Shown here: piece by piece, positions 1 through 64,000 of the stretch | Layout of the letters: each line of letters starts with the position of its first letter | Numbering within the stretch: the stretch's first letter is position 1 | Assembly (NCBI RefSeq): GCF_964204645.1 | Contig: NC_134030.1 | Span: forward strand, 14,508,110-14,572,109 | Reading direction: 5' to 3' | DNA: 64,000 bases | DNA from: Tubulanus polymorphus | Taxonomy: Eukaryota; Animalia; Nemertea | Notes under the pieces: generated by a model | What the model was told of the DNA's origin: nothing | The model's input: only the letters and a program-made list of their open reading frames with translations | Database searches by the model: none | Position numbers and translations under genes: made by a program

Positions 1-1
1 T

Positions 2-1012
2 AGTTTTACAACTTTAAAAAAGAGATACAATATAAAATCTAAACCTTTTTATAAATTAGATGCACTTGATATTGAAGAAGATTTTGATTTAAAATTATTA
101 TCTAAAAGTGAATTTAAAAAGTTAGAAGAAATGAAAGAACTTAAACAATTACAAGAAGATATAGATGAAAATAGAAATAAAATTTGTAATGAATTAAAGC
201 AACAATTAGATATTGATAATGAATTATTTGAGACAGAATTTAAAAAACTTGAAATAATTCCTGAAGTAAAATTAAATGATTATACTCCTAAAATATCTGG
301 AATTGACAATAATACAATTTTTGAAATTAGAGGTTTTTCAACTCAATGTAAATGTATAACAGATCTTTATTTCAGTTATATTTTAACAGATCAAGGCTTT
401 TATGAAACTACTACTAATTTAAGAGAATTATTGATAAAAACATTACAATTAGACGTATTAAATAATAATTATTTTGAATTGTCTTCGATCGAAAAAATCA
501 TCGAAAAGTTAAAAATAGGCGTTCATAGCCCTGATAGACACTTTATTTTATCAAAATTAGAAAAACCTATTTTCCAAGTAAAGAAGATAACACACGATCA
601 TTTTGAAATAATTGATAAAATGGATTTTGAATTGATGAAAAAATATACTGAATATTTAAAGATAAATTCTAATGATTTCATAAATGTATGTGATATACGT
701 AAAGAATCTGATTATTTAAGAAAAATGAAACTTAACAATATGAAAATTAAGCAATGCGAGCGTTTAGAACTATTAAAAGATAATTCTGAATATAATATTG
801 ATTTCATTAATCCTAGATATTTTAGAAATAAATTGCGCCATCTAATTTTAATTCATAATGATGAAAATATTTACATATCAAATGAATTTTTCGATAAAGA
901 AATGATCAAGAATAATATAACAGAATATCAGGTGATAAAATTGATTACGCACAAGCAAAAATATAATTCTCAGCGGCATAAAGAATTAGTAGTAAGTTTA
1001 ATTGTTATTTGA
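2..1012 (+). CDS. 3' part of the mirror copy of the 758-aa Rep-like ORF (5' part outside the window)
   Basis: Translation identical to the C-terminus of 3099-5375; frame open from the window edge. Confidence 0.9.
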   Translation, partial: SFTTLKKRYNIKSKPFYKLDALDIEEDFDLKLLSKSEFKKLEEMKELKQLQEDIDENRNKICNELKQQLDIDNELFETEFKKLEIIPEVKLNDYTPKISGIDNNTIFEIRGFSTQCKCITDLYFSYILTDQGFYETTTNLRELLIKTLQLDVLNNNYFELSSIEKIIEKLKIGVHSPDRHFILSKLEKPIFQVKKITHDHFEIIDKMDFELMKKYTEYLKINSNDFINVCDIRKESDYLRKMKLNNMKIKQCERLELLKDNSEYNIDFINPRYFRNKLRHLILIHNDENIYISNEFFDKEMIKNNITEYQVIKLITHKQKYNSQRHKELVVSLIVI

Positions 1013-1069
1013 ATTGAAACATATAAATATTTAACATTTTATAAACTGTTTAATTTTTCTCTTAAATAA

Positions 1070-1267
1070 ATGGATGGTTTCATCCCAACTGGGAAAAGTG
1101 ATTTGAAACATTATCTTGTAGCAGGAGGATTAATATTGGCTGCGCTTTATTTATACTATGAGAATATTAGTAAGGATTTGATGAATGAAAATATAAAATT
1201 GAGCAAGAAATTGAAAAAATTAAATGGAAATAAAAATAATCATAAAAAAGTTATTGAATCAGATTAG
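1070..1267 (+). CDS. 65-aa small protein with a single predicted transmembrane helix
   Basis: Hydrophobic stretch YLVAGGLILAALYLYY; start context T5-N8-TAAATG like the Polinton structural genes. Confidence 0.65.
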   Translation: MDGFIPTGKSDLKHYLVAGGLILAALYLYYENISKDLMNENIKLSKKLKKLNGNKNNHKKVIESD

Positions 1268-1287
1268 TGAATTAATTAAATAAATAA

Positions 1288-1590
1288 ATGAGTGAAAATA
1301 TATTAAACTTATTACATCTAATATATAAAAATCAACAGAATATTAAATCAATTATTATGCTTACAGGTTTATTTTCATTCTCAGTTTATACTATAAAACA
1401 GTTGTTAGAATTCTATGATTGCTGTAAAATTAGATACACTGAATTAATAGAAAATATGAATTATATTTCAGATAGATTGAATAATATTAAGTGTTGTGAA
1501 ATTTGTAATAAAAGATATAAAAATAAAAAGAGTTTGAGAAATCATAAATATATTCATGAATTAGATGAAAAATTATATGAATCAAAATAA
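1288..1590 (+). CDS. 100-aa protein with a hydrophobic segment and a C-terminal C2H2 zinc finger
   Basis: CEIC...LRNHKYIH; TAAATAAATG start. Confidence 0.7.
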   Translation: MSENILNLLHLIYKNQQNIKSIIMLTGLFSFSVYTIKQLLEFYDCCKIRYTELIENMNYISDRLNNIKCCEICNKRYKNKKSLRNHKYIHELDEKLYESK

Positions 1591-1670
1591 GAAATCGACT
1601 GTTAAATTAGCTGAAAATATAAAATATATTAGTTGAAATGTATGAAAAAAAGGGGGTTGAGGTATCAATA

Positions 1671-1745
1671 TATTAGATACCCTATTAGATACCCTAATAC
1701 CATGTATTAGATACCCTATTAGATACCCTAATACCATGTATTAAA
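1671..1745. repeat. TATTAGATACCC short tandem repeats (mirror copy ~2366-2440)
   Basis: Four copies of TATTAGATACCC next to an A8-G5 run; the same motif recurs at 45027-45090. Confidence 0.85.
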
Positions 1746-2520
1746 TACGTATTAATGGTATTGAATACATATTATGCTTTATTTCTGAAAATGAAGTAAC
1801 AGAAGTAATTTATGTTTTAATTCATTCGAGTATGATATTATAAATTCTTTACACTTGACTAGGATAATACAAGAGTGATATTAGTTAGTTGGCTTATTCA
1901 GTAAGAGAAACAATGAAATAATACTAGAGTGATACTAACAGTTAAAGTTATTGAATTTCTTGTTAAATATATTTGAATTCTAGTCAATTCTTGTTAACCA
2001 ATAGCGCGAATAGAAATTAAAAAGATTTAAATAAAAAAAACAATAAGTTACTTTATCTAGTAACTTATTGTTTTTTTTATTTAAATCTTTTTAATTTCTA
2101 TTCGCGCTATTGGTTAACAAGAATTGACTAGAATTCAAATATATTTAACAAGAAATTCAATAACTTTAACTGTTAGTATCACTCTAGTATTATTTCATTG
2201 TTTCTCTTACTGAATAAGCCAACTAACTAATATCACTCTTGTATTATCCTAGTCAAGTGTAAAGAATTTATAATATCATACTCGAATGAATTAAAACATA
2301 AATTACTTCTGTTACTTCATTTTCAGAAATAAAGCATAATATGTATTCAATACCATTAATACGTATTTAATACATGGTATTAGGGTATCTAATAGGGTAT
2401 CTAATACATGGTATTAGGGTATCTAATAGGGTATCTAATATATTGATACCTCAACCCCCTTTTTTTCATACATTTCAACTAATATATTTTATATTTTCAG
2501 CTAATTTAACAGTCGATTTC

Positions 2521-2823
2521 TTATTTTGATTCATATAATTTTTCATCTAATTCATGAATATATTTATGATTTCTCAAACTCTTTTTATTTTTATATCTTT
2601 TATTACAAATTTCACAACACTTAATATTATTCAATCTATCTGAAATATAATTCATATTTTCTATTAATTCAGTGTATCTAATTTTACAGCAATCATAGAA
2701 TTCTAACAACTGTTTTATAGTATAAACTGAGAATGAAAATAAACCTGTAAGCATAATAATTGATTTAATATTCTGTTGATTTTTATATATTAGATGTAAT
2801 AAGTTTAATATATTTTCACTCAT
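2521..2823 (-). CDS. Mirror copy of the 100-aa C2H2 zinc-finger protein
   Basis: Identical translation to 1288-1590. Confidence 0.7.
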   Translation of the reverse strand: MSENILNLLHLIYKNQQNIKSIIMLTGLFSFSVYTIKQLLEFYDCCKIRYTELIENMNYISDRLNNIKCCEICNKRYKNKKSLRNHKYIHELDEKLYESK

Positions 2824-2843
2824 TTATTTATTTAATTAATTCA

Positions 2844-3041
2844 CTAATCTGATTCAATAACTTTTTTATGATTATTTTTATTTCCATTTAATTTTTTCAA
2901 TTTCTTGCTCAATTTTATATTTTCATTCATCAAATCCTTACTAATATTCTCATAGTATAAATAAAGCGCAGCCAATATTAATCCTCCTGCTACAAGATAA
3001 TGTTTCAAATCACTTTTCCCAGTTGGGATGAAACCATCCAT
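2844..3041 (-). CDS. Mirror copy of the 65-aa membrane protein
   Basis: Identical translation to 1070-1267. Confidence 0.65.
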   Translation of the reverse strand: MDGFIPTGKSDLKHYLVAGGLILAALYLYYENISKDLMNENIKLSKKLKKLNGNKNNHKKVIESD

Positions 3042-3098
3042 TTATTTAAGAGAAAAATTAAACAGTTTATAAAATGTTAAATATTTATATGTTTCAAT

Positions 3099-5375
3099 TC
3101 AAATAACAATTAAACTTACTACTAATTCTTTATGCCGCTGAGAATTATATTTTTGCTTGTGCGTAATCAATTTTATCACCTGATATTCTGTTATATTATT
3201 CTTGATCATTTCTTTATCGAAAAATTCATTTGATATGTAAATATTTTCATCATTATGAATTAAAATTAGATGGCGCAATTTATTTCTAAAATATCTAGGA
3301 TTAATGAAATCAATATTATATTCAGAATTATCTTTTAATAGTTCTAAACGCTCGCATTGCTTAATTTTCATATTGTTAAGTTTCATTTTTCTTAAATAAT
3401 CAGATTCTTTACGTATATCACATACATTTATGAAATCATTAGAATTTATCTTTAAATATTCAGTATATTTTTTCATCAATTCAAAATCCATTTTATCAAT
3501 TATTTCAAAATGATCGTGTGTTATCTTCTTTACTTGGAAAATAGGTTTTTCTAATTTTGATAAAATAAAGTGTCTATCAGGGCTATGAACGCCTATTTTT
3601 AACTTTTCGATGATTTTTTCGATCGAAGACAATTCAAAATAATTATTATTTAATACGTCTAATTGTAATGTTTTTATCAATAATTCTCTTAAATTAGTAG
3701 TAGTTTCATAAAAGCCTTGATCTGTTAAAATATAACTGAAATAAAGATCTGTTATACATTTACATTGAGTTGAAAAACCTCTAATTTCAAAAATTGTATT
3801 ATTGTCAATTCCAGATATTTTAGGAGTATAATCATTTAATTTTACTTCAGGAATTATTTCAAGTTTTTTAAATTCTGTCTCAAATAATTCATTATCAATA
3901 TCTAATTGTTGCTTTAATTCATTACAAATTTTATTTCTATTTTCATCTATATCTTCTTGTAATTGTTTAAGTTCTTTCATTTCTTCTAACTTTTTAAATT
4001 CACTTTTAGATAATAATTTTAAATCAAAATCTTCTTCAATATCAAGTGCATCTAATTTATAAAAAGGTTTAGATTTTATATTGTATCTCTTTTTTAAAGT
4101 TGTAAAACTAATTCCTGTTTCACGTAATTTAAATCTAAATATAAATTTATTCAATACTGTAAACATTGAATTAGTTGAAGATATAACAGTTGCTCCTTCA
4201 GTTTTAATATATTTTTTTGCTTCAATAATGAATTCTGATTTATCATCATTTTGATTAATTGTTAGGTATAAACATGGGATATTCTTAATTGTAAACATTG
4301 ATAAAATAAGTAAAAAGGAGGACTCTTCAATATTTTTACTTATCCTAGATTTATATCCTATAAATTTCCTTGCTAATAAATCACCATAATAACAGAAATA
4401 AAAGCATTTTTCAATCAAATCATAAATACATACGGTCTGTTGAACCTCATCAAATAATGATTTAAGTTGTAAATATGTAGGTGAATAGTAAATATTTTCT
4501 TTTTTTAAGTATTGTTTTATTTTTCCCATCACTTTTAATCCTCTTTTAAATGAAATACTTGTTATTTCAATTCTAATCAATCCTGTTTCAATTGATTTTT
4601 CAAATGATTCTTTTAACCTCTCTTGATAGCAATTTATGTAACTCATTAAATTTGAACCGAAATTTATATTTACACCAGGAGATTTGAATTGACATGCTGT
4701 TTTATTATAGATCTTTATTTTATCATCCTTATGTAATGCTGAAACACAACTATTGGAAAATTCTTTTAGAATTTTATATTTTCTATTTTCGAACATTGAT
4801 TTTATTTCATCTGAATTAAATGATCCTTTAAAATCTTGTGTCACATCTACATCTAATATATTGTAATTTTTTTCATTTAATAATTTTTCAATATTATCCA
4901 TTTTCTGTATTAATTCATTTAAATTTTGATTGCATAATGAAATTTTAAATACAGCAATATAATCTGTTAATTTTAATTCTTGATTAATTCTACTTAATAT
5001 ATATGATTTTGAATTATCATCATGAATTGTTAAAACACGTGTAATTTTTATAGCTAAGTTATCCAATATAATATCTCCTTGATTAAAACATTCTTTAATT
5101 TCATAATGTGTTATCTTTCTCTGATTAATGTTTAGAAAAGTTGTTCTATTTTCTTTTATAATTTCTTTTTCTAACATGATTTTATATAGCATTATATTAT
5201 CGCAAAATATATCTGATGTTTCAATTAATTCATTATTTTCAGATTTATAATACTCATTTATATTTACTCCTGAAATATCTGCTAAATTATTGTTAACAGT
5301 TAAATAATATAATATTGAATTTATATATTTATTACTCATGTCTTTCGCGGGAACTTTAATTAATCTTGTGCACAT
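3099..5375 (-). CDS. 758-aa intact protein; putative Rep_trans-like (RepC/MOB_T-type) tyrosine nickase / replication initiator
   Basis: Uninterrupted 758 codons in very AT-rich DNA; motifs D175-V-D177-V-T-Q-D181-F, K-I-Y223-N-K and I-R268-I-E270-I in the order of RepC RLDLAFDF / RIYNK / WRVEIE. ORF is secure, function is inferred. Confidence 0.6.
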   Translation of the reverse strand: MCTRLIKVPAKDMSNKYINSILYYLTVNNNLADISGVNINEYYKSENNELIETSDIFCDNIMLYKIMLEKEIIKENRTTFLNINQRKITHYEIKECFNQGDIILDNLAIKITRVLTIHDDNSKSYILSRINQELKLTDYIAVFKISLCNQNLNELIQKMDNIEKLLNEKNYNILDVDVTQDFKGSFNSDEIKSMFENRKYKILKEFSNSCVSALHKDDKIKIYNKTACQFKSPGVNINFGSNLMSYINCYQERLKESFEKSIETGLIRIEITSISFKRGLKVMGKIKQYLKKENIYYSPTYLQLKSLFDEVQQTVCIYDLIEKCFYFCYYGDLLARKFIGYKSRISKNIEESSFLLILSMFTIKNIPCLYLTINQNDDKSEFIIEAKKYIKTEGATVISSTNSMFTVLNKFIFRFKLRETGISFTTLKKRYNIKSKPFYKLDALDIEEDFDLKLLSKSEFKKLEEMKELKQLQEDIDENRNKICNELKQQLDIDNELFETEFKKLEIIPEVKLNDYTPKISGIDNNTIFEIRGFSTQCKCITDLYFSYILTDQGFYETTTNLRELLIKTLQLDVLNNNYFELSSIEKIIEKLKIGVHSPDRHFILSKLEKPIFQVKKITHDHFEIIDKMDFELMKKYTEYLKINSNDFINVCDIRKESDYLRKMKLNNMKIKQCERLELLKDNSEYNIDFINPRYFRNKLRHLILIHNDENIYISNEFFDKEMIKNNITEYQVIKLITHKQKYNSQRHKELVVSLIVI

Positions 5376-6210
5376 TTATATATCAAATTTTTATTAAAAT
5401 AGGTTAAAATTCAAAAAGAGTTAGAGTTCGCTGAAACCTTACGCTTTAAAATATTTTTTTTTCCCTTATTGGTAATGCTGAAACACAACTATTGGAAAAT
5501 TCTTTTAGAATTTTATATTTTCTATTTTCGAACATTGATTTTATTTCATCTGAATTAAATGATCCTTTAAAATCTTGTGTCACATCTACATCTAATATAT
5601 TGTAATTTTTTTCATTTAATAATTTTTCAATATTATCCATTTTCTGTATTAATTCATTTAAATTTTGATTGCATAATGAAATTTTAAATACAGCAATATA
5701 ATCTGTTAATTTTAATTCTTGATTAATTCTACTTAATATATATGATTTTGAATTATCATCATGAATTGTTAAAACACGTGTAATTTTTATAGCTAAGTTA
5801 TCCAATATAATATCTCCTTGATTAAAACATTCTTTAATTTCATAATGTGTTATCTTTCTCTGATTAATGTTTAGAAAAGTTGTTCTATTTTCTTTTATAA
5901 TTTCTTTTTCTAACATGATTTTATATAGCATTATATTATCGCAAAATATATCTGATGTTTCAATTAATTCATTATTTTCAGATTTATAATACTTATTTAT
6001 ATTTACTCCTGAAATATCTGCTAAATTATTGTTAACAGTTAAATAATATAATATTGAATTTATATATTTATTACTCATGTCTTTCGCGGGAACTTTAATT
6101 AATCTTGTGCACATTTATATATCAAATTTTTATTAAAATAGGTTAAAATTCAAAAAGAGTTAGAGTTCGCTGAAACCTTACGCTTTAAAATATTTTTTTA
6201 CCCTTATTGG
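4733..6210. repeat. 739-bp tandem duplication of the promoter and 5' part of the Rep-like gene
   Basis: 4733-5471 repeats as 5472-6210; ORF starts 5375 and 6114 are 739 bp apart; near identical (one E/K change). Confidence 0.92.
5446..6114 (-). pseudogene. 3'-truncated duplicate of the Rep-like ORF (aa 1-214), ending before KIYNK
   Basis: Matches 3099-5375 up to ...CVSAL, then an unrelated 8-aa tail. Confidence 0.85.
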
Positions 6211-6388
6211 GATCATTATTCCATAATTCAACAAATTTCTTTCCTTTTGTTAACTGTTCTGAATATAACTGTAAATATTCTAGTTTCAATTTATTCTCTA
6301 AATGTGTTATAGTTTTATTGTGTCTTGCTTTTTGAGACTTATCTATATCGATATTACATGTTGGGCAGTAGTATTTATTTGCTTCCAT
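6185..6388 (-). CDS. Chimeric small ORF: pPolB N-terminal zinc finger plus HNH-gene C-terminal tail (Polinton right-end ORF)
   Basis: MEANKYYCPTC...KLKLEY matches the pPolB start; LQLYSEQLTK...WNNDPN matches the HNH tail; same chimera at 40482-40718. Confidence 0.6.
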   Translation of the reverse strand: MEANKYYCPTCNIDIDKSQKARHNKTITHLENKLKLEYLQLYSEQLTKGKKFVELWNNDPNKGKKIF

Positions 6389-6636
6389 TTCAATACTATA
6401 TTTTTTATTAAAATTGATTTTAGAAGTTCAAAGATTTAAATGTTATTCATATATATGTGAATAACATTTAAGAGTAATAGGGGTTTAGTTGTTTCAGGCT
6501 AAAGGTTGAACGGGCGGGTGAGTAAAAATGAAAAAACATAAAAATAATAACAATTTCTACTTGAATTAGGAGCAAAACTCATAAAAATGAAAAATAAATT
6601 CGAGCGTGTGAGAATTTATTTTTCATTTTCATGAGT
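6205..6636 (+). mobile_element. Polinton right-end/TIR fragment including the inner arm and apex of a terminal hairpin (6473-6636)
   Basis: Collinear with 40540-40830; AGTAATAGGGG at 6473. Confidence 0.85.
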
Positions 6637-7499
6637 CTTCTATTAGATTTGACTACTAACAACTTTGAAACGAAATGTTAAACTCTGATAATAATATAAC
6701 AGTCTCTTTCTGCGCGTAGTTTCTATGGATGTACTGTGCTTCCTATTTTAAACTGGAAGTTACTCAAAGATAGCACCGGTGGAAATAGCAATCATCAATC
6801 ATGGCGCGCATACTGGCGCGAATCTGAAAGTTTGTGACGTCATTTCATAAATAAATAAAGAAGGAAGGCTACGAGAATATCCAAATCACAGGTTACTGTG
6901 AATAACTGGGATTCGACCATTCACAAGTTAAAAATGTACTTCCTTGTTTGTGAAGTAAGTTTATTCATACTGTTATTAAAAGCAGTTCCTTTTAAACATT
7001 CTATAATAGTATAATTTTGTTCGTGGATATCAATACTTCGAAAAATCAACAGCGCTTTATTTATTTATTGTACCGGTTCGCGTTTTCTTAATTGAATTGA
7101 ATTGGTCCGGTCCAAAAGGCGGGTCATACTAGTTAGCGTCAGAAAATGTCAGCGTCGGTGATACCTTGTTATCGTCGATATTAAACGGTTTAAAGTCAGT
7201 TTATACATCACATACATTACAAATTGGAGGTTCCTTGTACATGTACATCACATCGTGACGCAGCGGCGATGGTAATGTCATAGAAGAACAAAGTCAGTTG
7301 AAAGTACCTACCCACTGCACCGATAAAGAATGATTGCTAGCCAGAGACCAGTGCCAGTCAGTAATGGGGAGTGATGGTACCGTTCGTGATTATGTTTTTA
7401 TAATGGTTATTGGACGTCAATTTCATATGTGAATTGTAGTCCCCATCTGATCGCTTGACTTGTCACTCCTCTACTAATAGTAACACTAATAGTAACACT

Positions 7500-7790
7500 T
7501 TAAGTGCACTTTATTGGGTAAAGTACACTCGGAGTGCACTCATTGAGTGCACTTTTGTAAAATTAGTGCACTTTATGATAAGGAAAGTGCACTTTTGAAA
7601 AAAGTGTACTCGATAAGTGTACTCATTGAGTGCACTTTTGTAAAATTAGTGCACTTTATCACAAGGAAAGTGCACTTCACAAAAGAAGTGTACTCAATGA
7701 GTGTACTCATTGAGTCTTTTTTCGTAAAACTAGTGCACCTTACAGGAAAAGTGTACTTTACTGGTAAATGGACTGAAAGTGCACTTATTC
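7500..7790. repeat. ~83-bp tandem repeat (3 units) built from palindromic AGTGCACT/AGTGTACT words
   Basis: AGTGYACTCATTGAGT recurs at ~7533, ~7616 and ~7699. Confidence 0.8.
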
Positions 7791-8361
7791 ATTTCCGTAT
7801 TGAACTCAAATCGACTCCAAGAGCATTCTGTCACATGTGTACTCAGCTAGGTCATTAAAGCGAAAATATGATTAAAAATTAGACAATCAAAAATAAGACA
7901 ACAAATTTCATATATCAAACCATAACTTTATTTCTTTATTGAACTTTCAATAAAAAACCACACAATCATATACATTCCTATTTTCTAATTTCAACATTAA
8001 TATTTTCGATTGAAAACAACATATGAATCAAGCAATCAAGACATACAGTTTCTTACAAAGGATTAGACTAAATCAAGCCTAATTACATTCACTATGCGTG
8101 TACATTTATTTAACTTGAAAATGAAAATGATTACACTCTAAAAGTCAATAATGACAAATTACAAATCATGTTCCAGTTCAACTGGTACCACGTAAATAGC
8201 AGCACTGAACATACACATTTTAAAAAAGGAATAAATCACCTTCTACCACTCTAAATTAATCCACTTTATGTCAGTGGATATACACCTGAACTTATAGAAA
8301 TGCAGTGTGTAATTAAGTCAAACAAGAATTACCACCATGGCTCAAAAAAATTATTTGCCCG

Positions 8362-8466
8362 GCCAGTAGCTTGCATAAAAGTTGGTTAGAGTTAACTAAT
8401 GAATAGTTGAGATGGTGCCAAATAAGTTCCCGTCAGTTATCTTTAATCAACTTTTGAGCTACTGGC
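8362..8466. mobile_element. Short MITE-like inverted repeat
   Basis: GCCAGTAGCT..AAAAGTTG..TAACT / AGTTA..CAACTTTT..AGCTACTGGC. Confidence 0.45.
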
Positions 8467-8996
8467 GGCCCCCGGAGCTGGAGCTGTCCATACAACAACA
8501 GCCTTGTTGGGGAACTAGCACTCAGTCGAGTGGTACATCTAACATGTAAAAATAAGGCAAACTTTTAGATGTATCCCGGAATGAGAATGGTTATCTAAAT
8601 TTTAAATCATTTTTATATACATAAGTAAAGTTAGAACTTGGGGTCAGACAGGTTGAAGACATGACAACTGACAAACTGGACACTGACTTGAACTAATTAC
8701 TGTGACAACTTATTGAATAGTCTGACAATTGGATTAGGATATCTATATCACATCTAGTAAATTATAGCATAGGCCTATAAAGCATATCATCCATTAAGAA
8801 AATAAGTAAATGTTATGAATAGATGAATATTTCAATATCAAATTGTAAATACATTATTTAATTCCTGTGACTTATGTATGTTGAATGTAAATGTTATGGC
8901 GATAAAGATTTAATTGATCAATTAAATCAATTAATCTTTATCAACATAACATTGATACATGAGTCGAGAAGATACACAATATCCGTGACAGATGAA

Positions 8997-9134
8997 TAAC
9001 GAGAGAAATCCCACAACAACATATCCAGTACGCCTGATAATGGCTAATAGCTTTTAGCCGAAACGTTCGAAAAATACCATCTTACTATAGAACTTTTAAT
9101 TTTTTGCTGATATATTGTGGGATTTCTCTCGTTA
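8997..9134 (+). mobile_element. Penelope-like remnant: 20-bp inverted repeats around a degenerate hammerhead motif
   Basis: TAACGAGAGAAATCCCACAA / TTGTGGGATTTCTCTCGTTA flank CTGATAA-tGGCTA..TAGCC-GAAACGTT. Confidence 0.5.
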
Positions 9135-9691
9135 ACATTGATACAATTAATGATATATCATTCATTGACCCTCGTATCGTGTTTTATTGTTGAAGTATAT
9201 ACATATATGACAAATGATTGTGGTGATCATTTATATTTGAAGGGTTTGCTGGGAAATTAAAGAGTTTCATTGATGGTATACAACCTTCTTTGGTGCCAGT
9301 AAAACCACCAATCAATCAATGTATAAACCAAATATCAAGACAATACATGGAAGCTTCTTCATAGTTCCCAAAATAACTTGATTCCGTACACAGATTGAAG
9401 GACGCAAAAGTGAACGCAATAGCCCGCTGGGACTAAAGTCCCAAGTAGGCTGAAAATAAGCCCGTCAATCACACTCAACATCATTTGGCAATGGGATGTA
9501 TGCATAATTAAATCTAGTTTCAAAAAACGAAGGAAGAAAGATACATTTTCTCCCAATTTGGTCTGGGGACACAGCTTTTAGCTGCCCTTCATCATTACCC
9601 ATGAGTATATAATTACCAATAGTGCCATAGTCAGCGTCTCGTTTTGAATACTTTTTAACATTTATGTGACTGCCTAAAAATAATGTAATTA

Positions 9692-9830
9692 GAGTGTGCG
9701 AGAATTATTTTTCATTTTTATGAGTTTCGCTACTAATTCAAATAGCAATTGTTATTATTTTCATATTTTTTCATTTTTTATGAGCTCGACATTTCGACCT
9801 TTGGTATGAAAGCCCATTACCCCTATTACT
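9692..9830 (+). mobile_element. Outer arm of a Polinton terminal hairpin (element end ...CCCTATTACT)
   Basis: GAGCTCGAC..CGACCTTTG..GAAAGCCCATTACCCCTATTACT as at 41157-41204; complementary to 6473-6600. Confidence 0.8.
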
Positions 9831-10381
9831 GACGGGAAAAGCACAAACGTCGTTCAGCGCGAGAAAAGACGTTTTCTCATCAAGTTTTCCCCGTATCGAA
9901 AAAATGAAAATGTCGATGCGCAAAAGCGCTCAAATCGACAGGAAAAGCACATTTCGACACATTTCGACCCAAAAACGTCGTTCAGCGCGAGAAAAGACGT
10001 TTTAAAAGACGTTTTCTCATCAAGTTTTCCCCGTATCGAAAAAATTGAAAATGTCGATGCGCAATAGCGCTCAAATCGACGGGAAAAGCACATTTCGACA
10101 CATTTCGACCCAAAAACGTCGTTCAGCGCGAGAAAAGACGTTTTCTCATCGAGTTTTCTCCGTATCGAAAAAATGAAATTGTCGATGCGCAAAAGCGCTC
10201 AAATCGACGGGAAAAGCACATTTCGACCCGAAAACGTCGTTCAGCTGGAGAAAAGACGTTTTCTCATCAAGTTTTCCCCGTATCGAAAAAATGAATTTGT
10301 CGATGCGCATAGGCGTTCAAATCGACGGGAAAAGCACATTTCGACCCGAAAACGTCGTTCAGCGCGAGAAAAGACGTTTTC
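9831..10381. repeat. Minisatellite, about 5 units of ~110-135 bp
   Basis: Recurrent GACGGGAAAAGCACATTTCGAC...AACGTCGTTCAGCGCGAGAAAAGACGTTTT. Confidence 0.9.
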
Positions 10382-10955
10382 AAGTTTAATATTGCTACAC
10401 GTAATATCTCAATTTTCTATAGTGCCAGATTATAAATAAACTATAATCTAACCATACTTTTTCAGAAAGCTGAAAAATATAGTCATAGACCTACTAAAAT
10501 CCTGAGATTTGCACTCATTTTTTGTTCATTCAACGAGAATATGACATGAGTGCGCCAAGTTTAAATACCAAACAGATGTTACAGTAAATTGGTACAATAC
10601 CACAGAACTATTACTTTTTCACTGAAACTTTCTTGCACATGTTGCCGTGTACATGTACCCACTAAATGCGGGATCAATGAACCTGCTTCCTAACTTACGT
10701 CAAACTCTTGATCTTGCTCTGCATAATTATCAAGATTTTGAAACTCTTCAATCACATAAAATATTTCGCTAACATCCGGCATCGCTCCCTACAGGTAAAA
10801 ATGTATGATAGTGTGAAAATGAAGGCGTAGGCGTAATGAACACCAGACATAATAACTTGAAATAACAAACAACTTTCAATAATGTTACACTGGCTGAAGG
10901 CAAATTGGAAATACAATAGTACGATAACCACACTCAGACGTGGTGAACACATAAA

Positions 10956-11115
10956 AAGATAAAAACCCACTATGTACAAATCGAAAGAATTTTAAAATTG
11001 AGAATTTACTTATTCAAACAAAATAATTTTATAAGACACGACGTTTCGATCTCACCCTAGAGATCATCATTCTCGATTTTAAAATTTTGATTTGTACATG
11101 GTGGGTTTTTATCTT
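10956..11115 (-). mobile_element. Penelope-like remnant with inverted arms and a hammerhead-like core (copy at 14474-14633)
   Basis: AAGATAAAAACCCAC.ATGTACAAATC / GATTTGTACAT.GTGGGTTTTTATCTT; minus strand TGATGA-TCTC..GAGA-TCGAAACGTCG. Confidence 0.5.
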
Positions 11116-11650
11116 ATTCAGGGATGAAAATCATAGGCGGATTTCCGACTTTTAGTTTCATTTCCATCATTCTTGAGAACAGTGTAAATCCGTTAAAAAA
11201 TTTAGGGGGGGGGGGTTAATAATTATCGAGTCACTAAGTTTTTCTGAGATCGGGAGATCACAGCGGCCGTAAAAGCGCTGCGAACGGTAAAAGCGTTCAT
11301 TACGTGTTTTCCCAATCTCCATTCAAGACATACAAATTGGATCAATAATTGTATCTATTTCAATCGTTGGCTCTACGTTAAAAGAAAGTAAACATTCTTG
11401 ATCGCTCAGTTTACCCTGTACGCGTTGGAATACGGAATAATCCGAACGCGGACGCAGTACCGGCCCGTGTTCCAGACGTGAGGCCGGGCCGGGTTTTAGA
11501 CTTGTGGCCGCGTATTTATGTCTTGATCAACTGGTTCTCTTAGAAAAGCAGCCCGAAATAGCAAAAAGCATTACGTTTCACCGGTATATGATGTTGAATG
11601 CAAAGTTTTGAAATCAAGCTTATAATTCAACTGTGAAGACCAAATGCTAC

Positions 11651-11803
11651 CTGTCCGAATGTTGGATGGTTTGTATGGTTCTCAGGTTCCGGGAACCGTA
11701 CATGGTATTCAACTAAACCCACAACATTATCAATGTTGTCTGATAAGTCTTTCTGAAGTTGAGATGATGCACGTCTCCTTGAAAGGGGAGAATCATCAGC
11801 AAT
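11651..11803 (-). CDS. Probable 153-bp exon, CaRF-like / Mutator-transposase-related segment (copy at 15170-15322)
   Basis: ttttgttccag acceptor and GT donor bound 51 codons ending YHVRFPEPENHTNH, resembling the Y-V-x-x-P-x4-H-x2-H pattern of CaRF. Confidence 0.4.
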
Positions 11804-11876
11804 CTGGAACAAAATTAGATAGGCCTTTAATCTGTGCTTAGAAACACACTTCTTATGAAGACTCGTGGTAAATATT

Positions 11877-13018
11877 AGTAATAGGGATAATAGGCTTTCA
11901 GATCAAAGGTCGAAGGGTCGAGCTCGTAAAAAAATTGAAAATAACAATAATTTACAGTTGAATTAGTCGCGCACACTCCTAATTCAACTGTAAATTATTG
12001 TTATTTTCATTTTTTACTCACTCGCCCCTTCAACCTTTAACCTGAAAGCCTATTATCCCTATTACTCTTAAAATAATCATGTAAATGAATAACATTTAAA
12101 TTGACAGATTATTCAATATAAAAGTGTAAGCTCTTATAGAATAGATATATAGATATATTTACAACATTATTTCAATATTCATATTTGTGTGAGTTAGATT
12201 TTTAAACATTAAAAGTGTTAGTAAAGTGTGATTGAAATAACACGTAGCTGTATATACTAGAACATGATTCTATTTGAGCCTATATACATTTCATGTAATG
12301 AACTATTGAATAAATCTATAAATTCACAGCTGTTACAGCTGTTACTATGACGCCGAGTCATATGAGTCATAATATTGCAAACGTGTAGAGAACATTCTAG
12401 AAAGGTGTGCCGGAACCAGATGACGTACTGTTTTTTGTAGTTATTAGGGCTATTAAATATGAAACCTTTAGATATATTTAAGTGTATTTAGTATATCTTT
12501 TAGATGGCTAGAGTTGCCGCTAATATCTTTTAGATTAATAAAACGCCATACGCATCAAGAAGTGATAGAGAAACTCAAGATACTCTTTCTGACTGAGGAA
12601 TCAACAGCAATGGATATCGAACCAATGGAAATTAGCACAAGAAACACAAGAATCGACGAATCGCCAAAAGATCGACGAAGAAACTATATAAGAATTTCAA
12701 AAACATTAAGACTCCAATGATTAAGTTTAACATTAGTTGATGTAGTTAAATATTTACCAGCAATTGAAAAAATGCTTGTAATTATAAATTGTATTTATAG
12801 AAATTAAATGATGTATTGGAAGAAACGACTGAACAACTTGTATAATGTATTGTGTAAATCTGTTTGGTGAATTTTTATGTTCAGTCGTTTCTATTATGAA
12901 TAGCGCATGCGCATTGATCCAAACCGGGCCTGAATGCCCGGCCGGTCTTGCCTAGTGCACATGCGTTTTGATATTTCATGTCGGTTGTTTCTATTTACAT
13001 AATGAATATAATATGTAA
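11877..13018 (-). mobile_element. Polinton right-end fragment (duplicated copy) with a 190-bp terminal hairpin at 11877-12066
   Basis: AGTAATAGGG...CCCTATTACT, then sequence reverse-complementary to parts of 38900-40510. Confidence 0.88.
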
Positions 13019-13789
13019 TAGATGAAATCTAAGTGACGGACGCTTCGTCACTGCAGCTTGATTTAATTTTTACGACTAAGATTAAGAAATCATAACGATT
13101 CGAAAACAACCTCGTTCACGGAGTGTAACAAAAACACTCAAAATAATGTCAGTGACTAAAGGAACACCGAGAAAATTAATTGTTGTCAATGAAACTGCCA
13201 AGAAACTCTTACTATAACTCTTAAAGTCTATCAATTTTTTTTCGATGTTGAAATTGTTCTGTAGATTTGGGCCCCGAGCATTAAATTATTGAAGAAAATA
13301 AATCAATTCTTATTGTAAAGCTTGGAAAAATGAAAACTAATGCCATATAGTTAAGTGTCGGGGAAAGAAAGATGAAACTTCAACTTTAAGGTTCGATTAA
13401 TTTCTGGTTATTAAAAATTTTGGCTTATATTTTGATCAGGAAAATTATGACGAACCTGTTCATTTCATCTGTAGATCTAATGAAATTCAATTTTCTATGA
13501 AAATAACTTGACCCATTTCTTAACTAAATATCAACTGCTCTTTGGCTACCCGGGGTAGGTCGGTTTACCACTGCTAAAAAGATTACTATTTAGATTTGTA
13601 TCAGGAATTTTTCAATGGTTTATAAACCACTTTGTAAAACCCGAAATGTAAAAACCGACATTATGGTGAAACTGAGACGGTTTGCGAGATTGAAGAATTT
13701 GACCTGGTGTTAATTTAGAGATTAGCTCCATTTGAAAAGTAAAGGAAGGGACGAAAAAATGAAAGACACGTTGAAACGCATCGATTGCA

Positions 13790-14070
<281 letters not shown>

Positions 14071-15395
14071 AAAAGAAAGTAAACATTCTTGATCGCTCAG
14101 TTTACCCTGTACGCGTTGATCAGAACTATTACTTTTTCACTGAAACTTTCTTGCACATGTTGCCGTGTACATGTACCCACTAAATGCGGGATCAATGAAC
14201 CTGCTTCCTAACTTACGTCAAACTCTTGATCTTGCTCTGCATAATTATCAAGATTTTGAAACTCTTCAATCACATAAAATATTTCGCTAACATCCGGCAT
14301 CGCTCCCTACAGGTAAAAATGTATGATAGTGTGAAAATGAAGGCGTAGGCGTAATGAACACCAGACATAATAACTTGAAATAACAAACAACTTTCAATAA
14401 TGTTACACTGGCTGAAGGCAAATTGGAAATACAATAGTACGATAACCACACTCAGACGTGGTGAACACATAAAAAGATAAAAACCCACTATGTACAAATC
14501 GAAAGAATTTTAAAATTGAGAATTTACTTATTCAAACAAAATAATTTTATAAGACACGACGTTTCGATCTCACCCTAGAGATCATCATTCTCGATTTTAA
14601 AATTTTGATTTGTACATGGTGGGTTTTTATCTTATTCAGGGATGAAAATCATAGGCGGATTTCCGACTTTTAGTTTCATTTCCATCATTCTTGAGAACAG
14701 TGTAAATCCGTTAAAAAATTTAGGGGGGGGGGGGTTAATAATTATCGAGTCACTAAGTTTTTCTGAGATCGGGAGATCACAGCGGCCGTAAAAGCGCTGC
14801 GAACGGTAAAAGCGTTCATTACGTGTTTTCCCAATCTCCATTCAAGACATACAAATTGGATCAATAATTGTATCTATTTCAATCGTTGGCTCTACGTTAA
14901 AAGAAAGTAAACATTCTTGATCGCTCAGTTTACCCTGTACGCGTTGGAATACGGAATAATCCGAACGCGGACGCAGTACCGGCCCGTGTTCCAGACGTGA
15001 GGCCGGGCCGGGTTTTAGACTTGTGGCCGCGTATTAAAGTCTTGATCAACTGGTTCTCTTAGAAAAGCAGCCCGAAATAGCAAAAAGCATTACGTTTCAC
15101 CGGTATATGATGTTGAATGCAAAGTTTTGAAATCAAGCTTATAATTCAACTGTGAAGACCAAATGCTACCTGTCCGAATGTTGGATGGTTTGTATGGTTC
15201 TCAGGTTCCGGGAACCGTACATGGTATTCAACTAAACCCACAACATTATCAATGTTGTCTGATAAGTCTTTCTGAAGTTGAGATGATGCACGTCTCCTTG
15301 AAAGGGGAGAATCATCAGCAATCTGGAACAAAATTAGATAGGCCTTTAATCTGTGCTTAGAAACACACTTCTTATGAAGACTCGTGGTAAATATT

Positions 15396-16537
15396 AGTAA
15401 TAGGGATAATAGGCTTTCAGATCAAAGGTCGAAGGGTCGAGCTCGTAAAAAAATTGAAAATAACAATAATTTACAGTTGAATTAGTCGCGCACACTCCTA
15501 ATTCAACTGTAAATTATTGTTATTTTCATTTTTTACTCACTCGCCCCTTCAACCTTTAACCTGAAAGCCTATTATCCCTATTACTCTTAAAATAATCATG
15601 TAAATGAATAACATTTAAATTGACAGATTATTCAATATAAAAGTGTAAGCTCTTATAGAATAGATATATAGATATATTTACAACATTATTTCAATATTCA
15701 TATTTGTGTGAGTTAGATTTTTAAACATTAAAAGTGTTAGTAAAGTGTGATTGAAATAACACGTAGCTGTATATACTAGAACATGATTCTATTTGAGCCT
15801 ATATACATTTCATGTAATGAACTATTGAATAAATCTATAAATTCACAGCTGTTACAGCTGTTACTATGACGCCGAGTCATATGAGTCATAATATTGCAAA
15901 CGTGTAGAGAACATTCTAGAAAGGTGTGCCGGAACCAGATGACGTACTGTTTTTTGTAGTTATTAGGGCTATTAAATATGAAACCTTTAGATATATTTAA
16001 GTGTATTTAGTATATCTTTTAGATGGCTAGAGTTGCCGCTAATATCTTTTAGATTAATAAAACGCCATACGCATCAAGAAGTGATAGAGAAACTCAAGAT
16101 ACTCTTTCTGACTGAGGAATCAACAGCAATGGATATCGAACCAATGGAAATTAGCACAAGAAACACAAGAATCGACGAATCGCCAAAAGATCGACGAAGA
16201 AACTATATAAGAATTTCAAAAACATTAAGACTCCAATGATTAAGTTTAACATTAGTTGATGTAGTTAAATATTTACCAGCAATTGAAAAAATGCTTGTAA
16301 TTATAAATTGTATTTATAGAAATTAAATGATGTATTGGAAGAAACGACTGAACAACTTGTATAATGTATTGTGTAAATCTGTTTGGTGAATTTTTATGTT
16401 CAGTCGTTTCTATTATGAATAGCGCATGCGCATTGATCCAAACCGGGCCTGAATGCCCGGCCGGTCTTGCCTAGTGCACATGCGTTTTGATATTTCATGT
16501 CGGTTGTTTCTATTTACATAATGAATATAATATGTAA
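15396..16537 (-). mobile_element. Right end of the older Polinton B with a 190-bp terminal hairpin at 15396-15585
   Basis: Same as 11877-13018; preceded by AATATT; continues at 23188 after an insertion. Confidence 0.85.
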
Positions 16538-17308
16538 TAGATGAAATCTAAGTGACGGACGCTTCGTCACTGCAGCTTGATTTAATTTTTACGACTAAGA
16601 TTAAGAAATCATAACGATTCGAAAACAACCTCGTTCACGGAGTGTAACAAAAACACTCAAAATAATGTCAGTGACTAAAGGAACACCGAGAAAATTAATT
16701 GTTGTCAATGAAACTGCCAAGAAACTCTTACTATAACTCTTAAAGTCTATCAATTTTTTTTCGATGTTGAAATTGTTCTGTAGATTTGGGCCCCGAGCAT
16801 TAAATTATTGAAGAAAATAAATCAATTCTTATTGTAAAGCTTGGAAAAATGAAAACTAATGCCATATAGTTAAGTGTCGGGGAAAGAAAGATGAAACTTC
16901 AACTTTAAGGTTCGATTAATTTCTGGTTATTAAAAATTTTGGCTTATATTTTGATCAGGAAAATTATGACGAACCTGTTCATTTCATCTGTAGATCTAAT
17001 GAAATTCAATTTTCTATGAAAATAACTTGACCCATTTCTTAACTAAATATCAACTGCTCTTTGGCTACCCGGGGTAGGTCGGTTTACCACTGCTAAAAAG
17101 ATTACTATTTAGATTTGTATCAGGAATTTTTCAATGGTTTATAAACCACTTTGTAAAACCCGAAATGTAAAAACCGACATTATGGTGAAACTGAGACGGT
17201 TTGCGAGATTGAAGAATTTGACCTGGTGTTAATTTAGAGATTAGCTCCATTTGAAAAGTAAAGGAAGGGACGAAAAAATGAAAGACACGTTGAAACGCAT
17301 CGATTGCA

Positions 17309-17526
<218 letters not shown>

Positions 17527-17904
17527 TTTAACTCATTGACTTTTGATTTGTAATTGGAATTTTCATAACTTTTACTAAAAACATTTAATTGAATTTGACA
17601 AATTGGTTAACAATGATTGATTGAATGATTACTCGAAAATTATTAGATACATTTTTTGACGAAACCCTAGCAGTTTGGTACCCAGCTGTTAATCCGGCAA
17701 CACCTGTGTGATTTGTTTCAGCCTTTCCAAATCAAGGCGCACGGGGTAGTAAACCACCCCACTGGCACGCACCCTGGATACACCATTCCAGCTAGGGTCG
17801 TCATCATCAATTAGTCGTTAGAATGAAAATCAATTTGTAACTATATACTTCACCTCAAATTTCCGTATCTAAGAAAAACATAAAATAAAATAAAATAAAA
17901 TAGT

Positions 17905-20840
17905 CTAGTATAAATACATTTTATCTTTCCAGAATTTATCAAGACTTGATTTAAAACAGTCTGTGGAGGTGGCCGATACCACTTTTTCGGGGAGGATGTT
18001 CCACATGTTTACTACTCTTTGAGTAAAGAACATCCTTCTGACTTCTTTTTTCGACCTTAATTTCTTGAATTTCTTACAATGCCCTCTAAGTTGACGAAGG
18101 CTCACTTCAGGGGGTAACAGCTTTGAGGTGTTGACATTATAGTTAGTGCCCTCTTATATAATTATATGTCATAATCATATCGCCTCTGTCTCTACGGTAA
18201 GAGAGGGTCGGCAGTTTTAGGTGTCTCAGTCTGTCTTCATACGACATATCTCTAAGGCTTTGAACCAGCTTCGTAGCCCTCCGCTGTACCTTTTCGAGTG
18301 CCTCTGTGTCAATTTTTTACCCGGGGTCTCCATGCAGATATGCCGTACTCCAGTATTGGGCGTACTAAGGCCTTGTATAGTAGACAGAAAGTGCTAGGTT
18401 CCAAATAGGTGAAAGCTCTTTTTATTATCCCTAGCACCTTGTTCGATTTATTTACTACGGCATTTGTTTGGTCTTTGAAGCTTAGCTTATCATCTATTAG
18501 ACCCCCAAGGTCCCTTTCAATGCTACTTCCGGCGATTCTAACGGTTTTTCCTTCTGATATCATTGTGTACTCATACGGTCTGTCATTTTTGCCAAAATGC
18601 ATAACTATACATTTCTCTGGATGGAATTGCATTTGCCACTTTAATGCCCACTCACTTAGCATATTCAGATCATGTTGAAGGATGTTCCCATCATTATCAT
18701 CTCTAATTACCCTGAATATTTTTGTGTCGTCAGCATACATCTTCATTGTACTTTTGATGCCACTAGGTAGATCATTGATATATATCACAAACAGCAATGG
18801 GCCTAGAACGCTACCTTGAGGGACTCCACTGGTTACAGTTTAACATCCAGATAAATCACCGTCGATACAAACAGCCTGTTTTCTATTGGCTAGGAAGTCA
18901 CTGATCCAATCTAAAAGTTTTCCCCTTATTCCGTAATTTTCTACCTTCTTGAGCAGTCTTTTATGTGTGACCTTGTCAAAGGCTTTTTTAAAGTCGAGAA
19001 ATACCACATCAAATGTTTCGTTGTTGTCAAGATAAGTCGTCCAGTCATTTAGGGTTTCAGCCAGTTGTGTATTGGTCGATTTACCCTTAACAAATCCATG
19101 TTGATCAGGTGAAATTATATTATTATCAAGGAGATGTAACATCACCTTGTCCCTCACGATCGACTCCATTACTTTGCATACACAGCTGGTTAGACTCACT
19201 GGCCTGAAGTTTTCAGCCTTACTCGTAGTGCCTTTTTTATGTATCGGCTTCACGTGGGCCTCTTTCCAGTTCCCAGGTATCTTACCAGCTTTCAGGGTCT
19301 TATCAAATAGGTGGGCAAGACTTACCGAAAGCGTATCTGCTGCCTCATGTAAAATCCTGGGGTGTATTTGATCGGGACCCATTGCTTTGTTTATGGGAAG
19401 TGCTTTAAGCTTCTTTGCCACGGTTTCTGGAGTTATCTCTATACTGGTTATGGAGGTGATGCTCCTGAGCATGGCAGGAGGTTCTGGTATATATGTTATA
19501 TCCTCCTTTGTAAATACCCCGGCAAAGTAGGTGTTAAACACCTCGACTTTTTCGTGGTTGTTTGCTGTTTTCTTAGTTGTACCGTTGATACTATACTCTT
19601 GGTCCGGGAACTTACTTCTGGTGACTGTCTTCGATCTACAGTATTTCCAGAAGGCCTTAGGATTTTTCTTTGCTTCTTTTGCAATGTTCTTCTCAAATTG
19701 CTTCATCGCTTTTCTGGTTTCCCTACGTGCAGCGTTACTTGCTTGGGTATAGGTGTCATAATCTTCTTGTCTATGATGTCGGAGGTACTTGCTCCAGGCC
19801 TTGCGCTTTTTCCTTATTTTACTCATTGTGTTGCGGTTCATCCACAGTGGAGACCGTGTGTTTTTTTGCCCAGCATTTTTGCTTGATGGTACAAACATGT
19901 TTTCTGCTTCGATGATAGAGGATTTAATCTTTAACCAACATTGTTCTACATCAAGTTCCTCCAAGTCGTTCACTGGTAAATCCTGTGTCAATTTCTCACT
20001 TATCTTTACAAAGTCACCTCTGTTATAATTCTTCCTAGTGCATCTATCTATTTTCAGCTTTTTCGGAGTCGAATTTAGGTTGAATCTCAGGCAAAGATGG
20101 TCACTTTTTCGTAATGGCGGGAGATATTGGGTGTTTTCAACCTCGTCGGATGAAAAGGTAAATAACAGGTCCAGTATATTCTTCTGTTGGTTAACTCTAT
20201 GTCTAGTTGGCTGTAAGATGTTTTGTGTAAAAAAGGCATCTTGACAACTTTCTAAGAATTTTGAGGCTTCGTGGTTTACGGACCGTACTTCCATTGACAT
20301 GTTGTCCCAATTAATTTCCGGAAAATTGAAGTCCCCACAGAGGAGTTGGTACTCTCTCATATTTCCTAATCTCCTAATTGTATTGTGTAGCGCCTCATTG
20401 TTTTGATAATTGCTACTGGGACTTCTGTACATGCATCCCATTAACAGGGGCCTTTGATATTTGTCCATTTCTATTTCAACCCAGATGGCTTCCTAGAATC
20501 CCACTCCTTCCAGCAGTTTTGAGTTAGGCTCAGTAGATTTTAGACATTTTTCACGTAAAGACCAATGCCTCTAACTCCCGGGTTTTCTACATTTGAGTAT
20601 ATGTCATAGTTCTCACTACCTTCGAATATCATGTTGTTATCGCACGGTTGGAAGCGTGTCGATTTTGGATTGACTTCGGTGATGCACAGTAGGTCAGGTC
20701 TCTCCTTTTTTACTAATAGACTTAACTCCAACTTTTTGTTCATCAGGCAGTCTGCATTTGTATATATACATATAAGATAGTTCTCACCAATGGCTTCAGT
20801 CTCGTTGCTATTATTTTCATTTTCCTTTAATTCATTGGTA
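17905..20840 (-). pseudogene. LINE ORF2 (AP endonuclease + reverse transcriptase) with stops and frameshifts
   Basis: PDLLCITE, GDFN, SDH (APE); FRPVSLTS, QHGF, FLDFKKAFDKV, YADDT (RT), split over several ORFs. Confidence 0.95.
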
Positions 20841-20859
20841 GATTGCTCGATCTGTATAG

Positions 20860-22122
20860 GTTTAATCTGAGGTGCTTTTCTATTTTTTTGAGTCAGGCTT
20901 GTATTTTTTTTTAATTATTCCGAAAGGGCAGAGTGGGGGTAATTATTTTGTTACCTCTTATCATCAAACCCTTTTCCCCTTTGGCCTTCCTCTCTTCCAG
21001 CTCCTTCTTCAATATAGCATACATTCTTCTCTGTTCTATGGTTTTGTCACTAGACATGCTTATGCCATTTATACCTCTGGATTGTTTCTTTTTTGTTCAG
21101 CGTAACTGTTTACGATGACCTCTTTATCATATTCAGTTGCCAGAATTACTCTTAGTGGCCGCGTTTTTTCTGACTTGAAGGTCCCTATTCTGTTTATAAC
21201 CTTTGGTCTTTCGATATCTACCCTCAAGGTTCCTACGAAAAATTCCTGCACCTTTCGTTGTTCCTCTTTTCCTCTCTGGACATTTTCTTCAATTTTTTCT
21301 ACTTCCTTTTTATCAGCTTTATTATTGAGACTTAGCACGATTTCCTTCATTACTCTCTCATAGTTTACGAAAAATCCTTCCATTTTCTCAATAATCTTGC
21401 TCTCGACTTTTGCATTATCATTAACCCTCAGACATATCAATCCCTATTTGCTGTTTACATTCCTGACAGGTCAGCGTAAGGCAACTATTTTCAAGCAGCC
21501 ACTCTTCAATTCCCCGTAGTTCAGGCGGAATTTCTGCGCAGGCCCAGCACATATTATTTTTACAAGAGAAACATTTAAACTTGTTGACAGCTTGATTTCC
21601 CTGGATATCTAATTTGTCCCCACAGTAATTGCAAGTCTGTAGGGTTGATTTTGTTACTGGGTCAACATCAAGTCTCTGTCGTCGCGCCTCTTGCATATAG
21701 CTCACCTCCTCTATCCTTTGTTCATCCTCCCTTTTCCTCTTTTCCCTGTGTTTCAATGATCGGAACTGGGTGGACCCACGATTTGGTACCTCCGGAAGTA
21801 TTCGCTGTGGCGTTGAGACTGTAGGTCTACTAGGCTTACCTTGAATTGGTGACGGAATACTAATAGAGGCGTGTATACCCGCATAGGCTGCTGCCTGAGC
21901 TAGCAGATCCTGAGGCGGCGATTTAAGTCGCCGATTTCTGTATATCGGATAATTATTTTCATCCTCACTACTACTAGCCTCATCAGTCTCCCGATACCTT
22001 CTTCTTTCACTACTTACCCCCTGATCAGAATTTATATTTCGCCAACTACCCGGCCAATTATCATGCTGTATCACTTCCGGGTTTGGTGTTATTGTTTTGG
22101 TTGTTGTTGTTCCGCTCGCCAT
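20860..22122 (-). pseudogene. LINE ORF1 (PHD-like finger, coiled coil, RNA-binding region), frameshifted
   Basis: CNYC..CFSC..CWAC..CQEC; RIG...RPLRVIL. Confidence 0.8.
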
Positions 22123-23350
22123 TTTTCCGGACTGGTTGTCAAGGCTTGATGGTCGACGTTAAAAATTGATTTACGGAGCTATTGTATAATTATTATATTG
22201 ATCTTACCTCTTAATTTGTGCTATACACACTATTTGATTAGAATATTAACGATTCGTTGATTGTCTTATGATTAAAATTACGTTAAATTATCTTTATTGG
22301 GAGCTCTGTCTTCCCCTTGTAGGCCTCGATGCTACCTAGCAACATCCTCCTGCATAATTTTTTTCTGCCAGAAAAAAAATCGAATAAATCATAAGCAGTA
22401 AAATTCAAATGTCAATACAAAAATTGATTTCTCTCGCGAAAAATATTTATTTGTCTCTAATTCTCGGGGAATGTCGAGAACCGGGAATCTACGGCTCAAA
22501 ATTAATAGTGCACGTGGCCAGCGGTAGCGAATTCCTTATTTGGTGAAAGAAGGGGCGGAGACTAATGTTTTTGCCGACCGCGATGTCGCTGCTCCTCGGA
22601 GCGAGACCGTGCCGATCCATCCTCTCGGGCCGCCGCGCTGCCGTGAAATTTTAAGCAAATCGTACGGCAACGCGACTCATCGCAGTTTTAGGGTCATTAA
22701 ATTTGATAAATGATTACATATTTCAGCGCTGCGGCTGGGGTTGACTGTCGCACGCGCGCACGAGAGCGTAAATCTCCGGGATTCGAGCCTGCGATGGCAG
22801 TGAACCGGGCGCCGGCGCGCGGTTTGTTTCATGAATTCGCTCCCGTTGCTAAGGGGATTTCAGCTATTTTCAAACTCGTTCGATCAACGCGGTTCATTGT
22901 TAAACTATTCATCGACCCAATCTTGTTCGAAATTTCATGAAATAAATACATTCTGAAATAACCCGATTCATAAATTGCCGAATTTTAGTTAATGGCTGCC
23001 GGATTTTAGCGTGACGTAATTCTACTTCCGATTTCCCCATGAACTTCAAACCGGACGTCAAGTGACGTCATTTTTTTCTGACTTTGTCAGCTAGTCAGAA
23101 TCGGTTAAGAAGACACTTTCTAGAATCCACATATACGCGTTTATCAAAGGGACGTCCTCCGGGCGCCTTCGGCGCCCGTCGTCCGTCTATAATTATGATT
23201 AGCGCATGCGCATTGATCCAAACTGGGCCTGAATGCCCGGCCGGTCTTGCCTAGTGCACATGCGTTTTGATATCTTATGTGTTCAGTTGTTTCTATTTAC
23301 AGAATGAATATATAATTATGATTAAAACATGTGCATTAAGCAAAACCGGA

Positions 23351-23921
23351 AGTAATAGGGGTAATGGGCTTTCAGATCAAAGGTCGAACGGTCGAGCTCA
23401 TTAAAAAACAAAACATTAAAAGTAATTTAAAACTATAATATATTTTCATAACCGCGTATATTTTATATTAAAACTAAATATTTATTCTAAGATATCAATA
23501 ATTATTAAGCATATTGTATTAAATCAGCTCCGCGACCAATTGATTTATTTACAATACACAAATTCATATAATCAAATATATTTTAATAATAATAATTATT
23601 CTATTATTCAACTGAAATACACGCGGTTATGAAAATATATTATAGTTTTAAATTACTTTTAATGTTTTGTTTTTTAATGAACTCGACCATTCAACCTTTA
23701 ACCCGAAAGCCCATTACCCCTATTACTCTTAAAATAATCATATACATGAATAACATTTAAATCATTGAACTTCTAAAATCAATTTTAATAAAAAATTTAG
23801 TATTAAAATGGAAGCAAATAAGTACTACTGTCCAACATGTAATATCAATATAGATAAATCCCAAAAAGCAAGACACAATAAAACTAAAACACATTTAGAG
23901 AATAAATTGAAACTAGAATAT
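23351..23921 (+). repeat. Left TIR (571 bp); 23351-23727 is a self-complementary hairpin
   Basis: Reverse complement of 40605-41204; includes the first ~38 pPolB codons. Confidence 0.95.
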
Positions 23922-26900
23922 GAAGATGATATATTAGAAACTAAATTAGATGAATTAAAGAATGAAAAAGAAACATATAAATGTGACACATGTAATCAAT
24001 CATTCAGTGATAAAAGATATTATAAAGAACATTTAAAATCTTAAAGTCATATTAGAAATAAGAATAATGATATTTTAGGTGAAGATTATTTTGATAAAGA
24101 TAATGATAAGAAACAGAAGACAATTAAAAGCATAAAAAATAAATTAAACAATAAAAGACCATACATGGAAGATGTAAGAAAATATATTAATTCATTAGAT
24201 AATAAAAAAGATATAGAGATAACCGAAGCATTTAAAAGTGATATTGGTCCAGCAGCTATCGAGTTTAAATTTCATAAAGGAAAAACATTAGAAGAAAATA
24301 AAAAACATTTAGAAAATATGAAAGAAATAATAAAAATAATAACTGATGTTGAATATCCTAAAATAAGTATATCTTCTTAAGTTAAATTCATAAAATCTGA
24401 AGATAAACCAATATATAATATAAATTCTCATTCACAACATATTATATCTAAAAAACATATAGATGATAAATTAGATAAATGTTATAATGAAGTAAAAACT
24501 AAAATAGAAGAGAAATATTTTGAAGGATCTGGTTTAATATTTGATGAAATAATATTTATGACTTGACATGTTTATAACACAAAATATAATAAGTTAACTA
24601 AATCAAAACCAATTGATGAAAATAATTTATCATATTATAAAGATGATAGTATAAATGGAACAAGTTATATTAAACTACCATTTAAAACTAATGCTGTAAT
24701 AAATGTACAAAATGAAGATGATAAATGTTTTCTATGGGCTATAATAAGTTGTTTACATCCTGCAACTTATAACATTTGTAGATTAACTCATTATAAACCA
24801 TTTGAAAATAAGATAGATAAGTATCCTGTTATAATTAAAAACATCCCAAAAATAGAAAGAGATAATAATTTAAGAATAAATGTATTTGATTTAATCAAAT
24901 TACCAAATACAAAAGGTAACAACATAAAACATTATACATTAGAACCTTTATACCTATCACAAGATTATGATTCAAACGATGTTATAGATATACTATATTA
25001 TGAGAATCATTATATGTGGATTAAACAAATCGATTTATTTTTTAAATCAGAAAATGATCACCATAAAATATATCTTTGTAGAAAATGTTTACATAGATTT
25101 AGTAATGAAAGTACATTATTAAATCATAAACAATTATGTGAAAATCATGATTATTGTAAATTAGTTTTACCAAATGAAAAGGATAAAATATTAGAATTCA
25201 AGAAATATGATTACAAAAATAAAGTACCATTTGTTATATATGGAGATTTTGAATCATTAAATAAAGAACTAACTGATCAAGATAGAAAAGAAAAATATTA
25301 TAAAAGAAAGAAATTAAATTCTAATGAAAATGATTTTTCAGATGAACCACCAAAAACAAATACAATTAAAAAGATTCATCAATCAGCTGCCACTTTCGGG
25401 TTATATATTAAATCTGATTATCCAGAACTAATTAAAAGTGAATATTATGATTACAGAAATGAAAATGTTATCAATCATTTTTGTGACTTATTAATTGAAT
25501 ATGAAATAAGATTTAGTAAATTATTGAATACAAATATAGAAATTATAATGACAGAAGAAGATAAAGAAGCATTTGCGTTTGCAGGTAAATGTTATTATTG
25601 TGAAAAGATATTTAATTATAAAGATAAAAAAGTAAGAGACCATGATCATTTGAATGGAAAGTTTAGAGGCGCTGCACATGAGAATTGTAACTTACAAGCT
25701 AAGAAAATCAATTTTGTACCAGTTATATTTCATAATCTATCAGGATATGATGCACATTTATTCATCAAACAGTTATGCTATAAAATAGAAGAAATCAATA
25801 ATGAAATAGAAATATTAAATTCAAATAGATCAAAAGATAAAATACCAACTTATAAATTTAGAATGTTAGCTAAAACATCTGAGAATTATATATCATTCCA
25901 ATTTGGTTGCCTAAGATTTATAGATTCATATAGATTTTTAAATAGTTCATTAGATAACTTATCAAAATCATTAGTTGATGATGAATTGAAAATATTAAAG
26001 CAACACTACCCAAATAATGATGATTTTAAATTAATGAGATATAAAGGCGCAATTCCATATTCTTTCTATAAATCACATAATGATTTCAATATAACTGAAT
26101 TATTGAATGAACAATTCTATGATGAATTAAAAAATGAATATGTTAAAGATGAAGTCTATAATAGAACCTTCAATATTTGGAATCATTTCAAAATAGAAAA
26201 TCACGGGCAATTAGTAGATATATAATTAAAATCATATGTATTATTATTAACCGATATATTCGAAAGGTTTAGAGATGTAAACCTAAAATATTTTAACATT
26301 GATCCTTGCCATTGTTATTCATCACCAGGATTAACATGGGATTGTGGATTAAAATTTACAGATATAAAAATGGATTTGTTAACAAATATAGATCAATTAC
26401 TATTATTTGAAAAATCTATGAGAGGAGGAGTTTCAGGCGTATTGGGAGATAGATATTTCAATGTAAATGATAACCCCGGATATAAGTTATTATATATAGA
26501 TGCAAATAATTTGTTTGGTTGGGCAATGATGGAACCACAACCTTATGGAGTATTTGAAATAAGTAAAGTTTTACAGAATGAAAATAATGATAAATTTGAT
26601 TGGAAGAAAAGAATCCTAGATATTGCAGATGATTCAGATACTGGTTACTTCTTTGTTGTAGATTTAGAATATCCTGAACATGTTAAATTTAAATCTAGAA
26701 ATCTAGCATACTGTCCCGAACATAAAACTGTAACTCATGAAGAATTATCAAATTATCAAAAAAGAATTAAACCCGAAAATCATATTCATACAGAAAAGTT
26801 AATGGAATCGAAAAAGATTTCTTCAAGTTAATGAATAATGCATTCTATGGTAAGACTTGTGAAAATATTAGAAATAGAAATGACATTGAGTTAGTTAGTA

Positions 26901-27652
26901 ATGGTAAAAGGATACGGCATTTACAATCATATCCTAAGTTCATTGGTAACAGAATATTTGATGAAAATTTAGCCGCAGTTAAGATGAGAAGAACATCAAT
27001 GAAATTTAATAAACCAATCTATGTTGGCGCTTCAGTTTTAGAATTATCAAAATTACTAATGTATGAATTCTATTATAATGTATTACAACCACTTTTTGGA
27101 GAAAAACATATAGAAATCTTATATTTTGATACCGATTCTTACATATTAAAGATAAAAACTGATAACATAACTGATGATTTAAAAACATTAAAACATCATT
27201 TTGATTTTAGTAATTATCCTAAAGATCATGAATTGTTTAGCAATGATAATAAAAAAGTTCCCGGTAAATTCAAAGATGAATTAGGTGGTGAAGAAATGAT
27301 TGAATTCATTGGTATTAGATCTAAAATGTATTCATATAAAACTAAAGAACATGAAGCTAAAAAGTTAAAAGGAATAACCAAAAGTGTAGTAGAAAAGAAT
27401 ATTCATTTCAAAGATTACATAAATTGTATATTCAATGAAGAAGTTAGAAAACATAAGATGAGATGTATAAGATCTGAAGATCATGAAATATTTATTGAAG
27501 AAATTGAAAAGATAAGTCTAAACCCGTTTGATGATAAAAGATATATTTTAGAGGATGGAATTCATACAGTTGCTTACAGTTGCTTTAATAAAAATATGTT
27601 ATTAAAATGGAGAGTAAACAAGCAAACAGTGAGAACAACAAATTATTTCTAG
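23808..27652 (+). pseudogene. pPolB: Protein-primed family B DNA polymerase, disrupted
   Basis: YGDFES, FHNLSGYDAH, YIDANNLFGWAM, MNNAFYGKT, YFDTDS; endonuclease-VII-like RDHDHLNGKFRGAAH; several stops and a deletion near 26805. Confidence 0.96.
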
Positions 27653-27960
27653 ATAGAATTAAAGATATCACAAATGTAAAATCTGTAGATTATAAATTCA
27701 AAAAGTTAACAGAATTAACAATCCATAAGAAATATCTAATTACAAATATTGATACAGTTACTAATAACTATGGAGATAAATTAGTTATACACTTAGAATA
27801 TGAAGGATTAAAAGAAAATACATATAAATTCAGAACATATTTACCGGATAGATTTCATAGATTATCAAGTGAAGATTTAGAAGAATTATGTTCTGGAGAT
27901 TTCTATTTCGTATACAAAGGTAAGAATGAAAAAGGGCACCATGAAATAGATTTCGAATGA
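27607..27960 (+). CDS. 117-aa conserved Polinton protein, possibly OB-fold ssDNA-binding
   Basis: Near identical to 50573-50926; KL.EL...Y.I...YG...YLP.RF pattern; fold is a guess. Confidence 0.6.
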   Translation: MESKQANSENNKLFLDRIKDITNVKSVDYKFKKLTELTIHKKYLITNIDTVTNNYGDKLVIHLEYEGLKENTYKFRTYLPDRFHRLSSEDLEELCSGDFYFVYKGKNEKGHHEIDFE

Positions 27961-27977
27961 GAAAATATGTAAAATAA

Positions 27978-28736
27978 ATGGTGGAATTAAAAGAATACAG
28001 AATATTTGTTGCTTCAAGAAAACTTACAAATTATAAATCTCATTATTTACTAGTACAATTAGATAGAGAATTTAAGAATTGTGTTGATTTAAAATTAGTT
28101 AATATAAGTTTATGTAATTCTTTTCATAATATATCGAATAAAAGTCTTGATCATTTAGCTTTTAAAATTTATGATATAAATTTGAATAAATGGTTTCATC
28201 TTTATCTAAAACCAGGATTATATAATTTAGAAACATTAGCGCAAGAAATTAATAAAAGAGCTCGTTTAAAAATGGGCTCAGCAGCTGCTCGATTTGAAAT
28301 CAAATTTATCAAAAATGATAGTTCGAATAAAATAAGAATAAAGTTAACTAATGAACAACATAGATTTCTAGTAAGAAAACCTTTAGCTAAACTGTTTGGA
28401 ATTCTCCCGGATAGACATTATTCAAATATTGATACTTATACAAATATAATACCTTTTACACACTTTTATATTTATTGCAATTTAATCGAGCCTACAAAAA
28501 CTTTCGAAGCAACTAAAGATACAATTTGTAATTCTAGTATATTAAATATTTTACCGCTGAAAAATGTTAAACAATTTGGAACGCAAATAAATTATAATTT
28601 AGCTGAATGTGATTTCAAACCATGCATTCCTAAATTCAATAATTTTAAATTAGAAATAAGAAATCATAATGGATATTTAATTGATTTGAATAACTTTCCT
28701 GTTATTTATGAATTAGTTATTAGATGTAGAGAGTAA
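27978..28736 (+). CDS. Minor capsid (penton) protein
   Basis: ~250 aa, C-terminal YIYCNLI..ILNILP..FKLEIRNHNG.LIDLNN.PV.YEL typical of Polinton mCP. Confidence 0.8.
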   Translation: MVELKEYRIFVASRKLTNYKSHYLLVQLDREFKNCVDLKLVNISLCNSFHNISNKSLDHLAFKIYDINLNKWFHLYLKPGLYNLETLAQEINKRARLKMGSAAARFEIKFIKNDSSNKIRIKLTNEQHRFLVRKPLAKLFGILPDRHYSNIDTYTNIIPFTHFYIYCNLIEPTKTFEATKDTICNSSILNILPLKNVKQFGTQINYNLAECDFKPCIPKFNNFKLEIRNHNGYLIDLNNFPVIYELVIRCRE

Positions 28737-28752
28737 TTTTTTCATTATATAA

Positions 28753-29109
28753 ATGAATATAACTGTTGGGCCGAGTATATGTTTTGGGTTTGATTTTAAA
28801 CGTGAGAAAGAAATGAAATTTAACATTAATGATGTAATTACACATATTAAAAATATTGCATTTTCTAATGAAACAACACTTGAGTAAGAAACATCAATAG
28901 ATAAAGAAACTTTAAATGTAGAAAAGATTACTAATTTAATTAGAGAATCTTTAAGATTTTATGAATTAGATGAAGATTTTATCATCGATGATATTAAAAA
29001 AATAATAATTGAAATATATTCAAATGAAACTAGTAATGAAATAAATGTTGAATTAATCGTAAATAAGATAACTAAATATTTTAAAGATAGTAATTATTTT
29101 GATAAATAA
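28753..29109 (+). pseudogene. Hypothetical Polinton gene with an internal stop
   Basis: T6-N7-TAAATG start; homologous remnant at 51715-51991. Confidence 0.55.
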
Positions 29110-29331
29110 ATGAGTGATAATAAGTGGATAATAACTGGATTATATAATGGAGCATTACTATCAGTTGGAACTGTTGGTTATTCAATGGTATTAAAAAAAG
29201 TATTTAAAATGGGAAGTGTTAATGTTGATAGATTTGATATAAATGATATTTTAAAATTAACATTAGCAGTTACTTTATCTAATTTAACAATTGATTATTT
29301 GGAAAAACAAAAATATATTCCTCCCATATAA
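29110..29331 (+). CDS. 73-aa hydrophobic protein
   Basis: Two hydrophobic segments; conserved in 51992-52213. Confidence 0.8.
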   Translation: MSDNKWIITGLYNGALLSVGTVGYSMVLKKVFKMGSVNVDRFDINDILKLTLAVTLSNLTIDYLEKQKYIPPI

Positions 29332-29356
29332 ATGCATAATTTTTTTTGCTAAATAA

Positions 29357-29779
29357 ATGGCTTCTGCAATTATAACTATTATAGGATCGGCAATTGTTAA
29401 CGCTTTGGCATTTACTGGTGGTGGATATTTATTCAAGCATATTGATAAAAATAGTTCATTAGGAGAACAAAGAAGACATAATTTAGCATTAGAGAAATAT
29501 AATAAAGCAGCAGAAGAATATAGAGAAAAGAGGCAAAACTATATGGATTATATTAACAAAGAATTATATGATCAGAAGATTTCACATAGAGATTTTCAAT
29601 CAGTTGATGATGCAATGAGTTTATATAACGCGGTAACAAATAAAGAAAAATTACATCTATACAAACCTAAATTATCAGATTATTATACCCCAAGTAAAGA
29701 ACAACAGAAATATGAAATAATTTGGATTTTAGGTGGAACAGTTATTGTTATATTTGTTGCTTATAAGTTTACTAATTAG
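29357..29779 (+). CDS. 140-aa protein with N- and C-terminal hydrophobic helices
   Basis: IITIIGSAIVNALAFTGG; IIWILGGTVIVIFVAY; homolog at 52238-52659. Confidence 0.8.
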   Translation: MASAIITIIGSAIVNALAFTGGGYLFKHIDKNSSLGEQRRHNLALEKYNKAAEEYREKRQNYMDYINKELYDQKISHRDFQSVDDAMSLYNAVTNKEKLHLYKPKLSDYYTPSKEQQKYEIIWILGGTVIVIFVAYKFTN

Positions 29780-29801
29780 TTATTTTTTTTATGCTAAATG
29801 A

Positions 29802-30236
29802 ATGGATGATAAAGTTGATAATATTGATATTATTCCTCATGATATAAATAAAACTAAATTAAAAACATATTTAGAAAAACAAATATTAGAATTTGAAAGT
29901 GACTTAAAGATAAAAAAGAAAAAATATTTAAAAAGTAAAATTATATATTATTTGATTATAAGTGGTTCGGTTACAATTAGTTCTGTAATAACATTTTTAG
30001 CAATATTCAGTCCATTAACACCTTTAGCTATATCAATTGGTGTATTAGGATTAAGTTCAAGTGTTTTAAGCGGTATAAGTTCAAAATTAAATATAAAAAG
30101 TAATAAAGAAAAAATTAAAACTAATATAAAAGAAATTAATAAATTAAAGAATACACTAGATTATATAATAAGTTTAAATGGCCATATAACACTTGAAGAA
30201 CAAGATAAATTATTAAAAGAATTAATAAATTATTAA
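29802..30236 (+). CDS. 144-aa two-TM coiled-coil protein
   Basis: Central double hydrophobic segment; homolog at 52681-53115. Confidence 0.8.
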   Translation: MDDKVDNIDIIPHDINKTKLKTYLEKQILEFESDLKIKKKKYLKSKIIYYLIISGSVTISSVITFLAIFSPLTPLAISIGVLGLSSSVLSGISSKLNIKSNKEKIKTNIKEINKLKNTLDYIISLNGHITLEEQDKLLKELINY

Positions 30237-30252
30237 TTTTTTAATTAAATAA

Positions 30253-31627
30253 ATGGTAGATAGTTTTCCAAAAGCTTTCCAATATAATAAATCAATTAAA
30301 TATAGATTTTAATAAAGATATTACATATAGAGAGGAAGTTTTAGATTCATTAACTAATTTAGAAATTTATGTTACTGAAACTAATAATTTTAATGCAAAG
30401 ATGGAAAATATATTTCATGTATATTTAATTAATTTAAAAAAATTGAAAGATGAAAAACAATGGTTATTAAAATCTAATATGAAGTATTGGCAGAACCAAT
30501 TAAATTTTGCTGTTTATTGTGCAACAACAGGATGTGGAATAAGTTGGAATGATCATTTGAATAATTCTAAATATAAATTAATTCAAAGTTTATTTAGATT
30601 TCATACATACTTTCAAATAAGAATAATATTAAATGAATTAGAGTGCGCTTTACCAGGATCTAGGTATTTTAAAGAATTAGATAATAATATTAATTTATCA
30701 AAGTTTTATAAAATTTGTAATGAATTTAATATAGATATAAATAATTCTGATTTTAGAACAAAAATTGGAACAATAAGATCACTTCCTTGCCCTAAAAAGA
30801 TTGCAGAATATTGTGCACTTCCCATACCATCTAATAGTTTGTATAATATCTGTAGTCATAAATTAGGTTATGGTAAAATAGAAACTAAGGATTTAGAACC
30901 ATTAAATTTTAATAAATTACCGACATTTTATGATAATTTAAAACAAGAAAACAATAATGGTTGGGTTTATTTCATTTTAGAAAATAATGAAGGTTTTACA
31001 AAATCAGGTATACAAAGAATAAATCAATCTATTAGAACTTATTTGATATGTATTTTAGGTGCACAAGTTGAAACTAGATCACCAATAATTGGAAATTTGA
31101 ATACATCATTCGATACACAAAAACAATTCAAAGTATTATTTGATGATTCCATACATAATGATAAAAATAGATCGATTCCAGAAAACATTATAAGATATCA
31201 AAATTATTTAGATAAATCACATGTAAGACTAAATTATTGTATAGGCCCTAATCTATTAATTATTTCTAATGATTTAGTATTATAGATGGGAAATATAATT
31301 GGTTATAATAATCTAATTAAAACTGCAACAATAAATTATTCATTTGGATTGAATGATATAAATAAAAAGATTATTAATGCTCCAAAATTAATGAAAGGTG
31401 AAAAAAATAAAAAACATATTCAATCAACAGAAACTAAAACTAAAAATATTAAATTAAATAATGATTCTAAAATAAAAGATTATAATACATCAGAAGATAT
31501 AAAAACTGATATTATTCAACATGATATAATTAAACTAAATGATGATAATAAATCCCATGAAACTACTAAATTAGCTTTAACTTGTATAGGAATTGTAATC
31601 GGAGGAATATTATATTTTAAATTTTAA
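30253..31627 (+). pseudogene. Polinton protein (WQNQLNFAVYCATTGCGIS motif) with a C-terminal TM anchor, disrupted
   Basis: ORF pieces 30401-31285 and 31286-31627 are continuous in the homolog at 53374-54324. Confidence 0.75.
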
Positions 31628-31642
31628 TTTTTTATTATGTAA

Positions 31643-32595
31643 ATGGCAGAAGGTGGAGAAGATCCATTGGATGACATGGGAAATAATAATGAAGGATATG
31701 TTGAAAATGATTATAATGATGCAGGTGCTAATCTTAATGAAACTAATATTGATAATGATGATGAATCAGCATATAATTCTAATTTAGCAGATAGTGGTTC
31801 TAAAGTCCCATCAACAGATGAATTTGATAGAAGAAATAGATCGAGAATACCTCCTGAAAATGTAATTCCAGGTTTATCAAAGAAAGATATAGAAAATAAT
31901 GAATTTATATATAAGTTTCAAGATGTATTTGAAAAATCTGGATATAATATAAATTACAGAGGTGCAATGAAGAATTAAAACAATTAGAATTAAATAGAGA
32001 TCTTCAATTAATCGAGGAAAATGATTATGAAAGCAGAAAGTTAGCTTTAGAAAAAGAAATAGATGATTTAAAATATAACAAAGAATTACAGGAAAAAGAA
32101 AGAGATACATTATTAAAATCATATGATCTTAATCATATTAAAAAATTAAAAGTTATTTTTAAAGATTTGTTGATAAAACCAGATTCTAAAATATCATTGA
32201 AAGATAGAATAAAATTATTATTTAAGTTTGAAGGAATAACAATTCTTTCAATTCTAACAGCTGTAACTATGTAATTTACAACAATTGGTTTAGCAATATC
32301 AAATGCTTTAAAATCTACTCCTACTCCCAATAAACCAGATAAACCCCCAGGTAATAATTCTATACAAGATAAAGTTAAAGATGGTTTAAAGAAATTAGCA
32401 AAATATTTATGGGAACTATCTAAAAAATCTGCTGCAGCATTACCAGGAATTATTGCATCAATTGTTGGTTTTATATTGAAATCTGCTGGGAATATTCTTA
32501 ACTTTGCTGCTGAACATATTATTTCATTTTTAATTACAGTTGTAAGTGCTATCATTTTTGGATTAGTAAACATGATATCAAAAAATATCAAGTAA
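31643..32595 (+). pseudogene. Acidic-N-terminus membrane protein, disrupted
   Basis: MAEGGED start; downstream frame has stops but keeps hydrophobic AAAALPGIIASIVGFIL-type segments. Confidence 0.6.
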
Positions 32596-32661
32596 ACATG
32601 ATATCAAAAAATATCAAGTAACCATGATAAAAAATAAATAATTAATTTTTTTGTTAAATAA

Positions 32662-33902
32662 ATGAGTGGGAGTTATATCAATCCTTCTAAGAATCATAGA
32701 ATATCTAATGCTATTAAAGCAGAAAGATCACATCGTATAATTACTCATAACCCTTCAAATATTAATCCCGATGAAACTTTATACGTTAGAATTCCTAGAT
32801 TAACACAAAATACTTTTTATGTTCCAAATAGTATTTATTTATCAGCCGATATAAAAGTAATCGGTAATAATAATAATTATGTTGTTGATAATGTTGGAAG
32901 ATATTTGATTAAAAAGTTAACAATAAAGATTGGTCCAGAAACAGTTTTCTCATTAGATGATTATAATTTATTTATGCATTATAAAGATTTATGGTTAACT
33001 AAAGAAATAATATGATATTTCAAGGCATCCAATCAGAAAACCAAAATAAATTAAGATCACAAGCTAATAGCGCAATATTAACTAATGCTGTAGATAAATT
33101 GATAAAAAGTATATATGGAAGCAAATATAAAATTCCATTAGATTTTGAATTGATAAATAATAATGCACCTTTATATAAATACGCAATTCAAGAAGACGTT
33201 ATATTCGAAATAACATTTGCTCCTGTAAATGAAATTGTATTATCTAGCGTTGTTAAAGATATGGGTTATAAATTATCGAATATATGTTTAGAATATGATA
33301 CAGTAACTGATGAAAATATTTCAAGTATAATTCAAACTCAATACAATCAAGGATTTTCATTATTATATGATTATATTGATAAATTTAAAACTGTAACTAT
33401 TAATGCAAATGATGAAATAATTAATGAGAATATTAACTTCCCAAGAAGATCTATTAAAGGTACATTAATATTTTTTACCATTGCAACATATACTAATGGC
33501 GCAATAAATGTTGATAATTATTATAATCCTGAAATAACAAAAGTAGAAATAACTATCGAAGGAATAGCAAATAAAATATTTTGTCAAGGAATGAGAATGA
33601 TAGATCAATGGCCAGAAATTAGAAAACATTTTATGAATGAAAAAGTAAAATCATCTGGAAATTGTAACATTAATCAAATTGATTATTATACCGGCAATAA
33701 ATATGCATTATGGTTAGATTTTAGAACAACAGAGGATAATTCATTACATGGTTCTGGAAAAAAATTACAAAACACTAAAGATGGAATACAATTATTCATG
33801 ACAAAGAATAAAGGAATCAAAAATTTTAAAATGCACATTTATGTTATATCTGACGCGCAATTAAATATTGTAAATTCACAATTAGATAGTGTTATGTTTT
33901 AA
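32662..33902 (+). pseudogene. Major capsid protein (double jelly-roll type), one frameshift near 33012
   Basis: ~410 aa combined; ITHNPSNINP.ETLYVRIP, NICLEYD, KYALWLDFRT..LHGSG, YVISDAQLNI. Confidence 0.85.
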
Positions 33903-33934
33903 AATTTTAACTTTAATAAAAATATATATAATAA

Positions 33935-35047
33935 ATGGAAGGTGGAATATATGAAATACAAACTCCAAGTGAAATGATATCAGATATATATTATATATTA
34001 CCTTATGATGAATACATTAAGTATTTTGGAGATTACTTTAATCAATTCAAATATAGAATAAGTAAAATAGAAAATAATATTGAAACTAAAATAGAAGATA
34101 AGAATGATATTGAATATAAAATAGAAGATAGTAATAATATTGAGACTAAAATAGAAGATGTAACAGCATCTACATCTTATAATATACCCTCTACATATGA
34201 TATTGAATCAAAAAAAGAATATTATAATCCAAAATATTGTGATGTATGTAAGAAATATATATCATATAAAAATTGGGCATCACATAAGAAATCAAAGAAA
34301 CATATAGAAAAAGAAAAGAACAATAATGATAATAATATATCAGTTAGTAATATAAAAGATAATGTTAACCCATTTGAAACTAATGATACCATAGATAATA
34401 TAACAGATCATGTAATAAATAATGTTAATCCAATTGAAACTAATGATAATGATATAACAGATAATGAAATAATTGATGATTCTAAACAACATTGTAACAT
34501 TTGTAATTTAGATATTTCTAAAAGTAATTTTTCTAAACATAAAAAATCTAAGGGGCACATAGAAAATGAAAAAGAATTAATATGTGATTATTGTAATAAA
34601 GAAATTGAACCTGTTGATAAAATTACTCATTATGAATCAAAATTACATCTAATTAATGTTTATAAAAAAGTGGGTATGTTACCATTGTTAGATGAACCAA
34701 AGAAATATATCAAATATTTTAATCCTGAAACTAAACAATATTATATATTCTTTAAGTTGTTATTTGATAAGTTATTAGCTTATGCAGAAGATAATCCTGA
34801 CCAAATATATAAATTAGCGTATAATGGATACCTAGATTTATTTTATTTAATAAATGATTTTGAATTTGATTTTGATGGTGATAATTCTAATGATTACTTT
34901 GAAAAATTAAGAATAAAAGCTGGATTAAGTGATGATGAATGTAGAATGAAGGATGAAATAGAATTAATAAATATGCCAAATACTTCTGATGAATTTGATA
35001 TAAACGAAGATGATTTTATAAATGTATTAGAAACAAAATTAGAATAA
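33935..35047 (+). CDS. 370-aa protein with three C2H2/U1-type zinc fingers
   Basis: CDVC..HKKSKKH, CNIC..HKKSKGH, CDYC..HYESKLH. Confidence 0.8.
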   Translation: MEGGIYEIQTPSEMISDIYYILPYDEYIKYFGDYFNQFKYRISKIENNIETKIEDKNDIEYKIEDSNNIETKIEDVTASTSYNIPSTYDIESKKEYYNPKYCDVCKKYISYKNWASHKKSKKHIEKEKNNNDNNISVSNIKDNVNPFETNDTIDNITDHVINNVNPIETNDNDITDNEIIDDSKQHCNICNLDISKSNFSKHKKSKGHIENEKELICDYCNKEIEPVDKITHYESKLHLINVYKKVGMLPLLDEPKKYIKYFNPETKQYYIFFKLLFDKLLAYAEDNPDQIYKLAYNGYLDLFYLINDFEFDFDGDNSNDYFEKLRIKAGLSDDECRMKDEIELINMPNTSDEFDINEDDFINVLETKLE

Positions 35048-35083
35048 TTATTATAAAACTATTTATATATCTATAAAACTATT

Positions 35084-35420
35084 TATATATCTATGCACTA
35101 GACGTATGAAAAGAAAGTAAGAATCCAAGAATCCTTGCCAAGAAATATAAAATATAAACATAAATTATAAACATAGATTATAAACATAAATTATAAACAT
35201 AAATTATAAATATAAATTATAAACATAAATTATAAATATAAATTATAAACATAAATTATAAACATAGTTTTAATATATGATTTATTCATTATTATATATT
35301 TCATTTGATAATTCATATTTCTATGGACTAGACGTACGTAAGAATCCAAGATTCTTGCCAAGAAAGTAAAAAGGTAAGAATCTTACTTTCTTACTCGTAC
35401 GTCTAGTACATAGATATATA
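35084..35420. repeat. Inverted-repeat cassette with 13-bp ATAAATTATAAAY tandem repeats between convergent gene blocks
   Basis: TATATCTATG.ACTAGACGTA / TACGTCTAGT.CATAGATATA; about 8 tandem units at 35150-35265. Confidence 0.75.
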
Positions 35421-35452
35421 AATTAGTTTCTATAATATTACAAATTAGGATT

Positions 35453-35944
35453 TTATTTTATGAATTTATATTCATAGGGAAATTGTAGTCTCAGTAATAA
35501 TTATGAACCTTTATTTTTCTTTAATTTATTCATATATTCATCATGTAATTCAGTAGGTATAATTTGATTTTCTTCCAATGATTGTTGCATAGATTTTTTA
35601 TCTTTGTTATAAAATAAAACTAGAAATCTTATATTCTCCCTAAAGTCTTTAACAATTGAATTATATTTTTGATTTAAAACCCATGTTGTTATCCCAAAAT
35701 GTCTCCCAGAGAAAGCTAGATAACATAACTCACTTTCTCTAACTTTTGAATCATGTAAATTAGCGCAATCATCTATAATGAATAATGTATTTGATCCTTT
35801 ATAAGTATCGATTCCTATTTTAATACAATTATCTAAATTTTCTTTTACTGTTTTAGGATCTAATATAATAAACTTTTTCATCTTAACTATATCTCTATTA
35901 TATGTTTTTTTCATTTCATAAGTAGGACAGAATAACATTAACAT
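35453..35944 (-). pseudogene. A32-like packaging ATPase, N-terminus (Walker A) deleted
   Basis: LFIIDD (Walker B), SGRH, VLNQ; homolog 44402-45009 keeps GVTNCGKT. Confidence 0.88.
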
Positions 35945-36792
35945 TTAATGTTGAATATTTCTTCTGTAAAATTTGGGGTATAACCTTTATAAAAGGTTTT
36001 TCTATATTTAGATATTGTTACGTGTTGTCCAATTTTGAATCTAGGTTCACCGAAATCATGTGTAACAAATGCTCCATATAAATTATTCCAAACTATTTCC
36101 GAATTATCTTCTTTTCTAGCTTGTATAGGTTTCATATTCATAGAACTATGTTTAGAATTATTATAACCTTTCACTAAATCATCGAACACATCGATATATT
36201 TATATGTTTCATTAGCAGTAAAGTATTTCCACATTCTTGTTTTCAATGTTTTATTAAATCTTTCTATAATAGATGCTTATTTATCTGAATGTGTTGAAAA
36301 ATAATCTACATCGTTATCAGATAATAGTTTTTTAAAATGTTTGTTATAAAATTCCTTACCTTCATCAAATTGTATCTTATCTTGAATAGCTTCTTTAAAT
36401 ATAGATTTAAAAGCATTTGTTACTTCTATACCAGTTCTATTTTTGATTGGAATTGACCATGCGTATCTACTGAATATGTCTATAACATTCAGTATCCAGA
36501 AATATCCTTTGTTGTATTCCTCTAAGTTCTTCATATCAATTAAATCTGCTTGCCATTGTTGATCGATATATGAAACCATAACTTTTCTTGTTACATAAGT
36601 TTTATCCATTTTCTTGTGGATTTGATATGTTGGTTGATTTTGTAACCATGATTTTAATTCACTATATTTTATATCACCATTACCATTTTCCTTATCAGAT
36701 TTAATTTTATTCCATAATTCTGAAACGTTAGAATATGATAATTCACTTTCTGGGTTATAATATAAATCTCTTAAATATTGTTCTTTTTTCAT
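35938..36792 (-). pseudogene. Retroviral-like (rve) DDE integrase, frameshifted, chromodomain deleted
   Basis: WQADLID, VIDIFSRYAW, QFDEGKEF, IERFNKTLK. Confidence 0.93.
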
Positions 36793-36798
36793 TCTATT

Positions 36799-37158
36799 TT
36801 AATCCATTAATAATAATTTAGATTTAGTTTCAATGACTTTATGATTTGACTTATTTTCTGGTATGATAGGTTTATTGTCATTGGAATCATATTTATCATC
36901 AGATTTGAATTTTGATTTATATATTACACCGGATAATATAATAACTGTTACTAATCCAATTGCAATATATAATTTATCATTACTTCCAGCATTAGAAGAA
37001 TCAGATGGATTATTATTTGAATCAATATCAGGTGATTCATTTATATCAGTTAATTTCTTTTTCTTAGCTTTTTTTAATTCTGAAGATCTTTTACCTAATT
37101 CTCTTGCCCATTTAATTTGTTTCTCGGATCTAGGCTTTTTCTTAACTCCATCACTCAT
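36799..37158 (-). CDS. 119-aa basic protein with one TM helix
   Basis: KKKPRSEKQ; LYIAIGLVTVIILSGVIY; homolog at 42956-43311. Confidence 0.75.
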   Translation of the reverse strand: MSDGVKKKPRSEKQIKWARELGKRSSELKKAKKKKLTDINESPDIDSNNNPSDSSNAGSNDKLYIAIGLVTVIILSGVIYKSKFKSDDKYDSNDNKPIIPENKSNHKVIETKSKLLLMD

Positions 37159-37759
37159 CTATTTTAGTTAATTTTTGTTCTGATTCATTTTCTGTTTCGA
37201 CGTTTGGTTGTAGTACAGCGTCATCTGTTTCGTTCTTACCTGATTTATATTCCATAGGTTTGATGTTCGAAAATGTTATGACGCCAGTAGAAATTAATGT
37301 CATAACCGATCCTAATTGGAATGAAGCATAACCAACCCATTTTTGTAATTCAGTCATAACTAAGTAGTCATTTTTCAAATCACTATATAATTTATTTTCA
37401 TCATCAATTGGTATTAACTGGTTACATAACTTAGAATAACATTTGACAATACCATCTGAAATAGAATCATTTATTCTAGCTAATCTTGCCTCTTCATAAA
37501 TCTTAAAATATTTTATTACTTTATCTGGTTTCATAGAGTCTAGTTCTTGAAAAGTAATGATTCTATTTAAAAACTCCTTAGATTTCCCGCCAGCAATTAA
37601 TAATTCAAGATGATGCTTACAATATAAATAGTATTCATAATCTATATTACAATTAACTAGAGCACAATTAGTTACAACTGTATCTTTATTATCACTTATT
37701 CCTAAATCATCTAATGTCTTTTCAATATCAATACTATTCTTATTAGATTTCTTTGACAT
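37151..37759 (-). CDS. 202-aa conserved Polinton protein of unknown function
   Basis: Intact and near identical to 42355-42963. Confidence 0.85.
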   Translation of the reverse strand: MSKKSNKNSIDIEKTLDDLGISDNKDTVVTNCALVNCNIDYEYYLYCKHHLELLIAGGKSKEFLNRIITFQELDSMKPDKVIKYFKIYEEARLARINDSISDGIVKCYSKLCNQLIPIDDENKLYSDLKNDYLVMTELQKWVGYASFQLGSVMTLISTGVITFSNIKPMEYKSGKNETDDAVLQPNVETENESEQKLTKIDE

Positions 37760-38056
37760 TTATATTAGAGGAAAAAAGCAAAAAAAATATTATAAGTATT
37801 CTTCAAATGATACCAGTATCTCTTTAGATTAATACTAGCTTAGTTAAAGGTAAAGAATTTTAGTATTAGTTATTGTTTTTTTAGTATTTTTTATTTGTGA
37901 TATAAAGTATTCTTTTTTGAAAAGAAAATATTAAAAATATAATAGAACTCACAAGCTGGTTGAAGTTATTGTTTTTTAAATACTTTTTATTTAAAATCTA
38001 TTTGATATCTCACTATTTTTGTTTATCTATTAGGAGCAGTAGTTATAACTGTCCAG

Positions 38057-38731
38057 TCATTTCGGATCCTTGATATCAAATTCCTCAACGTATTGTTCAT
38101 TATTTGGATCATTGTTCCATTGATCAATAAATTTCTTTGCCTTTGTTAACTGTTCTAAATATAACTGTAAATCTAGTTTATTAGATTTAATTATGTTTTC
38201 CTTCTTTTCTAAAGGTCTTAAATTCTTCCAATTTCAAATAAGTTTTTTATTGTATTCATCATTCATGTTAAATTTAGATATTGGTAACACGTGATCAATA
38301 TGGTAATAATCCCCATAATTATCTATATTCATTTTATCATCGAATTGAAATATAATCCATGATTTGAGAAATTCATCTGAACAACCCAATAAATTAGATA
38401 GTGTTTCTGAATGTGTTTCTTTGTTGAATAATTGTGTTAATCTAGATCTTAAGCATTGTTTCAATCTAAAATTAAGATCTGTTTGATATCTTTCTCTCAT
38501 ATATTCTGCCATATAATAATTATAATGTTCTATATTATCTTCTCGATATTGTTTGGTATATAGTTTAAAACAAGTTTTACAGCAATATTGAAAACCATCT
38601 TTGCTAATCTTACGCTTACTAAATTCTGTTAATGATTTATCTAATTCACATTTAGAACACTTCTTGTAGTATATGTTTATAACGCCAGTGTTATTTGTAA
38701 TATTTATAGTTTGTGGTTGTTCTGGTTCCAT
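38057..38731 (-). pseudogene. HNH endonuclease with an N-terminal Cys finger, frameshifted near 38234
   Basis: CSKC..CKTC; HIDHVLP...NLRPL...N..K. Confidence 0.8.
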
Positions 38732-38869
38732 TTATTATATGTATTTTTTACTAAATTGGTTAATATTTTAGAATCCTCTTCCATTTCTTCGACCAACCAA
38801 CGTCATCCTTTTTCATTCCTCGCTGCTTTTGATAAGTCAGTTTCGATTCCTTGATATCTAAATAATACC

Positions 38870-39100
38870 ACTGGGCAAAAGCGCGCATTCATGCGCGCTT
38901 TTGATCAATGCGCATGCGTTAATCATAATTATATTTACATAATGAATATATCATTATGTAAATAGAAACAACCAACATGAAATATCCAAACGTGTTCGCA
39001 TTAGGCAAACCGCGCATTCATGCGCGCTTTTGCTTAATGCGCATGCGTTAATCCTAATTACATAATGAATATATAATTATGTAAATAGAAACGACCGAAC
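38870..39100. promoter_or_regulatory. Tandem non-coding repeats with TGCGCATGCG palindromic cores upstream of the HNH-INT-ATPase block
   Basis: GCGCATTCATGCGCG...ATGCGCATGCGTTAATC repeated; equivalents at 12901, 16420, 23201 and 41294. Confidence 0.5.
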
Positions 39101-39169
39101 ATAAAAATTCACCAAACAGATTTACACAATACATTATACAAGTTGTTCAGTCGTTGTACATAATTTGAT

Positions 39170-39917
39170 TTATAATTCCAACCAGAACTTTTCAATTTCT
39201 GAATCATTGACAAGCATTTTTTCAATTTCTGGCATATATCTAATTACTTCACTAAATGACAAACTTAATAATTGGAATCTTTTATATGTAATTAATTTCC
39301 CTACGCTCCTTAATTTTCTTTCATGCCCAACACTAATACCTATATATTTTTTAACCCAAGAAGCCCAAGGAATCCCCTCAGTTTGTTTATTAATTATTAA
39401 AAATCCCCTATTTAAACAATCCCCGAAAATGATATAATCCCATAAATGCTTTGCTTTTTTGAATAACAAGGTTCAATAATTTTTTTTCAATAAAAGTTAT
39501 TTCATTAAATGATGTTATACCTTCTATTTCTTTAAAACTTACATCTTTTTCAATTGATAATTTTGATTTAAAAAACTCATTTAACTCATTTCCGCTCATT
39601 TTCTTTTTAATTTTTGTTGCTTTTAGTCTTAACAATATTTCTACATTGGTTGTTGGCCTTTTTGGTAATGATGTTACGCTTGATTGCTGGTTTTCTATAA
39701 TTTTTTCTAAAATTAATGTCATTTCTTGATGGTAATATAAATGTTTTTTAACTTCTTCTAACGTTTCATCTTCTATATCGAAAGATTCTTTTACTTCAGC
39801 ACCCATTTCGGTTGGTTCATCTTCCATTTCGGTTGGTTCATCTTCCATTTCGGTTGGTTCATCTTCTATTTCGGTTGTCCTCTGAGAATCAAGAGTACTT
39901 CTTGATACACACGACAT
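39170..39917 (-). pseudogene. Hypothetical protein with EDEPTEM repeats, frameshifted
   Basis: Overlapping ORFs 39408-39926 and 39170-39469; three 21-bp repeats. Confidence 0.6.
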
Positions 39918-40229
39918 TTTATTCAACTAAAAGATATCAGCGGTAGAACAGGAACCGCGATATTAAATGATATAAATATTTTCAAGTCTATCGTTTCTAA
40001 TTATTATAACTTATTATAGTTCAGGTTATTATCTATCTAACGTAAAATAGAATTAACTGTATAAAGTTGTAGTTGTCAAAAGCACTTAAAGGTTTCATAT
40101 TTAATAGCCCCAATAACTACAAAAAAACAGTACTTACATTAAGATTTATAATTGTAAACTATAAACTCCTAATTTCGTTTCGATATATAGAATATCCTGA
40201 GCACAATGTTACAGCGTCTGTTCATTTCC

Positions 40230-40400
40230 CGGGCGATTTCTAGAATGACACGTCGTTGATTATGCCACGTCATCTGGTTCCGGCGCGCCTTTTCTAGAAT
40301 ATTCTACACGTTTCTGATTATGACGTGTCATCTCTATTCAGAGTTCCAGCACACCTTTCTAGAATTTTCTATACACGTTTGTAATATTATGAGTCATAAG
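40230..40400. promoter_or_regulatory. Cluster of host stress-response-like motifs (HSE, UPRE/CRE, AP-1)
   Basis: TTCtaGAAtaTTC at 40292, TTCtaGAAttTTC at 40357, CCACGTCA at 40265, TGACGTG at 40321, TGAGTCA at 40390. Confidence 0.45.
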
Positions 40401-40481
40401 TCTCGGCGTCATAGTAACAGCTGTAACAGCTGTAAATTTATATATTTATTCCATAGCTCTGTACATGGAATGTATATAGGT

Positions 40482-40718
40482 TCAAATAGAATCATGTTCT
40501 AGTATAAACATCGGATCCTCAACGTATTGTTCATTATTTGGATCATTATTCCATAATTCAATAAATTTCTTTGCCTTTGTTAACTGTTCTGAATATAACT
40601 GTAAATATTCTAGTTTCAATTTATTCTCTAAATGTGTTTTAGTTTTATTGTGTCTTGCTTTTTGGGATTTATCTACATTGATATTACATGTTGGACAGGA
40701 GTACTTATTTGCTTCCAT
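40482..40718 (-). CDS. Chimeric 78-aa ORF: TIR-encoded pPolB N-terminal finger plus HNH tail
   Basis: Direct comparison with the ORFs at 23808 and 41478. Confidence 0.6.
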   Translation of the reverse strand: MEANKYSCPTCNINVDKSQKARHNKTKTHLENKLKLEYLQLYSEQLTKAKKFIELWNNDPNNEQYVEDPMFILEHDSI

Positions 40719-41204
40719 TTTAATACTAAATTTTTTATTAAAATTGATTTTAGAAGTTCAATGATTTAAATGTTATTCATGTATATGATTATTTCAAGAG
40801 TAATAGGGGTAATGGGCTTTCGGGTTAAAGGTTGAATGGTCGAGTTCATTAAAAAACAAAACATTAAAAGTAATTTAAAACTATAATATATTTTCATAAC
40901 CGCGTGTATTTCAGTTGAATAATAGAATAATTATTATTATTAAAATATATTTGATTATATGAATTTGTGTATTGTAAATAAATCAATTGGTCGCTGAGCG
41001 GAGCGGTAGCGAAGCGGAGCGACCAATTGATTTAATACAATATGCTTTTTAAATTATTGATATCTTAGAATAAATATTTTGTTTTAATATAAAATACACG
41101 CGGTTATGAAAATATATTATAGTTTTAAATTACTTTTAATGTTTTGTTTTTTAACGAGCTCGACCGTTCGACCTTTGATCTGAAAGCCCATTACCCCTAT
41201 TACT
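40605..41204 (-). repeat. Right TIR (600 bp); 40799-41204 is a self-complementary hairpin
   Basis: Reverse complement of 23351-23921. Confidence 0.95.
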
Positions 41205-41477
41205 ACCGGACATCAATGGCCGCATGTGACGCATGTAACGCATGTGTTGTTTCTATTTTACAGAATTTATAACATGAATATATAATTATGATTAGCGCAT
41301 GCGCATTGATCCAAACCGGGCCTGAATGCGCGGTTTTGCTCAGTGGTATGATATAGATATCAAGGAATCGAAACAACTTATCAAAAGCAGCGAGGAATGA
41401 AAAAGGATTACGTTGGTTGATGAAATGGAAGAGGATTCTAAAATATTAACCAATTTAGTAAAAAATACATATAATAA

Positions 41478-42170
41478 ATGGAACCAGAACAACCACAAAT
41501 TATCAATATTACAAATAACACTGCTGGTGTTATAAATATATATTACAAGAAGTGTTCTAAATGTGAATTAGATAAATTAGCTTTAACAGAATTTAGTAAG
41601 CGTAAGATTAGCAAAGATGGTTTTCAATATTGCTGTAAAACTTGTTTTAAACTATATACCAAACAATACCGAGAAGATAATATAGAACATTATAATTATT
41701 ATATGGCAGAATATATGAGAGAAAGATATCAAACAGATCTTAATTTTAGATTGAAACAATGCTTAAGATCTAGATTAACACAATTATTCAACAAAGAAAC
41801 ACATCCAGAAACATTATCTAATTTATTGGGCTGTTCAGATAAATTTCTTAAATCATGGATTGTATATCAATTCGACGATATAATGAATATAGATAATTAT
41901 GGTGAATACTTTCATATTGATAATACGTTACCGATTTCTAAATTTAACATGAATGATGAATACAATAAAAAACTTATTTGGAATTGGAAGAATTTAAGAC
42001 CTTTAGAAAAGAAGGATAACATAATTAAATCTAATAAACTAGACTTACAGTTATATTTAGAACAGATAACAAAGGCAAAGAAATTTATTGATCAATGGAA
42101 CAATGATCCAAATAATGAACAATACGTTGAGTCTTTAATGAGTGGTAAAAGATTAATATATCTCAAATAA
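41478..42170 (+). CDS. HNH endonuclease homolog (HIDH changed to HIDN)
   Basis: CSKC..CKTC; HIDNTLP..WNWKNLRPLEKKDNIIK. Confidence 0.8.
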   Translation: MEPEQPQIINITNNTAGVINIYYKKCSKCELDKLALTEFSKRKISKDGFQYCCKTCFKLYTKQYREDNIEHYNYYMAEYMRERYQTDLNFRLKQCLRSRLTQLFNKETHPETLSNLLGCSDKFLKSWIVYQFDDIMNIDNYGEYFHIDNTLPISKFNMNDEYNKKLIWNWKNLRPLEKKDNIIKSNKLDLQLYLEQITKAKKFIDQWNNDPNNEQYVESLMSGKRLIYLK

Positions 42171-42354
42171 AAAATATTAACAATTACATAACTTCAACTA
42201 ACCAGTGAATTCTATTATATTTTTAATATTTTCTTTTCAAAAAGAGAATACTTTATATTTTGAATAGATCCGAATAGAAATTCTTTAGCTCTAACTAGCT
42301 AGTATCATTTGAAGAATACTTACAATATTTTTTTGCTTTTTTTCTCTAATATAA

Positions 42355-42963
42355 ATGTCAAAGAAATCTAATAAGAATAGTATTGATATTGAAAAAACAT
42401 TAGATGATTTGGGTATAAGTGATAATAAAGATACAGTTGTAACTAATTGTGCTCAAGTTAATTGTAATATAGATTATGAATACTATTTATATTGTAAGCA
42501 TCATCTAGAACTATTGATTGCCGGTGGAAAAACTAAAGAGTTTTTAAATAGAATTATTACTTTTCAAGAAATAGATGCTATGAAACCAGATAAAGTAATA
42601 AAATATTTTAAGATTTATGAAGAAGCTAGATTAGCTAGAATAAATGATTCTATTTCAGATGGTATTGTCAAATGTTATTCAAAATTATGTAGCCAGTTAA
42701 TACCAATTAATGATGAAAATAAATTATATAGTGATTTGAAAAATGACTACTTAGTTATGACTGAATTACAAAAATGGGTTGGATATGCTTCATTTCAATT
42801 AGGATCGGTTATGACATTAATTTCTACTGGTGTCATAAAATTTTCGAATATAAAGCCTATGGAATATAAATCAGGTAAGAACGAAACAGATGACGCTGTA
42901 CTACAACCAAACGGTGAAACAGAAAATGAATCAGAACAAAAATTAACTAAAATAAATGAGTGA
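42355..42963 (+). CDS. 202-aa conserved Polinton protein
   Basis: Homolog of 37151-37759. Confidence 0.85.
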   Translation: MSKKSNKNSIDIEKTLDDLGISDNKDTVVTNCAQVNCNIDYEYYLYCKHHLELLIAGGKTKEFLNRIITFQEIDAMKPDKVIKYFKIYEEARLARINDSISDGIVKCYSKLCSQLIPINDENKLYSDLKNDYLVMTELQKWVGYASFQLGSVMTLISTGVIKFSNIKPMEYKSGKNETDDAVLQPNGETENESEQKLTKINE

Positions 42964-43311
42964 TAGCGTTAAGAAAAAGGCTAGATCTGAAAAACAAATT
43001 AAATGGGCAAGAGAATTAGGTAAAAGATCTTCAGAATTAAAAAAGCTAAGAAAAAGAAATTAACTGATATAAATGAATCACAGACTTTATCTGATATTGA
43101 TTCAAATAATAATCCATCTGATTCTTCTAATGCTGGAAGTAATTATAAATTATATATTACAATTGGATTAGTAACAGTTATTATATTATCCGGTGTAATA
43201 TATAAATCTGATGATAAAGATGATTCCAATGACAATAAACCTATTATACCAGAAAATAAGTCAAATCATAAAGCCATTGAAACTAAATCTAAATTATTAT
43301 TAATGGATTAA
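42956..43311 (+). pseudogene. TM protein homologous to 36799-37158, frameshifted
   Basis: Nucleotide similarity; 1-bp loss in an A run near 43040. Confidence 0.7.
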
Positions 43312-43317
43312 AATAAG

Positions 43318-44409
43318 ATGAAAAAAGAACAATATTTAAGAGATTTATATTATAACCCAGAAAGTGAAGTATCATATTCTAACGTTACAGAATTATGGAA
43401 TAAAATTAAATCTGATAATGAAAATGGTGATATAAAATATAGTGAATTAAAATCATGGTTACAAAATCAACCAACATATCAAATACACAAGAAAATGGAT
43501 AAACTTATTTAACAAGAAAAGTTATGGTTTCATATATCGATCAACAATGGCAAGCTGATTTAATTGACATGAAGAACTTAGAAGAATACAACAAAGGATA
43601 TTTCTGGATATTGAATGTTATAGACATATTCAGTAGATACGCATGGTCAATTCCAATCAAAAATAAAACTGGAATAGAAGTTACAAATGCTTTTAAATCT
43701 ATATTTAAAGAAGATATTCCAGATAAGATACAATTTGATGAAGGTAAGGAATTTTATAACAAACATTTTAAAAAAACTATTATCTGATAACGATGTAGAT
43801 TATTTTTCAACACACTCAGATAAAAAAGCATCTATTATAGAAAGATTCAATAAAACATTGAAAACTAGAATGTGGAAATATTTTACTGCTAATGAAACAT
43901 ATAAATATATCGATGTGTTAGATGATTTAGTGAAAGGTTATAATAATTCTAAACATAGTTCTATAAATATGAAACCTATACAAGCTAGAAAAGAAGATAA
44001 TTCGGAAATAGTTTGGAATAATTTATATGGAGCGTTTGTTACACATGATTTCGGAGAACCTAAATTTAAAATAGGACAACACGTTAAAATATCTAAATAT
44101 AGAAAAACATTTTATAAAGGTTATACCCCTAATTTTACAGAAGAAATATTCAAGATTAAAAAGATAATATTAACTAAACCTTTTGTTTATAAATTAGAAG
44201 ATATAAAAGATGAAGAAATATTAGGTTATTTCTATGAACAAGAATTATCACTTGTACCAAATCCAGATGAAATAGAATACAAAATAGAAAAAGTATTGAA
44301 AACAAAAACTCTTAAAGGAAAAAAGTATTCTTTGGTGAAATATAAAGGATACGATGATAAATTTAATGAATGGATTTTATCTAGTAAAATTAAAAGAATA
44401 AATGAATAA
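43318..44409 (+). pseudogene. rve integrase with a C-terminal chromodomain, two frameshifts
   Basis: WQADLID / QFDEGKEF / IERFNKTLK; YKIEKVL..LVKYKGYDDKFNEWI. Confidence 0.95.
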
Positions 44410-45009
44410 AGATTTATTTATATTTGAACCGCATAATATGTTAGTTACTGGAGTAACCAATTGTGGTAAAACACATTTCATATTAGATTTGTTAGAAACT
44501 ATTTATAAGAATCATTTTGATAATATAATATTATTCTGTCCTACTTATGAAATGAATAAAACATATAATAGAGATATAGTTAAGATAAAAAAGTTTATTA
44601 TATTAGATCCTAAAATAGTAAAAGAAAATTTAGATAATTGTATAAAAATAGCAATTGATACTTATAAAGGATCAAATACATTATTCATTGTAGATGATTG
44701 CGCAAATTTACATGATTCAAAAGAGAAAGTGAGTTATGTTATCTAGCTTTCTCTGGAAGACATTTCGGGATAACAACATGGGTTTTAAATCAAAAATATA
44801 ATTCAATTGTTAAAGACTTTAGGGAGAATATAAGATTTCTAGTTTTATTTTATAACAAAGATAAAAAATCTATGCAACAATCATTGGAAGAAAATCAAAT
44901 TATACCAACTGAATTACATGATGAATATATGAATAAATTAAAGAATAATAAAGGTTCAAAATTATTACTGAGACTACAATTTCCCTATGAATATAAATTT
45001 ATAAAATAA
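44402..45009 (+). pseudogene. A32-like packaging ATPase, frameshifted near 44725
   Basis: Walker A GVTNCGKT, Walker B FIVDD, SGRH. Confidence 0.92.
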
Positions 45010-45019
45010 CTATTTATAT

Positions 45020-45370
45020 ATCTATGTATTAGATACCCTATTAGATACCCTAATACCTGATACCCCATTAGATACCCCATTGGATAACTTAAATACTTAA
45101 AACCCCCTTTTTTAAAATAAATATTATTTATACAATTTTCAACCAATTTATTTTTATTTTTTCAACTAATATATGAATAAGTTTGAAAATAATAAAGGTT
45201 ATTTATTATTACTGAGGTTTCAATTACCATATGAATATAAGTTTATAAAATAAGATATTTTTTGTATTAGATTGTATTAGATACCTTAAATACCTTAAAT
45301 ACTTAAAACCCCCTTTTTTGAAATAAATATTATTTTTACAATTTTCAACCTTTATTACTTTTTCAGTTAA
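45020..45370. repeat. Intergenic TATTAGATACCC repeats and a duplicated AAATACTTAAAACCCCCTTTTTT block
   Basis: Direct reading; block present at ~45091 and ~45297. Confidence 0.75.
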
Positions 45371-45384
45371 ATATAATTAATATC

Positions 45385-46260
45385 TTAATCACTTTCACTA
45401 TCAGACCCTAACAATCTATTCAAACTCTCTACCGAATCTTCTTCAAATTCTTCATTATTTTTATACTTATTCTTCACCCTTTTTACCGCATCATCAATAG
45501 TTGTTTCATTGTTATGCTTATTCATCCAATCAAATTTATCATTATTTTCTACTTTATGTTTCATAGAATCTTTAATATCAATATGCTTATCTGTAACTAT
45601 ATCTTCACTATTATCTTTATTAGTGTTTGCTCCTAATATTTCATTTACAGTGTTTGATCCTAATAAAGATTTATTATTGGCATCGGTTAAATCTAATTCA
45701 TCTTTATAAGGTGTTGCTAATAATAAATCTTTATATAATTCTCTACCATTTATTTTTTGATTTGAAACAAACTTTGTAACATATCTAAATGGGTGTTCTA
45801 TAAATTCTCTTATACCAACACGATCTATTACATTAGTAATATGTGAATTTGTATTCATACGTTTATTCCAATTTGATGGAACGTTTAAATATTCACTTTT
45901 ACAATATCCACAATAATTTCTATTTTCACTAAGATTTAATATTATTTCATTATTTGATGTAGAAGGTATTACATTATTAGATGTAGAGGGTATTACATTA
46001 TTAGATGTAGTAGGTATTACATTATTTGATGTAGAAGGTATTACATTATTAGATATAGAAGGTATTACATCATTATCAATTACATTACTTCAATTATCAC
46101 CACTTTTATTATTATCGATTTCTATTAGTTTAGTTTTATAAATTTTGAAAATAGGATCAAATATCAAAGCTATATTACAAGGTATTACATAATATAAACA
46201 ATCATTATTTTCATGTGTATCGATGTATGGAAAATGTTTATATACTTTACCCCCTTCCAT
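45385..46260 (-). pseudogene. Variable gene after MCP (MEGG start, 24-bp STSNNVIP-coding repeats), frameshifted
   Basis: ATG at 46260 with the same upstream motif as 33935; ~5 GGTATTACATTATTAGATGTAG repeats; 157-aa ORF is the 3' part. Confidence 0.65.
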
Positions 46261-46292
46261 TTATTATATAAATTTTTATTAAAGTTAAAATT

Positions 46293-46768
46293 TTAATACA
46301 TAACACTATTTAATTGAGAATTTACAATATTTAATTGCGCGTCAGATATAATATAAATGTGCATTTTGAAATTTTTGATTCCTTTATTCTTTGTAATGAA
46401 TAATTGTATTCCATCTTTAGTGTTCTGTAATTTTTTCCCAGAACCATGTAATGAATTATCCTCTGTTGTTCTAAAATCTAACCATAATGCGTATTTATTA
46501 CCGGTATAATAATCAATTTGATTAATATTACAATTTTCAGATGATTTCACTTTTTCATTCATAAAATGTTTTCTAATATCTGGCCATTGATTCAATCATT
46601 ATCATTCCTTGACAAAATATTTTATTTGCTATTCCTTCGATAGTTATTTCTACTTTTGTTATTTCAGGATTATAATAATTATCAACATTTATTGCACCAT
46701 TAGTATATGTTGCAATGGTAAAAAAATATTAATATACCTTTAATAGATCTTCTTGGGAAGTTAATATT
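46293..46768 (-). pseudogene. 3' part of the major capsid gene, cut at a Polinton terminus
   Basis: Matches 33430-33902. Confidence 0.92.
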
Positions 46769-47189
46769 AGTAATAGGGATAATAGGCTTTCATACCAAAG
46801 GTCGAAAGGTCGAGCTCGTAAAAAAATAAAAATAAAAATAATTTACAGTTGAATTAGTCGCGCACACTCCTAATTCAACTGTAAATTATTATTATTTTCA
46901 TTCTTTTACTCACTCGCCCCTTCAACCTTTGATATGAAAGCCTATTATCCCTATTACTCTTAAAATATTCATATATATGAATAAAATATAAATGAATAAC
47001 ATATATAAGTAACGAGTAATTAACGAGCTCTTATAGAATAGATATAAAAGTATATATTTACAACATTTCAATATTTATATTTGTGTGAGTTAGTTAAACA
47101 TTAAAATGTTAGTAAAGTGTGATTGAAATAATGCATATATAAATCATTGAACTTCTAAAATCAATTTTAATAAAAAATTTAGTATTAAA

Positions 47190-50100
47190 ATGGAAGCAAA
47201 TAAGTACTACTGCCCAACATGTAATATCAATATAGATAAATCCCAAAAAGCAAGACACAGTAAAACTAAAACACATTTAGAGAATAAATTGAAACTAGAA
47301 TATAAAGATGATATATTAGAATCTAAATTAGATGAATTAAAGAATGAAAAAGAAACATACAAATGTGATACATGTAATCAATCATTCAGTGATAAAAGAT
47401 ATTATAATGAACATTTAAAATCTAAAAGTCATATTAGAAATAAGAATAATGATATTTTAGGTGAAGATTATTTTGATGAAGATAATGATAAGAAACAGAA
47501 GACAATTAAAAGCATAAAAAATAAATTAAACAATAAAAGACCATACATGGAAGATGTAAGAAATTATATTAATTCATTAGATAATAAAAAAGATATAGAG
47601 ATAACCGAAGCATTTAAAAGTGATATTGGTCCAGCAGCTATCGAGTTTAAATTTCATAAAGGAAAAACATTAGAAGAAAATAAAAAACATTTAGAAAATA
47701 TGAAAGAAATAATAAAAATAATAACTGATGTTGAATACCCTAAAATAAGTATATCTTCTAAAGTTAAATTCATAAAATCTGAAGATAAACCAATATATAA
47801 TATAAATTCTCATTCACAACATATTATATCTAAACAACATATAGATGATAAATTAGATAAATGTTATAATGAAGTAAAAACTAAAATAGAAGAGAAATAT
47901 TTTGAAGGATCTGGTTTAATATTTGATGAAATAATATTTATGACTTTACATGTTTATAACACAAAATATAATAAGTTAACTAAATCAAAACCAATTGATG
48001 AAAATAATGTATCATATCATAAAGAACCAGATATTGAAGCATCGAGTTATATTAAACTACCATTTAAAACTAATGCTGTTATAAATGTACAAAATGAAGA
48101 TGATAAATGTTTTCTATGGGCTATAATAAGTTGTTTACATCCAACAGAAGATATTACACATAGTTTTAGATTAACTCATTATAAACCATTTGAAAATAAT
48201 TATAAGATAGATAAGTATCCTGTTATAATTAAAAACATCCCAAAAATAGAAAGAGATAATAATTTAAGAATAAATGTATTTGATTTAATCAAATTACCAA
48301 ATACAAAAGGTAACAATATAAAACATTATACATTAGAACCTTTATATCTATCAAAAGATTATAATTCAAACGATGTTATAGATATACTATATTATGAGAA
48401 TCATTATATGTGGATTAAACAAATAGATTTATTCTTTAGAACAGAAAGTGATCACCATAATAAAATATTTATTCATCAAACAGTTATGCCATAAAATAGA
48501 AGAAATTAATAATGAAATAGAAAGATTAAATTCAAATAGATCAAAAGATAAAATACCAACTTATAAATTTAGAATGTTAGCTAAAACATCTGAGAATTAT
48601 ATATCATTCCAATTTGGTTGCCTAAGATTTATAGATTCATATAGATTTTTAAATAGTTCATTGGATAACTTATCAAAATCATTAGTTGATGATGAATTAA
48701 AGATATTAAAGCAACACTACCCAAATAATGATGATTTCCAATTAATTAGATATAAAGGAGCAATTCCATATTCATTTTATAAATCACATAATGATTTCAA
48801 TATAACTGAATTATTAAAAGAACAATTCTATGATGAATTAAAAAATGAATATGTTAAAGATGAAGTATATAATAGAACATTGAATATTTGGAATCATTTC
48901 AAAATAGAAAATCATGGGCAATTAGTAGATATATATTTAAAATCAGATGTATTATTGTTAACTGATATATTCGAAAGGTTTAGAGATGTAAACCTAAAAT
49001 ATTTTAACATTGATCCTTGTCATTGTTATTCAAGTCCAGGTTTAACATGGGATTGTGGATTAAAATTTACAAATATAAAGATGGATTTGTTAACAAATAT
49101 AGATCAATTACTATTATTTGAAAAATCTATAAGAGGAGGTGTTTCAGGTGTATTAGGGGATAGATATTTCAATGTAAATGATAACCCCGGATATAAGTTA
49201 TTATATATAGATGCAAATAATTTGTATGGTTGGGCAATGATGGAACCACAACCTTATGGAGTATTTGAATTAACTGAAGTTTTACAGAATGAAAATAATG
49301 ATAAATTTGATTGGAAGAAAAGAATTCTAGATATTGCAGATGATTCAGATACTGGTTACTTCTTTGTTGTAGATTTAGAATATCCTGAAGATAAAAAATT
49401 TAAATCTAGAAATCTAGCTAACTGTCCCGAACATAAAACTGTAACACATGAAGAATTATCAAATTACCAAAAAAGAATTAAACCTGAAAATCATATTCAT
49501 ACAGAAAAGTTAATGGTAACTCAAGAAGATAAATATAATTATGTAGTACATAATAGAATGTTAAAGTTTTATCTAAAACAAGGAATGATCCTATAAAAGT
49601 ACATAGATATATTTCATTTAGTCAATCTAAGTGGTTAGAAAAATATATAGATTTTAACACCAAACAGAGAACTGAAGCTAAAACTGATTTCGAGAAAGAT
49701 TTCTTCAAGTTAATGAATAATGCATTCTATGGTAAGACTTGTGAAAATATTAGAAATAGAAATGATATTGAGTTAGTTAGTAATGGTAAAAGAATTAGAC
49801 ATTTACAAACATATCCTAAGTTCATTGGTAACAGAATATTTGATGAAAATTTAGCTGCAGTTAAAATGAGAAGAACATCAATGAAATTTAATAAACCAAT
49901 CTATGTTGGAGCTTCAGTTTTAGAATTATCAAAATTACTAATGTATGAATTCTATTATAATGTATTACAACCAATTTTTGGAGAAAAACATATAGAAATA
50001 TTATATTTTGATACTGACAGTTACATATTAAAGATAAAAACTGATAACATAACTGATGATTTAAAAACACTAAGACATCATTTTGATTTTAGTAACTATC

Positions 50101-50543
50101 CTAAAGATCATGAATTGTTTAGCAATGATAATAAAAAAGTTCCCGGTAAATTCAAAGATGAATTAGGTGGTGAAGAAATGATAGAGTTCATAGGTATTAG
50201 ATCTAAAATGTATTCATATAAAACTAAAGAACATGAAGCTAAAAAGTTAAAAGGAATAACCAAAAGTGTATTAGAAAAGAAGATTCATTTCAAAGATTAC
50301 ATCAATTGTATATTCAATGAAGAAGTTAGAAAACATAAGATGAGATGTTTAAGATCTGAAGATCATGAAATGTTTATTGAAGAAATTGAAAAGATAAGTC
50401 TAAACCCATTTGATGATAAAAGATATATTCTGGATGATGGAATTCATACAGTTGCTTATGGTTGCAATTTAGATGAATACTTAAAATTTAAAAGAGAAGA
50501 AACAAAAGAGAACGAGATAATGAAAAGAATTCTAACGTGTTAA
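47190..50543 (+). pseudogene. pPolB: Protein-primed DNA polymerase B with an internal deletion (near 48465) and a frameshift (near 49596)
   Basis: YLKSDVLLL, YIDANNLYGWAM, MNNAFYGKT, YFDTDS; ExoI/II region missing relative to copy A. Confidence 0.96.
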
Positions 50544-50572
50544 TCAAATTTTTATAAAAATATGTATAATAA

Positions 50573-50926
50573 ATGGAGAGTAAACAAACACACAGTGAGA
50601 ACAACAAATTATTTCTAGATAGAATTAAAGATATCACAAATGTAAAATCTGTAGATTATAAATTCAAAAAGTTAACAGAATTAACAATCCATAAGAAATA
50701 TCTAATTACAAATATTGATACAGTTACTAATAACTATGGAGATAAATTAGTTATACACTTAGAATATGAAGGATTAAAAGGAAATACATATAAATTCAGA
50801 ACATATTTACCGGATAGATTTCATAGATTATCAAGTGAAGATCTAGAAGAATTATGTTCTGGTGATTTCTATTTCGTATACAAAGGTAAGAATGAAAAAG
50901 GGCACCATGAAATAGATTTCGAATAA
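50573..50926 (+). CDS. 117-aa conserved Polinton protein
   Basis: Homolog of 27607-27960. Confidence 0.7.
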   Translation: MESKQTHSENNKLFLDRIKDITNVKSVDYKFKKLTELTIHKKYLITNIDTVTNNYGDKLVIHLEYEGLKGNTYKFRTYLPDRFHRLSSEDLEELCSGDFYFVYKGKNEKGHHEIDFE

Positions 50927-50943
50927 GAAAATATGTAAAATAA

Positions 50944-51697
50944 ATGGTAGAATTAAAAGAATACAGAATATTTGTTGATTCTAGAAAACTTACAAATTAT
51001 AAATCTCATAATTTACTAGTACAATTAGATAGAGAATTTAAGAATTGTGTAGATTTAAAATTAGTAAATATAAGTTTATGTAATTCTTTTTACAATATAA
51101 CGGATAAAACTATTGAAGATAATACTTTTTTAATTCATATTGGAAATGTAAATAAATGGTTTCATATGATTTTAAAACCAGGATTATATAATTTAGAAAC
51201 ATTAGCTCAAGAAATTAATAGAAGAGCACGGTTGAAAATTAGAAGAGAAGATAAATTTTTAATTAGATTTATAAAAAGTGATAGCACAAATAAAATTAAA
51301 ATAAAGGTATATGATGAAAGTCAACATGCATTTATGGTAAAAAAACCTATAGCTAAACTGTTAGGAATTGCACCAGATACTGTTACAGGAAACGTAGATG
51401 GTTATTCAAATATAATACCTTTTACACACTTTTATATTTATTGCAATTTAATCGAGCCTACAAAAACATTCGAAGCAACTAAAGATACAATTTGTAATTC
51501 TAGTATATTAAATACCATTAAAAAATGTTAAACAATTTGGAACGCAAATAAATTATAATTTAACAGAATGTGATTTTAAACCTTGCATTCCTAAATTTAA
51601 TAATTTTAAATTAGAAATAAGAAATCACAATGGATATTTAATTGATTTGAATAACTTTCCTGTAATTTATGAATTAGTTATAAGATGTAGAGAGTAA
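50944..51697 (+). pseudogene. Minor capsid protein, frameshifted near 51515
   Basis: Homolog of 27978-28736. Confidence 0.8.
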
Positions 51698-51991
51698 TTT
51701 TTTTCACTATATAAATGAATATAACTGTTGGGCCGAGCATATGTTTTCGATTTGATTTTAAACGTGAGAAAGAAATGAAATAAAGATTATAAGAAGATTA
51801 TAATGAAGATTACTAATTTAATTAGAGAATCTTTAAGATTTTGTGAATTAGATGAAGATTTTATCATCGATGATATTAAAAAAATAATAATTGAAATATA
51901 TACAAATGAAAGTAGTAATGAAATAAATGTTGAATTAATCGTAAATAAGTTAACTAAATATTTTGATGATAGTAATTTTTTTGATAAATAA

Positions 51992-52213
51992 ATGAGTGAT
52001 AATAAGTGGATAATAACTGGATTATATAATGGCGCATTACTATCAGTTGGAACTTTTGGTTATTCAATGGTATTACAAAAAGTATTTAAAATGGGAAGTG
52101 TTAATGTTGATAGATTTGATATAAATGATATTTTAAAATTAACATTAGCAGTTACTTTATCTAATTTAACTATTGATTACTTAGAAAACCAAAAATATAT
52201 TCCTCCCATATAA
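51992..52213 (+). CDS. 73-aa hydrophobic protein
   Basis: Homolog of 29110-29331. Confidence 0.8.
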   Translation: MSDNKWIITGLYNGALLSVGTFGYSMVLQKVFKMGSVNVDRFDINDILKLTLAVTLSNLTIDYLENQKYIPPI

Positions 52214-52237
52214 ATGCATAATTATTTTACTAAATAA

Positions 52238-52659
52238 ATGGCTTCTGCAGTTATAACTATTATAGGATCGGCAATTGTTAACGCTTTAGCATTTACTGGT
52301 GGCGGTTATTTATTTAAGCATATTGATAAAAATGGATCATTAACAGAAAAAAAAGACATAACTTAGCATTAGAGAAATATAATAAAGCAGCGGAAGAATA
52401 AAGAGAAAAAAGACAAAACTATATGGATTACATCAATAAAGAATTATATGATCAGAAGATTTCACATAGAGATTTTCAATCAGTTGATGATGCAATGAGT
52501 TTATATAACGCGGTAACCAATAAAGAAAAATTACATCTATACAAACCTAAATTATCAGATTATTATACCCCAAGTAAAGAACAACAGAAATATGAAATAA
52601 TTTGGATTTTAGGTGGAACAGTTATTGTTATATTTGTGGCGTATAAGTTTACTAATTAG
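52238..52659 (+). pseudogene. 140-aa membrane protein homolog, disrupted
   Basis: Homolog of 29357-29779. Confidence 0.78.
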
Positions 52660-52680
52660 TAATTTTTTTTTGCTAAATAA

Positions 52681-53115
52681 ATGGATGATAAAGTTGATAA
52701 TATTGATATTATTCCTCATGATATAAATAAAACTAAATTAAAAACATATTTAGAAAAACAAATATTAGAATTTGAAAGTGACTTAAAGATAAAAAAGAAA
52801 AAATATTTAAAAAGTAAAATTATATATTATTTGATTATAAGTGGTTCGGTTACAATAAGTTCTGTAATAACATTTCTAGCAATATTCAGTCCATTAATAC
52901 CTTTAGCTATATCAATTGGTGTATTAGGATTAAGTTCAAGTGTATTAACTGGTATAAGTTCAAAATTAAATATAAAAAGTAATAAAGAAAAAATTAAAAC
53001 TAATATAAAAGAAATTAATAAATTAAAGAATACACTAGATTATATAATAAGTTTAAATGGTCATATAACAGTTGAAGAACAAGATAAATTATTAAAAGAA
53101 TTAATAAATTATTAA
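52681..53115 (+). CDS. 144-aa two-TM protein
   Basis: Homolog of 29802-30236. Confidence 0.8.
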   Translation: MDDKVDNIDIIPHDINKTKLKTYLEKQILEFESDLKIKKKKYLKSKIIYYLIISGSVTISSVITFLAIFSPLIPLAISIGVLGLSSSVLTGISSKLNIKSNKEKIKTNIKEINKLKNTLDYIISLNGHITVEEQDKLLKELINY

Positions 53116-53131
53116 TTTTTTAGTTATATAA

Positions 53132-54324
53132 ATGGCAGATAGTTTTCCAAAAGCTTTCCAATATAATAAATCAATTAAATATAATATTCCAGCAATAGAT
53201 TTTAATAAAGATATTACATATAGAAATGAAGTTTTAAATTCATTAATTGATTTATATATTTATGTTACTGAAAGTAATAATTTTCATGTAAAGATGGAAA
53301 ATATATTTCATGTGTATACAATTAATTTCAAAAATGATCATGGAATGATCATTTAAACAAACCAAGCTTACCATTGATGTTATCACTTTTTAGATTTCAT
53401 ACATATTCTCAAATGAAATTAATATTAGATGAATTAGAATGTCCTTTACCAGGTTCAAAATATTTTAAAGAATTGAATAATAATATTAATTTTTCTAAGT
53501 TTTATAAAATATGTAATGAATTTAATATTAATTCAAATAAAGATTTTAGAGCAAAAATTGGAACAATGGGTGGATTAGGAATATTATATACTAAAGAATT
53601 TGGAAAAATAATGACAAATTCAGATATAACAACACTAAATTGGAATGAATTACCAAAATATTATAATAATATACAACAACAAAACAATAATGGTTGGGTT
53701 AATTTCATTTTAGAAAATAGTGAAGGTTTTACTAACGCTGGAATACAAAGAATGAATCAATCTATTAGAACTTATTTAATTTGTATTTTAGGTGCGCAAG
53801 TTGAAACAATATCCCTAATAATTGGAAATGATAACACTTCATTCGATGCGCAGAAACAATTTAAAGTATTATTTGAAGATTCAATTCATAATGATAAAAA
53901 TAGATCGATTCCAGAAAACATTGTAAGATATCAAAATTATTTAGATAAATCACATATTAGATTAAATTATTGTATAGGCCCTAATCTATTTATTATTTCT
54001 AATGATTTAGTATTAAAGATGGGAAATATAATTGGTTATAATGATCAAATTAAAACTGCAACAATAAATAATTCATTTGGATTAAATGATATAAATAAAA
54101 AGATTATTACTGCTCCAAAATTAATGGAAGGTGAAAAAAATAAAAAACATATTCAATCAACTGAAACTAAAACTAATAATACTAAATTAAATAATGATTC
54201 TAAAATAAAAGATTACAATACTACAGAAAATATAAAAACTGATAATATTCAACATCATATAATTAAACTAAATGATGATGATAAATCCCATGAAAATACT
54301 AAATTAGCTGTAACTTGTATAGGA
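53132..54324 (+). pseudogene. Homolog of 30253-31627 with an internal deletion and 3' truncation
   Basis: Shared FRFHTY, NQSIRTYLICILGAQVET; WQNQLNF segment deleted. Confidence 0.78.
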
Positions 54325-57300
54325 TACTTGTATTTATGTATGGTTTAAGTAGGTAACTTATATGGTTCTCCAGGAGCGCCACCTACATTTTGCTGGAAAT
54401 GCATTTTCATTGATAGCTACTAAGCGGATAAAGGGGTCTCTATGAAAATTGGTATACATGTACCTGGATATAAGATACAACGAATCCCTAACATAATTAG
54501 TTCCTATTCTAACCACTAGGGGGCGTTAATGTTGAAAACTCATTCTAGCATCAGTTTTTTCGATTGTAATTCAGTAGTATGCTAACCGGCAAATTACCGG
54601 CCACTTGAACATGGTATAAGTACCGTATCTTCGTTATTCTCGGTGTCATATCCCCTAACCTTGATACATTAGAACTTTTCGCGTAGTATCCCATGTGAAT
54701 CAACATAGCCATGTTATCAGCTGACCCCTAGGTGGCGCTCCTCATCCAGCAAGGCAGAAACCCGTTTTCGCTGCTTTGCAGCTATATTTATTATCATTAT
54801 TATTTTTTTTTCCACACTTTTTTTGTCAAAACTACATAGGCTTTTTTACATTACCGCTGTTGCCGATACAATCCGTCTGATATCATTCAGCTCACTTCAA
54901 TCTACAAATACTCCATGCGAATTTTGAAGAATCAACGTTAAAAAAGCACTGTCGGGCCGTAAACATCGAAAATTGAGGCCCATTCAAAGAGCCGACATGT
55001 TTTTCTAAGTCTACCGCACGTTTCTTGTCACGTCGATTATCAATTTAAGCATAAATTAACAAATTTATTACCCAAAGATTGCACATTCTGTCGCGGTTTT
55101 TAAAAACTAATTTTAACAATAGCCCAATTTCCTCATCAAATCATATTACCGATACACAGGAAATTTACTACTTTAGATTTTAAAAGCACTGTCGAGCCGT
55201 AAACATCGACAAATCGACGTGTGTCACTACATCGTCGTTCCGGGGATCAGCTGCGAGTTTCTCCTCATCATGAGAATCAAATCGAGTACAAATTAATATA
55301 TAACTACCAGTGATTTGGCTGCGGGCGTCAAGCAGTTAGTTTAGCTATACCTATTTTTCTTAACCAAATTAACCGTGTATTTACTAAGATAAATCATAAG
55401 TGTACCGGGGAGTCGTAGGCCTAAACTAAACACGCCGAAGAGATATAGCGGAGAAAAGCTGTTATGTCGACGAGGTATCAAAATAAAAAAAATATATCAC
55501 TTTATTCGGCCGCGGGCTTCAACCTCTATATCAATACCATCAATACTCTATATTCCCTACAGTTCCCTGCACAAGGTATTTACTAAATACAAGTATATAA
55601 CACACTCCTTTCCGTATGCTGGAGTCACACTTGAAATTTGGAGTAAGCGTTCGCTGTGGGGGAAAGGAGATCGTTCGCTTTGTCACTTGAAGTGTCTATC
55701 GAGTTTGACGCGGCTTTAGGCCTACCGGTACTGAGCTTTACTGTCTCAAACAAACCATTATGAGAATGCCGGTTTGCTAGCGTATCTATTTAACACCCGT
55801 ATTGCTCGGGTGACTTTTACTACCAACGGGTGGCGCTGTGTGTAAATTTCACATAAATCAACGACTTTCGGCTATTAGCGGTACTTAAGACCACTTGAAA
55901 ACATCGTAGTCAATTACGGTAGTAGTGAAAATAAAAAGTTACAGTTCGGTGTACAGCACCATAGCACCCATATAATACCACATACATTTTATTCAGACTA
56001 AGGACTTAGTTAACACTGATCTTCATTTCCATTAATTAATGATCTGTTGAATTAATTAGTAATTCAGTCTTTCGGTGGTTCGAGATAAAATGCCCGCAAA
56101 ATAACTAACGAACCAGGGCTGACCACAAATTGCCCAACAGATAAATTTTCCGAAACGACACAATAATGTTTAGTATCAAATCACTCGTGGCGTGGACCTT
56201 GGTCTATCAACTGACCAATGCATGACCAGTACTGGCTATATAGTAAATTATCTGTTTTGCAAACAATTAAGTTATTTGGTGTCACAACTTAGTCGTGTCT
56301 CGTATCAAATAATTTCATTCGGTCTGAACGTAAATATAATAACTCTTTTACCTGTACAAGCTACACCAGTACTGTCTAATTACCGGTTAAATGTTTTTAG
56401 AAATAACACGGGGTATTGCCTGAATCCTTCGTCAGTTCTACTCTTATTAAATGTGTCGTTTTAAAAGTCTTGTCCAATTTTTATTGTAGGAAGCGAGCTA
56501 ACTTTGAAATTTCCCACTAAATACAAAAGATTTTCACATCGGGTTTTGAACGAACAACGTTTCGATTTGTAATTGTAACGTGCGCATTTGAGCCTGTAAC
56601 GTGCACATTTCACTAGTGTGAACGTGCGTATCGGTACCATTATGCGAAACTTGTCAAACTTTTGCGTTCAAAACTGTTAAACTGAACACTAAAGGAGATA
56701 TTATATCATATCATATCATATCATATATATGAATATTGAATAGATGGAAGATAATGTAGTAGTTTTGAATGTTTCGTAACTGCTGTCCACTGACCGCAGA
56801 TCATCAAAGTTAATTGCCTCATATGAAATATATATTCGTTATAAGGGATGTAGTAGTTCAGTGAGAATTCAAACTTATGGGTAATTTTAAGTGATCACAA
56901 CGCTGACCAATAGAGAAAGCTGTATCACAACAAAAGTGCGACTTACGTATCTTATTGAAACATTGTAAAATACCGGAGAGTAAATGGGAGAACCCTGAAT
57001 TCGAAACAATTCCACACTCGGATCGTTTACTTTGAAAACACAATTTGCAATTTGTGGACATCCATTATTTTTGCACCAAAAGCATGAGTATATTATCTTT
57101 GCTCGTAAAAATTTGAAATTTTGAGGAAGATTTTTGGCCTCGTTAACCTGTGAACACGTCCTCCATATATTTTCTAAGACCGATCTTGATATAATGCTGA
57201 GAGTTTAGAGAAAATTATGGTAGGATGTAAACTTAGGCCGCTTCGTATCCGTGGAAGGTTGCTAATTATTGATCTTATACACAATAATCATAAATACGTA

Positions 57301-59244
57301 ACATGAGACTCCATAGAATATCGTTTTTCAATCATACGTACACAAATTATTGCGAAATAAAGATAAATAGTACTTTAATATACTTTTTACTTCTTATACT
57401 GAATATTTCTTTAGTAGTATTAATAAAGAGTGGATCAGCAGGCTATCTGAGCCCATTCCACGATTTGAGGTCAGTTGCCAAAAGTTAGTAAGTTTACATA
57501 CCAGTGGATAGTTAACATTTAAAATGACAATTAAAACTTCATTGCTAAAAATAACTTTGTATTCGTAGAATAGTCACACTCAAATGCGGAGAATTGATAA
57601 TACCATAATACGATACGAAAATTCACTGTGTACAAATTCAAAAAGATGATCTCTAGTGAACGATCGAACGTTGTGTCGTTATTTTCTAATGATAAAACTT
57701 GGTTTGAGATTTAAATGTGTACATATTGGATCTTTTTCATATTAACAGTGTATTTGGTCATGTATCATATTGTATAATGGTTAATTTAAACTAACTGGTT
57801 TTAGAGTTGTATCCTTAAATCCTGTAATAGAGGATGTAATCTTTTTGCGGCAAACAGTACAAATAGCTAGAAAAAGCAACGATAGTGCATTGGTAAACTT
57901 AAAGCAAGCGTACATTGGTTGTTTAGGTTTTTCGTTGGGAAATCCATGCGACTTCTCTAAAAACCAGATCCTGAGATTTTGCGACTTTCATTTCGAAAAA
58001 AAAATTTTTTCAAAAAATATTGGGTTCTCAAACTTCTAGACGGTCTAATACGCTTCCCTACACTAAAATATGATGATTCAGCTTGTTTCTGATGATCTAG
58101 CTATTCTGGGGTCGTTAGGGGCCCCCAAAATGTCAACAAAAAAAATTTGACCTACTTTCGGGTCATTCGGGTACCCCTACCCCTAACTGCAGCTTCATAT
58201 TCTCTCTATATATCTCCATTATATCCACTACGTCATGTATAGACACCGTATACCAGCCGCTGTGTCTATTTATAAAGCGTTCAATTTTGCCCTACTTTGT
58301 TTACACAACTTGACCTCAATTCACCGATAATGACTTTCGTGACCTACATAGATTTTATTCATACACCTGCCAGCGAACTCGAACACAAACAAGTCCCTGG
58401 GGTTGCCAGGACTACCAGGCATACATACAAGCCGTATAAGCTTTATACATTGCCATTTAGACAGTAAGGGGATAAGTAGGTCAAACACCTGTGACGTGGC
58501 GCCACACCGCGCAAAAACAAAGCGTTCTGGAGACTGTGTCGTCCGATCACAGTTAGCATGGAAAGAGTTGTTTAATCATTATTGAAATATCCGAGGCGAG
58601 CTTTCCCAGGAATTTACAAAGTTGAGCTTTACACAAGGAATTTTTTTGTAGTCCGATATCCGTGATTACCTCTGGCTTGGAGAGATACAATCTAAAACCA
58701 ACCGTCGAGTCAAATATTTTACCACAATTTTCTATGATTAGTAAAAAGATTAAGTAATAGACATAGGCATGCAAACAGTAATATCTGAAGTCCAGTCCAT
58801 TTCAAACTCATTCATCTTTACACAAACTCCAACTTGTTGAACAGTTCAAAATCGCGTGGCTTGAATTATTACGATAACTAAAATCAGGGACCACGATACT
58901 TGCTCATCTACACTGGCTTCCAATTTAACAAAGGATTGAATTTGAGTGTTTGATGTTGTAACAATAGGCCTACCATACTGAATTACGGATTCACTTTCTA
59001 CTTTTTGATTGAACATTTATATCACATATTGGGTCATTTCATTTTTACCAGTATAGGCCTAATTGGAAGAACCTATCCGTATATCATGTTTAATTTTATA
59101 TAATCTGACTTTTGAGATGTCATTCAATCAATGCATTCATATGCGGTCGTCGCTTTCAAAAGCCACCACGGACTGACTCCTTAGCGATACCTTGGCGGAC
59201 GATCCCACACGTTTCTTGCTCCAGCCCTAGAATGCTCAATTATA

Positions 59245-59651
59245 AGGCGCTTTTACGAAATTGAATCTGATTCGGTTTAGCTAAATCCGATTCGATGTTG
59301 GAAAACGTAATGATTAGTAAATCGAATTGTTTTTCGTAAATGAGTCGAATCAATTTATCAATCTAAAGGGTGCGATTCGAAAGAAAATGGGCGTCAATGG
59401 TGACCGAATTATTGATACATGATGGTCTGCAATAGATGTCTTTAGCCCGCGGTCGAAGAGGACGCCATGTTGGATTTCACTGACTGAATCATCACTAACT
59501 TGCTCGCCGAGCAAGTTAGTCGATTTAATAAATCAATTTACTAAACCGCGTCCATAAACGAGTTGATTTACCAAATCGGATTCACTAGACCGCGTGCCGT
59601 AAACGTGAAACTTAAATCGATTTACAAAGATTCAGTTTCGTAAAAGCGCCT
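59245..59651. mobile_element. MITE with ~24-bp TIRs and 3-bp TSD ATA (PIF/Harbinger-like)
   Basis: ata-AGGCGCTTTTACGAAATTGAATCT ... AGATTCAGTTTCGTAAAAGCGCCT-ata. Confidence 0.7.
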
Positions 59652-61394
59652 ATAGTTGTCATGAACACCCGATTTGAATTCAAATTCAAAAGACTCCTAA
59701 AAACGCACCTGTTTACTCGATTACTGTAAAGCGCCTTTGGGCATTTATATGCAAGAATCAGTGAAATTGGCGCTTTATCAGTGGTATTCATCGTTCAAAC
59801 CATTATTCTCCTTATCCTATGAATTTGGAGACCCATCCTCGCATGAGAATGAATATAATGTGATTTCAATTAAAGATGACACATTGCCTCATATCATTAC
59901 GTTATGTTTTTTAACTGGTGGGCGAGATTATATTCTTATGTTTTTGTTTCTTTGAATGTCGCTATTTAAGAGTTCAATAATAATTTCAGTCAACCAAACA
60001 AAGGATTTTTCTGTATGTTTCGTGTCCTGTTTTTCCATAACCCTAGGACTGCATTTTAGGTATTTTTCGTGGATGACCGAACGCTGCTGTCCCTTTCTAG
60101 TAATTTGATGATATCTGTCGAAGTCTAAATTTTAAAAAGGAATCAGGCATATCTCCTTGTTTGACTAAGTAAGAACTCAACTTTAAGGGACACTCCCTTA
60201 AAGGCGCCGAAGTAAAATCATGTGTCGAGTGGAGATGATATTGTGTCAGAATTTCTTCAAAAGCGGAGAAAATTGAATATTTTGAAAATAATGATTTCAC
60301 ATGTATGTTTGAATCCGTTATAATTGGAGCAATTTTCATAAAAACATATCTATGGAATCAACGAAATGTAATTAAGAAGAATACTATGTTTAAGATGTTA
60401 TCAAAGGCATTTGAAAAAAGTTTTCTGATTTCGTCAACTGTGAAACTAGTGTCAACCAGATGTGTTCCCATTAAACGAACCGACTGCGAGCCGAGTCGAT
60501 GTGAGATGTGACCTACACTGAAAATCTCAAGTGCTACCACTGGTTTTTAGGTGCTTCTGAATGTCTAAAAAACTAAACAATTGCCATTTGGAAAGGGCCT
60601 AGTTAGAGAAAATGCTAGATGTGCATATTGTGTGATATTTCATGTGCGTTTGGAATTTAACCTTTATAACGAAACACACATGTTCTTTTCTATTTTAGAA
60701 GAGCGCATGATAGTGCAATAAAGAACTGACAATGAAAAAGGGGTAACAGGTGACTGATATCGCACCGAATTTCAATTCCTATGAACGCTTTTCATATAGT
60801 GAATTCTGTACAAGAGTTTAAAAAAAAACTTGAAATATTAACGAAACAGTTTTTTGACGGACAAATCGTTACCATCGAATTTTCAAAACTTTTTTAATGC
60901 CTTGGTGACCACTGGTCTAGTACGCGGTTTTCTGAAACAAAAGTGGCCAAGTTTAAAGAACGACAAATGATTACACATATTAGGAGCCTAATGCGTTGAA
61001 TGATTTAATTAATTGGCATCGCGCTGATTGGTTGAAAGACGGTTGTTAGTCATCTTGCCTGTGATTTAATTGTTTTTTTAAGCATAGATTAACCATAGAT
61101 TTAATCTTATCATAACTTATTTGCAGGTGCTTCTCGCAAACATTTTCTATTCGTTTTCAAACGCAGCACTGTTCAGATGATTCGCGTCAAGCTTTGAGTC
61201 AAGTAGTAAAAAAGGTTATGTATTAGCATTACTATGCAGTCAAAATTACGCACTGCGGCAAGTGAGGTGCTGTGATCCAGATGTGTAACCTATTTATGAG
61301 TAATATATTTCCATCATGTCAACGCCATTCAGAAACAGTAGCAAAACATACTGCTGGTCTCTAGAAATAACAATACGACGACAACCACTTTCGA

Positions 61395-61869
61395 ATTCGA
61401 CGATATTCGAGAAGTTTCACTTGGGCAGTGGTGGTCAGTGATGGTCAATTTATGAATTCTAATGGGGAATGCTTTCTAGTTTCACACCAAATGCGGTACC
61501 GGTATATCTTTCTTACATTCGAGAAGTTTCAATTGGTCAGTGGTGGTCAGTGATGGTCAATTCATGAATTTTCAATGGCGAATCCTTTCTAGTTTGACAC
61601 CATAACGCGGTATATCGTTCTCATATTCGAGAAGTTTGAATTGGTCAGTGGTGGTCAGTGATGGTCAATTTATGAATTCTCAATATTTATGGCGAATCCT
61701 TTCTAGTTTGACACCATAACTCGGTATATCGTTCTCATATTCGAGAAGTTTGAATTGGTCAGTGGTGGTCAGTGATGGTCAATTTATGAATTCTCAATAT
61801 TTATGGCGAATCCTTTCTAGTTTGACACCATAACGCGGTATATCGAACTCATATTCGAGAAGTTTGAAT
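61395..61869. repeat. ~110-117-bp minisatellite (continues at 63628-63700)
   Basis: TTCGAGAAGTTT..TTGGTCAGTGGTGGTCAGTGATGGTCAATT recurs 4-5 times. Confidence 0.88.
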
Positions 61870-63627
61870 AAACCATTTTACAGTTGCTAGCCGCCATTTT
61901 GTTAGGGTACTTTTGCCCCGTATTGTTGGGTCATTTTTTTCTCTTTTTTAAAAACCCTCCGTGATGTGTATTGTATCATATTTCATCTGCCCATGGATGG
62001 ATTTTGACAGTTTCAGCAACATTCAAACCGCATAAATCTCTAGTTTTCAGTTATGTAAAAATCATTTCTCAAATTTACAACAATGCGACATGAGAGCGAT
62101 ATAAAAATCGGTGGTCAGTTTTTGCCGTGCGCATAGAAATCCAGGGTACTGAAATTTGAAGTTCGTTATTTTCAGAAATAATTTTCTAAAAAATCCAAAC
62201 ATTTCAAGCACTGTGCGCATAAACGCCCCCTTTCAGGTGAACTTTGAAATTTTAAGATATCTTGCCTAGTTTTTTTCCTATGGCACTTTAACTGCAGCGC
62301 GTGTATTGTCATTCCGAGATTCGGCGCTGTTTTCTTTGCGTGTATTTCAGTATATGGGTGTTATTTCTTCATTTTCACTACATTTGTCTCTACGGAAAAT
62401 GGTTTTAATTGTTGGTACGAGTATCAGGTTTAAATATCACGTCGTTTATGCAATATAATAGGTCGAAGACATTAGAGATGTTGGGGTTTAAGGGATTTTT
62501 CTGACCAGTTTTAGCAGCGAGACTGAGCGGCATTTTGATCACGCATTCGAAGTTGCGCGCGGGAAGAGAATATATGGGCCTATATTGAGATGGAAGAAGA
62601 AAAGAAATATATCACTCAAAATCGAGTATGATGACCATTTAAATCAGTAGTCTATCAATAAATTTACATAAAAATCTACTGAAATTAGATGGATGGAGAA
62701 GTGGTCAAAAAGCTGGACAAATGGGGTGGGGCAAATATTCAGCTACTTTCTATGAATACTTTGTATTAAGTACACACAAGATTGATTAGATTGGGAAGAA
62801 AATATAGGAAAACTTTCTTGTTTTGGTGGTGAAATATCAAGTATCAAGTTCGAATGTCAGACGCACGTGATAAAAAGTAAAAAGTGACATCTACCATCAC
62901 AAAAACGCAAGAAGTGTGTGGATTGCATTTACAACAAAAGAGTGATATTTTGGGTTTTCTTGGGTGCATGTACGTAAGCCTCTGCCTGCCGTAAAAGCGG
63001 CTACCATTACAGCCATTACGAACTAGCGCCGGAGAACGGAATACAGTATTAATGCCGTAATATTTAAACCTGATACTCGTACCAACAATTAAAACCATTT
63101 TCCGTAGAGACAAGTGTAGTGAAAATGAAGAAATAACACCCATATACTGAAATACACGCAAAGAAAACAGCGCCGAATCTCGGAATGACAATACACGCGC
63201 TGCAGTTAAAGTGTCATACGAAAAAAACTAGGCAAGATATCTTAAAATTTCAAAGTTCACCTGAAAGGGGGCGTTTATGCGCACAGTGCTTGAAATGTTT
63301 GGATTTTTTAGAAAATTATTTCTGAAAATAACGAACTTCAAATTTCAGTACCCTGGATTTCTATGCGCACGGCAAAAACTGACCACCGATTTTTATATCG
63401 CTCTCATGTCGCATTGTTGTAAATTTGAGAAATGATTTTTACATAACTGAAAACTAGAGATTTATGCGGTTTGAATGTTGCTGAAGTTGTCAAAATCCAT
63501 CCATGGGCAGATGAAATATGATACAATACACATCACGGATAGTTTTTAAAAAAACGAAAAAAATGACCCAACAATACGGGACAAAAGTACCCTAACAAAA
63601 TGGCGGCTAGCAACTGTAAAATGGTTT
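61870..63627. mobile_element. Non-autonomous fold-back DNA element with ~570-bp TIRs inserted in the minisatellite
   Basis: 61868-62437 is the reverse complement of 63060-63629; AAACCATTTTACAG...CTGTAAAATGGTTT splits GAAT|TGGTCAG. Confidence 0.88.
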
Positions 63628-64000
63628 ATTGGTCAGTGGTGGTCAGTGATGGTCAATTCATGAATTTGCAATGATGATACCTCGGTAGTTTGAAAACAAA
63701 CATGACTTGATAAATTTCCAAAATTCGCAGTCAGGTGTTCAGACTCGGGAATATCTCAATTGGTCAGTTTCTGACCATCATGGTGTCACCATGTGGTCTA
63801 TAGCTCAAATGAAACACGTGGGACCGACGAAAGGGCCCAAAAGCGTAAGTCATTTCCTGAGTGATGTGATCCAAAAATGACCAAATCGGACAGAACAATT
63901 AAAATTTGGGAAGGCCACAGGCAGTGGTCTTTCTACGAAGCCCACGCGGTAGGCCTATACTTTGAGCGTATCATTATGAAATCTTTTTTTAAACCACCAT

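Follow-up and report, generated by a model that had tools for sequence, protein, structure and literature searches.

Why a Rep-like gene with small companion genes should be fused to the end of a Polinton, in the nemertean Tubulanus polymorphus, is the question raised by this locus. The window, that is, the whole stretch of 64,000 nucleotides that was analysed (NC_134030.1, positions 14,508,110 to 14,572,109), carries the feature at its left edge. An earlier note had proposed either a small satellite of Polintons driven by a nickase or a Polinton derivative independent of pPolB. The cassette is real and out of the ordinary. In the explanation preferred here, to which we give about an even chance, it is a hairpin-ended, Polinton-dependent satellite of about 3.9 kb, seen as a head-to-head dimer, whose 758-aa protein is a predicted tyrosine nickase of the Rep_trans type.

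Anatomy of the cassette

On the minus strand, read from 6640 to 2056, all the parts listed in the earlier note were found in the order that it gave. The first is a Polinton terminal repeat (6389..6639, minus strand), with an inner hairpin arm from 6473 to about 6600 and a hairpin tip at 6574-6639. Tip and inner arm are all that is present here of the terminal hairpin that had been described; an outer arm of the same subtype, with a true Polinton terminus, is located at 9693..9830 (minus strand), behind 3 kb of unrelated DNA, where it abuts a 118-bp satellite, and its membership in the element is uncertain. The window holds one copy of the element and one Polinton-type end of it, split or partial; the opposite end would be situated beyond the left edge. 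A 40-bp repeat flanking the 3-kb spacer was rejected as a target duplication (identity about 84% by manual count), as was the pairing of ends D and C as the two termini of one Polinton, which share a 6-bp flank and differ in the sequence beyond it. At 6204-6548 the Polinton end shares 88% identity with the right end of a full Polinton (23351-41204), which carries ORFs of the pPolB, integrase, ATPase and capsid types and shows a 6-bp target duplication. The chimeric zinc-finger ORF of the Polinton right end (67 aa; 6185..6388, minus strand) leaves Polinton sequence after WNNDPN, exactly where its break had been placed.

The Rep-like genes come next. Truncated and full copies are both present, but they have to be read as the product of one tandem duplication of 739 bp (4733..6210, minus strand), whose units, 4733-5471 and 5472-6210, are identical at 736/739 positions. 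The upstream copy (5446..6114, minus strand) encodes 222 aa, comprising residues 1-214 of the full protein and then 8 others; it ends ahead of the predicted catalytic tyrosine and is without Y223, R268 and E270. The full copy (3099..5375, minus strand) encodes the 758-aa Rep_trans-like protein, with a predicted nickase domain at about 51-296, a long helix at 457-502 and two probable OB folds at about 515-630 and 668-758. Two further near-perfect duplications exist in the window besides the 739-bp one, which makes assembly error a possible cause. Nearby, the units of a 3.4-kb tandem duplication are 99.9% identical.

The other genes are small. An ORF of 65 aa (2844..3041, minus strand) contains a short hydrophobic stretch and might encode a membrane anchor; the gene that had been named a TM protein thus exists, but its label is marginal, the best 19-residue hydropathy being 1.32. 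The proposed C2H2 protein is an ORF of 100 aa (2521..2823, minus strand) with one finger, and its Pfam matches remain below the cut-off (zf-C2H2, E about 0.002). Beyond these ORFs are an array of 12-bp TATTAGATACCC repeats (2363..2440, minus strand), the stem of a palindrome apex (2059..2082, plus strand), which resembles the stem found in the terminal hairpins of Polintons (190 bp) and begins with the 5 bases of the Polinton terminus, and a 6-nt apex loop (2053..2058). The mirror arm on the other side (1..2052, plus strand) contains the 3' part of Rep, both small ORFs and the repeats; it is 100% complementary to 2059-4110 and continues off the window edge. ORF and Pfam searches of 2059-6640 gave no pPolB, rve integrase, packaging ATPase or capsid gene, and no Rfam family was matched in positions 1-14000 of the window.

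The predicted nickase and its relatives

The earlier note took the 758-aa protein for a nickase, a call with which the predicted fold and the conserved motif set agree. In the family alignment, Y223 and K225 are present in 90/90 sequences and G265 is likewise invariant, followed by D59 (83/84), D177 (88/89), D181 (88/89), R268 (88/90) and E270 (85/89); with T179 included, the acidic, threonine and RxE positions are conserved in 91-99% of the covering rows. Y223 lies on a predicted beta-strand (218-224) in a YxK context. In RepD, according to the accessible parts of the structural and review literature, D46, D142 and E214 are metal ligands, Y191 is the nucleophile and R140, A144, D146 and R212 are conserved (PMC13107129, PMC4797284, PMC5714925). 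A sequence check located these key positions in pT181 RepC too. Order and spacing of the motifs agree with RepD, the R140 position (motif I RxD) excepted, where Asp is found in 67/89 sequences and Arg is outside the four commonest residues. The family profile gave no significant alignment with RepC and scored below shuffled controls.

AlphaFold models predict a TBP-like curved sheet (pLDDT 92.9, pTM 0.90). Foldseek matched it to RepDE (4cwc) at probability 0.95-0.96 and E 1-3e-3, ranked under HMG-CoA reductase rows of low probability, and to TBP at probability 0.98-0.99. In VIA, model residues 51-292 were aligned with RepDE 39-236 (Z 5.7-5.8, rmsd 5.6-5.7, 162-168 residues); by these end points, D59 falls next to D46, and R268/E270 coincide with R212/E214, in a register read from the range ends rather than at atom level. 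TBP was placed above RepDE, with Z 7.3-7.8 over about 150 residues, and the top Z of 7.7-8.1 belonged to an unrelated protein, no match being clear of unrelated rows. The crystallographers' comparison of RepDE with TBP gave Z 5.4, as stated in the accessible portion of their report (PMC4797284).

TBP as the best whole-domain structural match, together with a viral library search that returned TBP-like and early-transcription-factor proteins, could suggest a non-catalytic DNA-binding or transcription factor with the TBP fold. Such a role is highly improbable: the near-invariant Asp, Asp, Glu, Tyr, Lys and Arg stand in Rep_trans order, which is an enzyme signature, and two further searches point to replication initiators. 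The phrog_702 'replication protein' profile was matched by 2/60 members (best E 1.6e-6), one of them the close relative P0003, and the Atlas neighbours are replication initiators at 0.81, to be taken as leads only, as all Atlas scores are below 0.9.

The 758-aa protein contains no HUH motif and no Walker A motif, and Pfam gave no helicase match for it; the Walker A pattern occurs in 3/108 long family members. The C-terminal domains are all-beta and match an RPA-related protein in Foldseek, and the models make OB folds the probable assignment. The last of these domains is present in 79/108 long members.

The closest known enzymes are those of Rep_trans (PF02486) and Phage_CRI (PF05144), including pT181 RepC/RepD, RepSTK1, inovirus replication proteins and archaeal Rep-Arvir. 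Common to both sides are the TBP-like sheet (predicted here), a strand tyrosine, here in IYNK, the D...DxTxD...RxE series with spacing near that of RepD, and the lack of HUH. Unlike them, the present family occurs in eukaryotic DNA, lacks R140, is without a Pfam match, has about 24 extra residues between the tyrosine and RxE and ends in OB-like domains in place of a helical DNA-binding domain. PF02486 and PF05144 were matched by 0/50 and 0/60 family members; Pfam gave nothing informative for the Rep protein or its relatives, and PDB sequence searches no match. Fold and motifs, as predicted and aligned, argue with high probability for a nickase of the Rep_trans type that forms a separate family rather than a member of PF02486. 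Rep_trans is given as bacterial, and the fold as extended to archaea only, in the accessible part of a 2026 study (PMC13107129).

A full HMMER scan recovered 132 relatives of the 758-aa protein as representatives at 50% identity. Named sources among the 25 relatives looked up are Planococcus citri (a mealybug), with two family genes on one 84-Mb contig, and Apophysomyces fungi; at one further locus (L018) the ORF is readable in the ciliate code. In a quick tree, built from 111 of 177 domain hits after 18 cluster duplicates and short hits had been dropped, the window protein falls into a clade of 9 proteins (SH-aLRT 100). IMG/VR yielded no family member with the Rep alignments and no match for the Polinton terminus or the Polinton proteins; phage genomes gave no match for the Rep family, and JGI metagenomes none with the close-clade alignment as query. 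In GTDB a single contig of 3.6 kb, from a metagenome bin, was matched; it is probably a contaminant because no other match exists in the 201 genomes of that class. The literature searched, which included few subscription journals and no supplements, describes neither a Rep_trans family in eukaryotes nor a nickase satellite of Polintons.

Ties to Polintons

The cassette had been said to use the same two start motifs as Polinton genes, and both were found. The Rep start motif (5373..5398, minus strand; second copy at 6112-6137) has 6 matches in the window against 0.07 expected, a pattern fixed after the starts had been seen and a shuffle on whole-window composition; two of the matches belong to the Rep copies and the other four to Polinton gene starts, which form two pairs, so that outside the cassette the motif occurs only ahead of Polinton genes. 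The T-run motif is weaker, with matches at 3/118 cassette ATGs, one being the start of the 65-aa ORF. All three cassette ORFs start with TAAATG (3/3), and TAAATG or TAAAATG is found at 11/15 Polinton starts versus 62/736 ATGs overall. The TATTAGATACCC repeat has 5 matches against 0 expected and elsewhere in the window is confined to Polinton A, where a copy at 45024-45086 lies between the convergent gene blocks with 34/34 bases identical and with C-run and T-run neighbours similar to those in the cassette. The codon usage of the cassette correlates with that of Polinton genes at r 0.85-0.92, versus 0.44 with a LINE, a difference that AT richness alone may explain.

Two close relatives from other samples, P0002 and P0008, add a protein-level tie. 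They carry an extra domain, with borders chosen after the first matches, that agrees with a Polinton ORF located at 27607: hhalign gives 96% (E 1.4e-9) against the family of this ORF and 92.5% against the single ORF, versus at most 1.2% for the other 25 window ORFs. An ORF of this type follows pPolB in both Polintons of the window. The two C-terminal domains of the window Rep itself match ORF 27607 weakly (hhalign 0.3% and 10%). Promoter, repeat, apex and the ORF fusions of the relatives support a lasting link between the Rep cassette and Polintons that goes beyond the left junction.

Distant homologs show a different picture. A check suggested in the earlier note, enrichment of homologs near Polintons, was run in part: neither a Polinton core gene nor a common terminus was seen in 18 metagenomic contigs of 1.3-4.7 kb (0/18), where the one match, to a zinc finger in L011, was weak (E 0.003). 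All 18 are from clades other than that of the window. Since the contigs are short and come from other clades, this result limits the Polinton link to the lineage of the window and is no refutation. Repeat arrays occur near the contig end in at least 5/19 homolog contigs, and a terminal fold-back in 1/19 (L008, which ends in a 30-bp fold-back behind repeats). One contig, L019, is nearly all one ORF, and one distant homolog adjoins a DDE transposase.

Homologs without Polinton genes, including the one beside a DDE transposase, could indicate that the Rep cassette moves on its own, as a rolling-circle transposon or a mobile replication module whose 5' end is fixed, and that it invaded a Polinton end here once. 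The two copies on one mealybug chromosome are in line with such mobility. The same 10-mer begins both duplication units, and so stands at both cassette junctions, and is absent elsewhere in the window; its first start coincides with the Polinton/cassette junction, and a 7-nt look-alike is found at the internal break. In addition, end-module turnover, with replication genes invading the termini, has been proposed as a model for entomopoxvirus-associated polinton-like viruses (PLVs), as far as the accessible part of that work goes (PMC11296320). One insertion, however, leaves unexplained the Polinton-like promoter, the 3' repeat and the apex, all inside the cassette, as well as the relatives with a fused Polinton ORF, and an independent module is therefore considered unlikely.

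Hairpin ends and the proposed satellite

The palindrome consists of 2052-bp arms, 100% complementary, around a 6-nt loop. Its apex is in non-coding DNA, 462 bp beyond the last stop codon. One base from the loop, a 23-mer matches the Polinton hairpin stem at 20/23 positions, the best of 3391 cassette 23-mers, which suggests that the apex resembles a shortened Polinton hairpin; taken as an 18-mer, 11/3396 cassette positions match the Polinton hairpin equally well. All Polinton ends in the window are palindromes of 190-400 bp, and by inspection no flip/flop inversion was seen among the four complete Polinton hairpins in the window, a point against the satellite explanation. Parvovirus rolling-hairpin replication has head-to-head dimers as intermediates.

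Arms of 100% identity that reach the window edge, close to the 99.9% identical 3.4-kb duplication, might also have arisen artificially, by fold-back during sequencing, amplification or assembly, and the same could apply to the 739-bp duplication; the cassette would then be real and the hairpin-dimer model baseless. A random fold-back would hardly fall in non-coding DNA at the best of 3391 positions for similarity to a Polinton hairpin stem, which makes an artefact improbable.

The palindromic nature of every Polinton end in the window also bears on another possibility, namely that a subfamily of full-length Polintons carries the Rep genes as cargo and uses the nickase to process its terminal hairpins. 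On this view the palindrome is a local fold-back, and the remainder of that Polinton has either been lost or is located beyond the left edge of the window. Signals and codon usage are indeed common to cassette and Polintons, and the right-end ORF continues differently from the same point in other copies. This history is rather doubtful, a little more so than that of an independent module, because the Rep gene is missing from the only full Polinton in the window, the one with the 6-bp target duplication, the longest contigs of the relatives looked up are mostly 1-9 kb, and the apex itself resembles a terminus.

For the hairpin-ended satellite, rolling-hairpin copying with helper functions is the simplest fit to hairpin-type ends, a predicted nickase and probable single-stranded DNA-binding domains in an element with no polymerase, helicase, integrase or capsid gene. 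From the anatomy, which is observed, we infer the catalytic and helper steps as follows. The shared start motif would switch on the cassette genes together with the replication genes of the helper. Copying through the closed right-hand hairpin would then produce the head-to-head dimer at 2056. Rep would nick one strand near a hairpin via Y223 to give a 3'-OH, and it may also resolve dimers; the OB folds could hold the displaced strand. Synthesis would be carried out by the pPolB of the helper or by a host polymerase. The Polinton integrase could insert the molecule via its Polinton-type end, and capsid and packaging would come from the Polinton helper. The 739-bp duplication may represent an aborted round of copying rejoined to the 5' border of the cassette. 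With one copy the two options of the earlier note are inseparable and merge into that of a satellite made of Polinton parts; the qualifier 'pPolB-independent' lacks support, as the element encodes neither polymerase nor helicase.

Several known systems share part of these traits. Transpovirons of Mimiviridae and pacmanvirus are likewise small and capsid-less, with a zinc-finger gene, a possible membrane protein (marginal here), an internal tandem repeat and helper promoters; they differ in being about 7 kb long, with a helicase and terminal inverted repeats, as opposed to the predicted nickase, absence of a helicase motif, hairpin-type ends and likely Polinton helper of the cassette (PMC11788076, in its accessible part). 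AAV and parvoviruses, from what is accessible of PMC5714925, resemble it in their size of about 4-5 kb, palindromic ends, Rep nickase (predicted here) and helper dependence (inferred here). Parvoviruses, in contrast, encode a capsid and a Rep that combines HUH with an SF3 helicase; the cassette shows neither. The cassette is transpoviron-like in gene set and promoter borrowing and AAV-like in its ends, and a member of neither group, having no helicase, HUH or capsid.

Replitrons and Helitrons are also eukaryotic mobile DNA with a tyrosine nickase (predicted here), and Replitrons are without a helicase; both use HUH Reps, and the short terminal direct repeats of Replitrons and their lack of Polinton parts set them apart, in so far as the accessible text describes them (PMC10288648). 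All the eukaryotic rolling-circle and rolling-hairpin elements found in the literature searched use HUH enzymes. In Halocafeteria virophages and polinton-like viruses, palindromes at integrated ends have been proposed as replication primers in the accessible part of a preprint (10.64898/2026.07.28.741278), and the words 'nick' and 'rolling' are absent from its main text. Unlike the cassette, the Halocafeteria elements and PLVs are capsid-encoding viruses with a primase-helicase or pPolB.

Tentatively, and with somewhat less confidence than the satellite itself, the locus may be the first seen of a class of eukaryotic hairpin-ended replicons with a Rep_trans-type (non-HUH) nickase, distributed in animals, fungi and protists. 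The lineage of the window would parasitise Polintons as AAV does adenoviruses, with the helper as its source of ends, promoters, polymerase, integrase and capsid. The enzyme family is more securely new than the satellite lifestyle, which has one locus and two fused relatives as its basis. With its more than 130 divergent clusters in eukaryotic DNA, the family would put TBP-fold nickases in the third domain of life, whichever of the rival explanations holds for this locus. If true, the copying of Polinton promoters and ends by a satellite would be indirect evidence for an active extrachromosomal phase of animal Polintons, and it would offer a handle on the purpose of their long terminal palindromes.

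Polintons and other repeats of the window

Three Polintons, A, B and C, form a nest at 23190-54324. Polinton B is a full-length copy (23351-41204) with a 6-bp target duplication, ACCGGA, and its pPolB, capsid, and integrase genes are each broken into pieces. It interrupts Polinton A, whose flanks lie at 23190-23348 and 41241-46768, and the truncated Polinton C (46769-54324) is inserted in the capsid gene of A. Both ends of B are imperfect palindromes of 377-406 bp, each of which starts and finishes with the terminal motif. The outer and inner hairpin arms keep a constant orientation, with no flip/flop, in all four complete Polinton ends (23351, 41204, 46769, and 11877). Two hairpin subtypes occur among the Polintons, sharing the terminal stem and having unrelated cores.

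Two copies of a fragment of a Polinton end, including a 190-bp hairpin, lie at 11877-13018 and 15396-16537. The fragment is contained in a 3.4-kb tandem duplication of 99.9% identity with (GTC)n at its borders, which represents either a misassembly or a recent duplication. A Polinton-type end has also been inserted into a 118-bp satellite (9842-10383). Other repeats are an array with a partly palindromic 83-bp unit (7502-7761) and a broken LINE (18309-22122), which encodes endonuclease and reverse transcriptase, and a PHD-like finger in an upstream ORF.

Relatives of Rep on other contigs

Relatives of Rep, the predicted nickase of the window, were found on metagenome contigs. L018 carries a divergent member (730-4230) in ciliate code, whose ORF of 1166 aa includes a RING-like finger N-terminal of the nickase domain and is preceded by a hairpin with 37-bp arms. 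Contigs L009, L012, L013, L015, and L016 belong to a GC-richer clade with a compact Rep of ~560 aa and a conserved ~90-aa ORF directly upstream; L009 also contains a DDE_Tnp_4 transposase. In L011, a zinc-finger stretch (490-603) lies immediately upstream of the Rep gene, the same layout as in the window, and shows weak similarity (E 0.003) to the finger opening the Polinton pPolB. The Apophysomyces homologs P0087 and P0172, each from a different isolate, have contigs 4207 and 4214 bp long, near the size estimated for the Rep-carrying element of the window.

Breakpoint and start motifs of Polinton genes

WNNDPN are the last Polinton-encoded residues of the chimeric right-end ORF. The sequence following the stretch that encodes them differs at four sites (40516-40616, 38082-38179, 42036-42131, and 6204-6286), which suggests that the terminal repeat has a recombination hotspot at its inner edge.

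The Polinton genes can be divided into two classes by their start motif, which in both finishes in TAAATG or similar. The A-rich class comprises the genes at 23809, 27607, 33935, and 38731, and the T-run class those at 29357, 29802, 31643, 32662, and 37759. This division suggests that Polinton genes follow early and late programmes.

Follow-up and report, generated by a model that had tools for sequence, protein, structure and literature searches.

A candidate TBP-fold tyrosine nickase gene at a Polinton end in the nemertean Tubulanus polymorphus

Introduction

An intact gene standing at the edge of a decaying transposon raises two questions, namely what its product does and which element it serves. 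In a 64,000-nucleotide stretch of the Tubulanus polymorphus genome (hereafter the window), one open reading frame (ORF) of 758 codons lies at a Polinton end, and a preliminary description read it as a Rep_trans-like tyrosine nickase belonging to a eukaryotic mobile element. That description also held that the known eukaryotic rolling-circle transposons use HUH enzymes, which agrees with the accessible part of PMC10288648, where the eukaryotic Rep-type transposons named are Helitrons and Replitrons, both HUH. Rep_trans enzymes apparently occur in bacteria only, with the archaeal Rep-Arvir as an addition, according to the available portion of PMC13107129, and TBP-fold rolling-circle nickases are placed in bacterial and archaeal replicons in the available text of PMC13595969. 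Our own literature search, which covered titles and abstract openings and had most subscription journals and Repbase outside its scope, found no eukaryotic Rep_trans-like family.

Here we describe the gene, its predicted product, its relatives and its genomic setting. The intact gene at the Polinton end likely marks a type of copying enzyme that, going by structure models and within the partly accessible literature just outlined, was not found described in eukaryotes. A family of this kind, with hundreds of clusters in eukaryote-associated DNA, would bring the TBP-fold nickase class to the third domain of life, would indicate an uncatalogued group of eukaryotic mobile elements, and would show gene traffic between rolling-circle replicons and Polintons.

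Conserved residues of the gene family

The gene is encoded on the minus strand, with a predicted catalytic core followed by a C-terminal region:

3099..5375, minus strand: intact Rep_trans-like (TBP-fold) nickase candidate, a 758-aa ORF (ORF list, family search, model and alignment)
4482..5246, minus strand: predicted TBP-like catalytic core, aa 44-298, with D59, K144, D177, T179, D181, K219 (Arg in the family), K221, Y223, K225, R268 and E270 (model and alignment)
3480..3833, minus strand: first OB-fold-like repeat, about aa 515-632, preceded by a long predicted helix (aa 457-503) (model, HHalign, OB-type structural matches)
3102..3374, minus strand: second OB-fold-like repeat, about aa 668-758 (model; 2cqa at Z 5.8 over model residues 681-758; HHalign)

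The ORF list bears out a frame that runs without interruption from 3099 to 5375. D175, D177, T179, D181, Y223, N224, K225, R268 and E270 all stand where the preliminary description had put them, and the interval from D177 to Y223 is the 46 residues that it gave. Of 7,993 candidates from a word-index search, 5 proved to be homologs; a second such search, with the whole alignment, yielded 7 proteins only. A core profile run against 1.84 billion representatives reached 571 clusters (50% identity) at E <=1e-3, 348 at 1e-10 and 69 at 1e-30, the best 150 of the 571 clusters being listed. The alignment used below, A3, comprises the window protein and 122 of 153 collected homologs; the 31 omitted are mostly fragments or proteins missing parts of the core.

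Most homologs in A3 are only 14-28% identical to the window protein, and the motifs are conserved across them above chance level. Five residues central to the proposed active site are near-invariant (D177 and D181 each in 121/121 rows, Y223 in 122/123, R268 and E270 each in 120/123), and the same alignment gives K144 113/118, T179 117/121, R219 119/123, K221 121/123, N224 117/123, K225 121/123 and G265 123/123. Since the search profile included these motifs, their conservation is partly a product of selection by the search; D59, an acidic residue overlooked earlier, lay outside the profile and is conserved in 105/108 rows. The proposed motif I stands in part: D177 and D181 are kept, whereas D175 is variable (86/120), its position holding D 86, S 13, E 9, C 7, Q 3 and gap 3 (n=123), and an equivalent of RepDE R140 is absent. 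Position 219 is Lys in the window copy as against Arg in most of the family. At the interval of Rep_trans motif II (T/SxY/ExG) the family has V-G-x-x-C-L, and A3 contains no conserved His pair.

The family is under purifying selection, with dN/dS of 0.13-0.40 in five pairs of homolog loci, some of them non-independent. Among ORF copies within the species, third codon positions account for 15 of 24 listed variant sites (p 0.003; 40 of 676 sites listed).

Predicted fold and relation to known nickases

A structure model based on A3 reached pLDDT 88.7 and pTM 0.70 and was the one used, the single-sequence model having reached pLDDT 33. The predicted fold is TBP-like and matches both RepDE and inovirus G2P, in keeping with the kinship first proposed. 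The best full-core matches are to TBP itself (Z 8.0-8.2), with model residues 44-298 aligning at Z 8.2 and rmsd 5.0 over 156 residues. Residues 51-292 align with residues 39-236 of RepDE (4cwe) at Z 5.7 and rmsd 5.0 over 153 residues, a level (Z <8) that can reflect a common arrangement, and RepDE falls outside the top 50 of a wide structure search. RepSTK1 and RepDE match TBP itself at only Z 5.4, as reported in the accessible part of PMC4797284. Foldseek places RepDE fourth and fifth in the PDB (4cwc at E 5.4e-3, the other at 6.0e-3; probability 0.91-0.92), with nothing at 1e-3, and inovirus G2P third among viral models (E 5.5e-4, probability 0.97).

The same searches bear on whether the protein is a nickase at all. 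A transcription factor or other DNA-binding protein of TBP type, or else a metal-dependent phosphohydrolase resembling the triphosphate tunnel enzymes, would account for TBP being the best full-core match, for the presence, in the viral structure search, of large subunits of early transcription factors from large DNA viruses, and for the match of triphosphate tunnel enzymes to residues 175-306 (Z 5.8-5.9). We nevertheless consider such a function unlikely, as the tunnel-enzyme match extends over 86-88 residues, against 153 for RepDE, and the invariant D/D/E set, together with Tyr, Arg and Lys at every second strand position, looks catalytic. The DNA face of TBP is not known to carry such acidic residues.

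The predicted strands 57-67, 172-183, 218-224 and 266-273 bear the conserved residues at i, i+2 spacing; Y223 falls in strand 218-224 of the TBP-like sheet, and the YxK of motif III is present. In RepDE the metal ligands are D46, D142 and E214, the nucleophile is Y191, and R189 and K193 are important, the residue list further including D146 and R212 (Carr et al., PMC4797284, accessible part). D59, D177, E270, Y223, K221 and K225 map in order, on strands, to RepDE residues, and the aligned ranges agree with D46, D142 and E214. Taken at the level of sequence, D59, D177, E270 and Y223 together give a putative counterpart of the Asp/Asp/Glu plus Tyr set of RepDE; the triad and Y223 would cluster in space, as judged from strand order only.

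Searches by sequence gave a different picture from those by structure. Neither the window protein (searched to E 1) nor 7 members of the family (to E 0.05) matched Pfam, PF02486 included, and the same proteins gave no PHROGs match; a sequence profile search of the PDB yielded nothing beyond low-complexity matches, and a full-length ESM Atlas search with P0008 gave no usable match. Comparison with Rep_trans profiles in HHalign fell short of significance (E about 0.05-0.11), and against G2P it brought motifs I, III and IV into register over 105 columns with a score that 11 of 100 block shuffles equalled; the profile-profile method also missed, in one case where the profiles were thin, a known relationship, that of Firmicute Rep to G2P (E 0.15). 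PF02486 clusters appear in the ESM Atlas at 0.91 with 140-143 shared features, below the guide value of 170, which makes them a lead only. The reading as a Rep_trans nickase keeps its fold and its conserved proposed catalytic residues; for membership of Rep_trans itself there was no support from a PF02486 match, a significant profile match or a motif I Arg. Because kinship was not found at the sequence level and that Arg is absent, we file the family outside Rep_trans, as what is likely a separate branch that would work in the same manner.

Like Rep_trans (PF02486: pT181 RepC, RepD/RepDE 4CWC/4CWE, RepSTK1) and MOB_T, the family has a predicted TBP-like sheet, a D...D...E triad, a strand Tyr in x-Y-N-K, an R-x-E and the order N'/I/III/IV, these motifs (N'-IV) being defined in the accessible part of PMC5714925. 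Unlike them, it gives no Pfam or significant profile match, has a motif I of D-x-D-x-T-x-D without Arg and no recognised motif II, and spaces Tyr and Glu by 47 residues as against 23. Its eukaryote-associated proteins are about 800-950 aa in length and include a long helix and a pair of OB-fold-like repeats. Among named replication proteins, inovirus gpII/G2P (Phage_CRI-type) ranks best in the structure search of viral models and has the D-x-T of motif I and the G-x-x-R-x-E of motif IV in register, but its profile match is no better than shuffles, and the window family has extra C-terminal domains and is without capsid or phage genes. The archaeal Rep-Arvir (DUF7845/PF25227; PMC13107129), so far as the available text describes it, is likewise a TBP-fold branch that structure reveals and sequence does not, its Tyr being essential and its acidic residues forming a triad; it has KHYYM and a winged helix, whereas the window family has KxYNK and OB-fold-like repeats and gives no DUF7845 match.

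The two C-terminal repeats match each other in HHalign (probability 87.7, E 3.4e-6). Given their structural matches of the OB type, a role in binding single-strand DNA is likely for these predicted domains.

Organization of the cassette

Read inward from the right, the locus passes from a Polinton right end through a 739-bp duplicate, the gene, a 65-aa ORF, a zinc-finger-like ORF and repeats to a palindrome apex and its mirror arm:

9675..9830, no strand: probable outer arm of the Polinton terminus at 6204..6640, with ~3 kb of other DNA between (102/126 reverse complement of 6473-6597)
6204..6640, no strand: Polinton right-end sequence including the inner arm of the terminal hairpin (305/347 identical to 40534-40874)
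5472..6210, minus strand: 739-bp tandem duplicate covering the 5' end of the gene and the region upstream of it (of 7 mismatches, 6 fall in the final 11 bases)
5373..5396, minus strand: Polinton-type gene start motif, TA(A/G)TAAAAA-N4-14-TA(A)AATG, with a second occurrence at 6112-6135 in the duplicate (motif search)
2844..3041, minus strand: 65-aa ORF with a short hydrophobic stretch and no Pfam match (ORF list)
2521..2823, minus strand: 100-aa ORF whose C2H2 zinc-finger match is weak, E 0.0012, and under the cut-off (Pfam)
2376..2480, no strand: non-coding repeat region common to the intergenic region of the second Polinton, 45019-45190 (34/34 and 55/66 identity)
2053..2058, no strand: palindrome apex, 6 nt (sequence self-comparison)
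1..2052, plus strand: perfect mirror image of 2059-4110, its 2052 bp free of mismatches, leaving the window (sequence self-comparison)

The ORFs of the cassette (2059-6204) are the Rep-like gene with its 5' duplicate, the 65-aa ORF and the zinc-finger ORF; pPolB, integrase, ATPase and capsid genes are absent from it. The duplicate begins no more than about 6 bases from the Polinton junction and encodes a 222-aa ORF (5446-6114) that stops before the putative catalytic Tyr, Y223. In reads of other copies, the sequence runs on after 6629 into the outer arm of the terminus.

The inverted repeat mirrors ORF bases 3099-4110 at 1-1012 and forms a palindrome of 4.1 kb. A question apart from the nature of the enzyme is whether fold-back or assembly produced this palindrome, and perhaps the 739-bp duplicate too, as an artefact; both would then be mechanistically uninformative, whereas the gene and the family are real in either case. 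That the perfectly matching arms reach the window's first base, when Polinton copies differ by 3-15%, and that neither the apex nor the duplicate joint is among 15 of 98 joints listed, both speak for an artefact; strand-switch joints lying in the same region in other public-run copies (4212/4317 and 1843/2543, each in a single contig), and an inverted copy of the gene's 5' part at homolog locus L013, which is 86% identical and hence older, speak for a genuine structure. We lean towards the latter while giving the artefact appreciable weight.

Relation to the Polinton copies in the window

One Polinton lies to the right of the cassette:

23351..41204, no strand: decayed Polinton with a 6-bp flanking direct repeat, Rep-like gene absent (Pfam and self-comparison)

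The window's Polinton genes had been described as broken, and ORF fragments are what is found, with partial Pfam matches to DNA_pol_B_2 (26-268/468), rve (6-93/102), Pox_A32 (79-164/242) and Capsid_N (63-104/207). LINE fragments occur at about 18.3-22.2 kb of the window, and the LINE and Polinton sequence together indicate a eukaryotic host. The start motif occurs 10 times in the window, at 8 Polinton ORF starts, at the gene and at its duplicate. About 21 kb of host DNA contain none, shuffles average 0.03-0.28, and three of the starts had served to derive the pattern.

Such sharing raises the alternative of a tyrosine nickase that serves the Polinton itself, either cutting or resolving the hairpin termini of a Polinton subfamily or replacing its replication module, and has no element of its own. 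This would explain the common start motif, the inward reading of the gene from the Polinton right end and the downstream non-coding region common to Polinton copy 2; it would also suit Polinton termini that are imperfect palindromes of 377-406 bp, and PMC11296320 (accessible part) puts forward replicon turnover beside terminal repeats in Polinton-like viruses. We regard it as unlikely, as the Rep-like gene is present in neither Polinton copy of the window, both of which carry pPolB, as the window's Polinton genes are matched by 0/17 homolog loci (contigs 1.4-4.7 kb), and as depth in run X5 is about 50 times greater over terminus-like DNA than over the gene. The likeness to Polintons/Mavericks consists, at this locus, of a terminus, a gene-start motif and an intergenic repeat, whereas the cassette is without their pPolB, integrase, ATPase and capsid genes. 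As for the eukaryotic mobile element of the preliminary description, the mobile-looking contexts of eukaryotic type hold up. An independent element built on the gene stays a proposal at this locus, where both promoter motif and end are of Polinton type.

Read depth

Reads from a separate study of the species span the ORF from end to end, at a summed depth of 18-38 per bin (run X5, about 12% read), and the gene is therefore not peculiar to the assembly. In run X1, two near-identical contigs matching the ORF stand at depths of 589 and 946, against 37-57 for three other listed ORF contigs; read depth is not equal to copy number, and the gene would appear to be multi-copy. The two small ORFs are about 5-fold deeper than the Rep-like gene in run X5, where the Polinton terminus shows its 50-fold excess. 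Being deeper in reads, the small ORFs at 2500-3100 occur also without the Rep-like gene, in deletion derivatives or other Polintons.

Distribution of the family

Among 30 cluster representatives looked up, two are named eukaryotic genes, none is a named bacterial or phage gene, and the rest are unnamed or hypothetical. The two named genes, XP_065207965.1 and XP_065207970.1 of the mealybug Planococcus citri, are nearby loci on an 84-Mb contig; the remaining representatives lie on contigs <9 kb where a length is given. These few named cases suggest that most family members are eukaryotic, and the occurrence of the family in eukaryote-type, mobile-looking contexts is supported.

Pattern scans of IMG/VR found no relatives, and P0008, the only query used, matched nothing among plasmids (72,556 records) or phages (50,697). 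Scans with the motifs of one subgroup (A4), which other subgroups could escape, gave a locus in 1 of 185,579 prokaryote genomes and 16 loci out of 239 pattern matches in metagenomes. The lone prokaryote-genome locus is on a 1,384-bp contig, with the remainder of its gene on another contig of 1,529 bp, and is likely bin contamination.

A stop, frame change or inversion is found in 7 of the 17 homolog loci, and the broken metagenomic copies may be assembly errors. We count these loci as signs of a mobile element, together with the inverted copy at L013, the hairpin at L007, the two neighbouring P. citri loci and the two deep contigs of run X1. Locus L012 adjoins a DDE_Tnp_4 transposase, and a zinc-finger-like ORF lies beside homolog L002 and is fused to P0155. 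One contig end, at L007, forms a hairpin with a 30-bp stem; a terminal hairpin is clear in only 1/14 homolog contigs (28 ends folded), and telomere repeats show no enrichment in the homolog loci (0-3 hexamers each; short contigs). A GC-richer subgroup (L009, L010, L011, L012 and L014) has, immediately upstream of the Rep-like gene, a conserved ORF of 95-108 aa; the two examined match nothing in Pfam. Circular permutation, considered as the source of three protein lengths in the P0003 cluster, was rejected, the two shorter proteins matching the two ends of the 1090-aa protein.

Proposed mechanism

On balance we favour the reading that the ORF encodes a putative metal-dependent tyrosine nickase, acting through Tyr223 in the rolling-circle or rolling-hairpin copying of a small eukaryotic element with a host polymerase, and carried here on a Polinton arm. 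By analogy with RepDE, D59, D177 and E270 would bind Mg or Mn, and Y223 would attack the backbone and remain linked to the 5' end, assisted by R219/K221, K225 and R268 (Lys at 219 in the window copy). The free 3'-OH would then be extended by a host polymerase while the OB folds held the displaced strand, and a second nick with rejoining would release or insert the copy. The 5' tandem duplicate and the palindrome could be by-products of restart and snap-back replication, and the cassette either cargo or a parasite of the Polinton.

A broader proposal, to which we give somewhat less than an even chance, is that the family represents an undescribed class of eukaryotic element present in several lineages, in which a TBP-fold tyrosine nickase brings its own single-strand-binding domains. 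Such a class would be a counterpart of Rep_trans and Rep-Arvir, and would appear in this window as a Polinton satellite that uses the Polinton's promoter and ends and leaves palindromic snap-back copies. Its presumed lifestyle is that of Helitrons and Replitrons, eukaryotic elements moved by a tyrosine nickase. Those enzymes have the HUH fold (PMC10288648, accessible part). HUH enzymes are RRM-like with the Tyr on a helix, whereas the window family has no conserved His pair, carries its Tyr on a strand of a TBP-like sheet and has a different predicted fold.

Further features of the Polintons

The outermost 377-406 bp of the Polinton at each end (23351-23727 and 40799-41204) form imperfect palindromes, about 79% self-complementary, inside the 6-bp direct repeat. 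Long hairpin-forming termini are not known as a feature of Polintons, and our literature search found no paper on them. Palindromic short versions of the terminus, each 190 bp, lie at 11877-12066, 15396-15585 and 46769-46958, two of them in host-like DNA, and are possibly non-autonomous derivatives. A 3.5-kb tandem duplication (10603-14006 / 14121-17525) with 99.9% identity, which includes a 9-bp tandem array, is either recent or an assembly artefact.

The second Polinton (41241-54324) is rearranged, consisting of an inverted copy of 33429-38979, then a terminus, then a direct copy of 23755-31591, and where 33935-35047 would stand it has a different gene, 45385-46089. As the terminal repeat contains the start of the gene on the pPolB side, a short zinc-finger-like ORF begins at both ends (23808-24044, 40484-40718 and 47190 onward). 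The pPolB-side ORF at 24567-26225 matches an Endonuclease VII domain (E 2.4e-5).
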